Source of the DNA: an uncultured bacterium
Lineage (GTDB): Bacteria; Bacillota; Clostridia; Christensenellales; HGM11417
NCBI GenBank assembly: GCA_905215695.1
Contig: CAJMQN010000002.1
Coordinates: forward strand, 262,610 to 326,609
DNA length: 64,000 bases
Direction of reading: 5' to 3'
Part shown: piece after piece, positions 1-64,000 of the stretch
How the letters are laid out: the number at the start of each line of letters is the position of its first letter
Position numbering within the stretch: the stretch's first letter is position 1
Notes under the pieces: model-generated
What the model was told of the DNA's origin: nothing
The model's database searches: none
Seen by the model: only the letters and a program-made list of their open reading frames with translations
Position numbers and translations under genes: made by a program

Positions 1-1434
1 GTTCGGCGTGTGCTCTACGATAGCGATATCCTTGTCGCACTGCGTGCAGTGGAATGCAAAGCCATCCGCAAGGGTCTCATCCTGCGTGCAGACGTGTTTG
101 CCTTCGGGAATGATATGACCGAGCTTTGTAAGGACTTCCTCCGTCTTGGAGGTCTCGTCCCCGTCGCACCATTCGTGCGTGCAGGTCATGACCTTGAGTC
201 CGTCCTCGGTACAGGTCGCCGCCTTGGAGAGTTCCGCGTTTTCTGCGAGGGCGTGCCCCGTCGCTTTTACGGTCTCGTCCTTCGTCGCGTCACAGCGCGA
301 GCACGCAAAGTGGTTGTTTCCGTCCTTCAGGCAGGTTTCGGCTACCGTCAGTTCGGACTCCTCGTCCAGCACAAAGTCATGCCCGAGTTCTTTGATATAG
401 TTGTCCTTTACGTCGAGTCCGCACCCGTTCGCGCAGGTGTGATGATCGTAGCCCTGTTCCACACAGGTGGGCGCAATCGTCTCGACAATTTCGTCGTGTC
501 CCGTTGCCGCAACCATGTCGCCGACATAGCGGTCTCCGCAGTGCTCACAGGCAAATACCGTGTAGCCCTGACCCGTACAGGTCGGCGCAACCGTTTTAAT
601 TCCCTCGTAGGAATGCCCCAAAGCGCCCTTGAATTCGTCCTGATAGGAATAGTGGCACGCCGTACAGGTATAAACCGTATGTCCGCCGCTCATGCAGGTC
701 GGGGCAACAACGACGGGTTCACCGAACGTATGCGCAAGTTTCGCGGTGGAAATCGAGTAAGTATCCTTACAGTGCTCGCAGACCATCACGTCGGTACCGC
801 CGGCTTCGCAGGTCGCCGCAACTGACTTCGCCGTATCCTTCACATATGTATGCGCGAGTTTTGCAGTGGGCACCGAGTAGGTGTCTCCGCAGGACTTACA
901 GACCATCACGTCGGTACCGCCAGCTTCGCAGGTCGCCGCCACGGACTTGTCCACATCCTTCTCATACGTATGCGCGAGCTTCGCCGTGGCTACCGTGCGG
1001 ATATCCCCGCAGTGCTTGCAGACCGAAACATCGGAGCCGCCCGCCTCGCAGGTCGCCGCAACAGAGAGCGCGGTGCTCTTCTCGTACTCGTGTTCGAGCT
1101 TTGCCGTGGGCAGCGTACGGATTTCACCGCAGCGGCTGCATACGGATACTTCGGTGCCGCCCGCCTCACAGGTTGCGGCGACCGACTTTTCCTCCGACAC
1201 CTTAAAATCGTGTCCGAGCGCGTTTTGATAGACCGTATAGCGGTCTCCGCACTCTGAACAAGCAAAGGTCTCGGCACCTTGGGAAGTACAGGTCGCTTCG
1301 GTCTTGCCGACAGATTCGTATGTATGCTTGTGGATCTCTTGGTTGCACGCCGAGAGAACAACGCAGAACATACAGAGCGAAAGCAGGGTCAAAACGAGAA
1401 TCAGCCTGGACTTGCTGTTCGATTGTCTCTTCAT
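1..1434 (-). CDS. Secreted lipoprotein, partial (C-terminus beyond left window edge), built from at least 10 tandem Cys3-His modules
   Basis: Not in the supplied ORF track because it has no stop inside the window. Reverse-strand translation from ATG at 1434-1432 is open for all 478 codons to position 1. It begins MKRQSNSKSRLILVLTLLSLCMFCVVLSAC (signal peptide plus lipobox LSAC). Repeated units follow, such as ATCEAGGTDVMVCKSCGDTYSVPTAKLAHTY (C-x9-C-x2-C-x12-H). Confidence 0.7.
   Translation of the reverse strand, partial: MKRQSNSKSRLILVLTLLSLCMFCVVLSACNQEIHKHTYESVGKTEATCTSQGAETFACSECGDRYTVYQNALGHDFKVSEEKSVAATCEAGGTEVSVCSRCGEIRTLPTAKLEHEYEKSTALSVAATCEAGGSDVSVCKHCGDIRTVATAKLAHTYEKDVDKSVAATCEAGGTDVMVCKSCGDTYSVPTAKLAHTYVKDTAKSVAATCEAGGTDVMVCEHCKDTYSISTAKLAHTFGEPVVVAPTCMSGGHTVYTCTACHYSYQDEFKGALGHSYEGIKTVAPTCTGQGYTVFACEHCGDRYVGDMVAATGHDEIVETIAPTCVEQGYDHHTCANGCGLDVKDNYIKELGHDFVLDEESELTVAETCLKDGNNHFACSRCDATKDETVKATGHALAENAELSKAATCTEDGLKVMTCTHEWCDGDETSKTEEVLTKLGHIIPEGKHVCTQDETLADGFAFHCTQCDKDIAIVEHTPN
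661..1260 (-). repeat. Tandem 120-bp coding repeats (40-aa units) inside the lipoprotein gene
   Basis: Units 781-900 and 901-1020 both start gaccatcacgtcggtaccgcc[g/a]gcttcgcaggtcgccgc. Units 661-780, 1021-1140 and 1141-1260 are recognisably related with the same 120-nt period. Confidence 0.8.
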
Positions 1435-1491
1435 AAACAATTCTCCTTACATTATTTTTTTCACCCAAAATGCACATAATTCTTATTATCC

Positions 1492-2295
1492 TTACCAGGT
1501 CACAATGCGGTCAACAATCTCCTTCTGTTCGCTCGAAGTGCGGCGCAGGTAGATACGCGTCGTTTCGATGCTCTCGTGTCCCATTAAATCCGCGAGCAGG
1601 GCAATATCGTTGCACTTTTCCAGAAAATTTTTGGCAAAACGGTGCCGAAAGGAGTGCGGATAGACCACGCGCGGGTCGATTCCGTACCGAACCGCAAAGC
1701 TCTTGAGTTGTTTTCCTACCCCGCGCGCCGTCACGCGCTCTCCAAAGCGGTTCAAGAACAGAAATCCGCCACCCCGCCCCGCTTCCTTCAACCACGAGAA
1801 GGTCTCCTCGCGGAGCTTTTCGGGAATATACAGCCGTCGGAGCTTTCCGCCCTTTGCGTACAGGTCGAAATATCCGCACTGCACATGCTCGAGTTTCAGT
1901 TGGAGAAGCTCACCGATGCGCGCGCCCGTCGCCGCAAGGTAACGCACGACGAAATACCACTCCCTCTGCCCGTCCGCCTTGAGACGGGACAAAAGATAGC
2001 GGTAGTCCGCGTTGCTGATGACGTTTTCCAAAAAATTCTTCTGCTGGAGCTTGACCGGGGAGAGCGAAAGCTTCTCCCTGCCGAGAAATTTCAGATAGCG
2101 GTTGACACCCTGTATGCGGAGATTTACCGTCTTGGGCTTACAGCACTCCACAAGTTCCCCCTTGAAGGCGAGAAGATTTCTTCGGTTCCATTCCCCGTAG
2201 TCCGATTCAAATTTCCGCACCGCGTACAGATACGCACGCACCGTGTTCGGCGCGAGCTCTTGCTCTCTCAAAAACACCTCGAATTCCTCTTTCAT
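1492..2295 (-). CDS. Tyrosine recombinase, XerC/XerD-like small integrase
   Basis: 267 aa. The C-terminal catalytic region HSFRHRFAKNFL...LMGHESIETTRIYL matches the R-H-R-Y tyrosine recombinase signature. Confidence 0.8.
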   Translation of the reverse strand: MKEEFEVFLREQELAPNTVRAYLYAVRKFESDYGEWNRRNLLAFKGELVECCKPKTVNLRIQGVNRYLKFLGREKLSLSPVKLQQKNFLENVISNADYRYLLSRLKADGQREWYFVVRYLAATGARIGELLQLKLEHVQCGYFDLYAKGGKLRRLYIPEKLREETFSWLKEAGRGGGFLFLNRFGERVTARGVGKQLKSFAVRYGIDPRVVYPHSFRHRFAKNFLEKCNDIALLADLMGHESIETTRIYLRRTSSEQKEIVDRIVTW

Positions 2296-2342
2296 CTGTT
2301 TTTTCCTCCGTAAAATTTTTAGTTTTTTCTCTTATTTTACAC

Positions 2343-2372
2343 TTGACAGTCCAAAACGAATTATGTTATACT
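2343..2372 (+). promoter_or_regulatory. Sigma70-type promoter with extended -10, pointing into a terminator (orphan transcript)
   Basis: TTGACA (2343-2348), 18-nt spacer, TGtTATACT (TG at 2364-2365, -10 at 2367-2372). There is no ORF with an RBS downstream before the terminator at 2417-2449. Confidence 0.4.
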
Positions 2373-2412
2373 GTGACTACAAGTGCAGATAATAAGAACT
2401 ATCAGAACAACG

Positions 2413-2449
2413 AAAAAGCCCTTCCGAAAAACGGAAGGGCTTTTGTTTT
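2413..2449. terminator. Rho-independent terminator hairpin (bidirectional)
   Basis: agcccttccg (2417-2426), loop aaaaa, cggaagggct (2432-2441). Flanked by an A-run upstream and ttttgtttt downstream. Confidence 0.7.
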
Positions 2450-2454
2450 CTCCA

Positions 2455-2497
2455 ATAAAAAAGGGAATCCCTGTCGGAAGGGATTCCCTTTTTTTTC
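2455..2497. terminator. Rho-independent terminator ending the BMC locus (after the Fe-ADH gene)
   Basis: gggaatccct (2463-2472) pairs with agggattccc (2479-2488). An A-run lies on one side and a T-run on the other. It sits directly after the stop at 2500-2502. Confidence 0.75.
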
Positions 2498-2499
2498 TA

Positions 2500-3648
2500 T
2501 TATTTCCAGATGTCGCGGTAAATTTGCAGAACGTCCGCCTTGTTGGGTACACGGGGATTGGTGAGCGTGCAGGCATCCGCAAGAGCGGCGTCCGCCATTG
2601 ACCCGATGTTCGCCATATACTCCTCTTCGGTGCACTTGCCGAGTTGGGAAATCGTGAGCGGAATGTTCATCTCCTTGAGCATGAACTGAATCCAGCTCAC
2701 CAACGCGCGCACCGTCGTAATCTCGTTGAAGTTTTGCAGACCCAAGAGCTTGGCGATGTTCAGATACTTGCGAACAGCGGGGAGATATTCCTTTTTTGAT
2801 TTGCTGTGTTGGTTGATGTCGCTGTTGTACTCGATGATGTGCGGAAGCAGAATCGCGTTCGCGCGCCCGTGCGGGACGTGGAAGGTCGCGCCGAGTTGGT
2901 GCGCCATGCCGTGATTGAGTCCGAGAGACGCCGAGTTGAACGCGAGACCCGCAAGACAGGACGCCACGTGCATCTTGCGCCGCGCGTGCACGTCGTTTCC
3001 GTCGTAGTACGCGCGCAGAAGAAACGCGCCGCAGATCTCGATCGCCTTCTCCGCGAGCGCCGCCGAAAACTCGTTGTTGTTGACGCTGACGTACGCCTCG
3101 ATGGCGTGGGTCAGAACGTCCATGCCCGTGTCCGCCGTGATTGCGGGCGGAACGGATTTGACGAGTTCCTCGTCCAAAATCGCCTCGGTCGGAAGCATAC
3201 GCTCGGACACAAGCGGATATTTGACGTGATTTGCCGGGTCCGTGATGACGGAGAACGCCGTCACCTCCGAGCCCGTGCCGCTCGTGGTCGGAATTGCGAT
3301 GAGCGCAATCTTTAACGAAGCGTCAATCTGCATGGTGAATTCGCGAATCGCCTTCGCAGAATCGATGGCGGAGCCGCCGCCCACCGCGATGATTGCCTCG
3401 GGCTTGTAATTCATGACTGCTTTGACCCCGGCGACAATCTTTTCGATCGGGGGGTCGGGCACCACGTCCTTGAAAATTTCAAAGTCCATGTTGCCGCTGT
3501 CCAGACGGTACGTGATGAGCTTGACCATGCCGCTCTCCACGACAAAGGGGTCTGTGATAATCATGACCCGCTTGTAGGGAATCTTTGCGAGACGGTCCAG
3601 CGCATTTTCGCCGAAATAAATTTTTGTCTTGATGTCGAAACTCTTCAT
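2500..3648 (-). CDS. Iron-containing (group III) alcohol dehydrogenase, PduQ/FucO-like
   Basis: 382 aa with the GGGSAIDSAKA motif and the His-rich metal site HGMAHQLG...HG typical of Fe-ADH. Last gene of the BMC operon. No N-terminal amphipathic extension. Confidence 0.85.
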   Translation of the reverse strand: MKSFDIKTKIYFGENALDRLAKIPYKRVMIITDPFVVESGMVKLITYRLDSGNMDFEIFKDVVPDPPIEKIVAGVKAVMNYKPEAIIAVGGGSAIDSAKAIREFTMQIDASLKIALIAIPTTSGTGSEVTAFSVITDPANHVKYPLVSERMLPTEAILDEELVKSVPPAITADTGMDVLTHAIEAYVSVNNNEFSAALAEKAIEICGAFLLRAYYDGNDVHARRKMHVASCLAGLAFNSASLGLNHGMAHQLGATFHVPHGRANAILLPHIIEYNSDINQHSKSKKEYLPAVRKYLNIAKLLGLQNFNEITTVRALVSWIQFMLKEMNIPLTISQLGKCTEEEYMANIGSMADAALADACTLTNPRVPNKADVLQIYRDIWK

Positions 3649-3663
3649 GTCGCTCCTAATCTC

Positions 3664-3903
3664 TTACAGAAGATATACGGGAAGTTCCTGTCCGAAGGAA
3701 ACGGTCTCCGCGCGTTTTCCCTCCGCCTTGGGTGCGGATACGGGCTTCGCTGCGGGCGCCTTGGGCGCGGGAACCGCCTTGGGTTTGACTGCTTTTGGTG
3801 CGGGAACGGGCGCAACAACCGCCGCCGCAGCCTCCTCTTTCGTCTCCTTGCCTGCCTGCTTCGCGCTCGCCGCGCGAGCGATACTGCTCTTACCGACTGC
3901 CAT
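3664..3903 (-). CDS. Small basic Ala/Pro/Lys-rich low-complexity protein, candidate ParA partner
   Basis: 79 aa. RBS GAGGAGG lies 9 nt upstream of the ATG, and the start overlaps the ParA-like stop by 14 nt. 42 of 79 residues are A, P or K (my count). The C-terminus is FGQELPVYLL. No recognisable domain. Confidence 0.55.
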   Translation of the reverse strand: MAVGKSSIARAASAKQAGKETKEEAAAAVVAPVPAPKAVKPKAVPAPKAPAAKPVSAPKAEGKRAETVSFGQELPVYLL

Positions 3904-4678
3904 AACGATCGACCTCCTCGGCTAATTTTTCATATTCTCCCGCGCTCCGCGCGCTCCTTCGGAATGCGCCCACGGGCTTGCTGTTGTCCTGCGACCACTC
4001 GATACTGCTGTCCGTTCGGATATACGTCTCGAAAATCTGCACGTCCTCTCCGAGTTCGGAGAGGGTCTCGAGAGTCTGTTTGAAATAGTTTTTGCGGGTA
4101 TCTACTTTGGTCACCACAATCCCCAAGAGGGAAAGCTCCGGGGATACCGCCTTGACATCGTTTAAGAATTCAAAGAGATTCGCGAGTCCGAACAGTCCCC
4201 ACGGACTCGCCTCTACGGGGATAATCAGGTAGTCCGACGCGACCAGAATGTTCATGACCCAGCCGCCCAGCGTCGGGGGCGCGTCGATGAGGATATAGTC
4301 GTATTCTCCGCTCTCCCGTACCTCGGCAAGACACTTCTTTAAAACAAATTCCCTCTGCCACTTGGAGAAGAGTTCCACCTCGATTCCGCTCATCAAGGTC
4401 GAACTCGGCACGAGGTCGAGTTTCTCGTACGGAGTATGTACGATGTCCGCCTTTACGCTCCGTTGCGTCTGCACCGCACGGTAGAGATTGTTTTCGGACT
4501 TGGCGAATTCCAACACCCGCTCCTCCGGGAAAAAGGAGAGCGAGAGGTTGAGCTGCATATCCCCGTCCACGAGGAGCACGCGCCTGCCCTTTTGGGCGAG
4601 GAAGTAACCGACGTTCGCGCAGGTCGTGGACTTGCCGCTCCCGCCCTTGTTGTTCGCAAAACAGATGACCTTTGTCAT
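3890..4678 (-). CDS. ParA/MinD-family partition-type ATPase
   Basis: 262 aa with the deviant Walker A VICFANNKGGSGKSTT, Walker A-prime LLVDGDMQ and Walker B YILIDAPP. RBS AAGGAGGAG. Starts 10 nt after the DeoR stop. Confidence 0.85.
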   Translation of the reverse strand: MTKVICFANNKGGSGKSTTCANVGYFLAQKGRRVLLVDGDMQLNLSLSFFPEERVLEFAKSENNLYRAVQTQRSVKADIVHTPYEKLDLVPSSTLMSGIEVELFSKWQREFVLKKCLAEVRESGEYDYILIDAPPTLGGWVMNILVASDYLIIPVEASPWGLFGLANLFEFLNDVKAVSPELSLLGIVVTKVDTRKNYFKQTLETLSELGEDVQIFETYIRTDSSIEWSQDNSKPVGAFRRSARSAGEYEKLAEEVDRYGSR

Positions 4679-4688
4679 GCTCTCCTCC

Positions 4689-5456
4689 TTACGCCTGCGG
4701 GCACACGCACTCGATGCCCGCTCCCGCGAAGAACTGTTTCCACGCCGCGGAAGGCTCTTTGTCCGTCAAAATGGTCGTGATTCCGTCGAAATTGACGATA
4801 CGGGTAAAGGATACGCAGTCGAATTTGGTACTGTCCACCGCGAGAATCCTTTTGTCCGCGGCGTCAAGCATGAGCTTTTTCGCGGCGGCATAGGACTCCG
4901 ACAGGTCGGTGATTCCATTCTTTGCGTCCACGCCCTTGCAGGACACGAACGCCTTATCTACGTGATAGGAGCCGAGCATTCGCTCGGTCTGATGCCCCTC
5001 GAGCGCGAGAGACCCCTCCTTCATCGTGCCGCCGGTGGACATGATCTTCCAGCCCGACACATCCGAAAGCTCGATGAGAATCTCAATCGAATTGGTGATA
5101 ACGGTGAGATTGTGCTTGGTCTTTAAACGCTTGGCGATGAATACTGCGGTCGAACTGCCGTCCAGCATGACACGGTCGCCGTCCTCCACAAGCTCCGCTG
5201 CGAGTTCCGCGATGCGCTGTTTGCCGATGACGTTCTTCTTCTTCCGAATCATGAAGGGCAGATCCACATTGGTGTCCTCGTTGATGACTGCGCCTCCGTA
5301 GGTCTTTTTGACGTACCCTTCCTTCTCCAGCTTTTCGAGGTCGCGGCGGATGGTTTCCTCCGAAACGTCGTAACGCTGACTCAGGTCGGCGACAAGCACC
5401 CGCTTGTCCTCCTGAAGGGCGGTCAATATCAGATTTCTTCTCTCGATCGCGAGCAC
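4689..5456 (-). CDS. DeoR-family transcriptional regulator
   Basis: 255 aa with a GTG start. N-terminal wHTH (VADLSQRYDVSEETIRRDLEKLEKEG) plus a C-terminal sugar-phosphate sensor-like domain. Confidence 0.85.
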   Translation of the reverse strand: MLAIERRNLILTALQEDKRVLVADLSQRYDVSEETIRRDLEKLEKEGYVKKTYGGAVINEDTNVDLPFMIRKKKNVIGKQRIAELAAELVEDGDRVMLDGSSTAVFIAKRLKTKHNLTVITNSIEILIELSDVSGWKIMSTGGTMKEGSLALEGHQTERMLGSYHVDKAFVSCKGVDAKNGITDLSESYAAAKKLMLDAADKRILAVDSTKFDCVSFTRIVNFDGITTILTDKEPSAAWKQFFAGAGIECVCPQA

Positions 5457-5483
5457 GTTTCCCCTCCTCGAATATCCAAAGAG

Positions 5484-5505
5484 TCCTCCCGGGGGACCGG
5501 GAGGA
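5484..5505 (-). terminator. GC-rich stem-loop between the PduT-like gene and the DeoR gene (possible partial terminator or attenuator)
   Basis: tcctcccgg (5484-5492), loop ggga, ccgggagga (5497-5505): a 9-bp perfect stem. Only a weak U-tract follows on the minus strand. Confidence 0.35.
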
Positions 5506-5519
5506 ATCGTAAGACGCTT

Positions 5520-6068
5520 TTACAGAATTGATTTGCAGATTTTGGCGTCCGGACGCGCGATGACCGAGCTGTCCAAGAACATGCCGTTCGGCGCAACACT
5601 CGCCTTTGCGCGGTCGATTGCCGCCTGCACCGCCGCGACTTCGCCGGTCAAGAGCAGGTAGGATTTTCCGCACATGCCGCGGGCGAGCCGGATTTCCACA
5701 AGTTCGACTTCCGCAGTCTTTGCCGCCTGATCCGCCGCGACGATGATCGCCGCCGCGTCATAGGTCTCCAAAACGCCCAGCGACTTGATGACTTCCACGT
5801 GCGTGGAGCCGTAGATTGCCGGGAAAATTGCTTCGTCCGGGTTGCCGAGGACAAAGCTGTCGATGAGTTGGGTGCCGTATTGGGTCTTTGCCGTCTCCAC
5901 CGCCGCGTTGACCGCGGACAGCTCGCCGGTCAGGATCACGATATATTTGCCCGGGCAGACCGTCTGCGCCTCGATGATCTCCACGTCCGAAGTCTTGACC
6001 ATCGCGTCCGCCGCCTGAATGCCCGCCGAAACCGTCTTGTATTCCGCCATGCCGATTGCTTTACTCAT
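5520..6068 (-). CDS. pduT: Tandem-BMC-domain shell protein (BMC-T), PduT-like
   Basis: Trimmed from the 204-aa ORF to MSKAIGMAEY (RBS GAGGAA). Two BMC domains. Cys38 in the context TVCPGKY is at the position of the PduT 4Fe-4S ligand. Confidence 0.8.
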   Translation of the reverse strand: MSKAIGMAEYKTVSAGIQAADAMVKTSDVEIIEAQTVCPGKYIVILTGELSAVNAAVETAKTQYGTQLIDSFVLGNPDEAIFPAIYGSTHVEVIKSLGVLETYDAAAIIVAADQAAKTAEVELVEIRLARGMCGKSYLLLTGEVAAVQAAIDRAKASVAPNGMFLDSSVIARPDAKICKSIL

Positions 6069-6078
6069 TGTCCGTTCC

Positions 6079-7407
6079 TCACTTATTCTCGATGACCACA
6101 AAGTCTTTGTCCGCTTCCAGCACCGTGCCCGCAATCGAGGCGTGAATCGCCACGCTCAACGCGCCGGGCGCGGGATTCGCAATCTTCTGTCCCCGACCCA
6201 CGATGTCCCCGGGTTTGACCGCGAGCTGCGCGGGCGCGCCGATGTGCTGGCGCAGGGGAATCCGAACTTTTTTAAACTCTACCGTTTCGTCCTTTAAGGG
6301 AGCGTCCACGTCGTAGCGAGCAAGGTCAAGACGGCTCTTCAGCCGCGCAATGGGTGCCTTGCGGAGTTCGCGCTCGGGTCCTACGGGAGCTGCCTCCACA
6401 TGCGGGGGCTTGACGCCCGCGGCGCGGAGACCGTTCTTGTACTCGCCGATGAGCGTGCGGGGCGCGAGGCTTTGGAAACAGGAATACATCTCGCAGAGAC
6501 CGCAGCCCGAGCAGAAAAAGGTGTTCAGGAAGATATTGGGGTTCTGCACGTCCTTGCAGGTCGCCGCACGCATGAAGAGATGCGGTTCGATCGGATGCCC
6601 CAATGCGTGACGCGGGCAGAGGTCCGTGCACATCTGGCACTGACAGCAACTCGCCGCCGCACGCTTTAAATCAATACTCGCCTTGCGGTTCTTCTTCTGC
6701 ACGATGGGGTGATCCTTCGAGAGCACCAACACCGCGTTGGTCGTTTTGGTCACAAGGGTGGACGCACTCCCCAAAAAGCCCATCATGGGTCCGCCCACAA
6801 AGTACGCCGGGTCCTTCACCGTCGGACCGCCCGCGAGCGCAACCACTTCGCCGATGGTCACGCCGAGAGGCACGCGCACCGTCACGGGATTTTTGACCTC
6901 CGCAACGACGGATACGAGTTTGTCCACGACAGGCGTGCTCCGCTCCAGCGCGCGGTAGAGATTGTAGATCGTCTCCACGTTGAAGACCGCGACGCCCTGT
7001 TCAATCGGGAGCCCGCCCGGACGGACGACCTTTTTCGTCACCTCGTAGATGAGCACGACTTCGTCGCCCGCAGGATACACCTCTTCGAGGAGTCCGAGCC
7101 GAACGCCCGGAAATTTTCCGATGTGCTGATTCAGCGCAGCAATGGTGTCCTTGTAGTGCTCCTTGATGCCGATGATCATCTCCGACGCCTTCACGGTCTC
7201 TCCGACCAAACTGAAGGTCTTTAAAATCTCATAGGCATACTTCTCGAGAAGCTGCTGATGCAGTTTTAAGAGAGGTTCGCACTCCGCGCAGTTCAGAATA
7301 ATCGTGTTCGCGCGCTCGTCCAGTTTTGCGTAGGTGGGGAAACCCGCGCCGCCGGCGCCGACAACGCCGTTTTCCTGTAAAATTCCGCTTAAGGTTTTGA
7401 TGTCCAT
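6079..7407 (-). CDS. pduS: PduS/RnfC-like flavo-iron-sulfur oxidoreductase
   Basis: Trimmed to MDIKTLSGILQENGVVGAGGAGFPT (RBS GGAGAG). Two ferredoxin-type Cys clusters (CCQCQMCTDLCP and CSGCGLCEMYSC). The SLBB/RnfC-like region is present. Confidence 0.75.
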   Translation of the reverse strand: MDIKTLSGILQENGVVGAGGAGFPTYAKLDERANTIILNCAECEPLLKLHQQLLEKYAYEILKTFSLVGETVKASEMIIGIKEHYKDTIAALNQHIGKFPGVRLGLLEEVYPAGDEVVLIYEVTKKVVRPGGLPIEQGVAVFNVETIYNLYRALERSTPVVDKLVSVVAEVKNPVTVRVPLGVTIGEVVALAGGPTVKDPAYFVGGPMMGFLGSASTLVTKTTNAVLVLSKDHPIVQKKNRKASIDLKRAAASCCQCQMCTDLCPRHALGHPIEPHLFMRAATCKDVQNPNIFLNTFFCSGCGLCEMYSCFQSLAPRTLIGEYKNGLRAAGVKPPHVEAAPVGPERELRKAPIARLKSRLDLARYDVDAPLKDETVEFKKVRIPLRQHIGAPAQLAVKPGDIVGRGQKIANPAPGALSVAIHASIAGTVLEADKDFVVIENK

Positions 7408-7423
7408 TTTTCTCTCCGTCCGT

Positions 7424-7687
7424 CTATTCCAGTCCCGAACCGTCGTCGATAATGCCCACAATGGCGGCATCGACCGGGGCTTTCTCCATACCGCAGCCAA
7501 TCCGGGCGGCAGAGCCCTGCGCGACGAGCACGAATTCTCCGATGCCCGCGCCGATGTTGTCGATGGCTACGATTCTATTCTCCACTTTCAGGCTCGGGAT
7601 CGGCTCGACAATCATGAATTTATTGCCCACCAAATTGTCGTTTTTTCTCGTGGAAACGACGCTCCCCACTACCTTTCCGATAATCAT
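7424..7687 (-). CDS. BMC vertex pentamer protein (BMC-P; EutN/PduN/CcmL family)
   Basis: 87 aa. MIIGKVVGSVVSTRKNDNLVGNKFMIVEPI is typical of EutN/CcmL. Confidence 0.85.
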   Translation of the reverse strand: MIIGKVVGSVVSTRKNDNLVGNKFMIVEPIPSLKVENRIVAIDNIGAGIGEFVLVAQGSAARIGCGMEKAPVDAAIVGIIDDGSGLE

Positions 7688-7721
7688 AAATTTCCTCCTG
7701 CCCGAAAGAATTTTCGCAAAT

Positions 7722-8360
7722 TCAGATGATATAGGCGGGCTGTCCGCAGGTAATCTTCGCCGCGTTTGCCTCGTCCGTATCGATGTGCATCTCCAGCGTA
7801 AAACTTGGATCTACGCGGATTTGCACGTTATTGAAAATGGTTCCGCGCTCGTTGTCCACGCGCACGGACACAATCTGTCCGTCCTTTACGCCCGCGCACT
7901 CCGCGTCCTTGGGGGACATGTGAATGTGCCGCTTTGCGACGATACAGCCTTCCTTTAAGTAAATCGCACCTTTGGGTCCCACAATCGCAATCGGGGCGGA
8001 ACCCTTCGTGTTGCCGGACTCCCGAATGGGCGCTTTGATGCCGAGTTTGACGGCGTCGGTTGCGGATATTTCCACCTGCGACCCCTTTCTCACGGGTCCC
8101 AAAATACGTACGTTTTCGATTGCGCGGAGCTTGAGCCCCACGATTGTGACCTGTTCGTTGGAGGCAAACTGCCCCCCCATCAGCTCTTTCTTCTTGGTGA
8201 GCTGATACCCTGCGCCGAAGAGCGCCTCCACGTCGTCTTGCGTTAGATGGACATGCCGCGCGGATACGCCGATCGGGACCATGAAACCGCCCTTGGTCTC
8301 ACGCTCCTTGATTGCCTCGAGCACCAGTCTTGTGATCGTTTCGATATTCTTCTCTTCCAC
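7722..8360 (-). CDS. pduL: Phosphate propanoyltransferase PduL with N-terminal encapsulation-like helix
   Basis: 212 aa with a GTG start. Duplicated PduL motifs GVSARHVHL and RHIHMSP. The N-terminus IETITRLVLEAIKE is an amphipathic helix. Confidence 0.85.
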   Translation of the reverse strand: MEEKNIETITRLVLEAIKERETKGGFMVPIGVSARHVHLTQDDVEALFGAGYQLTKKKELMGGQFASNEQVTIVGLKLRAIENVRILGPVRKGSQVEISATDAVKLGIKAPIRESGNTKGSAPIAIVGPKGAIYLKEGCIVAKRHIHMSPKDAECAGVKDGQIVSVRVDNERGTIFNNVQIRVDPSFTLEMHIDTDEANAAKITCGQPAYII

Positions 8361-8414
8361 TCTTCGTCACCGGTCCGTTTTGTTTGCATCCGAAAATCGG
8401 AGAACAAGCCAACC

Positions 8415-8445
8415 CATGCGCGGCGAAACTCTTCCGCCGCGCATG
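8415..8445 (-). promoter_or_regulatory. Intra-operon GC-rich stem-loop downstream of a shell gene
   Basis: catgcgcggcg (8415-8425), loop aaactcttc, cgccgcgcatg (8435-8445): an 11-bp perfect stem. No adjacent U-tract on the minus strand. Confidence 0.45.
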
Positions 8446-8491
8446 AACTGTCTGTCTATTTTGATGAGGTCTCGAAAAATCTTTGCCCTTC

Positions 8492-8770
8492 TTACTTGAG
8501 GACGGGCAGGATCTTCTCGACGTCGGTGTGGGGACGCGGAATCACGTGCGTCGCAACCAATTCACCAAGTTTTGACGCGCTCGACGCTCCCGACTCAACG
8601 GCAGCCTTGACAGCGCCTACGTCCCCGCGAACCATGACGCTCACGAGCCCGGAACCGATCTTCTCGGTGCCGACAAGTACGACGTTCGCAGCCTTCAGCA
8701 TCGCGTCAGCCGCCTCGACAGCCGCGACAAGACCACGCGTTTCAATCATTCCCAATGCTTCCTGTGCCAT
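8492..8770 (-). CDS. BMC-H hexamer shell protein, PduA/PduJ-like
   Basis: Start set at [14 protein letters not shown] (GGAGG lies 8 nt upstream). Canonical [21 protein letters not shown] core. Confidence 0.9.
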
Positions 8771-8792
8771 TTTTTTATCCTCCAAATGGTTG

Positions 8793-9119
8793 TTAAAAAA
8801 TTACTTTTTGGTTCCCTTGATTCCCGTTGCTCTTCCCCGCCATGCGGCTTGCGCTTAAAGCCACGATGCGGAGAATTTCCTCGTGCGGATTTGCGATGAC
8901 GTTCGCCGCAACCGGCTTTTTGATCGCCTTTTCCGCCGCGGCTTCGACCGCCTGCGTCACCGCGGAGACGTTTCCCTCCACGATAATCGTCACCAGCCTG
9001 CCGCCGAGTTTTCTCTCCCACGTGACGAAGGACACGTCCGCGGTCTTGCACATGATGTCAAGCGCGTCCACCGCCGCCGTCACGCCGGAGATTTCCACAA
9101 AGCCCAATGCCTTTCCCAT
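8793..9119 (-). CDS. BMC-H shell protein with basic pore-loop region and about 25-aa C-terminal tail
   Basis: 108 aa. The BMC domain is [29 protein letters not shown]. The loop is ERKLGGR instead of KIGSG. The tail is [18 protein letters not shown]. Confidence 0.75.
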
Positions 9120-9179
9120 ACTTTCCTCCTCCGGGTCTGCCGGTCACTATCCCGGCAGCCCGGGGCGCGGAAATTCCGA

Positions 9180-9455
9180 TTAGATCTTGGGAAGGATCTT
9201 TTCGACGTCGTTGTGCGGACGCGGAATCACGTGCACCGCAACCAGCTCGCCGAGTCTCGAAGCCGCAGCCGCGCCGACCTCGGTCGCCGATTTGACGGCG
9301 CCTACGTCCCCGCGAACCATCACCGTGACGAGTCCGGAACCGATTTTCTCGGTGCCGACAAGCGTCACTTCCGCTGCCTTAATCATCGCGTCAGCCGCCT
9401 CAATCGCAGCCGTCAGTCCGCGCGTCTCCACCATTCCGAGTGCAAGTTGTGCCAT
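9180..9455 (-). CDS. BMC-H hexamer shell protein, PduA/PduJ-like
   Basis: Start set at [14 protein letters not shown] (GGAGG upstream). Close paralog of the 8492-8770 gene. Confidence 0.9.
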
Positions 9456-9557
9456 TTTCAAAACCTCCAAAAATCTTTTTGATTTGTCTCTATATCAAAC
9501 GGGCGGGACGCCCGCGTGTGCCGGGAAACCGTTTTTCCGGGGAAACCCGCGGAATTT

Positions 9558-9869
9558 TTACTTCTTGTCGAGCGCGCTGAGTTTCAGCATCTTCTCGGTG
9601 TCCGTTTCGGGGCTCGCAATCACGTGGTGGGAGACCACGCCGGAAATCTTTTCCGCCGCCGCCATGCCCGCCTCCACCGCCGCTTTCACGTCCGCGACGG
9701 AGCCGCGGTACTTGACGCTCACGATGAGGGGCACGGGGAGCGCGTCCGCGTTGCCCGGTTTGTTCTTGTCGAAGGTCTCCAGCCGGACGTTTGCCGCCTT
9801 ACAGCCCGCGTCCCCCGCGGCAAACGCCGCGACGAGTCCGAACACCTCGAGAATTCCCACAGCTTCCAT
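9558..9869 (-). CDS. Divergent BMC-H shell protein with insertion at the pore loop
   Basis: 103 aa. BMC fold is recognisable (MEAVGILEVFGLVAAFAAGDAGCKAANV...RGSVADVKAAVEAG). The KIGSG pore loop is replaced by DKNKPGNADALPVPL. Confidence 0.7.
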   Translation of the reverse strand: MEAVGILEVFGLVAAFAAGDAGCKAANVRLETFDKNKPGNADALPVPLIVSVKYRGSVADVKAAVEAGMAAAEKISGVVSHHVIASPETDTEKMLKLSALDKK

Positions 9870-9883
9870 AACCGTTTACCCGA

Positions 9884-11098
9884 TTACTTGTTGACGATGG
9901 CGATCTTGAGACCTTCCATCTTCAGGTTGGTACGGAGCGCCTCGTTGATCTCCTCGAGGGGGAATTTGTGCGTAATCAGCTTGGACATCGGAAGCCCGAT
10001 TCCCTTCGCCCGTTTCAAAAAGTCAAAGGTCGTCGCGTAGTCGCGCAGGGTATAGACCCAACTTCCGACCGTGGTGATTTCCTTGGCGCAGATGTCGAAG
10101 TGCGGGTTGATAGTCGCGTCGCCGCCGTTGATAAAGAACCCGAGTTCGCACAGTCCGCCGCCGTTGCGGATAAACTTGTAGATGTTCGCGTGCGCCACGG
10201 GCGAACCCGTGCACTGGAAGGCGAAGTCCGCCGGGTGTCCGCCGAAGCTGTCCTCCACCGCTTTCGCGAGCGCCTCGATGCCCTTGTGGTCCTTGAAGTT
10301 GACCGTATGGCTTGCGCCCATCTCCTTGGCAAAGTCGAGACGTTTCTGCTCTCCGTCCACCGCGGTAATGTTCTCGATACCCATGGTGCGCAGTACGGCG
10401 ATGCAGATCAGTCCGATGGGACCGCAGCCCTGCACCACGACGCGGGAGTTAAAGCGCAGAATGTTGGTCGTCTTTGCCCGTTCCACCGCGTGTACGAGTA
10501 CAGCGCAGGGTTCGATGAGGATTCTCGAGTCGAGGTCGAGGTCGGAAACATTGAAGACCGTCGAGCCCTTGCGGATAAAGATGTAGTCCGAGAACCAACC
10601 GTTCAGGTGAATGTTGTCGTCCGGGAGCAGACCATAGACGTCCGCGCCCCCGACGTTCTGCTTATTCAGGTCGAAAATCGTGATGTCCGGGTTGTCCTTG
10701 AAGATCATGCAGGTGACGACCTTATCGCCGACCTTGAGGTCCTTGCCCGCGCTGTCTTTCTTGACGTTTTTGCCCATTTTGACGATTTCGCCGGTGCCCT
10801 CGTGCCCGAGCGCAACGGGAATCATGCCGAAGGGGTCGCGCTTGAACTCGTGCGCGTCCGTGCCGCACACGCCGCAGCCCTCTACCTTGACGAGAATGTC
10901 GTCGTCCCCTACTTCCGGAATCGGATATTCCTTGATGTCGAAGTTTTCGAGCTTGGTGAGCATCGCGACCTTCGCGGTCTTCGGAATCGCGCCGCCCGCC
11001 GCGGGACGGGAGGAAGTCGCGGCATCCGCGGGTCTGCCCGTCATGTCCGCAAGGACTTTCTTGACGATTTCGTCGATATTGACAGAATTGATATCCAT
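9884..11098 (-). CDS. Zinc-dependent medium-chain alcohol dehydrogenase with N-terminal encapsulation peptide
   Basis: 404 aa with MDR motifs CGVCGTDAHE, GHEGTGEIV and Rossmann VQGCGPIGL. An N-terminal extension of about 45 aa carries the amphipathic helix IDEIVKKVLADM plus a Pro/Ala/Ser linker. Confidence 0.8.
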   Translation of the reverse strand: MDINSVNIDEIVKKVLADMTGRPADAATSSRPAAGGAIPKTAKVAMLTKLENFDIKEYPIPEVGDDDILVKVEGCGVCGTDAHEFKRDPFGMIPVALGHEGTGEIVKMGKNVKKDSAGKDLKVGDKVVTCMIFKDNPDITIFDLNKQNVGGADVYGLLPDDNIHLNGWFSDYIFIRKGSTVFNVSDLDLDSRILIEPCAVLVHAVERAKTTNILRFNSRVVVQGCGPIGLICIAVLRTMGIENITAVDGEQKRLDFAKEMGASHTVNFKDHKGIEALAKAVEDSFGGHPADFAFQCTGSPVAHANIYKFIRNGGGLCELGFFINGGDATINPHFDICAKEITTVGSWVYTLRDYATTFDFLKRAKGIGLPMSKLITHKFPLEEINEALRTNLKMEGLKIAIVNK

Positions 11099-11111
11099 GT
11101 TTTGTTCTCCT

Positions 11112-12497
11112 TTATCTGATGCAGAGGCTGTCCGACATGACGCACCGTCTGCGCTTGGTGAACGTGGAGGCAGAAGTCAGCCCTTCGCCGGTGCGGGAGG
11201 CAATGGTAAAGGTGCAATATCCTTCGCCGCCGAACCCGAGCGCCGCATAGGAGGGCGCGTTCTTGACCAAAATTGCCGTGTCAATCGCCTTCGCGTACTT
11301 CGTAATGTTGTCGATATTCTTGGAGTGAATGTGCGCAGAGTGCCGGTTTCCGTGCTCAAGCCACACCGCCTTCTCCACCGCGTCGTCAAAATCCTTTGCT
11401 CGGACGATGCCCAAAATCGGCATCATCAGCTCTTCGGCGATGAGCGGGTGCTCCTTCTCGCCCTCGAAGATGATGCACCGAATGCTGTCCGGCACCTCTA
11501 CCCCGATCATGGCGAGCAGCGCTTTCGCGCTCCTGCCCACGCACTTGCGGTTGAGTCCCTTGGGGGTCAGAACCGTGGAGACGAGTTTGTCCTGCTCCTC
11601 TTTGGAGGCGAGGTAACAGCCCTGCTCCGAAATCATGTAGTGCATGAGTTCGTCGATGATCGAACCGACCGCGACGACTTCCTTTTCCGCGATGCAGGGA
11701 AGATTGTTGTCGAAAGTACAGCCGTTTACGATGTCCTCCGCCGCCTTGCGAATGTCCGCGGTCTCGTCCACAAGCGCCGGGGGATTGCCCGCGCCCGCGC
11801 CGATGCCGCGCTTTCCCGAGGAGAGCACCGCCGTCACGACGCCGGGACCGCCCGTCGCCACGATGAGCGGAATGTCCTTGTGCTTCATCATGATGTTGCT
11901 CGAATCCATCGTGGGCTTGACAAGCGAAACCGCCACGTTTTCGGGACCGCCCGCCTCGACGGACGCCTCGTTGACGAGGTTGACCGCAAAGTTCGAGGTC
12001 TTGATCGCCGCAGGGTGGGGATTGAATACCACCGTATTCCCCCCCGCAATCATGCCCATGCTGTTGCAGAGGATGGTCTCGGAAGGATTGGTGCAGGGCG
12101 TAATCGCGCCGATGACCCCGAAGGGTCCCATCTCGATGAGCGTCAATCCGCGGTCGCCCGACCACGCTGTCGTCGTGATGTCCTCGGTGCCGGGCGTCTT
12201 GTCCGCCACGAGGTGGTGCTTTAAAATCTTGTGCCCCACGTTGCCCATGCCCGTCTCTTCAACGCCCATTCGGGCAAGCGTTTCCGCATTTTCCTTGGTC
12301 TTTCTGCGGATATTCGAAATAATCTTTTCTCTCTGATCCATGGACATTCTGCGAAGCACCGTTTCAGCCTTTTTTGCCGCCTCGATCGCCTCGTTCATGT
12401 CCGTAAAGATGCCCATCTGCTTTCCGTCCGCGTTCAGACTGAACCGCGCAAGCACCTCTTTTACGATGTCCTGTACTACTTTTTCATTTACAGACAC
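11112..12497 (-). CDS. pduP: CoA-acylating aldehyde dehydrogenase, PduP-like, with N-terminal encapsulation peptide
   Basis: 461 aa of the ALDH superfamily, with the catalytic Cys context NNLPCIAEKE. The N-terminus is EKVVQDIVKEVLARF. Confidence 0.85.
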   Translation of the reverse strand: MSVNEKVVQDIVKEVLARFSLNADGKQMGIFTDMNEAIEAAKKAETVLRRMSMDQREKIISNIRRKTKENAETLARMGVEETGMGNVGHKILKHHLVADKTPGTEDITTTAWSGDRGLTLIEMGPFGVIGAITPCTNPSETILCNSMGMIAGGNTVVFNPHPAAIKTSNFAVNLVNEASVEAGGPENVAVSLVKPTMDSSNIMMKHKDIPLIVATGGPGVVTAVLSSGKRGIGAGAGNPPALVDETADIRKAAEDIVNGCTFDNNLPCIAEKEVVAVGSIIDELMHYMISEQGCYLASKEEQDKLVSTVLTPKGLNRKCVGRSAKALLAMIGVEVPDSIRCIIFEGEKEHPLIAEELMMPILGIVRAKDFDDAVEKAVWLEHGNRHSAHIHSKNIDNITKYAKAIDTAILVKNAPSYAALGFGGEGYCTFTIASRTGEGLTSASTFTKRRRCVMSDSLCIR

Positions 12498-13066
12498 GAT
12501 ATCACCTCTTTAAAACGGTCCCGCGCAAACTCGCCGAGCGCCGTATCCTCCTCGAGCGTGCCGCCGCTTACGCCGAACCCGCCGATCATCTTCTCGTTGT
12601 AATAGAGGGGTTCTCCCCCGCCGAAGATCACGAGCTTTCCGCCGTTTGTGAACTGAATCCCGTAGAGCGGACCGCCCGGCGCAGCCAAAGCCGCAAGTTT
12701 GGAGGTCGGCATCTGCAGGGACACCGAAGTGAACGCTTTGTTCACCGCGACGTCGTAGCTCGCTATGTAGGCGTCGTCCATGCAGTGCACGCAGACGGGA
12801 TTTCCGCCCGCGTCGCACACCGCCGCGACAATCTTCATGCCGCGTTTTACAGCCTCACGCTCGACTTCCTCGCAGAGCGCCTTCGCAATCGCGAGACTCA
12901 TGCGCTTGCCGCACTTGCAGACGTGTCCGTCCGCATGCCGGTGCAGAGGCTCGGCAGCGGGCGCGGGCTTTTCGAACGCAGCGGGGACAGCGGGAGTTTC
13001 TTCCTTCTTCCCCGCCATCTCGCGGACGATGGAGGCGATGGTCTGTGCGATTTCCGCCTCGTTCAT
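12488..13066 (-). CDS. GlcG/DUF336 (PduO C-terminal-like, heme-binding family) protein with N-terminal encapsulation peptide
   Basis: 192 aa. The C-terminal 130 aa resemble DUF336 (AAVCDAGGNPV...SYDVAVNKAFTS...GGFGVSGG). The N-terminus is EIAQTIASIVREMAG, followed by a Pro/Ala linker and then HRHADGHVCKCG. Confidence 0.7.
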   Translation of the reverse strand: MNEAEIAQTIASIVREMAGKKEETPAVPAAFEKPAPAAEPLHRHADGHVCKCGKRMSLAIAKALCEEVEREAVKRGMKIVAAVCDAGGNPVCVHCMDDAYIASYDVAVNKAFTSVSLQMPTSKLAALAAPGGPLYGIQFTNGGKLVIFGGGEPLYYNEKMIGGFGVSGGTLEEDTALGEFARDRFKEVISCL

Positions 13067-13069
13067 GGT

Positions 13070-13882
13070 TTACAGTCCGAGCTGCTTCATGACGCGCTCG
13101 GTGATCGCCGCGATCATGTCCGAAGCGCCGCTGTTCGCCGTATTCTCCGAAGTGGGAATGCAGGAGCCGTTGCAGCTGTGGCAGCTGGGCTTGCCGTTCT
13201 TGTTGTTGACGCAGATGTCCGCCGGGTGCTTGCCCTTCAGACCGAACTGACGGCGAATCTCATACAGTCTCTGAACCTGCTCGTCGGAGAGGAGCTCGGG
13301 TCCGCCGAGCTGCTTGGACTTGAAGAGGAGCTCCGCGTAGAATTCGACGGACTCCATCTTGTGATAGGCATTCAGCAAAGAATCCGAATAGGTCAGCGCG
13401 CCGTGGTTCTCGAGGAGCACCGCGTCGAAGTACTGAAGGTACTTGGAAACCGCCTGCGGAATCTCGTCCGTGGAGGGCGTGCCGTACTCGGCGATCGGAA
13501 CGCAGCCGAGCGCGATGACCGCCTCGGGCATGATGGGCTGCGTGAGCGGAATGCCCGCAATCGCGAAGCTCGTCGCATAGATCGGATGCGCGTGCACGAC
13601 GGACTGTACGTCCGGGCGCTCCTTATAAACTCTCATGTGCATCTTGATTTCCGAAGAGGGCTTGAACCCAGGGTTCGCCTGAAGAACCTCGCCCTTCTCG
13701 TTGACTTTGCAGATATAATCGGGAGTCATGAATCCCTTGGAGACGCCGGTCGGCGTGCAGAGGAACTCGTGGTCGTTCAGCTTGACCGAAATGTTGCCGT
13801 CGTTCGCCGCGACCATTCCCCTGTCGTAGATACGCTTGCCGATGTCGCAGATCTGTTTCTTGATTTCGTATTCGTTTTGCAT
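13070..13882 (-). CDS. Class II aldolase (fuculose/rhamnulose-1-phosphate aldolase-like) with C-terminal Cys cluster and encapsulation peptide
   Basis: Start moved to the second ATG (AGGAGG lies 7 nt upstream). Aldolase_II features: GNISVKL and HAHPIYAT. The C-terminal extension is CVNNKNGKPSCHSCNGSC...DMIAAITERVMKQLGL. Confidence 0.8.
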   Translation of the reverse strand: MQNEYEIKKQICDIGKRIYDRGMVAANDGNISVKLNDHEFLCTPTGVSKGFMTPDYICKVNEKGEVLQANPGFKPSSEIKMHMRVYKERPDVQSVVHAHPIYATSFAIAGIPLTQPIMPEAVIALGCVPIAEYGTPSTDEIPQAVSKYLQYFDAVLLENHGALTYSDSLLNAYHKMESVEFYAELLFKSKQLGGPELLSDEQVQRLYEIRRQFGLKGKHPADICVNNKNGKPSCHSCNGSCIPTSENTANSGASDMIAAITERVMKQLGL

Positions 13883-13932
13883 TTTCATGCCTCCTAAAAT
13901 ATTTCCTTATTTTTCTTTTGGATTTCGACTCT

Positions 13933-13961
13933 ATTATACGCCAAAAACGGACACAAGTCAA
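13933..13961 (-). promoter_or_regulatory. Consensus sigma70 promoter upstream of the aldolase gene (internal promoter of the BMC locus)
   Basis: Minus strand reads TTGACT (13961-13956), 17-nt spacer, TATAAT (13938-13933). Confidence 0.6.
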
Positions 13962-13986
13962 CATTTTTAAGCGAATATTTTGGGTA

Positions 13987-14469
13987 TTATGTCTGGGATT
14001 TTGTGGTTTCGTGTTGTTTTTGTTCCCAAGGAAGGATATCGCCGGGCTCACGCAGGTATTCGAGGATGTCGGAAACGCCCTCGCCCGTGCGGGAATCCAC
14101 AAAAAAAATCTTTTTGCAGCCCGTGAGCCGGAGCCAACGCTCCGCCCGTGCGGGGTTTGCGCCGGGTTCCCGAATCTTGGTCACGATGCCAACAACCTCG
14201 CGGTTGACGAGACAGGTGATATTGGGCGGAAACAGCGAGTAGGGTTCGGTCGAGGAGATCAGAAGTCCCACGACCTGCGCCTCGTAGGAGTACAGCGCGA
14301 GCGCATGCCCGAGTCGGGCAACCTGCGCGTACTCTCCGGGCGTATCGATGATGACGTCAAAGTTGTTGATGTACTGTGTCTTGTGGTAGGTGATTTTCTC
14401 GCCCCGCAGGGCCTGCGTGAGCGTGGTTTTGCCGACCTCACTCCGACCCATGAGCACGATTTTGCGCAT
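13987..14469 (-). CDS. EutP/PduV-family small GTPase
   Basis: 160 aa. P-loop GRSEVGKTTL and DTPGEY switch II, typical of EutP/PduV. Confidence 0.85.
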   Translation of the reverse strand: MRKIVLMGRSEVGKTTLTQALRGEKITYHKTQYINNFDVIIDTPGEYAQVARLGHALALYSYEAQVVGLLISSTEPYSLFPPNITCLVNREVVGIVTKIREPGANPARAERWLRLTGCKKIFFVDSRTGEGVSDILEYLREPGDILPWEQKQHETTKSQT

Positions 14470-14470
14470 A

Positions 14471-14836
14471 TCAGGTCCTCGAAATCTCGCAGACCGTAAA
14501 TCCGAGCGTATCCCTTGTATAATCGGTCAGTGCGCGGAGCGCTGCCTCCACCTCGGAGACCGTGCCCGTCACGATGAGCGTACCACTGAAACGGTCCACA
14601 AAGGAGAGATCCACGCCGGACGCCTTGATTGCAATGTCGGCGATGATGATTGCCGTCTCCGCCGGGCTGATGGTTACGACGCCAATCGCCGCCTTCGCGT
14701 AGTCGATCGAGGGGTCAAGTCCGAGCTTTTGGTAGAGAATTTTGTCCGGGTTCGCGATGACGTGCGCAATGGAGATCTGTTTGCCCGGAACCAGCTCCTG
14801 TACGATGCGCATCTTATCCTGAATTTCCTGAGACAT
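14471..14836 (-). CDS. Circularly permuted BMC shell protein, EutS/PduU-like
   Basis: 121 aa. N-terminal extension followed by ISIAHVIANPD...AIGVVTISPAETAIIIADIAIKASGV, typical of PduU/EutS. Confidence 0.8.
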   Translation of the reverse strand: MSQEIQDKMRIVQELVPGKQISIAHVIANPDKILYQKLGLDPSIDYAKAAIGVVTISPAETAIIIADIAIKASGVDLSFVDRFSGTLIVTGTVSEVEAALRALTDYTRDTLGFTVCEISRT

Positions 14837-14858
14837 AGGGTTTCCTCTTTTTATTATT

Positions 14859-15007
14859 GTTGCCGCTGCAACGCCTTACGACCCGACCGTGCTTAAGAGC
14901 GAGCGCGGAGCGCGAGTGTACCCCTTCGGGGTGTAGTCGCTCCTCGGGACTCTTATGCGAGTGCAAGCACTCACGCACTCCCCTCGTCACGACCATAACA
15001 CGGTCGG
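14859..15007 (-). ncRNA. Unclassified structured RNA or palindromic repeat element, copy 1 (sense with the BMC operon)
   Basis: Fills the activase to PduU-like intergenic space and starts 3 nt after the activase stop. Homologous to 59870-60012. The closing helix CCGACCGUG/CACGGUCGG (plus-strand 14883-14891 with 14999-15007) differs from copy 2 by three compensatory pairs. Shared hairpins are ACCCC-GAA-GGGGU and GUUGC-AGCG-GCAAC. Confidence 0.5.
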
Positions 15008-15010
15008 AAA

Positions 15011-15805
15011 TTATCCTCCAATCTGTACGTCGAGACCGCTCGCCTCTCTCGCGACCTTTGCGAGGGATTCCATGGTCTCCATGGCCGGCGGCACAATGTC
15101 CTTCATAAGGTATTCCCGTCCGAGACCGTCGTACTTGTCCTGTCCCAATCTGTGATACGGGAGCAGATGAATTTTCTTTACGCCCGGAAGACTTGCCGAA
15201 AATATCGCGATGTCCCGGATTTCCTCGGGCGTGCAGTTGAAGGTCGGAATCACCGGCACCCGAATGGAAAGCTGCGTTCTGCCGTCCTGCGCAATCTTCT
15301 TTGCGTTCTCGAGCATGAGCTCATTGGACTTGCCGCAGAACTCGCGGTGCTTTTCCGGGTTCATGTGCTTGATGTCTAAAAGATATTGGTCCAGCCAGGG
15401 CAAAAGCCGCTCAATGATTGAGAACGAAGCGCACCCCATGCTCTCCATGGCGGTGGTCAGTCCGCGCTCCTTTGCCCCGCGCAAAAGCGCCTCGGCAAAG
15501 TCGGGTTGGCAAAGGCTCTCGCCCCCCGAAAGCGTCAGTCCGCCCCCGTCCGAACGCCGGTAATAGGTGCGGTCGCGCTCCACAATCTCCAGAACCTCCC
15601 GCGCGGTCACGTCCTCGCCGATGGTCTTGGGTTTGCCCTGTACCGTCATGGTCTGAATGCGGTACTCTTGGGATTCGGGATTACAGCACCAGCGGCAACG
15701 CAGGACGCAACCCTTTAAAAACACGATGGTACGGATTCCCTTGCCGTCGTGTATGGAGAATCTCTGTATGTCGAAGATTCTCCCCTTGGTATCCAAATAA
15801 TCCAT
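15011..15805 (-). CDS. Glycyl-radical enzyme activating enzyme (radical SAM)
   Basis: 264 aa. Radical SAM cluster CVLRCRWCCNPE. Sits immediately downstream of the GRE (1-nt gap). Confidence 0.9.
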   Translation of the reverse strand: MDYLDTKGRIFDIQRFSIHDGKGIRTIVFLKGCVLRCRWCCNPESQEYRIQTMTVQGKPKTIGEDVTAREVLEIVERDRTYYRRSDGGGLTLSGGESLCQPDFAEALLRGAKERGLTTAMESMGCASFSIIERLLPWLDQYLLDIKHMNPEKHREFCGKSNELMLENAKKIAQDGRTQLSIRVPVIPTFNCTPEEIRDIAIFSASLPGVKKIHLLPYHRLGQDKYDGLGREYLMKDIVPPAMETMESLAKVAREASGLDVQIGG

Positions 15806-15806
15806 A

Positions 15807-18332
15807 TCAGAACCCCTGCTCGGTGCGGTTGATGATGTCGTCCTGCAAAGAGCGGGAAAGCGTTGTAAACAGCGCCGAATATCCCGCCACGCGCACGACG
15901 AGGTGCTTGTAGTTTTCGGGGTGCTTCTGCGCGTCGATGAGGGTCTCGCGGGTCACGACGTTGAACTGCATATGGCTGCCCTTTTGATCAAAATAGGAAC
16001 GGATCAGCGCGACGAAGTTCTCCAGCCCCGTCCGCCCGGCGAGCGCCGAGGGATGGAATTTCTGATTGAACAGCGTTCCGTTGGAGGCAATGTAGTGGTC
16101 GAGACGGGAGACAGAGTTCGCCGCCGCCGTCGGACCGTGCGTGTCCTTGCCCGCGGAGGGAGAAACACCGTCCGCGACGGGCTTGCCCGCGAGCCGCCCG
16201 TCCGGGGTCGCCCCCGTCTGTGCGCCCAGCGGAACGTTCGCCGAGACCGGATACAGCCCCGCTTGGAAGGTGCCGCCGCGCGGGTTCTTGAAATTCTGGA
16301 GGGGGCGCGTGTAGGTGTACGCCACGTCCCGCGCGAACGCATCTACCTCATCGACATCGTTTCCGAATTTCGGAATCGCTTCGATGAGCTCTAAAAGCTC
16401 GTCGTATCTCTTCTTGTCCTCGGGCGAAACGCTGCCTGCGAGCACTTGCGCGAGCACTGCGGCAATCTGTTCCTCTCCCACAGGCTTGCCCGCCGCCTTT
16501 AGGTTTTTCACGACCTCGACGGTGACGCGCTGCGCCTCTTCCGGGCTCACGCCCCTGCCGTAATTCGCGGCAAGCGCGCGTTTAAATTCCGCAAGGGTCA
16601 CCTTCTTTTCGTCAAAGACCAATTTTTTGATCGCATACAGCGAATCCGCCATATTCGCGACGCCGAATCCCTGCGGTCCGGTGAAGTTATAGACCGCACC
16701 GCCCTCCTGCACGCTCTTGCCCCGTTTCATGCAGTCCTCCACCATGCAGGAGAGGAAGGGAAGCGGGCACCGCTCCGCGTGCGCGACGTCAATCGCGTTG
16801 TCGGCGTTGACGAGGAGTTCGATATTGTAGTTCATCTGCGCCTTGTAGGCGTCGTAGAATTCTTCGAAGGTCTTAAAGTTCTCGACCTCGCCGGTCTTAA
16901 TACTGATCTGCTCGCCCTTGTCCACACCGTTGGAGAACACGAGCTCGAGCGGACGGCACATGTTGAAGAACGCGGCGTCGTGCCACCCTTCCGTCTTGCC
17001 CGCCTTTTGGGGCTCAACGCATCCGATGATATTGTAGTCCCGCGCATCGGCAAGGGTCAGCCCCCTGTTCATGAGGGAGGGAATGATCACTTCGTCGTTA
17101 TAGTACGCGGGCAGTCCCACGCCCGTCCGCGTCAGCTCCGCCGCGCGGATCAGGAATTCGTGCGGAGAACCGTTCCATACCCGCACCGAGAAGGAGGGCT
17201 GCGGAAGAAGCACGTGCATGCTCGCGTTGATACACATAAAGGAGAGGTCGTTGGTCGCGTCCTTTCCCTCAACGTCCTGTCCGCCGGCAATGAGGTTTTG
17301 GAAGAGACTGTACCCCGCAAACCCTTCGGCGGATGCCGCGTCGCGGCACTTGTTGAGGTCGTTGAGTTTGACCCAAATGCAGTCCATGAGCTCCTGCGCG
17401 AACTTTCTCGTCACGCGACCGAGCTGCACGTCCTTTTCATAATAGGGATACATATATTGGTCAAAGCGCCCGGGCGAAATGCTGTGTCCGCTGGACTCGA
17501 GCTGTAGGAGCTGCTGAACGAACCAGAAGGACTGACACGCCTCCCAAAAGCTCTGCGCGCCCTTTGCGGGAACACGGGAGCAGTTCCGGGCAATCGTCAA
17601 AAGTTCCTCCCGGCGCGCGGCGTCGCCGCAGGATGCCGCAAGTTCGTTTGCGAGCGCGGCATACCGATTTGCATATTCGATGACCGCTTCACAGGAGATG
17701 ATGACAGCCTCAAGGAAACGGGATTTCTTGGCGTAATTCGCATCGCCGGGACGGCAGGAGGCAAGCTCCGCCTTCGCCTCTTCGATGATACCCTCATAGC
17801 CGACGGCGAGCACCTTGCCATAGTTGACGGTGACGTGTCCGACGCCGTTATAGAAATAGTTGCCCGGCGTGAAAATGTTGTGTTCGATGGCTTTCTGCGC
17901 CTCGGGCGCCATATAAGAGGTCGCGAGTTCGCTCGTTGTCTTGCCCTTCCAGTAGGCATCCGCCTCTTTGAGCTCCTTCTTGGTCTTTTCCGAAATAAAG
18001 AAGGGGTCGGCGGTACGGGTGGCGACGGTATCGAATTCGGACTCCAGCCATTCGTAGGAAAATTCGGGATAGGTCTGACAGCCGCGGGGCGCTATCGTCG
18101 AACTGCCGACAATGAGCTCCTCGTCGCGAATAATAATAGGAATATTTTTGAGAATGTGGCGGAATGCCTTCGCACGGCGGAGCACGATGGGTTCGTTCTC
18201 CGTTTGCCGGTAAGATTCGGTCAGAAGAATCGCGCGCGCGGATTCAATCTCGGGCATCTTCGCAAACAGATTGTCCACAAGACGGGAAATCCGGGGGCTT
18301 TTTTCAATCGGTTCACTGTTGAATTTCTGCAT
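15807..18332 (-). CDS. Glycyl radical enzyme, probable B12-independent 1,2-propanediol dehydratase (by locus context)
   Basis: 841 aa. Glycyl radical motif RVAGYSALF near the C-terminus and Cys loop IIGCVEP. Substrate assignment rests only on the aldolase/PduP/PduL/shell context. Confidence 0.85.
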   Translation of the reverse strand: MQKFNSEPIEKSPRISRLVDNLFAKMPEIESARAILLTESYRQTENEPIVLRRAKAFRHILKNIPIIIRDEELIVGSSTIAPRGCQTYPEFSYEWLESEFDTVATRTADPFFISEKTKKELKEADAYWKGKTTSELATSYMAPEAQKAIEHNIFTPGNYFYNGVGHVTVNYGKVLAVGYEGIIEEAKAELASCRPGDANYAKKSRFLEAVIISCEAVIEYANRYAALANELAASCGDAARREELLTIARNCSRVPAKGAQSFWEACQSFWFVQQLLQLESSGHSISPGRFDQYMYPYYEKDVQLGRVTRKFAQELMDCIWVKLNDLNKCRDAASAEGFAGYSLFQNLIAGGQDVEGKDATNDLSFMCINASMHVLLPQPSFSVRVWNGSPHEFLIRAAELTRTGVGLPAYYNDEVIIPSLMNRGLTLADARDYNIIGCVEPQKAGKTEGWHDAAFFNMCRPLELVFSNGVDKGEQISIKTGEVENFKTFEEFYDAYKAQMNYNIELLVNADNAIDVAHAERCPLPFLSCMVEDCMKRGKSVQEGGAVYNFTGPQGFGVANMADSLYAIKKLVFDEKKVTLAEFKRALAANYGRGVSPEEAQRVTVEVVKNLKAAGKPVGEEQIAAVLAQVLAGSVSPEDKKRYDELLELIEAIPKFGNDVDEVDAFARDVAYTYTRPLQNFKNPRGGTFQAGLYPVSANVPLGAQTGATPDGRLAGKPVADGVSPSAGKDTHGPTAAANSVSRLDHYIASNGTLFNQKFHPSALAGRTGLENFVALIRSYFDQKGSHMQFNVVTRETLIDAQKHPENYKHLVVRVAGYSALFTTLSRSLQDDIINRTEQGF

Positions 18333-18365
18333 ACTATGTACACTCCGACAGTTATTTTCAAATCT

Positions 18366-18394
18366 ATTATATCCTCCTTACCGCCCAATGTCAA
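18366..18394 (-). promoter_or_regulatory. Consensus sigma70 promoter of the GRE operon
   Basis: Minus strand reads TTGACA (18394-18389), 17-nt spacer, TATAAT (18371-18366). It lies about 30 nt upstream of the GRE start. Confidence 0.6.
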
Positions 18395-18484
18395 CAGAAA
18401 ACAACATAATTCCCCTTATATTTTTTTGATTTTGAACGATTGTGTGGTTTTGGTTTTGTTTTCGTAAAATTTTTGCGAAAAATG

Positions 18485-18513
18485 TTGACAAATTCCCAAT
18501 TTCGTAGCATACT
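18485..18513 (+). promoter_or_regulatory. Sigma70-like promoter of the divergent PHP phosphatase gene
   Basis: TTGACA (18485-18490), 17-nt spacer, CATACT (18508-18513). RBS AAGGAGG precedes the ATG at 18543. Confidence 0.45.
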
Positions 18514-18542
18514 GTTATACGGAATAAAAAAGGAGGCGGAAC

Positions 18543-19250
18543 ATGATCGCCATCGACACTCACACGCACACCGTCGCGAGCGGACACTTCACCACGGACA
18601 CCGTCCGCGACCTCGCGCTCGCCGCCGCCGCCGCGGGACTTCAGGCGCTCGCCGTCACCGACCACGGACCCGCCATCATGAATTCGGCAAAGTCGGGTTA
18701 CTTCCGTTCTCTGCTCCTCGGTACGCGGGAGCGGTACGGCGTCAGACTTTTTTTCGGCGCGGAGGTCAATATCCTGGACGCGTCGGGACGGGTTGACCTC
18801 GACGCGGAGACCATGGCAAAGCTCGACTTTTGTATCGCGAGCCTGCACGTACCCTGCTGTAAGCCCGCGGGAATTGCGGAGAACACTTCCGCGCTCACGA
18901 ACGCGATGAAACACCCCTCCGTGTCCATTATCGGGCACCCGAACGACGCAAAATATCCCGTTGACCTCGAAGAGCTCGTCTCCTGCGCCGCGCGGGAGCG
19001 GGTCATGCTCGAACTCAACGACACCTCTCTCACGCCCGGCAACTACCGCGGGGATGTGCGCGCCGAGGCGAAAGAGATGCTCCGGCTGTGCGCCAAACAG
19101 GGCGTTTCCGTCTCCCTCGGGAGCGACAGCCACGGAAGGGCGCGGGTCGGGAACGTTTCGCACTGCGAGGCGCTGCTCGCCGAAGTCGGATTTCCCGACG
19201 AACTCGTTGCAAACCGCACCCTTGAGGGATTCCTCTCAAGGCTCAAATAA
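18543..19250 (+). CDS. PHP-domain phosphoesterase, YcdX-like
   Basis: 235 aa. IDTHTHTVASGH at the N-terminus, plus later His/Asp motifs (VTDHG, SLH, GHP, GSDSH). Confidence 0.7.
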   Translation: MIAIDTHTHTVASGHFTTDTVRDLALAAAAAGLQALAVTDHGPAIMNSAKSGYFRSLLLGTRERYGVRLFFGAEVNILDASGRVDLDAETMAKLDFCIASLHVPCCKPAGIAENTSALTNAMKHPSVSIIGHPNDAKYPVDLEELVSCAARERVMLELNDTSLTPGNYRGDVRAEAKEMLRLCAKQGVSVSLGSDSHGRARVGNVSHCEALLAEVGFPDELVANRTLEGFLSRLK

Positions 19251-19285
19251 AAGAGGCGTTTCCAAAAGGAAACGCCTCTTTTTTA
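19250..19285. terminator. Bidirectional Rho-independent terminator between convergent genes
   Basis: agaggcgtttcc (19252-19263), loop aaaa, ggaaacgcctct (19268-19279). An A-run and a T-run flank it. Confidence 0.75.
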
Positions 19286-20497
19286 TTTTGCGTACCGCTC
19301 GTACAGTTCGCGGAACACACCGGCAGTCCAGCCCAGCATTTTGGGCGGTTCATACTCGTTGTGTGTGGAGCATCTGCCCGTGAGGGCGCTGTACTTCTCG
19401 CACAGGAAACCCTCCTCCGCGAAGGTTTCGGATACGGCGGTCAAATACTTTTCCGCAACCCGTGCGGCGGCGTCCGCCGCGCCCGCGCGCTCCAGTCCGC
19501 GCACCGCAAAACCGACCAAACACGGCCACATATTCGGATAATCCCATTGAAAAATTTTCCCTGAAGGATACTTTCCGCAGGCGGCAAGTCCGTTTTCGCA
19601 TTCCAGCGCCGCAAGCGTGCGTTCGCACGCCCCGCGGTCCGCACTCTCCCCCGCCCAGTAGGGAAGCAGACTCGCAGCGCTGACCACGGGAGAAAGCTCT
19701 CCGCACACAAAGTCAAAATCCCGATAAATTCCCTCCGAATCCCGAAGCAAAGCGTCCATGCGCGACTTGCGCGTCTCCGCCGCGCGCGCAAATGCGGCGG
19801 AGTCCTCCGCCCTGCCGAGGATGTCCGCGAATTCCGTAAGGATCCTCTCGTTTGCAAACAGAATCGAATTGAGGTCAGCGGGTGCAAAATCCAAAGCCCT
19901 TCCGAGAAATCGGGGCGTAAAATCCCACCCGCTCTCCGCTTCCGCAAACAGATGCAGGGTGCGCAACCTCATGTCCGGAGCATTCGGCTCCAAGACTCCG
20001 CGCGAGGACAGCACTCCGTACATTTCCGATATCTCTTCTTCGGAAGGTTCCGAAGCATACCGCACGAGTCCGCAGGAAGTCGAGCGGCGGGAAATCCAGA
20101 ATTCGTATTCCCTTTTCAGCGTCGGATAGAACTCCTCCGCAACGGAAACCGAGGGAAATCGATCGTAGTAGTCCTTGACCGCCGAGGCGTACAGAGGAGG
20201 CTGCGACCGATTAAGCATTCCTTTCGCATTGGCGTTCGGAATAAATCCGAACCGTTCCACCAAAAATTTCAAGTTCCGAAGATTGTTCAACGCCTGCGCA
20301 GGGTCGTCAAAGATCAGTCCGCAGTTGATGAAATAGGTATCCCAATAGAAGAAAAAGGTAAACATCTGCGTCTCGCAGGGCACAGAGACGGGATAGGGAA
20401 GCTCGACGAGCGCCCCGCCCGCCTCCCACGACCGGACCGTATTTTTCCAGTGCGTTACAATATATTCATTGGTACGTTCCAATCTTTCTTTTCTCAT
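19283..20497 (-). CDS. Trehalase-family (GH37-like) glycosidase
   Basis: 404 aa. FFFYWDTYF and QWDYPNMWP resemble the two GH37 trehalase signatures. Confidence 0.6.
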   Translation of the reverse strand: MRKERLERTNEYIVTHWKNTVRSWEAGGALVELPYPVSVPCETQMFTFFFYWDTYFINCGLIFDDPAQALNNLRNLKFLVERFGFIPNANAKGMLNRSQPPLYASAVKDYYDRFPSVSVAEEFYPTLKREYEFWISRRSTSCGLVRYASEPSEEEISEMYGVLSSRGVLEPNAPDMRLRTLHLFAEAESGWDFTPRFLGRALDFAPADLNSILFANERILTEFADILGRAEDSAAFARAAETRKSRMDALLRDSEGIYRDFDFVCGELSPVVSAASLLPYWAGESADRGACERTLAALECENGLAACGKYPSGKIFQWDYPNMWPCLVGFAVRGLERAGAADAAARVAEKYLTAVSETFAEEGFLCEKYSALTGRCSTHNEYEPPKMLGWTAGVFRELYERYAK

Positions 20498-20518
20498 CTT
20501 ATCCTCCCGACAGCAAAT

Positions 20519-21652
20519 TCAGACATTTTTTCCGAGTACGATACGGCGGTAATATTCCAGTGCGGAAGGGAGCGCATACTTCCGCTCGAGCTCCTCGGGA
20601 GAGACGAAAACCAATTCGCCGAACCCCGCGCACACTCCCCCTGCCTGCGGCGAAAGTTCCGCAAGCCAGCCCGTCATGTGCCACTCGAGGTGCGTGAAGA
20701 TATGTTTCGCCTCCCCGAGCGGGGCAAGGCTCTCCCTTCCGCAGCCGACGGCTCGGGCGGCGTCCGCAATCGAGAGCGTCCCCGCGACCGAGGGAAATTC
20801 CCAGAGCCCCGCGAGAAGTCCGGACTCCGGACGGCGGCGCAGGGCGTATTTTCCCTCCCGCCGCAGAAGAAAGACCGTGCGCGCCTCCGCCTTGCGCGCC
20901 TTTTTTTCGGGACGGACGGGATAAGTGGTCTGTACGTCCAACGCGCACGCGCGGCAGAACCCGGAAAGCGGGCACTCCCCGCACAGCGGTGCGCCGTTCG
21001 GCAGGCATACGCGCGCGCCGAGCTCCATCATCCCCTGATTGAAGTCCCCGACATCGTTTCTCCTCTGCCCGAAGGGAGTGGAGAGAGACAGGGAAAGCCC
21101 CTCTCTCCCCTTAGGCATCGCGTCGCAGAGCGCCCGGAAAATCTCTTTGCGCAGGGCGGGCGACGAAGGGTTTTCCTCGATACAGAGAAGGCGGGATAAC
21201 ACGCGCAGGACGTTCCCGTCCACCGCCGCGACGGGTTCTCCGAAACAGATGGACGAAATTGCCGCCGCCGTATATGGACCGACCCCTTTGAGTTCGAGCA
21301 GTTCCGAATAGCGCTCGGGGAATCCGCCCCGCGCACGGATTTGCGCCGCTGCCGCGCGCAGGTTTCTCGCCCGGCTGTAGTAGCCAAGCCCTTCCCAGAG
21401 TTTGAAGAGTTCTCCCCCGCTCTCCGCAAGGGAGCGCGGGTCGGGGTATCTCTCGAGAAAACGCTCGTAGTAGGGCTTGACTGCCTCGACGCGGGTCTGC
21501 TGCAACATAATCTCGGAAATCCATACCCGGTACGGGTCTTGCGTCCTTCTCCAGGGCAAGTCCCGCGCGCAGCCCCGATACCACTCGACGAGAGGTCCCG
21601 GAATACGGAAAAGGAGCGTTTCCGCTCCCTCCGGCAGTTCGACTTGCTCCAT
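20519..21652 (-). CDS. mutY: A/G-specific adenine DNA glycosylase
   Basis: 377 aa. The HhH-GPD region is WISEIMLQQTRV...GVGPYTAAAI. The 4Fe-4S cluster loop is CLPNGAPLCGECPLSGFC. A NUDIX-like C-terminal domain is present. Confidence 0.85.
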   Translation of the reverse strand: MEQVELPEGAETLLFRIPGPLVEWYRGCARDLPWRRTQDPYRVWISEIMLQQTRVEAVKPYYERFLERYPDPRSLAESGGELFKLWEGLGYYSRARNLRAAAAQIRARGGFPERYSELLELKGVGPYTAAAISSICFGEPVAAVDGNVLRVLSRLLCIEENPSSPALRKEIFRALCDAMPKGREGLSLSLSTPFGQRRNDVGDFNQGMMELGARVCLPNGAPLCGECPLSGFCRACALDVQTTYPVRPEKKARKAEARTVFLLRREGKYALRRRPESGLLAGLWEFPSVAGTLSIADAARAVGCGRESLAPLGEAKHIFTHLEWHMTGWLAELSPQAGGVCAGFGELVFVSPEELERKYALPSALEYYRRIVLGKNV

Positions 21653-21655
21653 GCC

Positions 21656-22273
21656 TTAAATCATCATAATGCCCAGAACCTTGGTGTCCCTGCGGGCGTA
21701 ATATTCAAGCACAGTCTTCAAGAATTTGTGTGTCGTCTTTTTCTGCTTGACCACGAGCATGACAGCGTCGGCAATCTCGTCAAAGGAGAACACGTCCGCA
21801 CCCATGTCGCAGGGCGTTCCCGAGAGAAACACAAAATCGTATCCGCTCTTCAGTGCGTCAATCAGCTTGCGCGTTGGCAGGTCGTCGCCGAGCTGTTCGG
21901 CGTGTGAAACTTCGGAACAGATGACCGAGAGGTTCTCAACCGCGGTCTTCTGCGGAAGCTTGTCTGCACTCGATTTTCCCGCGAGATAGGAATGAAACGT
22001 ATCCTTGGGCGAAATTTTTAAAAGCGAGGACACCGAGGCGTTGATGCGGTCGAGATCGACGACGAGCACCGATTTCCCCACTGCGGTCAGCGCGCAGGCA
22101 AACTTCAAGAGCGCCTCCGCGGTCTCCTGCGGACAGCGGTCCGTGCCTACCAATACCGTGCGCGCCTTCGCCTCCTCCGCCGCGCGCAGAAAGTTTGTGC
22201 GGAGAAAGCGGAGCTGTTCCTTTTCCGCTTGGTCGATTTCGCCGAGGACGAAGGGTTTTACAATCTCGCTCAT
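21656..22273 (-). CDS. BY-kinase (CpsD/CapB)-like protein with degenerate Walker A
   Basis: Trimmed to MSEIVKPF; its start overlaps the upstream stop (ATGA). It is CpsD-like (LRFLRTNF, KSVLVVDLD, YDFVFLSGTP). GTDRCPQETAE stands where PGEGKST is expected, and there is no C-terminal Tyr cluster. Confidence 0.5.
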   Translation of the reverse strand: MSEIVKPFVLGEIDQAEKEQLRFLRTNFLRAAEEAKARTVLVGTDRCPQETAEALLKFACALTAVGKSVLVVDLDRINASVSSLLKISPKDTFHSYLAGKSSADKLPQKTAVENLSVICSEVSHAEQLGDDLPTRKLIDALKSGYDFVFLSGTPCDMGADVFSFDEIADAVMLVVKQKKTTHKFLKTVLEYYARRDTKVLGIMMI

Positions 22274-22947
22274 GACTTCTTTCCTCCTTTCAAAGAGCCC
22301 AGAAACGCAGCTTTGTACCGAGACTCGATCTCTTCCTCGTCGTAGATGCGGGAGTCGAGCAGACGGAAGCAAACGAGCGCCACCCCGAGGATGACGGCAA
22401 GCAGCACCGCGCCGACGAGCGCGGAAGTCAGACGGGGATTGACCGGCTCTTCCACCTCGCGGGGATCATAGACTTTGACGACCGTAATGTAGTCTTTGCC
22501 GAGCACGCGCTCGACCTCGCCGTCAAGGTTGTCCAAAATGGACTGCACGATTCCCCGTGAGAGCGCAAGCTCGCTGGTCGCACAGGTGATGTTCAGAAAG
22601 TCGCTGGAGTTGAGCCGGGAAACGCTGACATAGTCCTCGACGTCCTTGCCCGTCTCCTTGCCGAGAAGTTTGGATGCTCCCGCCGCCTCGAACTGTTTTT
22701 CGAGAAAACTCGGGTTTTTGACCGTCTCGAGAACGTTGGTGATTGCGTTGTTCTTGAGGTCGAGAAAATTTTCTCCCGCACCGCTCAAATTCTCCACCTG
22801 TACCTTGACTTGACAGGTGACTCGATAGGTTTCCGGCTTCATGTCCGCAATCATGAACCCGCCGAGCGCTCCCAGCACCGCCACGGCAACGAACAGCCAC
22901 CACAGGCGGAGAAGGAACATGAAAAGTTTTTTAAAACTGATTTCCAT
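22270..22947 (-). CDS. Wzz/CpsC-like polysaccharide chain-length determinant
   Basis: 225 aa. N- and C-terminal TM helices flank a soluble domain. Paired with the BY-kinase-like gene. Confidence 0.6.
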   Translation of the reverse strand: MEISFKKLFMFLLRLWWLFVAVAVLGALGGFMIADMKPETYRVTCQVKVQVENLSGAGENFLDLKNNAITNVLETVKNPSFLEKQFEAAGASKLLGKETGKDVEDYVSVSRLNSSDFLNITCATSELALSRGIVQSILDNLDGEVERVLGKDYITVVKVYDPREVEEPVNPRLTSALVGAVLLAVILGVALVCFRLLDSRIYDEEEIESRYKAAFLGSLKGGKKS

Positions 22948-22950
22948 ATA

Positions 22951-24417
22951 TTATTCTCCCATATTGATTTTCAGATAAGAGGGCGCGATGCCCCGGAAGG
23001 ACTCCCGCATGGGCGGGGTCTCCTTTTCCGCCGCGCCGAGGAAGAGGAACACAAAAAAGATTTGATATACGATGAAGAAGGTCAAATCCATAAATCCGTA
23101 GAGTTCATAGGCGGCGACGAGCAGGAAGGCAAAGAATTTAAAGACGGACATGCCCTTAAAAAGAAGGCGGTAACGCTGAAAATAGAAGAGCACAAATCCA
23201 ATTACACCCACCACTCCGGCGCTGGAGAGAATTTGCAGGGGCGTGCAGTGCACCTTCCAGAGATGCCCGACAAACCGATCTCCCTCGTAGCCGAGGTATC
23301 CGCACCCAAAGATAGGATTGGCGAGAAATCTATGCCACGCCTCCTCCCAGAGCTCAAACCTGCTGTTGTCGTCAAATCCCTTTTCGAGCATCTGCGAAAA
23401 CAAATCCAAAAGTTCGGTACGGAAAATGAGGAAAACAGTCAAGAGCAAAACGAGAAATACGCCCGCGGAGATGAGCAGTCCCCTGCGGTAAGGAGACTTC
23501 ACGACCGCATAGACAAAGGCGGTAGGGAGGATGAAAACGCCGAACAGCAGGTTGCCGCGGGACATCGTCACGAGCAACGTGACGCCGAAGATAAAAGCTG
23601 CAAGCATGAGCGCCCAGTTGTGTTTCTCCTCCACGCAGAGGTAGAGCGTCGCCGGAATCGCCATCAACAGCAGGGTCGCAATGCTGTTCGTCATGCCCCA
23701 ACCGATGCGCATGCGTTTCGATTCGAGCACATAGGCGAGGTCGTGAACGGTCGAGAAGTAAATGAGCATTTCCGCGACGATGACAAACCCCGCAAACATC
23801 ATGATTTTGCAGGCGAACCGCCGCAGGTCACAGCTTGTACAATTGATGATGAGAAAATAGACGAGATAGACGCCGAATCCCACGGCAAACACCGTGAGCA
23901 TGTTGATTTTGTCGTAATCGGGATTGAGCACCCCGGACAGCAGGCTGACAAGCCCCGCGATCGCCATGCCCATCCAAAGTTTTCCGAAATTCGGCTTGCG
24001 TTTGGCGCGGATGAAGTGCTTGTACAAGTACCACACGAGACAGACCGCTGCGATGCACCCCGCAACGACAATCGTGGTAATATAGGTCTGCGTAACGGAC
24101 TGCGCCGGGGTAAAATCCGGTTCTGCGGGCATCTCTTCAAAAAAATAGGAGAATGCGCCGAGACACACGAGTACAAAAAGGGGTGTCAGGTCCTCCCGAA
24201 AGAGCAGGATAAAACACGCGAGCGCAAGAAGGAGTACAGGACCGGCAATTTCCCAGTGAAGCGCCCAGGACAGCACCACGATTACGCCGGCAAACAGCAT
24301 AAACCAGTTGCTGTCCAGAAACAAATCCACCCACGATTTCAGCCGGGACAGGCGCGCGCCCCCGTCCCGCCCGGAACTCGCGGAAAAATTTTTTTTCGTT
24401 TGTTCAAGTCTTTTCAT
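22951..24417 (-). CDS. O-antigen ligase/polymerase (Wzy_C)-like polytopic membrane protein
   Basis: 488 aa with more than 10 predicted TM segments. The loop TMSRGNLLFG resembles the O-antigen ligase family. Confidence 0.5.
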   Translation of the reverse strand: MKRLEQTKKNFSASSGRDGGARLSRLKSWVDLFLDSNWFMLFAGVIVVLSWALHWEIAGPVLLLALACFILLFREDLTPLFVLVCLGAFSYFFEEMPAEPDFTPAQSVTQTYITTIVVAGCIAAVCLVWYLYKHFIRAKRKPNFGKLWMGMAIAGLVSLLSGVLNPDYDKINMLTVFAVGFGVYLVYFLIINCTSCDLRRFACKIMMFAGFVIVAEMLIYFSTVHDLAYVLESKRMRIGWGMTNSIATLLLMAIPATLYLCVEEKHNWALMLAAFIFGVTLLVTMSRGNLLFGVFILPTAFVYAVVKSPYRRGLLISAGVFLVLLLTVFLIFRTELLDLFSQMLEKGFDDNSRFELWEEAWHRFLANPIFGCGYLGYEGDRFVGHLWKVHCTPLQILSSAGVVGVIGFVLFYFQRYRLLFKGMSVFKFFAFLLVAAYELYGFMDLTFFIVYQIFFVFLFLGAAEKETPPMRESFRGIAPSYLKINMGE

Positions 24418-24439
24418 CTTATATCCCAGTTTTCAAAAT

Positions 24440-26230
24440 TTATTCCACAGTAACGCTTTTCGCGAGGTTGCGCGGCTTGTCGGGGTCATTCCCCCTCGCG
24501 CGCGCCATATAGTAAGCAAAGAGCTGAAGGGGCACGATTTCGAGCACAGGCTCGAAGAGCTCGATACTCTCGGGCAATTTCAGGTAAAAATCCACACCCT
24601 CGCTTGCGATCACATCGTCATACTGCGTCAGCACGAACACCGTCGCCCCCCGCGCCTTGACTTCGTGCAGGGCGTTGAGCGTCTTTTTGGCGAGTTCCCG
24701 CTGCGTCATGAGAATGACGACGAGCGTGTCCTGCTCGATGAGCGCGAGCGTGCCGTGCTTGAGTTCCCCCGACGCGTAGCCCTCGCTGTGGATATAGGAA
24801 ATCTCCTTGAGCTTTAAAGACCCCTCCACCGCGACCGCGTAGTCGAGTCCCCTGCCGAGGAAGAACACGCTGTGCGATTTGGAGAACCGCCCCGCAAAGC
24901 TGACAATTTTTTCGTTGTTCACCCAAAGCCGATTGGCGAGCGCGGGGAGCTCTCGCATCGCGCGCTCCATTCCGCTCACGTCCGCATTCAGACGAACCTT
25001 TGCCATGAGCATGGCGAGTTTGTAGAAGGCGAGGAGCTGACAGTTGTAGCTCTTGGTTGCGGCGACGGCAACCTCCGTCCCCGCCTGAATGATGATAGAG
25101 AAGTCCGCAAAATTCGTTATGCTCGAGGCGCGGATATTGGTGACGACCGCGACGAACGCGCCCCGCTCCTTCGCGAGCTTGACCGCCGCAATGGTGTCCG
25201 CGGTCTCCCCGCTTTGGCTCACCGCCACGACGAGCGACCCCTTTTCCACAATGGGATTGCGGTAGCGGTACTCGCTCGCAATCTCCACATTGACGGGTAC
25301 GCGCGAAAGCTCTTCGATCGCGTATCTCCCCGCAAGCGCGGAATTGTACGCGGTACCGCACCCGATAAAGGTCACCGTCGGGGTCTCCCGCAGGACACGC
25401 TCAAATTCGGGCGTCAGCTCCAGGGTATCGAGATAGCGGACGGTGTTTTCGAGCGCGGCGGGAATTTCGTAAATTTCCTTGAGCATAAAGCTCTCGTAAT
25501 TGCCCTTGTCGAGAGAACCCGCCTTGATATCTACACACTCGTGCGCGCGTTCGACGGGCTTGCAGTCCGCGTCGTAAAATTCCGCGCCCGCCTCGGTGAC
25601 GAGCGCCATTTCGCCGTCCTTTAGGACATAGACGTCCTTTGTGTACTGCGAAATCGCGGGAATGTCGCTCGCAATATAGTTTTCGCCCTTTCCCCGCCCG
25701 ATGATGAGCGGATTGTCCTTTTTAAAGACCGCGATCACGCCCGGGCAGTCCTCGCACAGCGCCGCCACGGCGTAAGAGCCCTTGAGCATGCGCGCGGTGT
25801 CCCGCACCGCCTCGATAAAACTGCCGCGGTAATTCTTTTCAAGCAGATGAGCGATGACTTCGGTGTCCGTGTCCGAGGTAAAACGCGCGCCTTCGTTGAC
25901 GAGGTCCACCTTCAGTTCGAGGAAGTTTTCGATGATGCCGTTGTGCACCACCGTGAAGATTCCCGAGGTGTGCGGATGCGAATTTTTGTCCGAAGGCTTG
26001 CCGTGCGTCGCCCAGCGCGTGTGCCCGATTCCGGTAAAGCCCGCGAGATTCCCCACCTCGCCCTCGAGCCCCGCGACGCGCCCCTGTTTTTTGACGACCT
26101 CTACTCTGTTATCCGCGTTCATGACCGCGATTCCGACCGAATCGTAGCCGCGGTACTCCAATTTTTTCAGCCCGTCGATGAGAATGCTCACGCAGTCTCG
26201 TTCCCCGACGTAGCCCACAATTCCACACAT
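24440..26230 (-). CDS. glmS: Glutamine--fructose-6-phosphate aminotransferase
   Basis: 596 aa. Starts MCGIVGYVG (Ntn Cys), has two SIS domains and ends KSVTVE. Confidence 0.95.
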   Translation of the reverse strand: MCGIVGYVGERDCVSILIDGLKKLEYRGYDSVGIAVMNADNRVEVVKKQGRVAGLEGEVGNLAGFTGIGHTRWATHGKPSDKNSHPHTSGIFTVVHNGIIENFLELKVDLVNEGARFTSDTDTEVIAHLLEKNYRGSFIEAVRDTARMLKGSYAVAALCEDCPGVIAVFKKDNPLIIGRGKGENYIASDIPAISQYTKDVYVLKDGEMALVTEAGAEFYDADCKPVERAHECVDIKAGSLDKGNYESFMLKEIYEIPAALENTVRYLDTLELTPEFERVLRETPTVTFIGCGTAYNSALAGRYAIEELSRVPVNVEIASEYRYRNPIVEKGSLVVAVSQSGETADTIAAVKLAKERGAFVAVVTNIRASSITNFADFSIIIQAGTEVAVAATKSYNCQLLAFYKLAMLMAKVRLNADVSGMERAMRELPALANRLWVNNEKIVSFAGRFSKSHSVFFLGRGLDYAVAVEGSLKLKEISYIHSEGYASGELKHGTLALIEQDTLVVILMTQRELAKKTLNALHEVKARGATVFVLTQYDDVIASEGVDFYLKLPESIELFEPVLEIVPLQLFAYYMARARGNDPDKPRNLAKSVTVE

Positions 26231-26259
26231 AGTTGCCTCCCGAAGATTGTTGCGCCGCG

Positions 26260-27579
26260 TCAGGAAAGCTCGTCAAGCTCGCGGACAAACGCCGCCACGC
26301 GCTCCGCCGAGGATTTGGCAAGCGCACCGTCCTCGCTCTCGGCGAATACGCGGATGAGTTCCTCCGTACCCGAGGCGCGCAGGACGATTCTGCCCTTGCC
26401 GTGCAGTTTCATGCGTTCGTTCTCGAGAGCGTCGGCGAGTTGTTCGTTGTTCAAGATACGCAGTTTTTCCTTGACCCGCACGTTGATGTTGTGCTGCGGG
26501 AAGAGCTTGACCGCGTTGAGCTCGGAGAGCGTTTTTCCCTCCCGCTTGATGAGGTTCGCGACCTGAATCGAGGAGAGAATCCCGTCCCCCGTCGTCGAAT
26601 GGTGCTTTAAGATAATGTGTCCGGACTGTTCCCCGCCGATGACACAGTTCTCCTTCAGCATCATCTCGATGACGTATTTGTCCCCGATATCGCTCCGCAG
26701 AAGGGTGATTCCCGATTCCGCGAGCGCCTTCTGCACCCCCATGTTGGTGTGCGAAGTCCCCACGACCTTGTTTCCGCGCAAAAGTTTCTGCTTTTGCAGG
26801 GAGACGGAGAGCATATAGATGAGCATATCGCCGTCCACGAGGCTGCCCTTTTCGTCCACGGCGACCAACCGGTCGGCGTCCCCGTCGTAGGCAAATCCCG
26901 CGTCCGCATGGTGCTCCAAGACCGCAATCCGAAGTTTCTCGGGGTGCAGAGAGCCGCACTCGAGATTGATGTCGCAGCCCGAAGACCCGCAGGAGAGCGC
27001 GACGACGTCCGCGTTCAGCCGCCGGAACACCTCGGGCGCAATGCGGAACGCCGCGCCGTTGGAGCAGTCCAGAACGATTTTCATACCCGACAGATCGCCC
27101 GAGGAAGTCTCCGTGAGATAGTTCGCGTAATCCCAGCGCGCCTCGCTGTTGTAGATATATCTTCCGATCTCCCCGGGCGCCGCGTACTTGTGAAAACGCA
27201 TGAGATTTTCGATCTCGTTCTCGTCCTTTTCGGAGAGCTTGTAGCCGTTCTTGTCAAAGACCTTGATGCCGTTGTATTCGTTGGGATTGTGAGACGCGCT
27301 GATGACCACCCCGAAATCCGCGTTGAATTTGCGCGTCAGGTAGGCGACGCCCGCCGTCGGAACGATTCCGAGGTCGATGACCGTCGCGCCCCCCGAGGTC
27401 GCGCCGCCCGCAAGGCTCAAAGAGAGCATATCCCCCGAGCTCCGCGTGTCCCGCCCTACGACGACGACCGCTTTGCTCTTGAGAGAGGAGAGCGCGTTTC
27501 CGCAGTGCATGGCGATTTCGGGCGTGAGCCCCTCGTTGGCGATTCCTCTGATTCCGTCCGTACCGAACAATCTGCTCAT
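26260..27579 (-). CDS. glmM: Phosphoglucosamine mutase
   Basis: 439 aa. FGTDGIRG at the N-terminus and active-site SASHNP. Confidence 0.9.
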   Translation of the reverse strand: MSRLFGTDGIRGIANEGLTPEIAMHCGNALSSLKSKAVVVVGRDTRSSGDMLSLSLAGGATSGGATVIDLGIVPTAGVAYLTRKFNADFGVVISASHNPNEYNGIKVFDKNGYKLSEKDENEIENLMRFHKYAAPGEIGRYIYNSEARWDYANYLTETSSGDLSGMKIVLDCSNGAAFRIAPEVFRRLNADVVALSCGSSGCDINLECGSLHPEKLRIAVLEHHADAGFAYDGDADRLVAVDEKGSLVDGDMLIYMLSVSLQKQKLLRGNKVVGTSHTNMGVQKALAESGITLLRSDIGDKYVIEMMLKENCVIGGEQSGHIILKHHSTTGDGILSSIQVANLIKREGKTLSELNAVKLFPQHNINVRVKEKLRILNNEQLADALENERMKLHGKGRIVLRASGTEELIRVFAESEDGALAKSSAERVAAFVRELDELS

Positions 27580-28277
27580 TTCTGTCCCTCCGAACGTCGG
27601 TATTTCCCTTCAATGTTCAATTTTTGCTGCCGAACCCGTCCGATCATGAAACTGTCGGGCTCTACATCCTTCGTGAGCGTCGTCCCCGCCGCGATGTAGC
27701 TGCGGTCGCCCACCTTCACGGGCGCAACCACGTTGCAGTTGCTCCCCAAAAAGCACTCGTCGCCCACGACGGAAACGGACTTCTTCTCCCCGTCGTAGTT
27801 GGCAAACACCACGCCGCAGCCGACGTTGCAGTTCTTTCCGAGCTCCGCGTCCCCGACATAGGTCAGGTGCGAGACCTTGGTTCCCTCTCCGAGTTTGGCG
27901 TTTTTGAGCTCGACAAAATCCCCGACCCGGCAGTTGTCCCCCGCCTCTGCGCCCGGACGAAGATAGGCAAAGGGTCCGACCTTGGTGTTTTTTCCCACCT
28001 TCGCCGAGACCAGAACGCTAGCGAGAACGGTCGCCTTTTCTCCGACCTCGCTGTCCGTAATGATGTTGTTTTCTCCGATGACCGCGCCCGTCGCAATCCT
28101 CGTATTCCCGCGCAGAAAATTGTTCGCGCCGATGACCGCGCCCGAGGCAATTTCTACGCTTTCGTCTATATGTACGGACGATACGTCCGAAAAAATAACT
28201 CCGTTATCAAGGTGTCTCTGTAGGACGGAGAGCCGCGCCTCCTCCTGTTCGCGCATGAGTTCTCTGATATTTTTCAA
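27576..28277 (-). CDS. Left-handed beta-helix acetyltransferase equal to the GlmU C-terminal domain only
   Basis: 233 aa. Hexapeptide repeats and the GlmU-like C-terminal region (HLTYVGDAELGKNCNVGCGVVFANYDG). No nucleotidyltransferase domain. A divergent promoter region lies directly upstream. Confidence 0.7.
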   Translation of the reverse strand: MKNIRELMREQEEARLSVLQRHLDNGVIFSDVSSVHIDESVEIASGAVIGANNFLRGNTRIATGAVIGENNIITDSEVGEKATVLASVLVSAKVGKNTKVGPFAYLRPGAEAGDNCRVGDFVELKNAKLGEGTKVSHLTYVGDAELGKNCNVGCGVVFANYDGEKKSVSVVGDECFLGSNCNVVAPVKVGDRSYIAAGTTLTKDVEPDSFMIGRVRQQKLNIEGKYRRSEGQK

Positions 28278-28373
28278 AGACCTTTGCTCCTTATTTTATT
28301 TTCAATATACCATAATAGTATATCATAACCAAAAAGATATGTACAGTTTTTCGGCGTGATATTTTTCGGACGC

Positions 28374-28402
28374 TTGCTCAATATACTATAATATGCTATA
28401 AT
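28374..28402 (+). promoter_or_regulatory. Sigma70-like promoter of uppP
   Basis: TTGCTC (28374-28379), 17-nt spacer, TATAAT (28397-28402). Confidence 0.5.
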
Positions 28403-28437
28403 GGAAAAAGTTGCGACCGCAGCTTTCAAGGAGTATT

Positions 28438-29214
28438 ATGATAGAGATTTTAAAGACAATCGCGCTCGGTATCGTGCAGGGACTTACGGAGTTTCTTCCT
28501 GTCTCTTCGAGCGGACACCTCGCCGTTCTGCGCGTGGTGCTCGGCATGGAAGAAGACCTTTTCACGGATGTCATGCTCCATTTCGGCACGCTCATCGCCG
28601 TCGTCGTGTTCTATTTCCGCGAGCTCATCGGACTCTTCCGCAAAGAGAATCACCGCACGCTCCTGCATCTCGTGATTGCGACCATTCCCGCCGTCGTCGT
28701 CATGGCGGTTTTGAAATTTGTCCTGAAAATGGAAGATTTTTCCGCGAAATTCGTCTGTTTCGGCTTTCTCGCGACGGGAATTATCCTGCTCCTGACCGAA
28801 TTTATCGGCAAAAAAGTCACCGAACCCAAACCCTTGAACGGCAAATCCGCGCTCATCATGGGACTTGCGCAGGCGGTCGCCGTCATTCCCGGGCTGTCCC
28901 GGAGCGGCTCCACCATCGCCGCGGGCGTTCTCTCGGGCACTGACCGAAAAGAGGTCACCAAATTTTCCTTTTTCATGAGCGTGCCCATCATCGCGGGTTC
29001 CGCGCTCGTCTCGGTACTTGGTTTGCTCACTTCGGAGGGCGGAACGACGGACGTCAATATTCTCGCCACCCTTTGCGGCATGGCGGCGGCGGCGGTGTGC
29101 GGATTCTTCGCCATCAAGGTGATGATCCGGCTCATCGGAAAATGCAATTTCAAATGGTTCAGTCTCTATCTCTTCGTGCTCTCCGTCGTCACTTTCATCA
29201 CGCTCTTTTTATAA
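28438..29214 (+). CDS. uppP: Undecaprenyl-diphosphate phosphatase
   Basis: Start set at MIEILKTIALG (AAGGAG upstream). Signature GLTEFLPVSSSGHL and PGLSRSG. Confidence 0.9.
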   Translation: MIEILKTIALGIVQGLTEFLPVSSSGHLAVLRVVLGMEEDLFTDVMLHFGTLIAVVVFYFRELIGLFRKENHRTLLHLVIATIPAVVVMAVLKFVLKMEDFSAKFVCFGFLATGIILLLTEFIGKKVTEPKPLNGKSALIMGLAQAVAVIPGLSRSGSTIAAGVLSGTDRKEVTKFSFFMSVPIIAGSALVSVLGLLTSEGGTTDVNILATLCGMAAAAVCGFFAIKVMIRLIGKCNFKWFSLYLFVLSVVTFITLFL

Positions 29215-29255
29215 TACCGGTTGACAAATCCCCTGTATTGCCCTAAAATAGAAAT

Positions 29256-29927
29256 ATGATAAACATAGGAAACGATTGGGACGAGATTTTAAAGGACGTA
29301 TTCGACTCCGAAATCTACGCCGGAGTGCGGGAATTTCTCAAAGAGGAATACCGCCGCTACCGGGTCTATCCCTCGATGTATGACATCTTCAACAGCCTCA
29401 AACACACGCCGTATGCGGCGGTGAAAGCGGTGCTTTTGGGACAGGATCCCTACCACGGTCCCGGACAGGCGCACGGCATGTGCTTTTCGGTCAAGGAAGG
29501 GGTGCCGCCCCCGCCCTCGCTCGTAAATATCTACAGGGAACTGCACGACGACCTCGGGCTTCCCGTCCCCCAAAGCGGAAACCTGACCAAGTGGGCGGAT
29601 CAGGGCGTTCTGCTTTTGAACACCTCTCTGACGGTTCGGGAACACTGCCCGAATTCGCACAAGGACTGCGGTTGGACTTGGGTGACCGACCGCATCATCG
29701 AAAAAATCGACCAAAAGGATTCCCCGGTTGTCTTTCTGCTGTGGGGAAGCAATGCGCGGAGCAAAAAATTGCTCGTCAAAAATCCAAAGCACCTCATTTT
29801 GGAGTGCGCGCACCCGAGCCCATTTTCCGCGAGCGGTTTTTTCGGCTGCCGGCACTTTTCAAAGACCAATGCGTTCCTCGAACGGAACGGACTGTCCCCC
29901 ATCGATTGGGATTTGACAACTCCATAA
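29256..29927 (+). CDS. ung: Uracil-DNA glycosylase
   Basis: 223 aa. Active-site motif VLLGQDPYHGPGQAHGMCFSV. Confidence 0.9.
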   Translation: MINIGNDWDEILKDVFDSEIYAGVREFLKEEYRRYRVYPSMYDIFNSLKHTPYAAVKAVLLGQDPYHGPGQAHGMCFSVKEGVPPPPSLVNIYRELHDDLGLPVPQSGNLTKWADQGVLLLNTSLTVREHCPNSHKDCGWTWVTDRIIEKIDQKDSPVVFLLWGSNARSKKLLVKNPKHLILECAHPSPFSASGFFGCRHFSKTNAFLERNGLSPIDWDLTTP

Positions 29928-29936
29928 AAAAAGGAA

Positions 29937-29966
29937 AAACAGGCTTTTCAGAGCCTGTTTTTTTTG
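29937..29966. terminator. Bidirectional terminator between ung and the SHOCT gene
   Basis: aaacaggct (29937-29945) pairs with agcctgttt (29952-29960), followed by a T-run. Confidence 0.65.
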
Positions 29967-30539
29967 TTAGCTTTTTCCCAAAAGTTCGGCTTTGAGGAGC
30001 GCGAGTTCCTCTTCGGTAATCGCACCTGCCGCACGGAGCGCGTTCAGTCGCTCCAATTTCTGTACTTTGTCCTCCCATGCGGGAACGCTCGGCGCATTCG
30101 GCTTCAGAGGTTCGGAAAGCACAGGCTCGTTCTTTGCCTGCACGAAGGCGAGATAGCCGAAGACCGTCGAGACAATCTGCGCCAGCGCAAGCAGAGAGGG
30201 ATACCCGTAAACTGCGGCGGACAGAATCAGACCGAGCAGAGAAAACAGAGTCTTTGTCACCGAAACGCCGAGAATCGTCCCGGATTCCGCGCGGAACGCT
30301 CCGCCGCGCTTTTCGCCCATAGCGAGCTGACGGATGCCGAACGCGAGCAGCGCGCCCCCTTCCCCGCCCCAGAACAGGAAAGAAAGGAAAGCGTCCCCTC
30401 CCCTGTCGTAGGGCGAAACGAACAGGATGATAAACAGAATCAGTCCCACAATCAGACACATCGCGCCGACCACGATGTCGAGCACCGCCGACGCCGTCAA
30501 AAACCCCCGTTTTGCTTTCATACCTCTTTCCCTCCGCAA
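29967..30539 (-). CDS. Membrane protein with C-terminal SHOCT domain
   Basis: 190 aa. Four hydrophobic segments, then LERLNALRAAGAITEEELALLKAELL (SHOCT-like). Confidence 0.6.
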   Translation of the reverse strand: MRRERGMKAKRGFLTASAVLDIVVGAMCLIVGLILFIILFVSPYDRGGDAFLSFLFWGGEGGALLAFGIRQLAMGEKRGGAFRAESGTILGVSVTKTLFSLLGLILSAAVYGYPSLLALAQIVSTVFGYLAFVQAKNEPVLSEPLKPNAPSVPAWEDKVQKLERLNALRAAGAITEEELALLKAELLGKS

Positions 30540-31175
30540 CGCAAAATTTCTTCCTTTAGGCGCATAAACTCCTCATCGGAGATTTCGCCGCGCAATCGCA
30601 TTCCGTTCCATTCCTCAATCCGCCCCAACTTCCCCGAATCCGGGAGATTTCCCCGGATAGGGATTTGGGAAAGTTTCCGCCCGATACGGATTTCGGAGAA
30701 ATTCCTTTTTCGGAATTTTCCTCCGCTCGGCAAAGGCGGCGAATCCGAATCCCGCGCTCACCGCCAACAACAGGACGGGAAGGAGCATCCACAAAATCTC
30801 GGGCGTCTGAACGCAATGGACGGCGAGCGGAAGTCCGCTTGTAAGAAAAAAATAAGCTTTGACAATTGAAAGGACGAGTACCGCGTTCAGCTTACTGCGG
30901 TAGTCGAGCCCGTCCTTTTTTCGGGAACGGAGCTGCACTGCGCCGAACACAACGGCGATTCCGCCGAAAAACACAAGAACCAAGACTCCCAGTGCCGCAA
31001 CAAAATTCCCGAGACTCCGCCATGCGGCTTCCTGTTCCCCATCCGGCGGCGGCAGAAACCGCAAGACCGCGCACAGGGCGACCGCGCCCGCAAGAATCAC
31101 GATTCCGAGGACCAAATCGAGAACGCCCGTAACCGTCAAATACTCCTTTTTGACCCGTTCCGACATATCCCCCAT
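30518..31175 (-). pseudogene. Paralogous SHOCT membrane protein, apparently frameshifted
   Basis: The TM part is in ORF 30615-31277. The SHOCT-like end (RLRGEISDEEFMRLKEEIL) is in a different frame (ORF 30518-30733). The frames overlap around a T5 run at 30706-30710. Confidence 0.4.
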
Positions 31176-31263
31176 TCCCCCTTTTACCCTTATAACAACC
31201 GGACGCGCGGTTTTGTCCCGCGAAACGATAAAAAAATCCGAAGGAAAATTCCTTCGGATTCTC

Positions 31264-32028
31264 TCATACTTTTTCATTCAATTTGTGAATAAACTCCCGG
31301 GTGCGTTCGTTCTCGGGACGATCGAACACCTGCTCAGGCGTACCGTATTCCGCTATTTCGCCGTTGTCGAGAAAGAGCACTTTATCCGCGACGCTCCGCG
31401 CAAAATTCATTTCGTGCGTCACGACAATCATGGTCGAATCCGTACTCTTCAAGCCCCGAATTACCTTCAGGACCTCCCCGGTCAGTTCGGGGTCGAGCGC
31501 GCTCGTGGGCTCGTCGAAACAGAGAATATCCGGACGCATGGCGAGCGCCCTTGCGATTGCGACGCGCTGCTGCTGTCCGCCCGAGAGCTGATAGGGATAG
31601 CTATCCGCTTTTTCGGAGAGCCCCACCCGCTCGAGCAAACCGCGCGCAAGCGTCTCCGCCTCCGCTTTCCCGAGCCCATCTACAAGGGTGGGCGCAAGCG
31701 TCAGATTTTGCAGGACGGAGAGATGCGGAAACAGATTGAATTGCTGAAATACGAGCCCGAAGTGCAAAGCCTTTTTTCGGGACTCTTCATCCTTGCCGTA
31801 CACGGATTTCCCCTCCGCGTCAACGGAGATCAGTGTCTCTTCCCCGAGCGTCACGCTCCCGCGGTCCGCCTTTTCCAAAAAGTTCAGACACCGCAAAAGC
31901 GTGCTCTTTCCGCTCCCCGACGGTCCGATAATGGCGAGCACTTCCCCTTTTTCAAGGGAAAAGCTCACATTTTTGACGACCTCAAGTTTACCAAACCCCT
32001 TCGAAATCCCCTTAATTTCTAAAAACAT
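31264..32028 (-). CDS. Amino-acid ABC transporter ATP-binding protein
   Basis: 254 aa. Walker A GPSGSGKST, signature LSGGQQQRVAIARAL. GlnQ/HisP-like. Confidence 0.85.
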   Translation of the reverse strand: MFLEIKGISKGFGKLEVVKNVSFSLEKGEVLAIIGPSGSGKSTLLRCLNFLEKADRGSVTLGEETLISVDAEGKSVYGKDEESRKKALHFGLVFQQFNLFPHLSVLQNLTLAPTLVDGLGKAEAETLARGLLERVGLSEKADSYPYQLSGGQQQRVAIARALAMRPDILCFDEPTSALDPELTGEVLKVIRGLKSTDSTMIVVTHEMNFARSVADKVLFLDNGEIAEYGTPEQVFDRPENERTREFIHKLNEKV

Positions 32029-32038
32029 CGCGCACCTC

Positions 32039-32683
32039 CTAACGGTAATAACTCATTTTGCGCTCGGCATAGCCGAACAAAAGCGTGAGTATCCCGTTAA
32101 AGAGCAGATAGAAAACACCTGTCGCAAGAAGAGGCCAGATGATTCCGTACTGCGCAAGAAAACTCTCTCCACTCATGATAATTTCTCCGAAGGAAATGAC
32201 ACGAGCAAGCGACGTATCCTTGACAAGGGTAATGATTTCATTCGACATGGGCGGAACAATGCGTTTGACGACCTGCGGCAGAACAATCTTCCCAAAAGTT
32301 TGCGCTTTTGTCAGTCCCAGTACCTGCGCCGCCTCGTACTGTCCCACGGAAACGCTCTGAATTCCGCCGCGGTATATTTCAGAAAAATAGCAGGCGTAAT
32401 TAATGACAAAGGCAATACTTACCGCAAACAGGCGAGACTGCATCGGCGTCTGAAAGACGATCCCGGGAACATAAAAGACAATGATGACCTGTAACATCAG
32501 CGGCGTTCCCCGAATAATCCAGATAAAGACCCGGACGACGTATCGTACGGGTCGGAATCTGGTCATTGATCCAAATGAAATAAGGAGTCCGAGCGGCAGA
32601 GCACACACCAGTGTAATGAAGAAAAGAAGAAGCGTATTTCCAAAACCGTTTAAAAGACTCAACAGGACTTCGCCGAAACTCAT
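32039..32683 (-). CDS. Amino-acid ABC transporter permease (HisMQ family)
   Basis: 214 aa polytopic protein. The EAA-like loop is EAAQVLGLTKAQTFGKIVLPQ. Confidence 0.85.
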   Translation of the reverse strand: MSFGEVLLSLLNGFGNTLLLFFITLVCALPLGLLISFGSMTRFRPVRYVVRVFIWIIRGTPLMLQVIIVFYVPGIVFQTPMQSRLFAVSIAFVINYACYFSEIYRGGIQSVSVGQYEAAQVLGLTKAQTFGKIVLPQVVKRIVPPMSNEIITLVKDTSLARVISFGEIIMSGESFLAQYGIIWPLLATGVFYLLFNGILTLLFGYAERKMSYYR

Positions 32684-33492
32684 GCCGCTTCTTCACCCCA
32701 AATGAGAACGTCCGCAAGACCGTACTTCTCTGCGAGTTTGAGAAGATCGCCCGATTCTTTCAGTTCGTTGATTGCCCCCGTAATCTTTGCCATCGTCTCG
32801 GTCGCTCCCTTGCGTACGCCGATCCCGAATACTTCCATGTCGAATTGAATGGATTCTGCAATTTCAAGCGAATCTTTGTAACCGTTGGATTCAATACTGC
32901 AATAATAGTCAAACTGCAGACGATCCATGATTCCGCAATCCGAAGTTCCCGATTTGACTTCGTTCATGACCATCGACATTGGGTTCACTTCGATTTTATT
33001 CACGTTGATACCGAGCGCGTCAAGAGTTTTCTCGCCGGCGGAACCGTTCTCAACCGCAACTTTCTTCCCCGTGAGGGATGCCTTTTCGGAAAAATCCGCT
33101 GATTTTCCCTTGGGAACGACAACGACCTGCTGATTTTCAATATAGGGATCGCTGATATCAATCACTTTCTTGAGGTCGTCCGAAATCGTCATCGCGTTCC
33201 AAATGACGTCGATAGTCAATCCGTTCAGTTCCGCGACCTTATTGTTCCAGTCCTGAATGATCTGAAACTTCGCCTTGACGCCCAGCTTCTCGGCGACCAT
33301 TTTCGCAAGTTCGATATCGAATCCGCCCGCAGCGTCGGTTTCGGCAAAAGGCATATAGACGGTATAACCGATGATCATCTCGCCTTTTTCCGCTATGTAA
33401 TCCCAATCTTTCACTTCTTTGTTACATCCGGCAAACGACAACGTCAAACCAAGCGCGAGCGCCGCGCAAACAATCTTTTTCCAAAACTTCAC
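32680..33492 (-). CDS. Amino-acid ABC transporter substrate-binding lipoprotein
   Basis: Start tentatively moved to the GTG at 33492, giving VKFWKKIVCAALALGLTLSFAGC (lipobox). SBP_bac_3-like body. The start is uncertain. Confidence 0.75.
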   Translation of the reverse strand: MKFWKKIVCAALALGLTLSFAGCNKEVKDWDYIAEKGEMIIGYTVYMPFAETDAAGGFDIELAKMVAEKLGVKAKFQIIQDWNNKVAELNGLTIDVIWNAMTISDDLKKVIDISDPYIENQQVVVVPKGKSADFSEKASLTGKKVAVENGSAGEKTLDALGINVNKIEVNPMSMVMNEVKSGTSDCGIMDRLQFDYYCSIESNGYKDSLEIAESIQFDMEVFGIGVRKGATETMAKITGAINELKESGDLLKLAEKYGLADVLIWGEEAA

Positions 33493-33571
33493 GATTCCGT
33501 ACCGTCCTTTTTTGATGTCCCCATTATAGCATAACGATTTAGCAAAGTAAAGCGATAAATCAACAAAACCC

Positions 33572-33601
33572 AAAAAAAAAGCCGCGTGTTTGGGCGCGGC
33601 T
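33572..33601 (-). terminator. Rho-independent terminator after the MacB-like gene
   Basis: The minus strand reads agccgcg-cccaaaca-cgcggct followed by nine T. Confidence 0.7.
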
Positions 33602-33609
33602 GTTGCAAT

Positions 33610-35943
33610 TTATTCGGTGCGCAGGGCGACGACGGGGTCTTTGTTCGCGGCGACGCGGGAGGGAATCAGCCCCGCGACGAGGGTCAGCCCCATGGAGATA
33701 AAGACGAGCAGAAGCGCGTGCAAGGGGTTGAGCGCGGCAATCCCCGAAAATCCCGTGAGTCCCGCAATGATGAGGTTTAAGGGAACGGTCAAAAGCGCAG
33801 CGAGCGCTACGCCGATGACGCCCGCAATCGAGCCGATGACAAGCGTTTCGGCGTTGAACACCCGGGAAACGTCCTTTTTCCGCGCGCCGATACTTCGGAG
33901 CACGCCGATTTCCTTGGTGCGCTCGATGACGGAGGTGTAAGTGATAATGCCGATCATGAGCGAGGACACGACGAGCGAAATCGCGGCGAACGCGATGAGG
34001 ACATAGGAAATAATATTGACCATCGTTCCCATCGAAGAGGTCATGACCTCGGCGAGGTCGCTGTACCGAATCTGCGCTTCCTCCGGCTTTCCCTCGTTCC
34101 AGGCGTCAAGGTATTCGCAAATCTGCTGTTTCGCCCGGAAATCCTTGGGATAGATTCGGATACTCGCGGGCGTTTCGTCCAAACCAAGATGCTGTAAAAC
34201 CTGCTGATAGGCGTAATTTTTATTTTTTTCGTCCTCCACGACGATATTGCCCTCTCCCGCAGCGAACTGCGCCTGCGACGCCTCGGAATTCTTCGCGTTG
34301 TCCATGACGAAATCCAAAAGTTCGGAAGTGAACGCGAAACCGGAATCCAGCACGGCGGACTGCGTCTCGGGTTTCTGCCGCAGAATCCCGACCACTGTGA
34401 GCGGAATCACCTCGTCGCTGTCGGTGTTGTAAATTTTCTTATACTCCCGGTCGATTAAATACTCCCCCGCCGCGCCCTCGGACGCGCTGAAGGTATAGTA
34501 GGTATCGTTTAAGACGAGTTTCATCTCCATGCCGAGGAAGTCCTCGAAGGAGAGCGTCTCCCCCTCGGGAAGTTCGATTCCGAGCTGTTTCAGAAAACTC
34601 TCGGAGAGCCGGTTGTACTTATCGACGACGAGCACGATTTCGCGTTCGTTTGCGGGCAGACGTCCCCCCTCGAGCACGTCGAATTGGCTGTTGACGAGTT
34701 CGGGGTCGAAGATTTCCTGCCACACGGAATAGTTCGCGCCGGTCATCGTGTTGTAGCTCGTCCCCGTGGAGAGATATCCGTAATCGTTCTCATTCTTCTG
34801 CACGAGCACGTGCATGCGCACACTTCGATAGTAGGCGACCGAAGTCGTCAGCGAAGGGTCGAGTTTTTCCACATAGTCCAAAAAATCCCGCAAAATAATA
34901 TTTGTGTGCGGGTCGGTCGCCATACTGCCCTCGTCGTAGGGATAGATGACGTCCCCCTCGGGAAATTCGTCAAAGTCCGGGGAATTGTTCAGAAAATACT
35001 GCAGGTCCGCAATGGTCGCGGTGCGGTTGATGGAAATGGGATACCCCGCAAGCGTATCCGTCTGCATCTTGGTAAGATACGCCGAAAACCCGTTGGTGAG
35101 CGCGAGCACGAGCGTAACGCCGACAATACCGATGCTCCCGGCAAAGGAAGTCAAAAAGGTTCTGCCCTTCTTGGTCACGAGGTTGCGGAAACTCAAGGAA
35201 AGCGCGGCGAAAAAGGACATCGAGGTCTTGCGTTTTTTCGCCGAAACAGGGGAGCTCTTCTCCTCCCGGTACGGGTTGGTGTCGTCCACGACCTCTCCGT
35301 CCAAAAGCCGGATAATGCGGGAACTGTACGTTTCGGCGAGTTCGCCGTTGTGCGTGACCATGATGACGAGCCGTTCCCGGGAGATTTCGGAGAGCAAATC
35401 CATAATCTGCAAACTCGTGCCCGAGTCGAGCGCGCCCGTCGGCTCGTCCGCAAGCAGGATTTCGGGGTCGTTGACGAGCGCGCGGGCAATCGCGACCCGC
35501 TGCATCTGTCCGCCCGAGAGCTGATTTGGGCGCTTTTTGAGTTGGTCCGAAAGCCCGACCTTTTCGAGCGCCTCCGCCGCGCGCCGCCTGCGTTCCTCCG
35601 CAGACGCGCCGGACAGCCGGAGCGCAAGTTCCACGTTGCCGAGCACGGACAGATGCGGAATGAGGTTGTAACTCTGAAACACGAATCCGACGCTGTGATT
35701 GCGGTAGGCGTCCCAGTCCGACGCGCCGTACTCCTTTGTCGAAACGCCGTCTATGAGCAAATCGCCCTCGGTATAGCGATCCAGTCCGCCCACGATATTG
35801 AGAAGAGTGGTCTTGCCGCACCCCGAAGGACCGAGCACGGAGACAAATTCCGCCCTTCGGAATTCAAGGTCAATCCCTTTCAGTGCCCGAACGGCGTTTT
35901 CGCCCTCCCCATAGACCTTGACAATATGCTTGAGTTCCAGCAT
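33610..35943 (-). CDS. Fused ABC ATPase / FtsX-type permease, MacB-like
   Basis: Start at MLELKHIVK. Walker A GPSGCGKTT, LSGGQMQRVAIARAL, then a large periplasmic region and a C-terminal FtsX 4-TM domain. Confidence 0.8.
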   Translation of the reverse strand: MLELKHIVKVYGEGENAVRALKGIDLEFRRAEFVSVLGPSGCGKTTLLNIVGGLDRYTEGDLLIDGVSTKEYGASDWDAYRNHSVGFVFQSYNLIPHLSVLGNVELALRLSGASAEERRRRAAEALEKVGLSDQLKKRPNQLSGGQMQRVAIARALVNDPEILLADEPTGALDSGTSLQIMDLLSEISRERLVIMVTHNGELAETYSSRIIRLLDGEVVDDTNPYREEKSSPVSAKKRKTSMSFFAALSLSFRNLVTKKGRTFLTSFAGSIGIVGVTLVLALTNGFSAYLTKMQTDTLAGYPISINRTATIADLQYFLNNSPDFDEFPEGDVIYPYDEGSMATDPHTNIILRDFLDYVEKLDPSLTTSVAYYRSVRMHVLVQKNENDYGYLSTGTSYNTMTGANYSVWQEIFDPELVNSQFDVLEGGRLPANEREIVLVVDKYNRLSESFLKQLGIELPEGETLSFEDFLGMEMKLVLNDTYYTFSASEGAAGEYLIDREYKKIYNTDSDEVIPLTVVGILRQKPETQSAVLDSGFAFTSELLDFVMDNAKNSEASQAQFAAGEGNIVVEDEKNKNYAYQQVLQHLGLDETPASIRIYPKDFRAKQQICEYLDAWNEGKPEEAQIRYSDLAEVMTSSMGTMVNIISYVLIAFAAISLVVSSLMIGIITYTSVIERTKEIGVLRSIGARKKDVSRVFNAETLVIGSIAGVIGVALAALLTVPLNLIIAGLTGFSGIAALNPLHALLLVFISMGLTLVAGLIPSRVAANKDPVVALRTE

Positions 35944-36062
35944 GCTCCCACCCCGCAAAAAAAATACTTTCTCTAATATATAAACAGATTATTCGATTCC
36001 GGTCAACGGTTCGTGTTCATTTTGTGTAAATTTCGCAAAAAAAACCGGACCCGCAGGTCCGG

Positions 36063-36674
36063 TCATTGCAATTTCCCCTTCAGTTTCATGAGCCGCACGG
36101 TCGCGGCGCGCTCGTTTTCCTCGAGCTTCATCACGATGGCGCGCACGTCCCGTTCCGCCTCGGGAATCATCACGTATTCGAGCGCATTGACCCGGCGTTT
36201 CGTTCTCTTCATCTCCGCCTCGAGCAGCCGATAGGTCTGTTCGGTCTCCGCAAGTTCCAAAAGTACGGGCAAAAGCTCCGCGAGAAGGCGCACCCCGACG
36301 TCCGCCTCCGCGGGCATGGACGAATAGGCATAGGAGATACTCTCCCCCTCCGCGCCTATCAGGGAAATCTTCGGCACTTGCACGGACAGAAGGCTCGCGT
36401 TCGTACAGTCCACCCAAAGCGGACGACCGGGCATCAAGATACTTTCGAGAAATTCCGCCTCGCCGCAGGAGGATTTTGCGAGCACGAAGGCGGAGAGCGC
36501 GGCGGGCAGTCCCGCGCGCACCCGTTCCCGTAGCGACTTCGCGCGGCGGGAGAGAAGGACGAGCCGGCGCACCATTTCGTCGGATTTGTCCTTGAGCATC
36601 TTGTGTCCGCGCTTTGCGGTCACGAGCCGCGCTTTGAGCCGGCGGAGCTCCATTCTCGTCGCGCCTTTGGTCAT
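36063..36674 (-). CDS. ntpD: V-type ATPase subunit D
   Basis: 203 aa. [29 protein letters not shown] is typical of subunit D. Confidence 0.85.
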
Positions 36675-38044
36675 ACGTCAGCCCCCAAATATTTCGCAAT
36701 ATATTCCTCCCGCACCCGCTTGAGCTCCGCCCGGGGCAGAATGCGCAAAAGTTCCCAGCCGAGATTCAGCGTCTCTTCAATGCTCCGCCGCTTGGAAAAG
36801 CCCTGCGAAACATAGCGGTTCTCAAATTCCGCCGCAAACGCCGCGTAAATGGTATCGGTCTCCGAGAGCGCCTCTTCCCCGAGCACCGCGGCGAGCTCCT
36901 TCGCCTCTTTGCCCCGCGCGTACGCCGCGAAAAGCTGATTCATGGTATCGGCGTGATCCTCCCGGGTCTTCCCCGCCCCGATTCCTTTCTCCTTGAGACG
37001 GGAGAGGGAGGGCAGCACGTCCACCGGCGGCGTGACGCCCTTCTTCCAAAGCTCCCGGGAGAGAATAATCTGCCCCTCGGTGATGTACCCCGTCAGGTCG
37101 GGAATGGGGTGGGTCTTGTCCTCTTCGGGCATGGTGAGAATGGGAATCTGCGTAATCGACCCCTTCTTGCCCCGAATCCGCCCCGCGCGCTCGTACAGCG
37201 ACGCAAGGTCGGTATAAAGGTAACCCGGGTATCCCCTTCTCCCGGGCACCTCCTTTCGCGCCGCCGAGATTTCCCGGAGCGCCTCGCAGTAATTGGTGAT
37301 GTCGGTCATGATGACGAGCACGTGCATGTCGAGCTCGAAGGCGAGATACTCGGCGCAGGTGAGCGCCACCCGCGGCGTGGCGAAACGCTCCACCGCGGGG
37401 TCGTCGGCAAGGTTTAAAAACACAACCGAACGCGCGAGCGCGCCCGTTCTCTTAAAGTCGGAGAGAAAGAAATCCGCCTCCTCATAGGTGATTCCCACCG
37501 CGGCAAAGACCACCGCGAATTTTTCGCCGTCCTTTAAGACGCGCGCTTGCCGGGCAATCTGCGCGGCAAGTTCGGCGTGCGGCAGCCCGCTCGCCGAAAA
37601 GACGGGGAGTTTCTGTCCCCGCACAAGGGTATTGAGCCCGTCGATGGCGGAGACGCCCGTCTCGATGAATTCGTCGGGATAGTTGCGCGAAACAGGGTTG
37701 ATTGGCTTGCCGTTGACGCTCGCGGCGTTTCCCTGCGGAATGGGCGCGCCGCCGTCCTTGGGTCTGCCCATGCCGTCAAACACCCGCCCCACCATGTCCG
37801 GCGAAAGGGCGAGCTGCATGCCGTGCCCGAGAAATCTCGCTTTCGCCGCGGAAATCCGCAGTCCCTGCGCGCCCCCGAAGAGCTGAACGAGCACTCTGTC
37901 CCCGCTGACCTCGAGCACCTTTCCGAGCCGGAGCGTTCCGCCCTCCTCGATTTCGACAAGTTCGTCGTAGGCGGCGTCCTCCACTTTATCCACGAGTACG
38001 AGAGGTCCGACAGCCTCCCGAAGCGTTCGGTATTCCTTTCTCAT
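36671..38044 (-). CDS. ntpB: V-type ATPase subunit B
   Basis: Trimmed from the 630-aa ORF to [18 protein letters not shown]. The start overlaps the subunit A stop (ATGA). Confidence 0.9.
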
Positions 38045-39792
38045 CTTTCCCCCCTTCCGAGCGCGGAGAGCACCCTCTTCGTCTCCCGCTCGGCGTCCTC
38101 GAAGGCGGCGGCGGACGCCGCGTACTTGAGCTTTGCGATTTTCCGGCGCACCGGGAGCGAAAGCACCGCGGAAAGTCCCACCCCCCGCGCGAGGGCGGCT
38201 TTCGCCTGCTCGTGAAAGTCCAATATACACTTTAAAAGTCTGTACTGCCGCTCGAGGGGCGTATAGGTGTCCGTCTCGTGAAAGGCGTTTTGGTGCAGAA
38301 AATCCTCTCTTATGGACTTTGCCGTCTCGAGTTTCAGGGCGTCCTCCTCGGAGAGCGCGTCCATGCCGACAAGCCGGACAATCTCGTTGAGTTCGGACTC
38401 CTCCTGTAACATGCGCATACACGCCGCCCGCGCCTCGGGAAACCCCTCCGCCACACGTTCGGCGTACCAGTCCGCGAGCCGGTCGGCGTACAGCGAGTAG
38501 CTCGTCAGCCAGTCCACCGCGGGGAAGTGCCTTCGGTATGCGAGTTGGGCGGACAGACCCCAAAATACCTTGACGATGCGAAGAGTCGCCTGCGAAACGG
38601 GCTCGGAGAGGTCTCCGCCCGGGGGCGAAACCGCACCGATTGCGGTCACCGACCCCGTGCGTTCCTCCGAGCCGAGCACCCGCACGATTCCGGCGCGCTC
38701 ATAGAACTGCGCGAGCCGGCTCGAGAGATAGGCGGGATACCCTTCCTCTCCGGGCATCTCTTCGAGCCGTCCGCTCATTTCCCGCAGAGCCTCCGCCCAG
38801 CGCGATGTGGAATCCGCCATAATCGCCACGTGGTATCCCATATCCCGAAAGTATTCGGCGATGGTGATACCCGTATAGATGGACGCCTCCCGCGCCGCCA
38901 CGGGCATGTCCGAAGTGTTCGCGATGAGCACCGTGCGCTTCATGAGCGCCTCGCCGGTGCGGGGATCTTTGAGCCCCGGAAACTCGTTCAGAACGTCCGT
39001 CATCTCGTTTCCGCGCTCTCCGCAGCCGACATAGACGATGACGTCCGCGTCCGCCCACTTGGCGAGCTGATGCTGTACCACCGTCTTTCCGCTCCCGAAG
39101 GGACCGGGCACCGCAGCCACGCCCCCGCGCGCGATGGGAAAGAGGGTATCGATGACCCTCTGCCCCGTCGTCATGGGCATGTCCGGCGAAAGTTTCTCCC
39201 GGTAAGGTCTCGGAATCCGCACCGGCCAGCGCCGGAGCATGGAAACCTTCCGTTCCCCCTCCGGCGTCTCGAGAAGGGCGACAGGCTCGTCCACCGTAAA
39301 AGAGCCCGCTTGGATGCGCAAGACCTTTCCGCGCATGTCCGGCGGCAGGAGAATCCGGTGCTCAAACACCTCGTTCTCCCGCACCGTGCCCAAAAGATCC
39401 CCTCCCTCGAGCACGTCCCCGGGCTTTGCCGCGGGCAGAAAATCCCACTTCCGTTCATGATCGAGCGAAGTCAGTTCCACCCCGCGTCCGATTCTCTCCC
39501 CGGAGGCGTCGCGGAGCCGTTCGAGCGGACGCTGAATCCCGTCGAAAATGGACGCGACGAGCCCGGGTCCGAGCTCCACCGAGAGCGGGTTTTCGGTGGA
39601 TACCACTTCTTCCCCGACCCGGAGTCCGTCCGTCTCCTCATAGACCTGTATCGAGGCGAGGTCCCCTTTGAGTTCGATAATCTCGCCGATCAGTTTTTCA
39701 CCGGAAATGCGCACGACGTCGTACATACGGCAGTCCGCCATGCCCGCCGCCACGATGAGCGGTCCCGATATTTTTACGATTTTACCCTTCAT
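38041..39792 (-). CDS. ntpA: V-type ATPase catalytic subunit A
   Basis: Trimmed from the 724-aa ORF to [15 protein letters not shown] (AAGGAG upstream). Walker [10 protein letters not shown]. Confidence 0.9.
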
Positions 39793-40019
39793 AATTCTCC
39801 TTGCATCACAGGTACGGCAACGACGACCGGAAACACGCCCTCGGGACGTTTGAGCCCCTTGCAGAGGGGTTCGGAGACGAAAACGACCGCGCATTCGGAA
39901 AGCGAACGGATCAGGTTTTCCGCCTCTTTTGCGGAGTTTGCCGTGTATGCCTTCGCGCCCAGCAGGGAGAAGGCAATCATCTCGTCCCCCCTGCCGACCG
40001 CGGCGATTTCTCTCTTCAT
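39789..40019 (-). CDS. V-type ATPase subunit F
   Basis: Trimmed to [25 protein letters not shown] (76 aa). Assigned from position and size in the operon. Confidence 0.7.
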
Positions 40020-40915
40020 ACGCCCTCCCGCGCCCCGACGCGCAGACCGTTCCGCTTTGCGTTCCGAATCCGGGCGAGACGCATGGTCTCCGCCTCCCGG
40101 CGATACCAATAGTTCGCCTGCACAAAAAAACCGTCCCGTCTCCCTCCCAACAGTTCCGCGGGAAGTCCGAGCCGGAGCTCCTGCAACGCGATTTCGGGGG
40201 AATCTTCCCTTTCAAGCGCGCGCAGAAGATAGGCGCGCGCCTCGCACCCTTTCAGCGCGTCCGCAATCTCCTCCGGCGAAAGCGCGAAAAGTCCCGCGAG
40301 CTTTTCTCCCGCGAGCGTCCCCCCCGGCACAAAGTGCGAAAGACAATCTTCGCCGAGCGTCCTGCACCGAAAGAGCGTGCCGAGGTTCAAAAGGTCCGCC
40401 TCGAGCGCGAACAATCGGCGCAGGAGTTCGGGGAGTTCCCGGGCAAGGAATTCCCGCTCCGAAAAGTACGCGGCGTCCAACACCCGGTCAATCTCCCGCG
40501 CGCCCGCTTCGGGCGGGAGCGAAGTGAGTGCCGCGGCAAGGAAAGCGGACAAGTCCCGGTAATTTTCGGACTCCACCGCCTCGAATACCCTCTGCGCGGG
40601 TACTCGTCCGAGTTCGGAGGCAAGCTCCCGAAACGCGGGATTTTTGCAGGCAAAGAACTTCCTCGCGCACTTCGCGTTGAAGGCGTCCTCCTTTGCCTCG
40701 AAACAGGCGAGGAACGCGGGCTTTGTCCCCGTCTCCCGAAAGAAGGCGAAGAGCTCCGCACGAGATGCGCGCTCGTCCGCGCGCCCCCGCTCCGAGAGCA
40801 GGCGTTCGCACTCCCGAGCGTCCGCGTGCGCGAGGCGGGAAAAGTCCTCTTCGGTCAGAAAATCCTTTTCCCGTGCGGCGATTCGCGCGGCGGCATAGAG
40901 TTCGGATTCGTTCAT
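40016..40915 (-). CDS. V-type ATPase subunit C (d-type)
   Basis: About 299 aa from [20 protein letters not shown]. Sits between subunits E and F, as in bacterial ntp operons. Confidence 0.65.
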
Positions 40916-40916
40916 C

Positions 40917-41486
40917 TCACGCCTCGCCGAATAGGAGAGCAAGGACGTTTGCCTCTTCCCGCTCCCGGAACTCCCGCACGAGCATCTCCGCGGTCAGATT
41001 CTTGTCGCAGTGCGGTCCGCGCAGAATCATGCCCCCCGAAAACCTTCCGCCCGCAGAGGCGGCTTTCCATTTCTTGCCGCACTTTTCGGACACCCGTCCG
41101 ACGAAGTCCGCGCCAAGCGTCTTTTCGCGCAGGGAAAAGATAACCTCCTCCCCGTCCTCGCCGAACTTCTCGAGCAGTCCGCCCCAAAAGCTCTCCGCCT
41201 CTTCGGGCGGAAGTTCGGAGAGGAGCTCCACGCTCCGCGAAAAGGCAGCGTCCGCAAGTTCGGCGCGCACCTTGAGCTTTGCAAAACGCCGCTCGGACTC
41301 CGAGAGCGCGCGCAGCCGCTCCTCGTTCTCCCGCGCGGCGCGAATACGTTCCTCCGCCTGCAACGCGCGCAGGCGGACGTCCTCCCGGCGCGCCTCCGCA
41401 AGAATCTCCTCCGCCCTCTTTTCCGCTTCCTTCACCCGCAGTCGGGCGTCCCGGCGCGCATCCTCTATGATCCGTTCGACAATCAT
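40917..41486 (-). CDS. V-type ATPase subunit E
   Basis: 189 aa. Charged coiled-coil N-terminus IIEDARRDARLRVKEAEKRAEEILAEARRE. Confidence 0.7.
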   Translation of the reverse strand: MIVERIIEDARRDARLRVKEAEKRAEEILAEARREDVRLRALQAEERIRAARENEERLRALSESERRFAKLKVRAELADAAFSRSVELLSELPPEEAESFWGGLLEKFGEDGEEVIFSLREKTLGADFVGRVSEKCGKKWKAASAGGRFSGGMILRGPHCDKNLTAEMLVREFREREEANVLALLFGEA

Positions 41487-41489
41487 CTC

Positions 41490-41972
<483 letters not shown>

Positions 41973-43961
41973 CTATTTGACCACGTTGTATTTGAGTCCC
42001 GAGAGCATGGGACGGAAGACCCTTCCCCCGCCCGTATAGAATCGGGAAAAGAATTCGATATATTGGAGACGGCAGTCGTGAACGTATGCCCCGAGAACGT
42101 TGATGGCGAGATTGAAGAGGTGTCCGCCTGCCGCGATGACTACGCCGAGTAACGCTGTCCAGGGATTCGCAAAGAGCATGACCGCGAGCGTGTTCATGAC
42201 GAGCGCGATAACCCCCGTCGCGAGCCCGAGCCCGAAGAGTCGGGCGTAACTCAAAATATCGCTCAAGTACCCGACAAGTCCGTAAAGGCTCGCGAGTCCC
42301 TTGCCGATTTTTTTAAAAATCCCCCGTTCCCGCCGCCCCTGCGTGAGCAGGAGAAGGAGAAGCCCGCCCGCCATGCACTCGAGCCCCCATAGCCGCAGGG
42401 GAAAGAGCTTGGGAAAGGAGGACGCCGCGAACATGCCGAGACCGAGAAAGAAGAGAAACCAGCTCCCCACGTCGAAGAGCGCGTCGAAGAGTTTCCCCTC
42501 TTTCACGAGCGCGGCAAAGCGCAGCGCCATGCCCGCGAGAATCTGCACGACGCCCAGCCCCATGCAGAGCCCGAGCATCAAAAGAGGTTCCTCAAGGGGA
42601 GAGAACCATTTGAGCCGATTCAAAAGACGAATGACCGCGCTCGGCGAATCCGCAGAAAGGCTGATGCCGAACCACCCTCCGAAGAGCGTCCCCCACAGCA
42701 GAGTGGACACGCCCCCGAGACCGAGAATAAAAATCATTCTGCGCGTCGGCGTCTCCATCTTCGCAAAGCGTAGAAGGAGAAAGGCGCCCGCCGCCAAGAT
42801 AAGCCCGTACCCCGCGTCCGAGAGCATGATTCCGAAGAAGATGAGAAAGAAAATCATGACGAAGAGATTGGGGTCTCGTTCGTAGGGAGAGGGCACGCTG
42901 TACATATTGGTCACCGCCTCGAAGGGGGCGACAAGTTTTTTGTTTTTCGCGAGCGTCGGGGGGGCGTCCGATTCCTCGGGCAGACTGAAGGACACTTCGC
43001 AAGCGGGCGCCGCGGAGCGGAGCGCCTCCTCCACAAGTCTGACGGCGTTTTCGGGCACCCAAGCGTTCAGCACAAAGGTTTTTTGCGTATAGCGGAAATG
43101 CTCCTCGTCCTCCGCGCGCTCGAGGAGAGAGGTCAGATAGTCGAACCAATCCTCCAAAAGTTCCGTCTTTTCCCCCAAAAGCGTCTCCTCCGCGATTGCA
43201 TCAAGCGCGAGCCGCGCCTCTTCGCACTCGCCGCGCAGGCGGGAGAGTTCGCGGGCGGGAACGCCCTCGACCTCCGCCGCGCAGGGAGAAAACCGCACCG
43301 ACGGCAATTCCGAGCGCAGCGTTTCTTCCTCCTCCCGCGGGCAGGCGACGAAGAGCACGGCGCCCGCGATCTCCTCCGAGCCTCCGGACGAGAACAACTT
43401 ACATTCGCAGTCCGGGACACGGCGGGAAAGCGCATCGACCGCCTCTGCCCGACAGGAGACCGTACCGAGGAAAAAGGCGGTGTTCCGTGTGCCCGCGAGC
43501 GCGGACAGCGGTTCGGGAAACGCCGCAAAGGGCAGAATTCGGGCGCATAGCGCCTCTTTTTGGGAGAGTTCCGCGCAAAGAGAAGCGGAGCGCGCACGCA
43601 AATCCCCCAAACGCGCAAGCTCCGCCCCTACCTCCGCGCCCTTCCCCGCAATTCCTCGAAACTCCTCATAGGTGAGGCTCCGACGGCAGGAAAAGAGGGG
43701 TTTGTCCCGCGTCTTTGCGGGATGACTTTTCTCCCAAAGCGCCCTCTGCTGCTCGGAAAAACGGAGGGCGACGGAGAGTTCGGAAAGGGATTCCCGGAGC
43801 GCCGCCGAACGCGCGGCGGCGTCCCCTCCCGGCGGTTCGGTGCGGTCAAACGGGTATGTATCGATGAGTTCACAGCACCCGCTCCAGGCGAGCACGTCGA
43901 GAACGGAATCCCGCTCCGCGTCCAGCGCCACAAGGGTGAGTTTACGCATTCCGAGAATCAT
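41973..43961 (-). CDS. ntpI: V-type ATPase subunit I (a-type)
   Basis: 662 aa. Soluble N-terminal half and polytopic C-terminal half containing LSYARLFGLGLA. Confidence 0.85.
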   Translation of the reverse strand: MILGMRKLTLVALDAERDSVLDVLAWSGCCELIDTYPFDRTEPPGGDAAARSAALRESLSELSVALRFSEQQRALWEKSHPAKTRDKPLFSCRRSLTYEEFRGIAGKGAEVGAELARLGDLRARSASLCAELSQKEALCARILPFAAFPEPLSALAGTRNTAFFLGTVSCRAEAVDALSRRVPDCECKLFSSGGSEEIAGAVLFVACPREEEETLRSELPSVRFSPCAAEVEGVPARELSRLRGECEEARLALDAIAEETLLGEKTELLEDWFDYLTSLLERAEDEEHFRYTQKTFVLNAWVPENAVRLVEEALRSAAPACEVSFSLPEESDAPPTLAKNKKLVAPFEAVTNMYSVPSPYERDPNLFVMIFFLIFFGIMLSDAGYGLILAAGAFLLLRFAKMETPTRRMIFILGLGGVSTLLWGTLFGGWFGISLSADSPSAVIRLLNRLKWFSPLEEPLLMLGLCMGLGVVQILAGMALRFAALVKEGKLFDALFDVGSWFLFFLGLGMFAASSFPKLFPLRLWGLECMAGGLLLLLLTQGRRERGIFKKIGKGLASLYGLVGYLSDILSYARLFGLGLATGVIALVMNTLAVMLFANPWTALLGVVIAAGGHLFNLAINVLGAYVHDCRLQYIEFFSRFYTGGGRVFRPMLSGLKYNVVK

Positions 43962-44260
43962 AGCGCGCTCTTCCGTATCCCCGAAACGATGTAGGAAACG
44001 GCGTCCGAGAGCCGTTTTTCGGCATTTTTTCGCTCATCTAATGCGTTTTTTTCCGCATTTTGCCGCCATTCCTCGCGGAGCGCGGCGAGTCGTTCCGTCT
44101 CCCGTCTGTCCGTGCCGTGCGGCGTTTTTTTGGAGAGCATCAAGAGAACTTCGGCGTTGGAGCGCGCACCCTTCAAGATTCGTTCCGCCTCCGCCTCTCC
44201 CGCTCGGCGAATCTCCTCCGCCTGCTTTTCCGCTCTTCTTATGCGCTCAATCAGTTCCAT
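43958..44260 (-). CDS. V-type ATPase peripheral-stalk subunit (G/H-like)
   Basis: 100 aa. Charged helical protein (IERIRRAEKQAEEIRRAGEAEAERIL). First gene of the operon. Confidence 0.55.
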   Translation of the reverse strand: MELIERIRRAEKQAEEIRRAGEAEAERILKGARSNAEVLLMLSKKTPHGTDRRETERLAALREEWRQNAEKNALDERKNAEKRLSDAVSYIVSGIRKSAL

Positions 44261-44446
44261 TTTGCAGGCCTCCTTCTCCGATTCCGCAAAGAGTTTTCCG
44301 CAAGTATTCTTTCTTTTCGCGGCTTACTACATTCTACCACGCGCGCGCCTGCGAAATGCGGCGGGCTTTGTCGAAAAAGAAAATACCTTGCAGGAAAACT
44401 TTTGTAACGTTTTTTGCGCAAAAATCTTAACAAAAGTTTGCGATAT

Positions 44447-44473
44447 AAAAAAAGACAGCCGTTTCCGGCTGTC
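44447..44473 (-). terminator. Rho-independent terminator after the membrane protein gene
   Basis: gacagccg (44454-44461), loop tttc, cggctgtc (44466-44473). A seven-T run follows on the minus strand. Confidence 0.65.
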
Positions 44474-44493
44474 CGTTCCCGAATCGAGGTATG

Positions 44494-44928
44494 CTATGAT
44501 TTGACGTTTTTACAACTCAAATAAATATGGTTTATTCCGAATAAAACCGCGAATATCATTAACGGGATATGATTCAAAACGATGCCGCTGAACAAAAAAA
44601 CACAGGTCGGCAACACCGAGAGCGAAATCGCTTTCCATAAGTCTTTTCTTTTCCAACACACCGCCCAGAAAATCAAATATGCAGCGCAGAGCGCGGCATT
44701 TACGCATAGGTACACGCTCAACGCACATTCAAACCAAAACCCGAAGGAAGTGTACGGGATATTGAAAATCATGAAAAAGAAACAGCCGTATCTGCCAATT
44801 TGTTCCAATATCTCAACCGATTTATTTTGAAAAGCCGAAAAATCGCTTTTATATTTTACGGCATAGACAATATTGGGTAACATAATGATCGCCATTATGG
44901 CAAGCCCGTACGCGTTGAACCAACCCAT
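44494..44928 (-). CDS. Hypothetical polytopic membrane protein
   Basis: 144 aa with four hydrophobic segments. No family recognised. Confidence 0.5.
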   Translation of the reverse strand: MGWFNAYGLAIMAIIMLPNIVYAVKYKSDFSAFQNKSVEILEQIGRYGCFFFMIFNIPYTSFGFWFECALSVYLCVNAALCAAYLIFWAVCWKRKDLWKAISLSVLPTCVFLFSGIVLNHIPLMIFAVLFGINHIYLSCKNVKS

Positions 44929-44936
44929 AACGGTTT

Positions 44937-45383
44937 CTATTTCCCGTACTTTTTCTCAATGGCGGCAATCTTGTCAAGCCGCGTCTGATGCCTTCCGCCC
45001 TCGAATTCGCCCGCCAAAAAGGCGTCCACAATCTCGAGCATGAGCCCGGGTCCGATGACCCGCGCGCCGAAACAGAGCACGTTTGCGTCGTTGTGACGGC
45101 GCGTCGCTTTCGCGCTGAACACGTCGTGACAGAGCGCCGCGCGGATACCCGGCACTTTGTTCGCCGCAATCGAAATGCCGATTCCCGTGCCGCAGAAGAA
45201 GATTCCCTTCTCACACTCCCCCGACGCTACCGCCTCCGCCGCTCTCTGCGCGAAGTCGGGATAGTCGCAGGATTTCTCGTCGTAACACCCGAAGTCCTTC
45301 ACCTTCAGACCCTTTTCCTCAAGGTGCTTCAAGAGTTCGGCTTTGAGCGGATAACCGCCGTGATCGTTCGCAATCGCTATCAT
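44937..45383 (-). CDS. rpiB: Ribose-5-phosphate isomerase B
   Basis: Trimmed from the 299-aa ORF to MIAIANDHGGYPLK. Contains GIFFCGTGIGISIAANK. Confidence 0.9.
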   Translation of the reverse strand: MIAIANDHGGYPLKAELLKHLEEKGLKVKDFGCYDEKSCDYPDFAQRAAEAVASGECEKGIFFCGTGIGISIAANKVPGIRAALCHDVFSAKATRRHNDANVLCFGARVIGPGLMLEIVDAFLAGEFEGGRHQTRLDKIAAIEKKYGK

Positions 45384-45394
45384 ATTTTTCTCCT

Positions 45395-45823
45395 TTATAC
45401 AATGGTATTGAGTATTCTGTCGCATGCCGCGCGGAGCGCGTCCCGCGTCTTCATGTATTCCTCGAGCGAACCGCCGTAGGGGTCGGGAATATCTCCGCCT
45501 CCCGCAAACTCGCCGACCGTAAAGACGTTTTTCGCCGGAGGGAGCGCGCGCTTGTGCGATTCGGTCATGACCAAAATCAAATTGCTCTCTTCGAGCATCT
45601 CCCGCGTGAGCAGGCGGGAACGGAATTTTCCGCCCCGGATTCCCGCGAGCGCGAGCGCCTTTTTCGCGTGTACGCTCATGGGTTGCCCCGGCTCTGCGCA
45701 GAGTCCCGCGCTCGAGACCCGAATATTCCGGATTCCCCGCTCTTTGAGCGCGGCGCGAAGGAGATATTCCGCCATGGGCGAACGGCAGGTGTTTCCCGTG
45801 CAGACAAAGAGAATGCGTTTCAT
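45395..45823 (-). CDS. Low-molecular-weight protein phosphatase (YwlE-like)
   Basis: 142 aa. The CX5R(S/T) motif is VCTGNTCRSPMAE. The tsaC-phosphatase-rpiB order matches ywlC-ywlE-ywlF synteny. Confidence 0.85.
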   Translation of the reverse strand: MKRILFVCTGNTCRSPMAEYLLRAALKERGIRNIRVSSAGLCAEPGQPMSVHAKKALALAGIRGGKFRSRLLTREMLEESNLILVMTESHKRALPPAKNVFTVGEFAGGGDIPDPYGGSLEEYMKTRDALRAACDRILNTIV

Positions 45824-46809
45824 ACGTCCTCCTCATAGCGGCTTCCGCCCGTCTTGAACATGCGGTTGTTGACGCTCCTGCCGAGTTCGGTATCCGGACA
45901 CGCCTCGAGCAGAATCAGTCCGAATTTCCGCTCCGCGTCGAGCAGAGCGGCGTACAGCGCATGCGCGATTTCCCGCTCGTTGCGACCGAGTACGATTCTG
46001 TCCCCCCGCAACCTTTCGGAGCTCTCCGCCGAGCACAGAAAGACCGGACGCGCGGCGACGCGGGCGTCATACATGTTTTGCATGCGCGCAAGGTCGCCGT
46101 GCCGGAAGAGTTTGACTTCGCAGGCGGGCGCATAGTGCTTGTACTTCATGCCCGGCGAGCGGGGCGCGGTTTCAGAGACCCCGCCCTCCCGTACGGGCGC
46201 GATTTTGGAAATCATCTCCCGCGTGACGATTCCCGGGCGCAGAATGCGCGGATATTCCCCCGTCGCATCGACAACCGTGCTCTCGATTCCGACCTCGCAC
46301 AAACCGCCGTCCACAATGAGAAAAATCTTTTCCCCGAGGTCGTGCAAGACATGGGCGGCAGAGGTGGGACTCGGGCGAGTGGAAGAATTCGCGCTCGGCG
46401 CGGCAATCGGGACTTCCACCGCGCGCAGAAAGCTCTGCGCGACAGGGTGCCCCGGCACCCGTACCGCTACCGTGCCGAGTCCCGCGGAGACGCGGGCGCA
46501 GATTGCGGGACGGCGTTCGAGCACGAGCGTGATCGGACCGGGCATGAACGCTTCCGCAAGTTTCTCCGCAAGCGGAGTTACAACGCCGATTTCCGAAATT
46601 TTTTCGGGAGTCCAAGTGTGCACGATAAGCGGGTTGTCCTGCGGTCGCCCTTTGACCTCGTATATTTTTTCGATAGCGCGCTCCGAGAACGCGCTCGCGC
46701 CGAGACCATAGACCGTCTCGGTCGGAAAGGCGACGAGTTCTCCCGCCGCTATCAGTTGTTTCGCCCGCGCCAGAGTCTTCGGCTCGGGTTTTTCCACAAC
46801 GCACTTCAT
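45820..46809 (-). CDS. tsaC: L-threonylcarbamoyladenylate synthase (Sua5/YwlC type)
   Basis: FPTETVYGLGA motif plus a Sua5 C-terminal domain. The start is either 46827 or 46809; I prefer 46809, see the finding at 46809-46845. Confidence 0.85.
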   Translation of the reverse strand: MKCVVEKPEPKTLARAKQLIAAGELVAFPTETVYGLGASAFSERAIEKIYEVKGRPQDNPLIVHTWTPEKISEIGVVTPLAEKLAEAFMPGPITLVLERRPAICARVSAGLGTVAVRVPGHPVAQSFLRAVEVPIAAPSANSSTRPSPTSAAHVLHDLGEKIFLIVDGGLCEVGIESTVVDATGEYPRILRPGIVTREMISKIAPVREGGVSETAPRSPGMKYKHYAPACEVKLFRHGDLARMQNMYDARVAARPVFLCSAESSERLRGDRIVLGRNEREIAHALYAALLDAERKFGLILLEACPDTELGRSVNNRMFKTGGSRYEEDV

Positions 46810-46903
46810 AGGGATATTGTACCACATTCTCCGAGATTTGAAAAGGATTTTACAAAAGAGAAAGAGGTTTCAGAATCAACGCGAGAGGACGAAGCCGACC
46901 GAA

Positions 46904-47641
46904 TCAGAGCGCGAGCGTCATCATCGCAACGCCCGCAAGGATTCCCACCACCGCAAATACGGAGGGCGCGTTGCCGCGGTAGAGCTTATTGGATTCCACT
47001 ATCATCTCCGAAAAACTCACAAAGAGCATGGCGCCGCCCGCAACCGCGAGACAGGTCGCGATAAGATAGGGAGAACTCAAACCGATGAGATAACCCACCA
47101 TAGCCCCCGCCGCCGTCGGGAGTCCAGACAACATGGTCAGACCGATAATTTTAACATTTTTTACCCCGGACATCTTGAGCGGAAGTCCGATGGCGATGCC
47201 TTCGGGGATATTGTGCAGGCTCAGTAAAAGCGCCATGGAAAGCCCTTTCTCGATGACCTCCCCCGAACCGATGGCGAGACCCTCCGGAAAGTTGTGGAGG
47301 GCAATCGCCGCGAACATCGTCATGCCCGCGCGGAAGAGTCTGCGCTCTCCCCCCGCGCGCTGTTCTCCCTTGAATTTGATGGTATCGATCATATCGTTTA
47401 AAAGGAGTACTGTCATCGCACCGAAGAGCACGGAAACTGCCACGAGAGGCAGGCTCGAGAGCCCCATTGCCTCGGGTATCAGGTCAAAACACACAATGGA
47501 GACCATGATTCCGCCCGCAAGGCTCATCGCAAGACTCATAAACCGATTGGAACGCTTGCCGAGGACTGCGCAGAATACGCCGCCGAGTCCCGTCCCGATT
47601 ACGCCCGCTACAATGCCGTATAAGAAAACCCGTAACATCAT
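46904..47641 (-). CDS. ZIP-family divalent metal transporter (ZupT-like)
   Basis: 245 aa. Repeated HNFPEGLAIG / HNIPEGIAIG motifs. Confidence 0.85.
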   Translation of the reverse strand: MMLRVFLYGIVAGVIGTGLGGVFCAVLGKRSNRFMSLAMSLAGGIMVSIVCFDLIPEAMGLSSLPLVAVSVLFGAMTVLLLNDMIDTIKFKGEQRAGGERRLFRAGMTMFAAIALHNFPEGLAIGSGEVIEKGLSMALLLSLHNIPEGIAIGLPLKMSGVKNVKIIGLTMLSGLPTAAGAMVGYLIGLSSPYLIATCLAVAGGAMLFVSFSEMIVESNKLYRGNAPSVFAVVGILAGVAMMTLAL

Positions 47642-47644
47642 TTC

Positions 47645-47678
47645 ACCTCGGAATATCTTATGACGGTTTGTCCGAGGT
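47645..47678 (-). promoter_or_regulatory. Hairpin that includes the ZIP transporter Shine-Dalgarno
   Basis: acctcgga (47645-47652) pairs with tccgaggt (47671-47678): 8 bp with an 18-nt loop. The minus-strand SD GAGGTG lies in the 3-prime arm. Confidence 0.35.
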
Positions 47679-47754
47679 CATGCGCGGGGAAAAGAAAAAT
47701 TTACGCAGCAGTGGTGTTACAGACTCTTTCGTTTCGTATTTTTTCAAAAGCGTT

Positions 47755-47997
47755 TCATTGTATCCTGTCCCGAATCAATTTTTCGATTTGCCCGACGGAA
47801 AGCATACGTCCTGTTGCAACGACCTTGCCGTCGATAACCAATGCAGGCGTTGCCATGACGCCGTATTTCATCATTTCAGCGATATCTCCAATATTGACAA
47901 CAGGTTCGGTGACACCGCAGTTTTGTGCGGCAATCACGGCGTTTTCATGGTTCTTTTTCGATTTTTTACAACAGTTACCCAGGGTGATGATTTTCAT
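47755..47997 (-). CDS. Thioredoxin-fold redox-active disulfide protein 2 family
   Basis: Trimmed to MKIITLGNCCKKSKK (80 aa). The CC(x)K motif, size and pairing with a permease fit this family. Confidence 0.7.
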   Translation of the reverse strand: MKIITLGNCCKKSKKNHENAVIAAQNCGVTEPVVNIGDIAEMMKYGVMATPALVIDGKVVATGRMLSVGQIEKLIRDRIQ

Positions 47998-48007
47998 TTT
48001 TATCCTC

Positions 48008-49159
48008 CTATACAAATAAAAAATGGAAAGCATTAAAAAGATATCCGATTGCGATGATACCGACAACGACGATAAAGATAAACCAGAAAAGCAACTTTGG
48101 CTTGACAGCTTTTGCAAGCATGATCATAGACGGCAGCGACAAAGCGGTTACGCTCATCATAAAGGAAAGAATCGTTCCGACGCCCACGCCCTTGAAAAAT
48201 AACGCTTCGGCAACAGGTATCGTGCCAAAAATATCCGCGTACATCGGTACGCCCACGACGCTCGCAATCGGTACGCTGTACCATTTATCCTCTCCAAGCA
48301 CCATTTGTATCCATTCCGCAGGGATAAAGTTGTGAATCAGCGCCCCGATTCCCACACCAATCAAAATATAGATCCATACCTTTTTCAGCGTTGACAGCAT
48401 TTGGTCTTTTGCATAAATCAGCCGGTCTTTCCTTGTCAGTTCTACCCCTTCCACTTCAACGATATCGCCTTCTGAAATAAATTCGCGCACGTGTTTCCCG
48501 ACACCTGTTTTCTCAATGATTGTGCCGCCGACAATCGCAAGTACAAGACCTATGAGAACATATGAGACCGCAATCGGGAAGCCGAAAACACTTGCCAACA
48601 GGATAAATGCGCCCAAATCGACAAGCGGACTTGAAATAAGAAAACTGAACGTCACACCGCTCGATATGCCCGCTCTCGTAAAACCCATAAAAATAGGAAT
48701 GGACGAACAGGAACAGAACGGCGTAACGGTTCCAAGCAACGCGCCGACGGCGTTTGCTCCTATGCCGTGAAATTTTCCGAGTATCTTTTTCGTCCTTTCC
48801 GGCGGGAAATAGCTTTGTAGATAGGATATCAGGAATATGAGCAAACATAACAATACAATGATTTTTATTGTATCGTAAATGAAAAACTGTACCGCCCCGC
48901 CCCAGCGCGTCGCTGTAAATTCTGCGCCGAATATGGCGATAAGCGTCATACCAAGTAAATGATTCAGCCATTGCATTCCGAGTATCTGATCGGCAACAAA
49001 ACTGCCCAACGTCTCCACGCCTTTTGCGCCGTCAACGACGACGGCTATGCCTATCGCAACCCCGATACCGAAAAGAAACCCGAGAAAAATCAGTCGTTTT
49101 TTGCGCCACTTCGTCCACCGCTTTCCGCTTGGGTTTTCCGCTTTGCCGTTTCTTTCCAT
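48008..49159 (-). CDS. Permease (DUF318/ArsP-like) partnered with the thioredoxin-like protein
   Basis: 383 aa polytopic protein. Contains TPFCSCSSIP, characteristic of this permease family. Confidence 0.65.
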   Translation of the reverse strand: MERNGKAENPSGKRWTKWRKKRLIFLGFLFGIGVAIGIAVVVDGAKGVETLGSFVADQILGMQWLNHLLGMTLIAIFGAEFTATRWGGAVQFFIYDTIKIIVLLCLLIFLISYLQSYFPPERTKKILGKFHGIGANAVGALLGTVTPFCSCSSIPIFMGFTRAGISSGVTFSFLISSPLVDLGAFILLASVFGFPIAVSYVLIGLVLAIVGGTIIEKTGVGKHVREFISEGDIVEVEGVELTRKDRLIYAKDQMLSTLKKVWIYILIGVGIGALIHNFIPAEWIQMVLGEDKWYSVPIASVVGVPMYADIFGTIPVAEALFFKGVGVGTILSFMMSVTALSLPSMIMLAKAVKPKLLFWFIFIVVVGIIAIGYLFNAFHFLFV

Positions 49160-49205
49160 AAGCCCTCCTTAATATCGATATTTGTCTATATGATAGATAA
49201 AAAAA

Positions 49206-49502
49206 TTATTTGGCGCATATTTTCTTCTTGCGCATACATTTGGTATTTCCCAAAAAGTTAAGCAGGTCTTGTAAACGTTCGCAATCAATCGAATAATACA
49301 TCCATTTCCAATCTTTTTCCGCTTTAATAAGTCAGCAATCGCAGAGGACTTTCATATGGTGCGAAAGAGTAGGCTGCGTTATGTTGAGCTGTTCAAGGAT
49401 CTTACACCCACAGAGCGTGCCATTGCACAACATTTCAAAAATACGGAGCCGCGTATTTTCCCCCAACGCTTTGAGCATCTCACTATATTTCGTATATTCC
49501 AT
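49206..49502 (-). pseudogene. ArsR/SmtB-family regulator interrupted by an in-frame TGA
   Basis: Reads MEYTKYSEMLKALGENTRLRIFEMLCNGTLCGCKILEQLNITQPTLSHHMKVLCDC, then TGA (49332-49334), then LIKAEKDWKWMYYSIDCERLQDLLNFLGNTKCMRKKKICAK, then TAA (49206-49208). The two parts together give a full-length wHTH. Confidence 0.6.
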
Positions 49503-49533
49503 ACTGAACCTCACATTGATTGTTATCTATGTA

Positions 49534-49562
49534 ATTATACAAATTGGCGCTCGATTTGTCAA
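49534..49562 (-). promoter_or_regulatory. Consensus sigma70 promoter of the arsR-permease-thioredoxin-like operon
   Basis: Minus strand reads TTGACA (49562-49557), 17-nt spacer, TATAAT (49539-49534). Confidence 0.6.
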
Positions 49563-49595
49563 GCGAATTATCCAAATTTTATTTTCAAATCTTGT

Positions 49596-49623
49596 AAAAA
49601 AAGAACTTGCATTTGCAAGCTCC
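49596..49623 (-). terminator. Weak terminator after the pentapeptide-repeat gene
   Basis: Short cttgc/gcaag stem followed by a seven-T run on the minus strand. Confidence 0.4.
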
Positions 49624-49630
49624 TTTCCAC

Positions 49631-50233
49631 TCAGACTTTTACGATGACACCCAAGAGACCCGCGAGCAGGACCGCCTGCGCCGGACTCACTTCCGCGCCG
49701 CGGAGTTCGCTCCCCGATATGCGGATTCCTCCGATTTCGCTGTCCGAGAGATCCACCTTCGCGAGCGGGGTTCGGAAGAATTCACAGTGGGTCAGATTGC
49801 ACTTCGTTACCGTTAAGGACTTGACCTGATTGTCCGTAAAGCTCGCCCCGGCAAGGTCGCAGGAGAGAAATTTTACGTTTTTCAGCTTGCCCGCGCCAAA
49901 GGCGAGCATGCCCGCGTTGCACTCCGAAAACGCGCACTCGAGCGCCGAACACTCCGAGAGCGTTCCGCCGAGCAGTTTGCAGTCCCGAAACGTACAGCGG
50001 TAAAAACTGCACTCTGAAAATTCGGTATTGGAAAAGTCGCAACGGTCGAATACCGCGTTTGAAAAATACACCTTGCGGAAACGACAGCGGCGGAAACGGC
50101 AGGACGAAAATTGCGACTCCCCCACGCTCCGCAGTTCCAACGAGCGGTTCTCCCAATCCGTCCGCTCGAAATTTCCCGCAAAGTCCTCCTGCTCGCAGAG
50201 GAGATCAAAGTCGTCATTCCTTGATGAGCACAT
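49631..50233 (-). CDS. Pentapeptide-repeat protein
   Basis: 200 aa of A(D/N)LxX-type repeats (CDFSNTEFSECSFYRCTFRDCKLLGGTLSECSALECAFSEC...). Confidence 0.8.
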   Translation of the reverse strand: MCSSRNDDFDLLCEQEDFAGNFERTDWENRSLELRSVGESQFSSCRFRRCRFRKVYFSNAVFDRCDFSNTEFSECSFYRCTFRDCKLLGGTLSECSALECAFSECNAGMLAFGAGKLKNVKFLSCDLAGASFTDNQVKSLTVTKCNLTHCEFFRTPLAKVDLSDSEIGGIRISGSELRGAEVSPAQAVLLAGLLGVIVKV

Positions 50234-52490
50234 AACCTTTGGGCAGGCGAATCCGCATCTTGCCGTTCTTCGCCTTTATTTTCAGCTTGCCCTCGGGAAG
50301 ACGGAGCTCGAGTTTGGATTTTGCCTTGTAGGAGGGCTTGACGACGGTCACGGTTTTTGCGTTGCGGTCGAATGCCGCAAGACCCGTCGCCGCGCTCACG
50401 ACGAGAGTCAAAATATAGCTGGCGAATCCGTGGTTACAGCTCGCGTTCGGGGTGATATTTTCCCAAAGCGTGCCCGTGCGCTCCGCCATGTAGCCGTAAT
50501 AGTCCCGACACTCCTCCACCGCCTGCGCCGCGCGACCGACCCGCGCGAGATAGGAGAGACGCATGATATTGCCCATAAAGGCGTTTGAGGCAAAGACATT
50601 TTTGTACTGCTTTGACGCATTGCGTTTTGGTCCGAATTCGTCAAACATAATGTCGTAGAGTTTGGGGAAGGTTTCCCTTGACGCGATTCCGAGATAGAAG
50701 GCGTAATACTGACAGGTCTCCGTGGTGTTCGCGGTCCTGACCAATTCGCCGGATTCATTGTAGATGGCGTTGTCAACAAAGAATTCGCCGTTGTAGGACA
50801 GCTCGATGATATCTTTTTTGAGTTTCTCCGCGCGCACCGCGAGAGTTTCGTCCGCGTAGAGGTCGGCAACGCACTCGAGCATGGCGGCATAGAGCATATT
50901 GGTCGGAAAGTTGACGTCCTGCGTGAATTCGTTGGCGCGGCTCCATTCGATAAAGACCCAGCTTTCGAGTTTCTCCAAAAATCCGTATTTCCCCTCGAAA
51001 CGCCTGAAAAAATCCAAGAGTTCATATACCCGCGGACGGCAGGATTCCACGAACGCGCCGTCACCCGTGCGCCGCTTGTAGTCGCGGAGCTCGAGCACGA
51101 ACCACATCGCCCAATTCGGGATATAAGTGCGATCCAAAAAGTCCGAAGGGTAACACATCGGGAGCATTCCCCTCGCCTCGTCCGGAAGCGGACGGGAAAG
51201 GCGGTAATTGTTCAGAAAATTCTTCTCGACCTTGTTGAACCCGGTCACGAACTGCTCCGCCTGCGCCGTGAAGAAGGAATCGCACAGCCATCCCGCGCGC
51301 TCGCGCGAAGGGCAGTCGGTCAGCACATCCACCGCGTTCTGTCGGAAGGTGTTTTTTGCCGCATCGAAAATCTTTTGAAGTTTTTGGTCCTTGCAGATAA
51401 ATTTCAGATTGTCGTCCGGATTCTCAAAGAGCACCGCCCCGAAATTTTCGAGATACGCGCCCCCGGTCAAAACGACGATCTTCGCGTAGCGGAAGGTGTA
51501 GGGTTCAAAGGAGACAAGATGGTGCGCGCCCTCCTCGAGACTCCACTTGACGACGTTGGAACACTCCATGCGGTAGGGAACGATCGGGCGTTCGGAACCC
51601 GAAAAATCCTCCGGCACACGGGTGCGGTATTCCTCCGCCAAAATCTCGTCAAAGAGCACATATACTTCGGCGTGCCCGGGCACGGTCATATCCATTTCAA
51701 AAAATCCGCTCACAATCCGCCCGAAATCAAAGAGCTGATACCCCTTCTCGATGTAGCTCCCGGCGCGGTTGATCGTGTCCATACGGGAGGCGATCTGACA
51801 TGCCTCGGCAATCGTGTTCTCCTCAAGCTCGGATTCGGGAAAGCCCTTGTATGTCTCGGAAATATTGGCAATCGCGCGGTCCTTAAAGACCTTGCGGTTC
51901 TCGTCATGCTCGGCGCTCCCGTGCTCGATGAGAGCGGGCGCAACCGCGTCGTAACGGGGTTCGTCAAGGTCCGTCTCGAGAAGCTGATTTCCCTGCACCT
52001 CGGACATATCCAAAGCAGGATATTCATACACCCCCGCAAACAGCTTTTCCCGCCTGCCGTCCAAGCGATAGCTCTCCACAAAGGTGCGCTGGAAACTGTA
52101 ACGGTGCACCTTTTGCCTGCGGTCGTCGAGACGGTACATCGCAAAGTCGTAGGTGTCCGCGACGCGCTCCTCCCCCGTGCAGACTTCCGCCGCGAAGAAG
52201 GGTTCTTCGTCCACGGTGTAAAAGGAGTTGATCCGGTAAGCGGCAACGATGACAACGAGACGAATCTCGTCCACCTCTTCGTCCGCAGAAATCGGATATT
52301 CCCGAAGGTTGCTGTAGCCGTGCGCCGCGCGCAAGGGACCGTAAGCCAAAAACTCGCCGTTCGCGTACACTTGGTACACATTGGACGCGGCGAGTTTCAG
52401 GGTCAGTCCCGGGATATTTTTACATGTATAAACAAAAGCGGCGGAAACATTCTTCTCGTCGCCGATACTCTTCGACCAAACTTTTTTCAT
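50214..52490 (-). CDS. GH78-like alpha-L-rhamnosidase family protein
   Basis: 758 aa. TDCPSRERAGWLCD resembles the DCP-x-R-E-R-x-GW-x-GD motif of the six-hairpin rhamnosidase domain. Confidence 0.55.
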   Translation of the reverse strand: MKKVWSKSIGDEKNVSAAFVYTCKNIPGLTLKLAASNVYQVYANGEFLAYGPLRAAHGYSNLREYPISADEEVDEIRLVVIVAAYRINSFYTVDEEPFFAAEVCTGEERVADTYDFAMYRLDDRRQKVHRYSFQRTFVESYRLDGRREKLFAGVYEYPALDMSEVQGNQLLETDLDEPRYDAVAPALIEHGSAEHDENRKVFKDRAIANISETYKGFPESELEENTIAEACQIASRMDTINRAGSYIEKGYQLFDFGRIVSGFFEMDMTVPGHAEVYVLFDEILAEEYRTRVPEDFSGSERPIVPYRMECSNVVKWSLEEGAHHLVSFEPYTFRYAKIVVLTGGAYLENFGAVLFENPDDNLKFICKDQKLQKIFDAAKNTFRQNAVDVLTDCPSRERAGWLCDSFFTAQAEQFVTGFNKVEKNFLNNYRLSRPLPDEARGMLPMCYPSDFLDRTYIPNWAMWFVLELRDYKRRTGDGAFVESCRPRVYELLDFFRRFEGKYGFLEKLESWVFIEWSRANEFTQDVNFPTNMLYAAMLECVADLYADETLAVRAEKLKKDIIELSYNGEFFVDNAIYNESGELVRTANTTETCQYYAFYLGIASRETFPKLYDIMFDEFGPKRNASKQYKNVFASNAFMGNIMRLSYLARVGRAAQAVEECRDYYGYMAERTGTLWENITPNASCNHGFASYILTLVVSAATGLAAFDRNAKTVTVVKPSYKAKSKLELRLPEGKLKIKAKNGKMRIRLPKGYVLIKE

Positions 52491-52688
52491 CTATATAAAC
52501 TCCTGTCAGAGGAAATAAGAACTGATAACTTTGATATTATATCAGATATGATGTAATGCCCGTCGAAATGCTCTTGAGCCCTTCGGGTTAGCATTTCTCC
52601 GGCACATTATATCATATTTTCTGTCGCATTACAATAGCAATATATGAATTTTTATGCAAAATATACGAATTTTTTATCGGGACAAGCT

Positions 52689-54815
52689 CTATTTCTCCGA
52701 AATTCCGCAGTCCGAAACGACTTCTGTCGCACGGATACACTCGAGCGTTGCGGGTCCGACGTAAATATTTCGGAGAAAGCGAATCCTTTTTACGGGAGAA
52801 TAGTCATCCGTTTCCGTGTTGTCAAAGGGCTGTTTGCCATGGTAGGGATTGTCCGGCCAGGCGCCTACCGCATGCCCGCCCTCGAGATAGCAGTCGTGTA
52901 CATAGATGTTCGAGATTTCCTGCAACGACTGGTCGGGCGCGTCGCTCCCCCATGGAATAAAGGAAATTGCTTTTCCGCCCCCGCCGCAAGCCGAGTTCAG
53001 ACGGCAGCGGTCAATTTCAACCCGGCGCACGCCGTTGTCCTCTCCGGGGGTCGCGCGCCACCAATTCCGGGCGCGCGGGTCGCGATAGACCGAGAACAGC
53101 GTCACGCCGTCGTCGTTTGTGCGGAGCACACAACCGAACGCGGTCACGTCCTTGCTCCCGCACAGTCCGATGCCGTCCGCGCTCAGACAGCGCACATCCG
53201 TCATCTCCACACGCGAGAGAAAGACGCGTTCACAGCGCACGAGAAAGATATGGTAGGTGCTCGCCCGTCGGATACGGATTCCCGAAATCTCTGCGCCGCG
53301 CACCCTGAAAAAGCCGATCGGCGCTAGGTGAATCACGCCCGCGCAGTGTTCGGGCCAATACGGAAAACCCACCGCCGTTTTGTCGCTCCCCGCGTCGCAC
53401 ATGCGGATTTCTCCGCCGCCCGCGATACGCACGTTTTCGCAGTCCGCCGCATAGAGAAGCGGCTCATTGCGTACAAGAAAGTTGTGCGCCCAATTGCAGT
53501 CCGCATCCGCGCTGTCGTGCCCGAAGGCGGGCGCATACGGATAGTCCTCGGGGTAGGGAGACTGAAGGAGCACCGTGTCTTCGGGAATGAAAAATTCGGT
53601 ATTTGCATAGATTCGGAGATGCGAGGCGCGGTAGCGGCGTTCGGACTCGAGCAGAACTCTGCCCCCGCCCGCTCTTCCCGCGGCGGTCAGTGCAGCCTGA
53701 ATCGCAGCGTTGTCGCAGGTATAACCGTCCCCCTTCGCCCCGAAGTCCGAAACGCGGAATACCCGTTCGGGCAGGGGCAAAGAATCGGGATTCTTTCGGG
53801 GCGCGCCCAAGCTCCGCACAAAGTCGCATTCCTCGGGATTCAATCCGCCCCGCTCCGTATCGAAACCGATTTCAAAGATTCGGAGACTGCCCGCGCCCGA
53901 GAGCGGAGACAATTTCAGGCGCAACAGCCGTTCCTCCTCGTCGTACTCACCCGAAAAATCGGCAAGCACCGTTTTCAAGCCGCCCCGAGGAATCTCGAGA
54001 ACGCGGGTGCGGGTCTCGTCGAAATCCGGATGTTTGTCCGTCGCGAGCCAAAGGCGGAAGGTCTCACAGGTGCTCTCATTGATGAGGGACAGGCGCACGG
54101 TCTCGCGTACCGCGAGGCGCGCATTCAGTTCGGTATAGCGAGGCTCGGAAAGTTCGGGAAAGAGGAGCTCCTCCCCCGCGCGGAACCGAAAACGCAAGCT
54201 GTTTTCGGCGTATTCGGTATTTTTCAAAGGCTCAAAAAAGTTGTGTCTGCCCAGACGGAACCCGAAATCCAAAAGCATGCCGAAGCGCAGGTCGGAAAAC
54301 TGAAGCTCCGAGGCAAAGCGGGGAATTTCGCCCTCTCCCCAACAGATCAATTCGACGCCTTTCACCCGCGAAAAGGGAATCTTCTCCAAGGACAGCAGAA
54401 TGCGCGTCCAGCGTTCCGAAAAAACGGTCACTGTGCTCTCGAAACGTTCTTGATTTTCGCCGAGCAGAGCGACTGACAGCCGCGTCACGTCCCCGCGGCA
54501 ATCGAACCCGAAGGAAAATGCTTCTTTGCCCGCAATATCCGCGGGGGCGGGAAAATGCGCACGCAAACTCTTTTTCGATTCTCCCGCCGTAAGCGGACAG
54601 CGGACGTTTAAAACGGGCTTGTCCAAAAAGGGTTTGCCCGGCAGACTGACGGGCGCGGCGGTCAGGGAAATTTCCTCGACATTTTCAAGGGATTCCGTCT
54701 CCCATTCCGACACGGGAAATTCCACCGCGTCCGCAAGATAGATACTCCGAAAAATCCGGTTTTGGTTCAAATTATCCATATCCACATTATACTCCGGAAT
54801 TTTCCCCTTGTCCAC
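52689..54815 (-). CDS. Right-handed beta-helix glycosidase, GH28 / pectate_lyase_3-like, with unknown N-terminal half
   Basis: 708 aa. VSDFGAKGDGYTCDNAAIQAAL is typical of the pectin-lyase-fold N-cap. Downstream is RTNDDGVTLF. The first ~340 aa are unassigned. Confidence 0.5.
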   Translation of the reverse strand: MDKGKIPEYNVDMDNLNQNRIFRSIYLADAVEFPVSEWETESLENVEEISLTAAPVSLPGKPFLDKPVLNVRCPLTAGESKKSLRAHFPAPADIAGKEAFSFGFDCRGDVTRLSVALLGENQERFESTVTVFSERWTRILLSLEKIPFSRVKGVELICWGEGEIPRFASELQFSDLRFGMLLDFGFRLGRHNFFEPLKNTEYAENSLRFRFRAGEELLFPELSEPRYTELNARLAVRETVRLSLINESTCETFRLWLATDKHPDFDETRTRVLEIPRGGLKTVLADFSGEYDEEERLLRLKLSPLSGAGSLRIFEIGFDTERGGLNPEECDFVRSLGAPRKNPDSLPLPERVFRVSDFGAKGDGYTCDNAAIQAALTAAGRAGGGRVLLESERRYRASHLRIYANTEFFIPEDTVLLQSPYPEDYPYAPAFGHDSADADCNWAHNFLVRNEPLLYAADCENVRIAGGGEIRMCDAGSDKTAVGFPYWPEHCAGVIHLAPIGFFRVRGAEISGIRIRRASTYHIFLVRCERVFLSRVEMTDVRCLSADGIGLCGSKDVTAFGCVLRTNDDGVTLFSVYRDPRARNWWRATPGEDNGVRRVEIDRCRLNSACGGGGKAISFIPWGSDAPDQSLQEISNIYVHDCYLEGGHAVGAWPDNPYHGKQPFDNTETDDYSPVKRIRFLRNIYVGPATLECIRATEVVSDCGISEK

Positions 54816-54846
54816 CGGAAAACCGAAAAGCCGCGCGTTTGCGCCG

Positions 54847-55035
54847 TCACGGTTTGCGAATGCCTTTCGTCACGTCGAGCAGACGGCTCGCAAGAATATT
54901 GTTCAGCGACGCCCGCACCCCGTCCACAAAAAACAAGAGGCATTTGATGTCCGCAATGTCCGCGTCGCGGGTCAGGATATCCGCCGCCGCCGCCGCGAGA
55001 TAGTTAATTTTTCTGCCGTCCGGCTGTTCGGTCAT
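54847..55035 (-). CDS. Small hypothetical protein upstream of the GH28-like gene
   Basis: 62 aa from MTEQPDGRKINYL. A strong RBS GGAGGGAGG lies 7 nt upstream. No family recognised. Confidence 0.4.
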   Translation of the reverse strand: MTEQPDGRKINYLAAAAADILTRDADIADIKCLLFFVDGVRASLNNILASRLLDVTKGIRKP

Positions 55036-55077
55036 AGACGCACCTCCCTCCTTCATACAATATGTTATTTCAAACAT

Positions 55078-55106
55078 TTGCGTACCAAAAAAATTTATGC
55101 TACAAT
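55078..55106 (+). promoter_or_regulatory. Sigma70-like promoter abutting the start of the zinc-ribbon membrane protein gene
   Basis: TTGCGT (55078-55083), 17-nt spacer, TACAAT (55101-55106). ATG codons occur at 55107 and 55116. Confidence 0.4.
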
Positions 55107-55115
55107 ATGGACATT

Positions 55116-55655
55116 ATGAGAGACATTCAAAAAACCAAACGGAACTATTTTTTCTGGGCGCTCCTGCTCTCCGTCGGGTTTCCGGCGGGAATCGTCATGA
55201 TTGTACTCGGCTTTTCAAACGGCATGCTCTATGTCGCGATTCCCGGAATCGTGCTCGTCGTTGCGGGATTTTACGTCATGCCCGTACTTTGGAGCAAATA
55301 CGGGAGCACACGCTATTATTGTGCGCTCCATCAGCAGATCACCGCGGACAATATCCGCAAGGTCTCTCTTCTCTCGCAGATGAACGGCAAGCCCGATAAG
55401 CAGACCGCCGCGGACGTGCGTTGGCTCATCTCCAACCGCTATCTCACGGGATTCGTCTTTCTCGACAATGAAAATATCCTCTCGAAGGACGACGCGCAGA
55501 ATTTTGACGCTTACATCGCACAGCACACCGGGGATATGCAGACCGTAAAATGTCCTTCCTGCGGAGCGGACATCGAACTTGTCAGCGGAATCGGCGCCTG
55601 CCCTTACTGCGGACGCAAGATTGCAAAGAGCAAGACACCCGAGGAAAAGAAGTAA
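55116..55655 (+). CDS. Membrane protein with C-terminal zinc-ribbon
   Basis: MRDIQKTKRNYFFWALLL, two TM helices and a C-terminal CPSCGADIELVSGIGACPYCG. The start is uncertain (55107 or 55116). Confidence 0.5.
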   Translation: MRDIQKTKRNYFFWALLLSVGFPAGIVMIVLGFSNGMLYVAIPGIVLVVAGFYVMPVLWSKYGSTRYYCALHQQITADNIRKVSLLSQMNGKPDKQTAADVRWLISNRYLTGFVFLDNENILSKDDAQNFDAYIAQHTGDMQTVKCPSCGADIELVSGIGACPYCGRKIAKSKTPEEKK

Positions 55656-55661
55656 ACCAAA

Positions 55662-55697
55662 CAAAAAAAGCCCTTCCGTTCGGGAAGGGCTTTTTTA
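55662..55697. terminator. Bidirectional terminator
   Basis: gcccttcc (55670-55677) pairs with ggaagggc (55683-55690). An A-run precedes it and a T-run follows. Confidence 0.7.
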
Positions 55698-55706
55698 TTT
55701 CAGTTG

Positions 55707-56447
55707 TCAGTTGCTGCGGCTGGATGCGATGATTGCGAACAGACGCAGAAATTCGATATACAGCCAAATGAGCGAGACGCAGAGTCCGAAGGCGGCGCGC
55801 CATTCATAGGTCTTGGGCAAACCGTTTTCGACTGTCATGGTGATGTTGTCGAGGTCGGAGAGAATGCACATGCTCGCGATGATGACCATGACCACCGAAA
55901 TGATGATGGCAAGAGGTCCCGAACCGTAGAATAGCGTCCAAATGGGCGGATAGAACAGTCCGATAATGAAGATTAAAAACTGCGTCACGAGAATGCCGAG
56001 GAGCGCCGAGAACAGGAATTTCCGAAACCGACCGCCCACGCGAACCACGCCAGTCGCGTACAGAATCATCATGAGACCGAATACGACCATGGTCGAAAGG
56101 AACGCGCCAAGCACAATGCCCGACCAAGCCGCGTCGAAGAGCGCAGAGATACATCCCACCATGAAACCTTCGGCAAGCGCGTACAGCGAGCCGGAAATCG
56201 GGGTCGTCTTGGGCGCAAAGGAGGATACCAACGCGCACACGAACGCGACAACGCCCGAAACAATCAGCATGGTGACCGCAAGCGTCGTATTCGAGTACAA
56301 CAGACTCCAACCGAGAATCGCGGCGAGTATCGTCATTGCGACATAGAGACCCGCTTTCCAAGCGATGCCGCCGTAGCTCGCGCCCTCCGCGTTGGTGTCA
56401 ACGTATTTATTCAGATTGTGTATTGCAGGATTGCTCGATGAAATCAA
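55707..56447 (-). CDS. Bax inhibitor-1/YccA-family membrane protein
   Basis: 246 aa with seven TM segments. The C-terminal region YIEFLRLFAIIASSRSN is typical of the BI-1 family. Confidence 0.8.
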   Translation of the reverse strand: MISSSNPAIHNLNKYVDTNAEGASYGGIAWKAGLYVAMTILAAILGWSLLYSNTTLAVTMLIVSGVVAFVCALVSSFAPKTTPISGSLYALAEGFMVGCISALFDAAWSGIVLGAFLSTMVVFGLMMILYATGVVRVGGRFRKFLFSALLGILVTQFLIFIIGLFYPPIWTLFYGSGPLAIIISVVMVIIASMCILSDLDNITMTVENGLPKTYEWRAAFGLCVSLIWLYIEFLRLFAIIASSRSN

Positions 56448-56518
56448 TGCTCTTTCCTCCGAAAAATGTTCACTGCTATTATTATACCACGTTAGGGTGC
56501 TTTTCTAACACTTTTTTC

Positions 56519-58096
56519 TCAAATTCCCTTCAAATCGAGGTAATCCTCATAGGAAATCAAGCGGTCAAAGACCTTGGTGTCCTCGATTTCTATGATACGG
56601 TTCGCCACCGTCGAGATGATTTCCTGATCGTGCGTCGTAAACAGAAGATTGCCCTTGAAGTTGATCATGCCCTTGTTCAGCGCGGTGATGGATTCGAGGT
56701 CGAGGTGGTTGGTCGGCTCGTCGAATATCATGAAATTCGCGCCCTCGAGCATCATCTTTGCGAGCATACACCGCACCTTCTCGCCGCCGGAGAGCACTTT
56801 CGCCTGCTTTAACGCCTCTTCGCCCGAAAACAGCATTCTGCCGAGCCACCCGCGCAGATATTCCTCGAAGGTCTCCTTCGTGAACTGCGACACCCACTGC
56901 ACGAGATTCAGGTCGCATCCGTCAAAATATTCGCTGTAGTCGAGGGGCATGTAGCCGGGGACGATCGTCTTTCCGAAGGTCACCTTTCCCCCGTCCGGTT
57001 TCTCCTTGCCCATGATACATTCGTAGAGCATGGTCGTCGTCGTGCTCTTCGAGGACAGGAAACAAATCTTTTCTCCCTTCTCCACATTGAAGGAGACGTT
57101 TTCAAAGTATCCCTTCTTGGTGAGATTCTCCACGCGCAGAATGTCGTTTCCGATTTCCTTCTCGAATTTGAAGTCAATATACGGGTACTTGCGCAGAGAA
57201 GGTTTGATGTCCTCGAGGGTAATCTTTTCGAGTTCCTTTTTGCGGGAAGTCGCCTGCCGGGACTTGGAGGCGTTCGCCGCAAAGCGCGCGATGAAGTCCT
57301 GAAGTTCCTTGGCGCGCGCCTCGAGTTTTTTGTTGGTCTCCTTCGCCTGCCGCGCGAGGAGCTGGCTGGTCTCGTACCAAAAATCGTAGTTGCCGAAATA
57401 AATCTGGATTTTGCCGAAGTCCACGTCGCAGATATGTGTGCAGACCCGGTTTAAAAAGTGACGGTTGTGAGAGACGATGATAATTGTGTTCTCGAAATCC
57501 ATGAGATAGTTTTCGAGCCATCGAATCGTCCGCACGTCGAGGTTGTTGGTCGGCTCGTCCAATATCAGAATGTCCGGATTCCCGAACAGGCTCTGCGCAA
57601 GGAGGACTTTGACCTTTTTCTTCGCGTCGAGGTCCGCCATCAGCGTATAGTGGTCCTCTTCACGAATGTCCAAAGCGTTCAAAAGGCTCTGCGCCTCGCT
57701 CTCCGCCTCCCAACCGCCGAGGTCGGCAAATTCGCCCTCGAGTTCGCTCGCGCGGATTCCGTCCTCGTCCGAAAAATCCGCTTTCGAGTACAGCGCGTCC
57801 TTCTCGCGCATGATTTCCACGAGCCGCGCGTGACCCAACAGCACGGTATTCAATACCGTTTCGTTGTCAAAGGCGTTCTGGTTCTGGTTGAGAACGGAGA
57901 CGCGCTCGTTCTTGTCCACGACCACGCTCCCGCTCGTCGGCTCCAACGCGCCCGACAACAGGCGGAGAAAGGTCGATTTTCCCGCGCCGTTCGCGCCGAT
58001 AATGCCGTAACAGTTGCCCTTGGTAAATTTGAGGTTGACGTCCTCAAACAGTTTCCGTCCTCCGAATTGCAGTCCTAAATCAATGGTCTGTATCAT
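56519..58096 (-). CDS. ABC-F family ATPase (two ABC cassettes, no TM domain)
   Basis: 525 aa with two Walker A and two signature motifs (GANGAGKST; LSGGEKVRCMLA). Confidence 0.9.
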   Translation of the reverse strand: MIQTIDLGLQFGGRKLFEDVNLKFTKGNCYGIIGANGAGKSTFLRLLSGALEPTSGSVVVDKNERVSVLNQNQNAFDNETVLNTVLLGHARLVEIMREKDALYSKADFSDEDGIRASELEGEFADLGGWEAESEAQSLLNALDIREEDHYTLMADLDAKKKVKVLLAQSLFGNPDILILDEPTNNLDVRTIRWLENYLMDFENTIIIVSHNRHFLNRVCTHICDVDFGKIQIYFGNYDFWYETSQLLARQAKETNKKLEARAKELQDFIARFAANASKSRQATSRKKELEKITLEDIKPSLRKYPYIDFKFEKEIGNDILRVENLTKKGYFENVSFNVEKGEKICFLSSKSTTTTMLYECIMGKEKPDGGKVTFGKTIVPGYMPLDYSEYFDGCDLNLVQWVSQFTKETFEEYLRGWLGRMLFSGEEALKQAKVLSGGEKVRCMLAKMMLEGANFMIFDEPTNHLDLESITALNKGMINFKGNLLFTTHDQEIISTVANRIIEIEDTKVFDRLISYEDYLDLKGI

Positions 58097-58111
58097 GTTT
58101 CAATCCTTTTT

Positions 58112-58759
58112 CTATTTTCCCTGATACTTCTGCATGGCGCGGATGTGCGCGTCCTTGCTCGTACCCCATGGTTTGTCCGCATAGCGGTGGTCAAATTTCT
58201 GAATAAAGCCCGCAAGTTCCTCGGACAGCCTGTCCATGTTCGCCGCCTGCACCCTCTCGAGGCTCTCGACAAACTCCGGAGTGCCCCCCGCAAGCAACAA
58301 TTCGCGGTAGTGTTTCAGACAAAAGCCCTTGCTCTCTTCAAATTTTTTGCGAAATTCTGCGTCCTTTTTGTACATGCCCGCCACAGTCTCGGCGTACCGC
58401 TCCATGTTGGCGTTTTTCATGTCGCAGATGACGCAGGAGGAGAGCTCCGCGGCGAGCGTTTCCGCCGTCTTTTTCGCCGCCTTCGGTTTGCCCGTCAGCT
58501 TGGGACGGAGCGCCGCGAGACGGGTCTGGAGCTGGAGCGCGAACCCGAGCTTGTTGCTCCCCGCGAACAATTTGCGCAGATGCTCGTAGCAAAAGCCCTT
58601 TTTGTTGACCTCTTCCCGCGCGTGGTCTTCCATGACCGCTTCGGAGAGAAACTGCTCCACGAGCCATTTGTCCACCGTTTCTTCGATTTCGCAGAGCGGA
58701 CACTCGCAGGGCTTTGAAAAATTTTCCACGATGAGCGCGGTATTGATGTGAAGATTCAT
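58112..58759 (-). CDS. Conserved hypothetical Cys-rich protein
   Basis: Trimmed from the 345-aa ORF to MNLHINTALIV (215 aa). Contains CECPLC, FCYEH, CVIC and FCLKH motifs. Confidence 0.55.
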   Translation of the reverse strand: MNLHINTALIVENFSKPCECPLCEIEETVDKWLVEQFLSEAVMEDHAREEVNKKGFCYEHLRKLFAGSNKLGFALQLQTRLAALRPKLTGKPKAAKKTAETLAAELSSCVICDMKNANMERYAETVAGMYKKDAEFRKKFEESKGFCLKHYRELLLAGGTPEFVESLERVQAANMDRLSEELAGFIQKFDHRYADKPWGTSKDAHIRAMQKYQGK

Positions 58760-58789
58760 ATTCCGTCCTTGGTTTTCATAGTTATTATT

Positions 58790-59410
58790 ATGTCTAAAGT
58801 GCATTATAACACGAAACGAAGGTTTCACACAAGCTTTCGCGACCTGTTTTTTATGATAGGCTCCGGCGCCGCCTTCCTCTCCCTCTTTTTGGCGATTCTG
58901 CTCCCGGGAACTTGCCAAAGCGCGGGTTCGGGGGAATTTTTTGCCGTCTGTTCGGGCTCCTATACCACGCGGGCGCGGGCGGAAGAGCGCGCGGGCGCAA
59001 TGCAGAGGGCGGGAGGCGGCGGATTCGTGTGGGACAACGGAATGTTTCAGGTGATTTCCGCCGTCTATACCGACAGAGCGGACTGCGAAAACGTGCTCGA
59101 AGGACTCGGAACGGGACACAAAATGCTTGTTTTGAAGGTTCCTTCCCACGCGGGAGAGGTCGGGCGAATCACCGAAAAACTTGCCGAAATCTATTACGGC
59201 TTGGACACCAAAACCTTTGACGGAAAAGAGGGGCTTGTTCGGCTCGAGAGGTTTCTCGGACAGGAAAAATTTCCCGAAAGCGAGGAGGGCGCTCGGGGAA
59301 GGGAAATCTTCGACGCGCTCGGAAATTTGGACGAGACGGATTTGAGCGTCAATTTGAAATATTTTCAGGCGGCGTTCGTCTGCGCATTCGCCGAAGGGGG
59401 TAAATCGTGA
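58790..59410 (+). CDS. Membrane-anchored protein with SPOR-like domain
   Basis: Start set at MSKVHYNTKRR so as not to overlap the divergent gene. One TM helix, then FFAVCSGSYTTRARAEERAGAMQRAGGGGFVW (SPOR-like). Confidence 0.45.
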   Translation: MSKVHYNTKRRFHTSFRDLFFMIGSGAAFLSLFLAILLPGTCQSAGSGEFFAVCSGSYTTRARAEERAGAMQRAGGGGFVWDNGMFQVISAVYTDRADCENVLEGLGTGHKMLVLKVPSHAGEVGRITEKLAEIYYGLDTKTFDGKEGLVRLERFLGQEKFPESEEGARGREIFDALGNLDETDLSVNLKYFQAAFVCAFAEGGKS

Positions 59411-59862
59411 ACTATAACCGCGACGCCGCAGTGCGTTACGCGCAGGATTGGGCGCTCTCCCGCAATCCGAAATACGCGGATTTCCACACCATGGGCGGCG
59501 ACTGCACGAATTTTGTTTCCCAATGCCTGTACGCGGGCGGGCATGAAATGAATTTTACGCCCGTGTTTGGGTGGTACTATATTTCGCTCAACGAACGCAC
59601 GCCGTCGTGGACGGGCGTCGAACAGTTTTTTGCCTTTCTCACACAGAACGAGGGCGCGGGACCTTCCGCGGAGATTGCGCGCATCGAAGAGCTCGTCGAG
59701 GGCGACGTCATTCAGCTCGGCAACGGTTTGCGGTGGTATCACACCCTGCTCGTCACCGGACTGTATCCCGAAATCGTCATCTGCGCGCACGATTTCGACG
59801 CGCTCAACCGCCCCCTCTCCACCTATACCGCCCTCGAAATGCGGGGATTACATATCCGTTAA
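59407..59862 (+). CDS. Putative amidase-domain (Amidase_6-like) protein
   Basis: 151 aa. AVRYAQDWALSRNPKYADF..GGDCTNFVSQCLYAGG resembles the putative amidase domain family. Overlaps the upstream stop (GTGA). Confidence 0.55.
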   Translation: MNYNRDAAVRYAQDWALSRNPKYADFHTMGGDCTNFVSQCLYAGGHEMNFTPVFGWYYISLNERTPSWTGVEQFFAFLTQNEGAGPSAEIARIEELVEGDVIQLGNGLRWYHTLLVTGLYPEIVICAHDFDALNRPLSTYTALEMRGLHIR

Positions 59863-59869
59863 TATATTT

Positions 59870-60012
59870 CCGGTCGCGTTATGGTCGCGACGAGAGGAGT
59901 GCGCGAGTGCTCGTACGCGCATACGAGTCCCGAGGAGCGACCACACCCCGAAGGGGTATGGTCGTTGCTCCCGCTTAATCGCGACCGGGTGATAAGGCGT
60001 TGCAGCGGCAAC
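59870..60012 (+). ncRNA. Unclassified structured RNA or palindromic repeat element, copy 2
   Basis: Starts 8 nt after the amidase-domain gene stop. The closing helix is CCGGUCGCG (59870-59878) with CGCGACCGG (59980-59988). It shares GAGUCCCGAGGAGCGAC, ACACCCCGAAGGGGUA and AAGGCGUUGCAGCGGCAAC with copy 1. Confidence 0.5.
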
Positions 60013-60185
60013 GAACTTCCGCCGAGCCGGAAGTCAATCCCGTCTCGGCTCAATCGGTTGCAAACCGAATACTTCTTAAAAAACAAATTACACCGACAAA
60101 GTTTGCAAGCACTTGTCGGAAATAGCCTCATTTTGACAGACATTCGAGCGCAACCCTTGTGACCGAATCTGCCCATTAGCAGAAA

Positions 60186-60217
60186 ATTAACGCCCCCGCG
60201 ATTGCGGGGGCGTTTCC
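60186..60217. terminator. Terminator hairpin between convergent transcription units
   Basis: acgcccccgc (60190-60199), loop gatt, gcgggggcgt (60204-60213). T-rich sequence follows on both strands. Confidence 0.65.
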
Positions 60218-60223
60218 TGTCTA

Positions 60224-60934
60224 TCATGCTCGATTTGCATTTCTGCGCAAAATCTCGCTCTCGCAAAACGCGGGCAGCCGGAATCCGTTTCCAAGCAAAA
60301 ACGCCGAAGCCCTTTCCACCCGCGCCGCGTCGTAGTCTTCCATCCGATGCCCGTCAAATCCCACGCTGAGCGCGAGACCGGCATCGCGGACGGTTTTCTG
60401 CTGTGCGGGGTTCGTCATGAATTCTTTTACATACGCCCACTCCCGATAGCCGTGTATCGAATCGTAGTTGACATTCAACTCCCAAAAGATACCCTTTTCG
60501 GCGAGGAGACGGAAAAAGGAATCCGCCCCACCCTTCTTTTGTTCGGCGAAGGCAAAAAGATCCGTGTGCGCAATGCCCGTCGGGCAGCCGAGTTTGTCGG
60601 CATACGCGAGAATATCCCCCCCCGCGACGCTCGCAGGCTGGTCCAAATGTTCTACGAGGCAATAGTCGAAAAAGGAAACATCCTCGTCTTCTTTCAGCCG
60701 GAGTTCCGGTTGGGTCGCGATTTCAATGCCCGCATAAATCAAAATTTTGTCGCGGAAACGCTCGGCGAGAGCTTTTATGCTCTCATAGTAGGCGCGCTTA
60801 TCCGGAATCGCATAGTTATGGTCGCATATCCCAAATACGGAAATCCCTTCTTCTATCATTTTGGAAATCAAAGCCGCCGGGTCGTCCTTGCCACAAAAGG
60901 AAACCTTCGTGTGGGAATGCAAATCGAATTTCAT
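60224..60934 (-). CDS. PHP-domain metal-dependent phosphoesterase
   Basis: Trimmed from the 306-aa ORF to MKFDLHSHTKVSFCG (236 aa). Also has ICDHN and AHTD motifs. Confidence 0.65.
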   Translation of the reverse strand: MKFDLHSHTKVSFCGKDDPAALISKMIEEGISVFGICDHNYAIPDKRAYYESIKALAERFRDKILIYAGIEIATQPELRLKEDEDVSFFDYCLVEHLDQPASVAGGDILAYADKLGCPTGIAHTDLFAFAEQKKGGADSFFRLLAEKGIFWELNVNYDSIHGYREWAYVKEFMTNPAQQKTVRDAGLALSVGFDGHRMEDYDAARVERASAFLLGNGFRLPAFCESEILRRNANRA

Positions 60935-60945
60935 ATTTTCCCCTC

Positions 60946-62832
60946 TTAAGAATAATCGTCTTTCCACAGTTTGAGCAATTCTTTGATTTGACCCGAAATC
61001 TTCTTGCCAACGTCCGTGTCCGCAACCTTGATTCTCTTCTTCGCCGTCTCGAATATCGTCACCGTCGAATGAATGTCCGTGTGTTTCTTGATTGCGCTCT
61101 CGATACTCTCGAAACTTTGGTGCGCCGCAAGCCGCATTCCCCAACTGTTATAAATCAGCGTGTAACCCGCGATTCCCGTCCGCTCCTGATACGCCTTGCA
61201 GAATCCGCCGTCTATCACGATTAGCTTTCCGCCCGCTTTCACCGGGTTCTCCCCCGAAATTACAGGGATATGTCCGTTGACGATATGGCTCACGTTCGGG
61301 TCAAGTCCGAATTCTTCCAAAATCTTGTCGCAGATTTCCACGCGGTCATAGATGTGATAATAGCTGTTCTTCGTCTCCGTGTGCGTGCTCTCGTCCTCCA
61401 AGTACTGCCGCTCGAAGGTCGCCATTCTGTCCCGCCCGAAGAGCGGCGAAACGTGACCGCACCACAGATACCAACAAAAATCCGTTTCCCGCGCGTTTAT
61501 CCTACCCTGACGGTATCCCGCATACGCCTTTCGCACCATGCGGTCGCAGTAGTCCAACAACGCTTTGCCGCAATAGCCTTCGCCCTCCGCCTCGTAGCAC
61601 TCGAATTCGTCCCCCTTCATCGGGATACAGCCGTGGAAGAGCAGATTTCCGTTGTAAATTTTGTAAATCGAACCCGATTTCATGAGAAAATCCAAGTGCC
61701 GCTGGAGCCGCTCGCTCTCCCGAAAGGATTTGGCGAGATTCTCCAAAATCCGCGTCTCCTCTTCGGTCAGCGAAAAATCGGGTTTTCCCGGGAAATCGTT
61801 TCCCTTCAAACGGACTTTCGAGCCGTCCGAAAGGGTCAAAATATTGTCCTCAATCCGGTTTAAAAACAGCCTGTCCTCCATGCCGTATTCGGGGTGCGCG
61901 AGTATCGTCTGTCCCTCGAGTTTTTGGCAGAGCATAAACACCGCTTTGCGCATTTTCGCGACAATTTCCCCTTCCGCCTTGCACCCGTGCGGCGCAAAGG
62001 CGGGGTCTTGCTCATAGTGCTTGTCCGCGTAAAACGCGAGCTCGCGCAGGTTGATTCCGTAACCGCGTTCCAAAAGCTCGATATTGCCGTACTTGAGCGA
62101 AATTTCGATGATATTCGCGATACAGGGCAGATTGCCCATGGCGCCGCCAATCCAACAGATGTCATGGTTGCCCCACTGCACGTCGCAGGAATGGTGCTCG
62201 CAGAGAATGTCGAGGATTCTGTCCGGACGGGAACCGCGGTCGAAGATGTCCCCCACAATGTGCAGGTGGTCCACCGCGAGGCGTTTGATGAGCTTGCAGA
62301 GAGCGCGCACGAATGCGTCCGCGCGGTTTAAGGAGATAATCTCGTCGAAAATCTCCATGTAGTACTCTTCCTTGTTGGAGACGCTTCGGTCAACGTTGAG
62401 CATTTCGTCGATGATGTACTCAAAGTCCTTGGGGAGACTTTTTCTCACCTTGCTCCTCGTGTACTTGCTCGAAACCGTCTTGGCGATTTCCACAAGGCGG
62501 AAGAGCAGAATTTTGTAAAATTCCTTGTCCACCATGCCGAGCGCCTTGCATTCCTCGAGCTTGCGGCGGGGATAATAGATGATTGTCGAAAGCAAATCGC
62601 GTTCCGCCGTCGTCATGCTGTCCGAAAACAGTTTATCGACCTTCTCGCGGACAACGCCGCTACAGTTGTTCATGATATGGCAAAACGCCTCGTATTCCCC
62701 GTGCAGGTCGCTCATGAAGTGCTCCGTGCCCTTCGGCAGGCGCAAAATCGCCTCAAGGTTGATTATTTCTGTCGCGATTGCCTGCGCGCTGTCATATTTT
62801 TCCCGCAATAATTTTTCGTAAACCGGATTCAA
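60946..62832 (-). CDS. fbp: Fructose-1,6-bisphosphatase class 3
   Basis: 628 aa. LPKGTEHFMSDLHGEYEAF and GDIFDRG metallophosphoesterase motifs. Size is typical of Firmicute Fbp. Confidence 0.9.
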   Translation of the reverse strand: MNPVYEKLLREKYDSAQAIATEIINLEAILRLPKGTEHFMSDLHGEYEAFCHIMNNCSGVVREKVDKLFSDSMTTAERDLLSTIIYYPRRKLEECKALGMVDKEFYKILLFRLVEIAKTVSSKYTRSKVRKSLPKDFEYIIDEMLNVDRSVSNKEEYYMEIFDEIISLNRADAFVRALCKLIKRLAVDHLHIVGDIFDRGSRPDRILDILCEHHSCDVQWGNHDICWIGGAMGNLPCIANIIEISLKYGNIELLERGYGINLRELAFYADKHYEQDPAFAPHGCKAEGEIVAKMRKAVFMLCQKLEGQTILAHPEYGMEDRLFLNRIEDNILTLSDGSKVRLKGNDFPGKPDFSLTEEETRILENLAKSFRESERLQRHLDFLMKSGSIYKIYNGNLLFHGCIPMKGDEFECYEAEGEGYCGKALLDYCDRMVRKAYAGYRQGRINARETDFCWYLWCGHVSPLFGRDRMATFERQYLEDESTHTETKNSYYHIYDRVEICDKILEEFGLDPNVSHIVNGHIPVISGENPVKAGGKLIVIDGGFCKAYQERTGIAGYTLIYNSWGMRLAAHQSFESIESAIKKHTDIHSTVTIFETAKKRIKVADTDVGKKISGQIKELLKLWKDDYS

Positions 62833-64000
62833 TCCTCTTTCTCCTTTTCGGGGTTCTTCTTTTCCTCGCGCTTGATTTTCACTTTGGCGATGAGGGTATA
62901 AACCGTGGGAATGAGCACGAGCGTCACGAGCGTGCCCAAGAGCATGCCGCCGATGACCACGATGCCCATGGGCTGTAAAAGTTCGCTCCCCTTGCCGATG
63001 CCGAGGGCGAGCGGGACGAGCGCGAGAACGGTCGTCAGCGTGGTCATGAGTATCGGGCGCAGGCGGGACTCGGTGCCCGCAAGCACTGCTTCGTAGTGGT
63101 CCATGCCGCCCTTTCGGAGTTCCTCTATCTTATCAATCATGACGATTGCGTTGTTGACGATGACGCCGATAAGCATGATGACGCCGATGAAGGAAACCAC
63201 GTTCAGCGTGGTGCCCGTAATCGCAAGCGCAAGAAATCCGCCCGTGAAGGAGAACGGAATCGAAAACATGATAATGAAGGGCTTTTTCAGGCTCTCGAAC
63301 TGCGACGCCATAATCGCAAAGACGAGGAACAGAGAAATCACCAACGCCACGACGAGACCGGAGAACGCTTCCCCGAGATACTTCGTCACGCCGCTCGACT
63401 CCATTTCGTAGCCTTCGTATTCGGGATTTGCAAGCACTTCGTTTGCGATGTCCTTAATTTTCTTTTCGACCGTACCCGAATCCACGCCGTAGATTTCTGC
63501 GGAAATTTCGAGGGTCAGGTTTCCGTTCAGTTTCTTGACGACTGTCGGGACTTCGACCCGCTCGATTCCTTTGTCATTCAGGAGTTCGGAGAGCGTGACG
63601 GCGGGTTTGTCGCCCGACGCCGGAAAAATCAGGAGATTTTCGAGCTCTTCAAGGGAGGCGACGCCGCCGAAGGACACGTTGAGTTCGGTCTTGGTTCCGG
63701 CGATGTCCGCGTCCGCGCCCATGCCCGCAAGACCGATACGCAGGGTCTTGACGAGCGCATCATAGGTCACCTGCGACATGCCGTGCGAGGACGCCGCCGC
63801 GAGCACCTTGCTTTGGTCGAGGTTGATGCGGAGCTGGGTCTGTTTGTCGCCGAGACTGCCGGACACCGAGGTCACACCCTCGATTTCCTGCGCGCGGCGC
63901 ACGATTTCGGTCTGAATCTCTTTTAAGACGCTTTCGTCCTTGCCGTTCACGGAGATGGATACGCCCGAAACGCCGTTCATGAGCATCTCCACAACGCCGT
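62829..64000 (-). CDS. RND efflux transporter permease, C-terminal part (N-terminus beyond right window edge)
   Basis: The frame is open to the window end. The C-terminal TM bundle is LMTTLTTVLALVPLALGIGKGSELLQPMGIVVIGGMLLGTLVTLVLIPTVY, which is AcrB-family. Confidence 0.8.
   Translation of the reverse strand, partial: GVVEMLMNGVSGVSISVNGKDESVLKEIQTEIVRRAQEIEGVTSVSGSLGDKQTQLRINLDQSKVLAAASSHGMSQVTYDALVKTLRIGLAGMGADADIAGTKTELNVSFGGVASLEELENLLIFPASGDKPAVTLSELLNDKGIERVEVPTVVKKLNGNLTLEISAEIYGVDSGTVEKKIKDIANEVLANPEYEGYEMESSGVTKYLGEAFSGLVVALVISLFLVFAIMASQFESLKKPFIIMFSIPFSFTGGFLALAITGTTLNVVSFIGVIMLIGVIVNNAIVMIDKIEELRKGGMDHYEAVLAGTESRLRPILMTTLTTVLALVPLALGIGKGSELLQPMGIVVIGGMLLGTLVTLVLIPTVYTLIAKVKIKREEKKNPEKEKED

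What the first reader, a model, noticed from the sequence alone, without database searches (positions are those of the whole stretch)
3664..4678. ParA-type ATPase plus a tiny disordered basic partner inside the metabolosome operon: candidate McdAB-like positioning module for a catabolic BMC
Seen in sequence: a 262-aa ParA/MinD ATPase (deviant Walker A FANNKGGSGKST) starts 10 nt after the DeoR stop. Its last 14 nt overlap the start (RBS GAGGAGG) of a 79-aa ORF, and the Fe-ADH gene starts 15 nt after that ORF ends. The pair is therefore translationally packed inside the BMC operon. No ParB, centromere-binding HTH, plasmid or phage gene is adjacent. The 79-aa protein has 42 Ala/Pro/Lys residues, a basic N-terminus (MAVGKSSIARAASAK), a central AP/KP low-complexity tract and a short hydrophobic tail (FGQELPVYLL). 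Established knowledge: carboxysomes are distributed by McdA (ParA family) together with McdB, a small, basic, largely disordered adaptor that binds the shell and stimulates McdA. Inference: this pair could do the same for a glycyl-radical metabolosome. The locus also encodes a PduV/EutP GTPase, so two NTPase-based spatial systems may coexist. I am not aware of an experimentally characterised ParA-based positioning system for a GRE metabolosome, but I cannot check the literature here.
Basis: partly seen in the sequence, partly recalled or inferred. Interest (0 to 1): 0.8.

Follow-up and report, generated by a model that had tools for sequence, protein, structure and literature searches.

The report
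Orphan ParA–adaptor pair in metabolosome operon
A ParA-type ATPase and a tiny disordered partner protein, a stripped-down descendant of ParB, are co-transcribed with a fucose/rhamnose microcompartment operon; they may space these organelles in the cell, an idea already published as a prediction and still untested.

Summary
A 262-aa ParA (Walker A FANNKGGSGKST) and an overlapping 79-aa basic A/P/K-rich ORF lie between DeoR and Fe-ADH, at the distal end of a GRM5 glycyl-radical microcompartment operon.

The small ORF is a real gene. 52 of 80 species-level relatives encode it directly after ParA. It has a conserved N-terminus (MxVGxxSIxRA), a hypervariable linker and a conserved C-terminal [D/E]LPx[Y/H]LL.

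In at least nine loci, including GRM5-embedded ones, the partner still carries a ParB N-terminal domain. The 79-aa protein is therefore a ParB relic reduced to a disordered adaptor.

The link to microcompartments is recurrent but facultative:
- About 23–30% of family loci lie within 10 kb of GRM genes, in at least three arrangements.
- Only 4 of about 33 independently sampled GRM5 loci contain the pair.
- The most abundant gut variants sit in housekeeping neighbourhoods.
- The tightest partner is the Fe-ADH gene.

McdAB-like pairs in GRM and PDU loci, with a C-terminal Tyr, were already reported bioinformatically (MacCready 2021; Basalla 2024). None has been tested.

Verdict: a new member of a predicted kind. 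Metabolosome positioning is the best single hypothesis (about 0.45), and a different cargo remains plausible.

The parts
3890..4678 (-). ParA/MinD-family ATPase, 262 aa
   Evidence: AAA_31 4e-52, CbiA 7e-20. K11, K16, D40 and D132 align to the catalytic residues of M. xanthus ParA (8RAY); the family is about 80% conserved, with invariant basic residues K191, R195, K196, K200, R221, R240, R241 and R244.
4625..4660 (-). Deviant Walker A, FANNKGGSGKST, with signature lysine K11
   Evidence: Read directly from the translation. K11 and K16 are invariant in 81 family members.
3664..3903 (-). 79-aa adaptor protein, the ParB-derived, McdB-like partner (stop codon included)
   Evidence: It is conserved after the orthologous ParA in 52/80 genomes. 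A profile search found 201 unnamed proteins, and 119 of the 120 listed carry both motifs. There are 576 clusters at 50% identity.
3853..3903 (-). N-terminal ParA-binding-type motif and helix (residues 1-17, MAVGKSSIARAASAKQA)
   Evidence: M1, G4, S7 and R10 are invariant; V3 and I8 are nearly invariant. AF2 predicts a helix at residues 5-17 with pLDDT about 70. In orthologues a ParB_N domain follows this motif.
3688..3852 (-). Disordered A/P/K-rich linker (residues 18-72)
   Evidence: pLDDT is below 50 for residues 23-36 and pTM is 0.17. In relatives the linker cannot be aligned and its length varies, giving total protein lengths of 52-238 aa.
3667..3687 (-). C-terminal anchor motif ELPVYLL-COOH (residues 73-79)
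   Evidence: P75 and L78 are invariant; L74 and L79 are nearly invariant; position 77 is Y, H, F or W. The last 9 residues have the highest pLDDT, about 81.
3913..3919 (-). Shine-Dalgarno GAGGAGG for the adaptor, located inside the 3' end of parA
   Evidence: Read from the sequence. It lies 9 nt upstream of the ATG at 3903, and the ATG overlaps parA by 14 nt.
2500..3648 (-). Fe-dependent alcohol dehydrogenase, third member of the conserved ParA-adaptor-FeADH triad
   Evidence: Pfam Fe-ADH and ADH_Fe_C. It follows the pair in 18 genome loci and in L081-L086. In the Fe-ADH tree, the copies that follow the pair form one clade.
4689..5456 (-). DeoR-family regulator directly upstream of parA
   Evidence: Pfam HTH_DeoR and DeoRC. 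The same DeoR-ParA-adaptor-FeADH order occurs in L004, L030, L081, L082, L092, L094, L108 and L109.
13987..14469 (-). PduV/EutP-type GTPase in the same operon
   Evidence: Pfam PduV-EutP 2e-44. In a second GRM arrangement, PduV lies directly upstream of ParA.
18366..18394 (-). Consensus sigma-70-type promoter in front of the GRE gene (start of the operon)
   Evidence: 12 of 12 hexamer matches. The genes upstream of it are unrelated.
2414..2444 (-). Intrinsic terminator after Fe-ADH (end of the operon)
   Evidence: 13-bp stem plus T-run. No strong terminator-like site lies between DeoR, ParA, the adaptor and Fe-ADH.
2414..18394 (-). GRM5-type glycyl-radical microcompartment operon, the context of the pair
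   Evidence: Pfam. Gene order: GRE, activase, PduU-like BMC, PduV, class II aldolase, HbpS-like, AldDH, Zn-ADH, four BMC-H, PduL, EutN, PduS-like, BMC-T, DeoR, ParA, adaptor, Fe-ADH.

Best explanation
The pair is a two-component ParA-type cargo-positioning module, expressed as the tail of the GRM5 operon, and its cargo is most likely the GRM5 metabolosome.

Proposed mechanism:
- ATP-bound ParA dimers coat the nucleoid through a conserved basic patch.
- The 79-aa adaptor decorates the microcompartment through its C-terminal ELPVYLL tail.
- The adaptor reaches ParA through a flexible A/P/K linker.
- Its N-terminal helix (invariant G4, S7, R10) docks at the ParA dimer interface, as the ParB and McdB N-termini do. 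This stimulates ATP hydrolysis and releases ParA from DNA.
- The resulting local ParA depletion drives a Brownian-ratchet separation of organelles along the nucleoid. This prevents clustering and secures inheritance.

The adaptor is an evolutionary relic of a ParB/Noc-type protein that has lost its HTH, its dimerisation domain and, in this genome, also its ParB N-domain.

Shown: gene order and translational coupling, operon boundaries, intact ATPase motifs, motif conservation, predicted disorder, the ParB_N domain in orthologous adaptors, and recurrent linkage to GRM loci.

Inferred: DNA binding, ATPase stimulation, the identity of the cargo, and positioning itself.
For: Operon and coupling:
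- The pair lies inside one transcription unit with the shell and enzyme genes.

ParA:
- Signature Lys, Walker A, A' and B residues are present. Y66 and E102 match the ParB-peptide pocket residues Y81 and E117 of M. xanthus ParA. R195 matches Mx R209, which I take from memory to be the Soj R189 position. Eight basic residues are family-invariant (PMC12462528).

Adaptor:
- Its termini are invariant across 44-50 diverse members while the linker is free to vary.
- AF2 predicts only an N-terminal helix (5-17) and an ordered C-terminal tip. This matches the description of H. neapolitanus McdB (PMC12139897).
- ParB_N scores above the Pfam cutoff in orthologous adaptors of L004, L008, L022, L062, L063, L070, L092, L094 and L108. 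These are collinear with the short forms.

Linkage to GRM loci, seen in at least three arrangements:
- DeoR-ParA-adaptor-FeADH: window, L004, L030, L081, L082, L092, L094, L108, L109.
- DeoR-FeADH-ParA-adaptor: L006, L071.
- PduU-PduV-ParA-adaptor at the end of another GRM type: L046, L055, L056, L059, L066, L073, L074.
- In addition, one ParA clade sits upstream of AraC-rhaB-rhaA-GRM5.
- 18-24 of 80 species loci are within 10 kb of GRM genes, against my rough estimate of 1-2% for a random gene.

Other support:
- Flanks beyond Fe-ADH differ among the window, L081 and L082, so the module travels with the GRM5 locus.
- Published McdB-like proteins of GRM and PDU loci have Tyr within the last four residues and a nearby acidic residue, as here.
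Against: - About 70% of family loci have no BMC gene within 10 kb. The two most abundant adaptor variants lie in a PPIase-GNAT-ParA-adaptor-FeADH-ECF-truA-rplM context.
- Only 4 of about 33 independently sampled GRM5 loci that extend past DeoR carry the pair. 18 go straight from DeoR to Fe-ADH.
- The tightest co-inherited neighbour is Fe-ADH, not a shell gene. GRM linkage could therefore be secondary.
- One whole ParA clade (28 of 80 loci) has no adaptor within 10 kb.
- The 'aromatic' position is often His, and McdB's invariant Trp is absent.
- The residue equivalent to the DNA-binding R238 of M. xanthus ParA is Ser.
- There are no interaction, localisation or expression data.
Confidence: 0.45

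Rival explanations
1. The ATPase-adaptor mechanism is the same, but the cargo or target is not the microcompartment. The family would be a general Lachnospiraceae ParA system, for example acting on the division machinery. Its adaptor tail, [D/E]-L-P-x-[Y/H]-L-L, resembles the conserved FtsZ C-terminal tail (D-I-P-x-F-L). That tail docks on FtsA, ZipA, MinC, ZapD, ClpX and SlmA in E. coli and, from my memory, on SepF in Gram-positive bacteria. Under this reading, the presence of the pair in some GRM loci reflects synteny with the Fe-ADH gene.
For: - Most family members are in housekeeping neighbourhoods: ECF-truA-rplM-rpsI, thrC/rimP-nusA-infB and truB-ribF-rpsO.
- The C-terminal motif is the same whatever the genomic context.
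[quoted passage not shown] Like the FtsZ tail, it follows a long disordered linker.
- The ParB_N domains of the long adaptors score best against Noc, the nucleoid-occlusion ParB paralogue (2.3e-10, against 6e-6 for Spo0J).
- The ParA-adaptor-FeADH triad is one evolutionary unit inside and outside GRM5.
Against: - The FtsZ resemblance is a six-residue motif and could be chance. It was not tested against any receptor.
- The arrangement PduV-ParA-adaptor, without Fe-ADH, at the end of a different GRM operon type is not explained by Fe-ADH synteny.
- A division regulator placed under a sugar-inducible BMC operon promoter would be odd.
- Carboxysome McdAB genes, from my memory of MacCready 2020, also often lie away from carboxysome operons. 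Distance from a BMC locus is therefore weak evidence.
Confidence: 0.3
2. The pair serves the microcompartment pathway but not by nucleoid-based positioning. For instance, it could recruit or organise the co-inherited Fe-ADH or other enzymes at the shell, or act as an assembly or anti-aggregation factor during BMC biogenesis.
For: - The ParA-adaptor-FeADH triad is cohesive.
- The extended C-terminal element of many adaptors (IHEEKFxVISxIxSDLPxYLL) has the spacing of an amphipathic helix, like encapsulation peptides (my reading of the sequences).
- One DNA-binding residue of chromosomal ParA is not conserved.
Against: - No Fe-ADH is present in the PduV-ParA-adaptor arrangement or in many non-BMC loci.
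- The invariant C-terminal basic patch of ParA fits nucleoid binding.
- No precedent is known to me for a ParA ATPase acting on a soluble dehydrogenase.
Confidence: 0.1
3. The pair is a decaying remnant of a chromosomal or plasmid ParAB DNA-partition system with no present cargo, or the 79-aa ORF is not a functional gene.
For: - The adaptor descends from ParB.
- A tyrosine recombinase gene lies nearby.
- One MAG shows a frameshifted adaptor (L037).
Against: - The ParA family is about 80% conserved, with all catalytic residues, across at least 566 species genomes.
- The adaptor termini are invariant over very divergent linkers.
- There is no HTH, no parS and no iterons.
- The best true-plasmid matches are 38% or lower and phage matches 36.5% or lower.
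Confidence: 0.03

Closest known systems
Putative McdAB-like pairs of non-carboxysome BMC loci (PDU, GRM), reported bioinformatically in MacCready et al. 2021 (PMC8359340, section 2.9 and Fig. 8f) and Basalla et al. 2024 (PMC11321042, Fig. 4)
   Same: - A ParA-type gene is followed by a small McdB-like ORF within or next to a GRM or PDU operon.
- The C-terminus has Tyr (or Phe) within the last 4-5 residues instead of Trp.
- An acidic residue lies within five residues of it. The window protein ends ELPVYLL.
   Different: - The published sequences are only in figures, so identity with this family could not be checked.
- Those papers do not mention (in the text held) a ParB N-domain in such partners, the frequent His at the aromatic position, the Fe-ADH triad, or that most family members lie outside BMC loci.
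- Neither those pairs nor this one has been tested experimentally.
α-McdAB of Halothiobacillus neapolitanus (carboxysome positioning)
   Same: - The ParA has the signature lysine.
- A partner gene lies immediately downstream.
- The partner is small, basic at the N-terminus and almost fully disordered, with an N-terminal helix (about residues 1-17) that binds the ATPase and a short C-terminal cargo motif (PMC12139897, PMC11321042).
- The genes are encoded in the BMC operon.
   Different: - The cargo here would be a catabolic glycyl-radical metabolosome in a Gram-positive anaerobe.
- There is no invariant Trp.
- No sequence homology to McdB was shown.
- This ParA scores nearer to Soj than to the solved McdA homologue.
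- The adaptor demonstrably derives from ParB.
Chromosomal ParABS (Soj-Spo0J) and the ParB paralogue Noc
   Same: - The closest solved ParA is M. xanthus chromosomal ParA (8RAY, 7.8e-31), followed by T. thermophilus and H. pylori Soj.
- The A and B genes are translationally coupled.
- Orthologous adaptors keep a ParB/Srx N-domain, best matched by Noc and Spo0J.
- The N-terminal peptide precedes that domain, as in ParB.
   Different: - There is no HTH, no C-terminal dimerisation domain and no parS.
- The Glu of the GERR CTP motif is absent in the six long adaptors aligned, and the whole domain is lost in the window protein.
- NCBIfam ParA_partition scores 82.9 bits against a cutoff of 180.
- The genes are not at an origin or on a plasmid.
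PduV/EutP GTPase, proposed to influence PDU microcompartment positioning
   Same: - It is encoded in the same operon (13987-14469).
- In another GRM arrangement it lies directly upstream of ParA.
- It is the other candidate spatial NTPase of metabolosomes (PMC8262871).
   Different: - It belongs to an unrelated small GTPase family.
- Its mechanism is unknown.
- It is widespread in PDU, EUT and GRM loci, whereas the ParA pair is accessory.
FtsZ C-terminal linker plus conserved tail (DYLDIPAFLRKQAD in E. coli)
   Same: - A long disordered linker ends in a short acidic-aliphatic-Pro-x-aromatic-Leu motif.
- Positions equivalent to I374, P375, F377 and L378 match L74, P75, Y77 and L78.
   Different: - The similarity is at motif level only.
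- There is no tubulin domain.
- The adaptor ends in LL-COOH rather than a basic tail.
- No receptor was tested.
- This is a lead, not a membership claim.

Membership tests
ParA/MinD (deviant Walker A) ATPases | KGGxxK[ST] P-loop with N-terminal signature lysine | tested here: met
   Residues 7-18 read FANNKGGSGKST. K11 and K16 are invariant in the family. AAA_31 scores 4e-52 and CbiA 7e-20.
ParA/MinD (deviant Walker A) ATPases | Walker A' and Walker B aspartates | tested here: met
   D40 and D132 align with D60 and D145 of M. xanthus ParA.
Chromosomal/plasmid ParABS partition system | Cognate ParB with centromere-binding HTH (or RHH), plus parS or iterons nearby | tested here: not met
   The 79-aa partner has no Pfam or NCBIfam domain. 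No parS is found within 3 mismatches. No iterated repeats are present.
Chromosomal/plasmid ParABS partition system | ParA reaches the curated equivalog score (NCBIfam ParA_partition, RepA, SopA) | tested here: not met
   Scores are 82.9 against 180, 73 against 348, and 52 against 725 bits. The best plasmid-borne relative is 42% identical or less, and true plasmids are 38% or less.
Chromosomal/plasmid ParABS partition system | Non-specific DNA-binding basic residues of Soj/ParA | tested here: inconclusive
   R195 aligns to Mx R209, which I take from memory to be the Soj R189 position. An invariant basic patch is present. However, the equivalent of the DNA-binding R238 of Mx ParA is S225.
MinD | Curated MinD model score; MinC and MinE neighbours | tested here: not met
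   minD_bact scores 47 bits against a cutoff of 212.9. The neighbours are DeoR, the adaptor and Fe-ADH.
McdA (carboxysome) | Specific sequence affinity to known McdA | tested here: not met
   The solved McdA homologue (6NON/6NOO) scores 2e-12, weaker than Soj/ParA at 1e-25 to 8e-31.
McdA (carboxysome) | Encoded in or next to a BMC operon, with a small partner gene directly downstream | tested here: met
McdB | Basic N-terminus that forms the ATPase-binding helix | tested here: met
   The first 20 residues have a net charge of +3 and R10 is invariant. AF2 predicts a helix at residues 5-17. Binding itself is not testable here.
McdB | Intrinsic disorder and low complexity | tested here: met
   pTM is 0.17 and the mid-region pLDDT is below 50. 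42 of 79 residues are A, P or K.
McdB | Invariant C-terminal tryptophan | tested here: not met
   The protein contains no Trp. The equivalent position is Y, H or F, and rarely W, across the family.
McdB-like proteins of PDU/GRM loci (published prediction) | Tyr or Phe within the last 4-5 residues, with an acidic residue within 5 residues | tested here: met
   The tail is ELPVYLL, with Y at -3 and E at -7. Across the family the position is often His. Identity with the published sequences is not testable because the figures are not held.
ParB/Srx N-terminal (CTPase) domain proteins | PF02195 domain | tested here: not met
   The domain is absent from the window protein. It scores above the cutoff in orthologous adaptors of nine loci, so the window protein is a derivative and not a member.
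GRM5 glycyl-radical microcompartment locus (context) | GRE, activase, class II aldolase, AldDH, PduL and BMC-H/T/P shell genes | tested here: met
   The definition is from PMC8156839.
BMC positioning system (function) | Adaptor binds the shell; ParA gradient spaces the organelles | not testable with these tools
   This needs interaction assays and imaging.

The most novel reading that the evidence does not exclude
This family records, in living genomes, the stepwise reduction of a ParB/Noc-type CTPase into a minimal disordered McdB-like adaptor. The inferred series runs from N-peptide + ParB_N + tail, to N-peptide + linker + tail. The resulting ParA-adaptor(-FeADH) cassette would be the first ParA-based positioning system for a catabolic metabolosome. 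It would use a new [D/E]LPx[Y/H]LL-COOH anchor that resembles the FtsZ tail. This would link ParABS and McdAB evolutionarily and give a portable handle for positioning engineered metabolosomes.
Probability: 0.3. Interest if true: 0.75.

Novelty: new member of a known kind. Interest (0 to 1): 0.5.

Why it matters
How catabolic microcompartments (PDU, EUT, GRM) are spaced and inherited is an open question. Only carboxysomes have a proven system, McdAB. Recent reviews and a 2026 Salmonella study still list metabolosome positioning as unknown.

This locus is a clean, operon-embedded candidate in gut Lachnospiraceae, whose GRM5 compartments process fucose and rhamnose.

The work here adds testable specifics:
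- The exact N-terminal residues (G4, S7, R10) and the C-terminal anchor to mutate.
- The finding that the adaptor is a ParB relic, which suggests how McdB-like adaptors can arise.
- A caution that the family is mostly encoded outside BMC loci and travels with an Fe-ADH gene, so the cargo must be demonstrated rather than assumed.

Tried and rejected
- A single-sequence search with the 79-aa protein gave only two hits. A profile of 34 partners was needed.
- Pfam and NCBIfam give nothing for the 79-aa protein.
- Plasmid or phage origin was rejected. The best matches are 42% and 36.5%, and the top 'plasmid' hits are chromid ParA-ParB pairs. The N-terminus of that ParB does not resemble the adaptor motif.
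- No parS, centromere-like repeats, Rfam families or tRNAs were found.
- I looked for a displaced adaptor in the 28 adaptor-less loci using the C-terminal motif alone. None was found, apart from a frameshifted copy (L037) and a variant (L078).
- I looked for ftsZ in the window and in loci L001-L082, to compare tails within one genome. None was present.
- The supplement of PMC11321042 does not hold the published GRM/PDU McdB-like sequences. MacCready 2020 has no text on other BMCs.
- Cluster look-up gave no species names for the abundant adaptor variants, so a genome-level BMC co-occurrence test could not be done.
- A literature search on 'GRM5' + 'ParA' returned only glutamate-receptor papers.
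- The 524-aa gene coupled to the adaptor in L055 and L056 is a lipoprotein with no Pfam domain, seen in only two loci. I did not pursue it.
Full report
**Observation.**
- DeoR is at 4689-5456 and ParA at 3890-4678 (262 aa). The ParA start lies 10 nt after the DeoR stop, and the Walker A reads FANNKGGSGKST.
- A 79-aa ORF lies at 3664-3903. Its ATG overlaps the last 14 nt of parA, and GAGGAGG sits 9 nt upstream at 3913-3919.
- Fe-ADH is at 2500-3648, 15 nt after the ORF's stop.
- The small protein has 42 Ala/Pro/Lys residues and a pI of 10.0.
- Pfam confirms ParA (AAA_31 4e-52), DeoR and Fe-ADH. The 79-aa ORF has no Pfam or NCBIfam hit.
- One correction: a tyrosine-recombinase gene (1492-2295) lies just beyond the operon terminator.

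**Context.** The pair is the distal part of a GRM5-type glycyl-radical microcompartment operon.
- Gene order is GRE (15807-18332), activase, PduU-like BMC, PduV, class II aldolase, HbpS-like, AldDH, Zn-ADH, four BMC-H, PduL, EutN, PduS-like, BMC-T, DeoR, ParA, adaptor, Fe-ADH.
- A 12/12 consensus promoter sits at 18394-18366. A strong terminator lies at 2444-2414, directly after Fe-ADH. There is no strong terminator-like site inside the DeoR-ParA-adaptor-FeADH stretch.
- Genes upstream of the promoter are unrelated.
- The presence of the aldolase defines GRM5, the fucose/rhamnose type common in gut Lachnospiraceae (PMC8156839).

**The ATPase.**
- Its closest solved relative is M. xanthus chromosomal ParA (8RAY, 7.8e-31). 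Next come orphan mycobacterial ParA-like proteins, then T. thermophilus and H. pylori Soj. The solved McdA homologue is much weaker (2e-12).
- No curated NCBIfam partition or MinD model is reached.
- Mapping onto 8RAY shows the signature Lys (K11), K16, D40 and D132. It also shows Y66 and E102, which correspond to Y81 and E117 of the pocket that receives the ParB N-peptide arginine. R195 corresponds to Mx R209, which I take from memory to be the Soj R189 position. The equivalent of the DNA-binding R238 is Ser (PMC12462528).
- Across 81 family members the protein is about 80% conserved. Basic residues K191, R195, K196, K200, R221, R240, R241 and R244 are invariant.
- It is therefore an active-looking Soj-like paralogue that probably binds the nucleoid. 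It is neither Soj nor an McdA orthologue.
- Close relatives (67-75% identity) occur in at least 566 species-representative genomes. All named ones are Lachnospiraceae.
- Plasmid and phage records hold nothing above 42% and 36.5%.

**The small protein.**
- An ORF with the same ends follows ParA, overlapping it by 10 or 14 nt, in 52 of 80 loci. It is 52-238 aa long.
- In alignments of 34 and 44 members, M1, G4, S7, R10, P75 and L78 are invariant, and V3, I8, L74 and L79 are nearly so. Everything between cannot be aligned.
- A profile search finds 201 unnamed proteins, and 119 of the 120 listed carry both motifs. An exhaustive HMMER search finds 576 clusters at 50% identity; the 150 best listed are 63-148 aa.
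- AlphaFold2 gives no fold (pTM 0.17). It predicts only an N-terminal helix (5-17) and an ordered C-terminal tip. This is how H. neapolitanus McdB is described.
- In the adaptors of L004, L008, L022, L062, L063, L070, L092, L094 and L108, the middle holds a ParB N-terminal domain above Pfam's cutoff. It is best matched by Noc and Spo0J.
- The long forms aligned (six of them) are collinear with the short ones and are scattered over the ParA tree. L004, L092, L094 and L108 are GRM5-embedded, with the same gene order as the window.
- The simplest reading is that the adaptor descends from a ParB that lost its HTH and dimerisation domains, and that it has repeatedly also lost the N-domain. The window protein is the fully reduced form.

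**Neighbourhood surveys.**

*Forward survey (80 species loci, ±10 kb):*
- 18 loci have shell or GRM signature genes in the fetched flank. The count rises to about 24 when partial GRM5 enzyme sets are included.
- The arrangements differ:
  - DeoR-ParA-adaptor-FeADH: window, L004 and L030, plus L081 and L082, whose ParA proteins are 81% and 80% identical.
  - DeoR-FeADH-ParA-adaptor: L006 and L071.
  - PduU-PduV-ParA-adaptor at the end of another GRM type: seven loci.
- One ParA clade (28 loci: Faecalimonas, Mediterraneibacter and Ruminococcus) has no adaptor. In most of its loci ParA sits upstream of AraC and/or rhaB, often followed by GRM5 genes.
- The remaining loci are in housekeeping contexts. 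These include the two most abundant adaptor variants in metagenomes.

*Reverse survey (80 GRM5 loci anchored on AldDH):*
- Of about 33 loci that extend past DeoR, only 4 carry the pair.
- 18 go directly from DeoR to Fe-ADH, and the rest have neither.

*Fe-ADH tree:*
- Copies that follow ParA-adaptor form one clade, whether or not they lie in a GRM5 locus.
- Copies that directly follow DeoR fall outside that clade.
- The cohesive unit is therefore ParA-adaptor-FeADH. GRM linkage is enriched and recurrent, but facultative.

**Literature.**
- MacCready et al. 2021 state that McdA- and/or McdB-like sequences occur within or next to four non-carboxysome BMC operon types. The McdB-like proteins have Tyr instead of Trp within the last four residues.
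- Basalla et al. 2024 name PDU and GRM, and note Y/F in the last five residues plus nearby acidic residues.
- The window protein (…ELPVYLL) fits this description exactly.
- Reviews and papers up to 2026 still treat these systems as untested.
- I found no text linking McdB-like proteins to a ParB N-domain.

**Interpretation.**
- The best-supported mechanism is a ParA Brownian-ratchet module whose cargo is the GRM5 metabolosome (confidence about 0.45).
- The main rival keeps the mechanism but changes the cargo (about 0.3). The family is mostly encoded away from BMC loci. Its tail resembles the FtsZ C-terminal tail at the four key positions, and its ParB_N is Noc-like. This rival rests on motif-level similarity only.
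- A role centred on Fe-ADH or on assembly (about 0.1) and a decaying partition system (about 0.03) are less likely.

**Verdict.**
This is a new member of a predicted kind.
- Added value here: the ParB ancestry of the adaptor, precise motifs to mutate, the Fe-ADH triad, and quantitative limits on the BMC association.

Noticed in passing
L004:7934-8398, L022:10770-11237, L063:10770-11315, L070:10749-11228, L062:10770-11417, L008:4813-5433, L092:18595-19065, L094:18620-19102, L108:18614-19096: Orthologous adaptors carry a ParB N-terminal (ParB/Srx) domain between the same N- and C-terminal motifs. In the six long adaptors aligned, the G and second R of the GERR box are invariant and the Glu is absent. 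The best solved match is Noc. This implies repeated domain loss from a ParB ancestor.
   Followed up: yes
window 3667-3687, and the C-termini of partners in L001-L080: The invariant tail [D/E]-L-P-x-[Y/H/F]-L-L-COOH matches the conserved FtsZ C-terminal tail (DIPAFL) at the positions of I374, P375, F377 and L378. Like that tail, it follows a long disordered linker. Many relatives extend it to IHEEKFxVISxIxSDLPxYLL.
   Followed up: partly
window 2500-3648; L001, L002, L010, L016, L083-L086 and others: The Fe-ADH gene is co-inherited with ParA-adaptor as a triad, also in non-BMC neighbourhoods. These Fe-ADHs form one clade, distinct from the Fe-ADHs that directly follow DeoR in ParA-less GRM5 loci.
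   Followed up: yes
L007, L011, L012, L015, L018-L021, L025, L027, L031, L033-L036, L040, L042-L044, L048, L052, L053, L064, L068, L069, L072, L075, L076: One monophyletic ParA clade (Faecalimonas, Mediterraneibacter, Ruminococcus) has no adaptor ORF within 10 kb. In most of these loci ParA sits upstream of AraC and/or rhaB, often followed by GRM5 genes. Where its partner is encoded, if it has one, is unknown.
   Followed up: partly
L045, L050, L057, L060, L061, L077, L079, L080, L005, L026 (adaptor linkers): A second short conserved element, roughly V(L/I)TPxNxEE(L/I)QxKF(L/V)S, sits in the linker of Blautia-type adaptors. It is absent from the window protein.
   Followed up: no
window 1476-1490 and 2388-2402, flanking 1492-2295: A small tyrosine recombinase gene (267 aa, Phage_integrase family) is bracketed by 15-nt inverted repeats (93% complementary). 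An 11/12 promoter-like site lies at 2343-2372 on the plus strand. This could be an invertible or mobile segment just outside the GRM5 terminator.
   Followed up: no
window 1-1450, minus strand: A gene running off the window start encodes a lipoprotein-like protein (signal peptide plus Cys). It has Cys-rich repeats of about 40 aa (ATCEAGGTDVxVCxxCGD…TAKLAHTY), seen at DNA level as a 120-bp tandem repeat at 770-1187.
   Followed up: partly
window 8410-8450, minus strand: A 19-bp-stem hairpin lies between the last BMC-H gene and pduL inside the operon. Its T-tail is weak. It could be an attenuator or an RNA-processing or stability element that sets shell-to-enzyme ratios.
   Followed up: no
window 9884-11098, 11112-12497 and 7722-8360: Zn-ADH (MDINSVNIDEIVKKVLADM…), AldDH (MSVNEKVVQDIVKEVLARF…) and PduL (MEEKNIETITRLVLEAIKE…) start with amphipathic, encapsulation-peptide-like N-termini. 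The Fe-ADH next to the adaptor has none.
   Followed up: no
L055:10215-11792 and L056:10346-11920: In two PduV-ParA-adaptor loci, the adaptor stop overlaps the start of a gene for a 524-525-aa lipoprotein with no Pfam domain.
   Followed up: partly
window 21656-22947: A second AAA_31-type P-loop protein (CpsD-like tyrosine kinase) lies with a Wzz-domain partner and a Wzy-like O-antigen ligase, upstream of the GRM5 promoter. It is unrelated to the finding, but it is another ParA-superfamily hit in the window.
   Followed up: no

What the first reader, a model, noticed from the sequence alone, without database searches (positions are those of the whole stretch)
14859..15007. Structured ~145-nt element present twice with compensatory base changes; this copy sits inside the BMC operon between the activase and the PduU-like gene
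Seen in sequence: the 174-nt gap between the activase stop (15011) and the PduU-like start (14836) is almost entirely one element. It recurs at 59870-60012 on the opposite DNA strand, and in both places it lies in the sense orientation of the local transcript, 3-8 nt after a stop codon. Long blocks are identical (GAGUCCCGAGGAGCGAC, ACACCCCGAAGGGGUA, AAGGCGUUGCAGCGGCAAC). The 9-bp long-range closing helix differs at three positions, and all three changes are compensated: copy 1 is CCGACCGUG/CACGGUCGG and copy 2 is CCGGUCGCG/CGCGACCGG. A hairpin GGAGC(G)...ACCCC-GAA-GGGGU...(C)GCUCC and a 3-prime hairpin GUUGC-AGCG-GCAAC are kept in both copies. Inference: selection acts on pairing rather than on a peptide, so this is a structured RNA (processing or stability site, 3-prime-UTR-derived sRNA, protein-binding platform) or a REP/MITE-like palindromic DNA element. 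I could not match it to any RNA family I know; T-box, riboswitch cores, 6S, SRP, RNase P, tmRNA and the hammerhead core were considered.
Basis: partly seen in the sequence, partly recalled or inferred. Interest (0 to 1): 0.65.

Follow-up and report, generated by a model that had tools for sequence, protein, structure and literature searches.

The report
Strain-variable structured repeat after stop codons
The element in the microcompartment operon is real and folds as described, but it is one copy of a small structured repeat that is present or absent between strains of one uncultured gut bacterium, always directly after a stop codon, so it resembles known bacterial intergenic repeats and is not an operon-specific RNA.

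Summary
Two copies (window 14855-15010 minus strand; 59863-60077 plus strand) are 80-84% identical, and their closing helix differs by three fully compensated pairs. No Rfam family matches.

More copies were found in human-gut metagenome contigs of the same species group. They follow an Amidase_3 gene, a DD-carboxypeptidase gene and a class-3 FBPase gene. A shorter 'mini' form has a third compensated closing helix and a fully covarying 3' hairpin with an unchanged 11-nt loop. A 48-nt 'micro' palindrome also exists.

In every oriented copy the closing helix starts 2-7 nt after the stop codon of a same-strand gene.

The element is not part of the operon's design. Sibling species have a 3-4 nt activase-PduU gap. 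So does one close relative whose activase 3' end is identical to the window. Other strains lack the copies after Amidase_6 and FBPase.

Two scans of 185,579 species genomes found no copy.

Best reading: a lineage-restricted, modular repeat of the REP/BIME, bcr1 and SPRITE kind, co-transcribed with the upstream gene. It probably acts as a stop-codon-proximal hairpin. Whether RNA or DNA folding is selected, and how it spreads, remain open. Interest is modest.

The parts
14855..15010 (-). Copy 1, the short form: P1 domain plus P4 hairpin, between the glycyl-radical-enzyme activase stop and the PduU-like gene
   Evidence: The covariance model matches 14828-15014 at 161 bits. The orthologous site is empty in L018, L019 and L041.
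14999..15007 (-). Copy 1, P1 5' strand CCGACCGUG; it starts 3 nt after the activase TAA stop
14883..14891 (-). Copy 1, P1 3' strand CACGGUCGG
   Evidence: Duplex energy -16.2 kcal/mol.
14957..14974 (-). Copy 1, P2 hairpin GUGAGUG-CUUG-CACUCGC
   Evidence: Five copy variants carry four different tetraloops.
14907..14943 (-). Copy 1, P3 hairpin with the ACCCC-GAA-GGGGU top
14859..14872 (-). Copy 1, P4 hairpin GUUGC-AGCG-GCAAC
14837..14858 (-). A-rich spacer with a Shine-Dalgarno sequence (AAGAGGAAAC at 14840-14849) for the PduU-like gene. It is absent from the empty sites, where a 3-4 nt gap separates the genes.
59863..60077 (+). Copy 2, the long form, after the Amidase_6 gene stop (59860-59862): P1 domain, P4, P5, P6 and a U-rich tail
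   Evidence: The covariance model matches at 269 bits. The site is empty in strain L023.
59870..59878 (+). Copy 2, P1 5' strand CCGGUCGCG; it starts 7 nt after the TAA stop
59980..59988 (+). Copy 2, P1 3' strand CGCGACCGG
   Evidence: Duplex energy -17.7 kcal/mol.
59903..59920 (+). Copy 2, P2 hairpin
59934..59971 (+). Copy 2, P3 hairpin
59999..60012 (+). Copy 2, P4 hairpin
   Evidence: The stem changes to GUCG/CGAC in the mini form.
60021..60049 (+). Copy 2, P5 hairpin GCCGAGCCG/CGUCUCGGC with the conserved 11-nt loop GAAGUCAAUCC (60030-60040)
   Evidence: The mini form has five doubly changed pairs in this stem and the same loop.
60054..60077 (+). Copy 2, P6: a weak terminator-like hairpin (60054-60068) and the tail AUACUUCUU

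Best explanation
**What it is.** The element is one member of a small, lineage-restricted family of modular, palindrome-rich intergenic repeats. The host is an uncultured human-gut bacterium, probably a member of Clostridia, with about 56% G+C.

**Architecture.** The basic unit is a long irregular hairpin:
- a 9-bp G+C-rich closing helix, P1;
- a conserved internal loop, UUAU on one side and GCUUAAU on the other;
- a variable apical part.

The apical part is a 3-nt loop in the 'micro' and 'mini' forms. In the full form it is an insert of about 86 nt holding hairpins P2 and P3. Optional 3' modules follow: P4, then P5 with the fixed loop GAAGUCAAUCC, then a weak terminator-like hairpin, P6.

**How it behaves.** Copies are gained, lost, internally deleted and recombined between strains. 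It therefore behaves as non-autonomous mobile or recombining DNA, not as a designed part of any operon.

**Likely effect (inferred, not shown).** Each oriented copy lies in the sense orientation with P1 beginning 2-7 nt after a stop codon, so it is co-transcribed as a 3'-UTR or intercistronic hairpin. In that position it would work like a REP sequence within 15 nt of a stop codon. A terminating ribosome must melt P1, which can lower the yield of the upstream protein. The folded structure would also block 3'-to-5' exonucleases.

In the BMC operon, the insertion replaced a 3-4 nt, probably translationally coupled, activase/PduU junction. The new junction has a structured spacer and an independent ribosome-binding site. 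The operon copy is the short form without the terminator-like modules, which fits selection against termination inside an operon.
For: **Repeat family**
- Two copies lie in the window.
- Further copies lie in human-gut contigs after other genes: L013 after Amidase_3, L014 after a DD-carboxypeptidase, and a 'mini' form in L014/L027 after FBPase_2.
- A 48-nt 'micro' form fills the whole gap between two convergent stop codons in L035.
- Short-read assemblers break inside the element, as expected for a repeat: L002, L005-L008, L033 and L040.

**Gain and loss**
- The activase-PduU site is empty in L018 (91% activase identity), L019 (80%) and L041 (96%; last 67 nt of activase DNA identical to the window). 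It is filled in L040 (96%).
- Strain L023 lacks the copies after Amidase_6 and after FBPase.
- L016 has an internal deletion between TATGGTCG direct repeats.
- L013 carries the full form where L035 has the micro form.

**Structure is conserved while sequence changes**
- Nine base pairs have changes on both sides, and 95% of cells are paired. No shuffle of 500 reaches any of the five measures, and slid controls fall to 31-41% paired.
- P1 exists in three compensated versions (-16.2, -17.7 and -19.0 kcal/mol).
- The P5 stem is almost wholly replaced around an identical 11-nt loop.

**Position and orientation**
- The spacer between stop codon and P1 is 3, 3, 7, 7, 2, 5 and 7 nt at seven junctions.
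- GC skew is negative across the whole window. The two oppositely oriented copies therefore lie on one replichore and follow their local gene, not the replication direction.

**Other points**
- No sigma-70-like promoter precedes either copy in the sense direction.
- No Rfam family matches.
- The element is not coding. The conserved loop GAAGUCAAUCC is read in different frames relative to the conserved AUG in copy 2 and in the mini form, and the amino-acid sequence is not conserved.
- Precedent: REPs fewer than 16 nt from a stop codon stall ribosomes and lower translation (Liang et al. 2015, as summarised in PMC12306157). Many intergenic repeats sit at gene 3' ends, are co-transcribed and affect mRNA stability. 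bcr1 (about 155 bp, Bacillus cereus group) is strain-variable, transcribed and keeps its structure by compensatory changes. [quoted passage not shown]
Against: - Only five or six distinct sites are known, so the orientation bias is weak statistically (about 0.03 for five of five).
- The genome-wide copy number could not be measured.
- No clean target-site duplication or truly terminal inverted repeats are seen. Filled and empty sites differ by replacement of 16-35 nt, not by a simple insertion.
- No transposase or RAYT gene lies in the window or in the roughly 240 kb of same-species loci with precomputed Pfam annotation.
- The family was not found in 185,579 species genomes or in viral contigs. 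It could therefore be a few decaying relics and not an active repeat.
- No expression data exist, so co-transcription, ribosome stalling and mRNA stabilisation are all inferred.
- Sense and antisense strands fold about equally well.
- The invariant junctions and the invariant P5 loop suggest a more specific function than a generic hairpin.
Confidence: 0.6

Rival explanations
1. It is a specific functional RNA module that happens to be spread over several 3' UTRs. Possibilities are a protein-binding platform, a processing site, a 3'-UTR-derived small RNA, or a sensor of terminating ribosomes. On this view it acts through its invariant junctions (UUAUGG, GCUUAAU, UAAGGCG) and the invariant P5 loop GAAGUCAAUCC.
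For: - Stems turn over while loops and junctions stay identical.
- Orientation is strictly sense, and P1 starts 2-7 nt after the stop codon at every oriented site.
- Orientation follows transcription, not replication.
- Three substitutions between orthologous copy-2 variants fall on a P2 pair, in the P3 bulge and in the P4 loop; the P2 change only swaps G-U for G-C.
- No known family matches.
Against: - Each site is dispensable: empty sites exist in close relatives for three of the loci.
- The core is deleted in L016, and is replaced by a 3-nt loop in the mini and micro forms.
- The distribution is extremely narrow: no copy in 185,579 species genomes.
- Folding shows no strand asymmetry.
- No partner gene is consistently nearby.
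Confidence: 0.17
2. It is a purely DNA-level element. It could be a non-autonomous derivative of a single-strand-DNA (HUH-type) transposon, or a recombination hot spot. The hairpins would matter only in single-stranded DNA or as cruciforms. The compensated changes would arise by quasipalindrome-templated mutation and would have no RNA role.
For: - The micro form is a nearly symmetric palindrome that reads alike on both strands.
- Sense and antisense strands fold equally well.
- Strain rearrangements have their breakpoints at the element: L013 against L035, L014 against L027, and the window against L023.
- A deletion lies between internal direct repeats.
- A second small hairpin repeat (H2), flanked by 8-bp direct repeats, occurs in the same genomes. 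This shows that small mobile DNA hairpins are active in this lineage.
Against: - Orientation tracks the adjacent gene, not the replichore.
- The 11-nt P5 loop is conserved over a completely replaced stem, which templated mutation does not explain.
- No HUH transposase or RAYT gene was seen in the sequence sampled.
- There is no conserved tetranucleotide head and no fixed target sequence at the junctions.
Confidence: 0.2
3. It is a dedicated cis-regulatory RNA of the BMC operon that sets the ratio of glycyl-radical enzyme and activase to shell proteins.
For: It sits between the activase and the PduU-like gene and fills the whole gap.
Against: It is absent from the same junction in L018, L019 and the near-identical L041. 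The other copies follow unrelated genes.
Confidence: 0.02
4. It encodes a small protein that starts at the conserved AUG in UUAUGG.
For: An ORF from that AUG is open in copies 1 and 2, in L013 and in the mini form. Gene callers have called it in some contigs (P0001, P0144). The length differences between AUG and CUUAA are multiples of three.
Against: - No Shine-Dalgarno sequence precedes the AUG.
- Most substitutions change the amino acid.
- The conserved block GAAGUCAAUCC is read in different frames in copy 2 and in the mini form.
- The only related protein found among 5.8 billion and 1.84 billion proteins is another spurious ORF from the same locus.
- The antisense frame is also open, as expected for G+C-rich sequence.
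Confidence: 0.01

Closest known systems
bcr1 repeat of the Bacillus cereus group (about 155 bp)
   Same: Both are from Firmicutes and about 150 nt long. Both vary in location between closely related strains. bcr1 is transcribed with neighbouring genes, and its folded structure is kept by compensatory base changes (PMC3184786).
   Different: bcr1 is flanked by 5-bp direct repeats in each case and has many copies per genome (the copy number is from my own knowledge). Here no clean duplication is seen and only 5-6 sites are known. All oriented copies here are sense and abut a stop codon. No sequence similarity was tested or is claimed.
REP/BIME elements of Enterobacteria and Pseudomonas, in particular REPs within 15 nt of a stop codon
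   Same: Both are G+C-rich imperfect palindromes in extragenic DNA at gene 3' ends, between convergent or co-oriented genes, and are co-transcribed. BIMEs are mosaics of modules. REPs closer than 16 nt to a stop codon stall ribosomes and lower translation (PMC12306157, citing Liang 2015). REPs also affect mRNA stability.
   Different: REPs are 20-40 nt long, carry a conserved GTAG or CGTC head (title of PMC3733652), occur in hundreds of copies and are linked to RAYT transposases. This element is 48-215 nt long and begins UUUCCG. No RAYT gene was seen. Its arms covary between copies.
Pneumococcal BOX and SPRITE repeats
   Same: [quoted passage not shown] BOX is a transcribed, non-autonomous tandem array of repeat units. 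RNA-level roles have been proposed for both (PMC3184786).
   Different: There is no sequence relationship. The host clade differs. Copy number here is unknown and probably much lower.
ERIC and Correia-type MITEs
   Same: They are 100-160 nt structured repeats, co-transcribed at gene 3' ends, that modulate mRNA decay.
   Different: Those elements have terminal inverted repeats and TA duplications and occur in both orientations. Here the 3' arm of the inverted repeat is internal and no duplication is evident.
Integron attC sites
   Same: They are imperfect palindromes whose structure, not sequence, is conserved. They lie just downstream of an ORF in a fixed orientation.
   Different: No RYYYAAC/GTTRRRY core sites are present (read from the sequence), no integron integrase is nearby and there is no cassette array. 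The upstream genes are core housekeeping or operon genes.

Membership tests
Any Rfam 15 RNA family | Covariance-model score at or above the family's gathering threshold | tested here: not met
   There were no hits at gathering threshold in the whole window. E-value mode on copy 1, copy 2, L013 and L014 gave only noise, such as terminator look-alikes and a microRNA model at 13-24 bits against thresholds of 37-80, or 24-36 bits against 50.
Classical MITE | Inverted repeats at both termini, conserved between copies | tested here: not met
   The 5' arm of P1 lies 2-7 nt from the 5' boundary. The 3' arm is internal, followed by 24-90 nt holding P4-P6. The arms differ between copies in three compensated versions.
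Classical MITE | Target-site duplication flanking the element | tested here: inconclusive
   Filled and empty sites differ by replacement of 16-35 nt: window against L041/L018, L014 against L023, L013 against L035. No unambiguous duplication is seen. The short A/T-rich repeats at the junctions could be chance.
Classical MITE | Presence/absence polymorphism between related genomes | tested here: met
Classical MITE | A related autonomous insertion sequence with matching ends in the same genome | not testable with these tools
   Only the window and about 240 kb of same-species loci with Pfam annotation could be read, and no transposase was seen in them.
REP/BIME | A 20-40 nt G+C-rich palindrome with a conserved GTAG or CGTC head | tested here: not met
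   All copies begin U(U/C)UCCG or UUCCG. The lengths are 48 nt (micro), 138 nt (mini) and 156-215 nt (full).
REP/BIME | Extragenic location at gene 3' ends, between convergent or co-oriented genes | tested here: met
   All sites lie after stop codons. One is in a co-oriented operon gap. The three sites whose downstream gene was read (after Amidase_6, Amidase_3 and the micro form) lie between convergent genes.
REP/BIME | High copy number and an associated RAYT (TnpA-REP) gene | not testable with these tools
   The whole genome is not available. No Y1/HUH transposase domain was found in the sequence sampled.
REP acting on translation (Liang et al. 2015) | A stable hairpin that begins fewer than 16 nt after the stop codon of the upstream gene | tested here: met
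   The spacers are 2-7 nt at seven junctions. P1 duplex energies are -16 to -19 kcal/mol. The criterion is taken from PMC12306157.
REP acting on translation (Liang et al. 2015) | Ribosome stalling, tmRNA tagging and reduced upstream protein | not testable with these tools
   This needs an experiment.
bcr1-like repeats | Strain-variable distribution together with compensatory changes that keep the fold | tested here: met
   The feature is as described in PMC3184786.
bcr1-like repeats | Flanking 5-bp direct repeats | tested here: not met
   No consistent flanking pentanucleotide occurs at the seven junctions.
Integron attC | RYYYAAC and GTTRRRY core sites at the ends, with an integron integrase and a cassette array | tested here: not met
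   The core sites are not present at the ends (read from the sequence). The only tyrosine recombinase ORF in the window (1492-2295) lies about 12.5 kb from copy 1 and has no cassette array.

The most novel reading that the evidence does not exclude
The family could be a mobile RNA module that works on the terminating ribosome or recruits a specific factor. Its closing helix is placed 2-7 nt after a stop codon, so that translation of the upstream gene opens or closes it. Its invariant junctions and the GAAGUCAAUCC loop would bind a protein or another RNA. It would then be a portable post-transcriptional control cassette that gut Clostridia move between 3' UTRs and operon junctions. Here it would uncouple the glycyl-radical enzyme and activase from shell-protein synthesis.
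Probability: 0.12. Interest if true: 0.65.

Novelty: new member of a known kind. Interest (0 to 1): 0.32.

Why it matters
Taken as the best explanation, this adds an undescribed, Rfam-absent family of structured interspersed repeats from an uncultured human-gut bacterium.

Two features are unusually clean:
- A modular build, with micro, mini and full forms found at comparable sites.
- A strict position directly behind stop codons.

Natural filled and empty alleles exist for the same genes in closely related strains. That gives a ready-made comparison for asking whether stop-codon-proximal hairpins tune protein yield or mRNA stability in Clostridia. So far this has been shown only for E. coli REPs.

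There is also a practical point. The element breaks short-read assemblies and sits at strain rearrangement points.

It does not reveal a new regulatory principle of microcompartment operons.

Tried and rejected
**Searches that found nothing**
- Rfam at gathering and E-value thresholds on the window, both copies, L013, L014 and the H2 repeat: nothing real.
- Exact and degenerate pattern scans. Two genome-contig scans gave 0 hits and 1 chance hit in Streptomyces. Three viral-contig scans gave 0 hits. One metagenome scan gave two real and two chance hits.
- BLASTN against plasmids and phages: one chance hit, then none.
- The covariance model R1 found no further copy in the window or in about 235 kb of fetched loci. 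Its only new hit was a weak match to the H2 repeat.

**The spurious-ORF trick**
- I translated the element and searched 5.8 billion and 1.84 billion proteins. Only one ORF from the same locus came back.

**Ideas that failed**
- Readthrough or recoding signal: the open frame is in phase with the upstream stop in copy 2 only, not in copy 1 or L013 (read).
- Alternative-pairing switch, in which GGUCGCG competes with the 5' strand of P1. Copy 1 against copy 2 looked suggestive, but L040 combines the copy-1 arm with GGUCGCG, so there is no consistent covariation.
- Strand of folding from G-U pairs or folding energy: not decisive.
- Retron, group II intron domain, attC, T-loop/tRNA-like structure and self-cleaving ribozyme cores were considered from the sequence. 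They were dropped for lack of defining motifs or partner genes.

**Dead ends**
- A homologue search found no full-length DD-carboxypeptidase from the L014 species. The 3' half of the L014 copy may therefore be an assembly chimera.
- The organism could not be named. No source name was attached to its proteins.

Full report
**1.

Copy 1 fills the gap between the stop of the glycyl-radical-enzyme activase (TAA, 15011-15013) and the ATG of the PduU-like gene (14834-14836). Both genes are on the minus strand. Copy 2 lies on the plus strand just after the TAA of an Amidase_6 gene (59860-59862).

- The two copies are 80-84% identical.
- The 9-bp closing helix is CCGACCGUG/CACGGUCGG in copy 1 and CCGGUCGCG/CGCGACCGG in copy 2. 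That is three differences, all compensated.
- Both copies fold better than dinucleotide shuffles (z = -3.25 and -3.62).
- Rfam 15 has no match at gathering thresholds in the window, and no credible match at relaxed thresholds.

**2. More copies, and a modular family**

A metagenome pattern scan found two more copies in human-gut contigs. L013 follows an Amidase_3 gene and L014 follows a DD-carboxypeptidase gene. Both are sense-oriented and start right after the stop codon.

These two and copy 2 share another 60-65 nt on the 3' side that copy 1 lacks.

In L014 and in L027-L031, a 138-nt 'mini' form follows the class-3 FBPase gene. The mini form:
- keeps the junctions UUAUGG, GCUUAAU and UAAGGCG;
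- has a third compensated closing helix, CCGCGCGCG/CGCGCGCGG;
- replaces the 86-nt core by GGAGAC-UUU-GUCUCC;
- changes the P4 stem from GUUGC/GCAAC to GUCG/CGAC;
- changes the P5 stem from GCCGAGCCG/CGUCUCGGC to GCAUUCCCC/GGGGAAUGC around an identical 11-nt loop, GAAGUCAAUCC.

At the Amidase_3 site most strains carry only a 48-nt 'micro' palindrome, UUCCG..UUAUG(G/C)AGAC-NNN-GUCU(C/G)C..CGGAA. It fills the whole gap between two convergent stop codons.

On an alignment of seven variants, 95% of cells pair and nine pairs have changes on both sides. No shuffle of 500 reaches any of the five measures, and slid controls fall to 31-41% paired. A covariance model built from this alignment recovers all copies. 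It finds no other copy in the window or in about 235 kb of fetched loci.

**3. The element comes and goes**

*The operon junction.*
- Sibling lineages with the same gene order have only 4 nt between the activase and the BMC gene. These are L018 (activase 91% identical) and L019 (80%).
- L041's last 67 nt of activase DNA are identical to the window, yet its junction is empty: TAG-AGC-GTG.
- L040 (96% identical) has the element after a TGA stop. The stop codon is therefore not part of the element.

*The other sites.*
- Strain L023 has a 156-residue Amidase_6 with its own terminator and no element.
- L023's FBPase ends in TAG, followed by the same terminator that follows the mini form elsewhere.
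- L016 lacks the core, through a deletion between two TATGGTCG repeats.

In each case filled and empty alleles differ by replacement of 16-35 nt. They do not differ by a clean insertion with a duplication.

Short-read contigs often end inside the element.

Two scans of one genome for each of 185,579 species found no copy. Three viral scans found none either.

**4. Position and orientation**

At seven junctions the closing helix starts 2-7 nt after the stop codon of a gene on the same strand.

GC skew is negative across all 64 kb. The two oppositely oriented window copies therefore lie on one replichore and follow their genes, not replication.

No sigma-70-like promoter precedes either copy in the sense direction.

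Copy 2 ends with a weak terminator-like hairpin and a U-rich tail. Copy 1, which sits inside an operon, lacks these modules. An A-rich spacer and a new Shine-Dalgarno sequence for the PduU-like gene follow it instead.

**5. What it is not**

- *Not operon-specific.* See section 3.
- *Not coding.* There is no Shine-Dalgarno sequence before the AUG. Most changes alter the amino acid. The conserved P5 loop is read in different frames in copy 2 and in the mini form. The only related 'protein' in two very large catalogues is a spurious ORF from the same locus.
- *Not a readthrough signal.* The open frame is in phase with the upstream stop only in copy 2.
- *Not an attC site.* It has no core sites, and there is no integron.
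- *Not a classical MITE or REP.* See the membership table.

**6. Most likely mechanism**

*Shown:* the element is a repeated, strain-variable, modular hairpin element whose pairing is kept while stems change. It sits directly behind stop codons in the sense orientation.

*Inferred:* it is co-transcribed. Its P1 helix (-16 to -19 kcal/mol) lies within the mRNA stretch that a ribosome must unwind to bring the stop codon into the A site (own knowledge of the ribosome's mRNA channel). E. coli REPs closer than 16 nt to a stop codon stall ribosomes and lower translation (Liang et al. 2015, via PMC12306157). Co-transcribed 3' repeats also alter mRNA decay (PMC3184786). The same would be expected here.

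In the operon, the insertion turned a probably coupled 3-4 nt junction into a structured spacer with its own ribosome-binding site.

*Unknown:* how the element spreads. No transposase lies in the sequence sampled.

*Caveats:* sense and antisense strands fold equally well. Quasipalindrome-templated mutation (own knowledge) could produce compensated arms without any RNA-level selection. However, the fixed 11-nt loop over a replaced stem argues for real constraint on that hairpin.

**7. Comparison with known elements, and verdict**

The closest analogues are:
- bcr1 of the Bacillus cereus group (about 155 bp, strain-variable, transcribed, structure kept by compensatory changes);
- REP/BIME elements (module mosaics at gene 3' ends, with an effect that depends on closeness to the stop codon);
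- pneumococcal SPRITE and BOX repeats.

This element shares their behaviour but not their defining sequence features. I file it as a new family of a known kind.

Interest is modest. The strict adjacency to stop codons, the micro/mini/full series and the natural filled and empty alleles make it a good test case. It is not a new kind of system, and it is not a specific regulator of the microcompartment operon.

Noticed in passing
window 52536-52613 (minus strand); also L035 16964-17130, L023 about 3110-3215, L027 about 2640-2740: A second small hairpin repeat, 'H2': CCGGAG/CCCGAG, a stem, CCC-GAA-GGG, the return stem, then GACGGG. In the window it is flanked by 8-bp direct repeats GATATAAT in a promoter-like TATAAT region upstream of a rhamnosidase gene. 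In L035 it is a 72-nt insertion that L036-L039 lack. Its 5' flank and top (UCCCGAG ... CCCGAAGGG) resemble hairpin P3 of the main element. The full form may therefore be a mini form with a nested H2-like hairpin. No Rfam or viral match.
   Followed up: partly
L038 11259-11332 and L039 10931-11004 (also L035 17070-17143): Another insertion polymorphism, of 74 nt, lies in the same TATAAT-rich intergenic region upstream of a Ribonuclease_3-domain gene. It is absent from L036 and L037. Several kinds of small insertion therefore vary between these strains.
   Followed up: no
window 60076-60157 (minus strand): A remnant of a DUF6809 gene: its last few codons, the stop and an intrinsic terminator. 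The gene is intact and convergent to the element in other strains (L014 1536-1808). The L013 insertion also carries a convergent DUF6809 paralogue, 18% identical. Two long-form copies thus face the 3' end of a DUF6809 gene.
   Followed up: partly
window 59863-60945 compared with L023 10472-11584 and L027 9983-10809: The stretch between the Amidase_6 and FBPase_2 genes varies between strains. The window has a PHP-domain gene there. L023 has an 80-residue gene, an HTH_3 gene and a 29-residue gene. L027 has a DUF6809 gene. The breakpoints lie at the element.
   Followed up: partly
L014 1859-2073: This copy combines a copy-1-type 5' arm (CCGACCGUG) with a copy-2-type 3' arm (CGCGACCGG), which gives two A-C mismatches in P1. 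The contig has 1.8x coverage. It is either a recombinant between copies or an assembly chimera.
   Followed up: partly
window 718-1185: Four tandem repeats of 120 nt, 72-79% identical to each other, overlap an ORF (10-825) that has no Pfam match.
   Followed up: no
window 1492-2295 (minus strand): A tyrosine recombinase ORF (Phage_integrase family) lies beside a ParA-like ATPase, a DeoR regulator and an Fe-alcohol dehydrogenase, at the far end of the BMC locus.
   Followed up: no
window 7722-18332 (minus strand): The BMC locus is a glycyl-radical-enzyme type that carries a class II aldolase. Its genes are the GRE, the activase, PduU-like and PduV-like proteins, the aldolase, an HbpS-like protein, aldehyde and alcohol dehydrogenases, shell proteins, PTAC, EutN and an RnfC-like protein. 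The gene order is conserved in L018 and L019.
   Followed up: no
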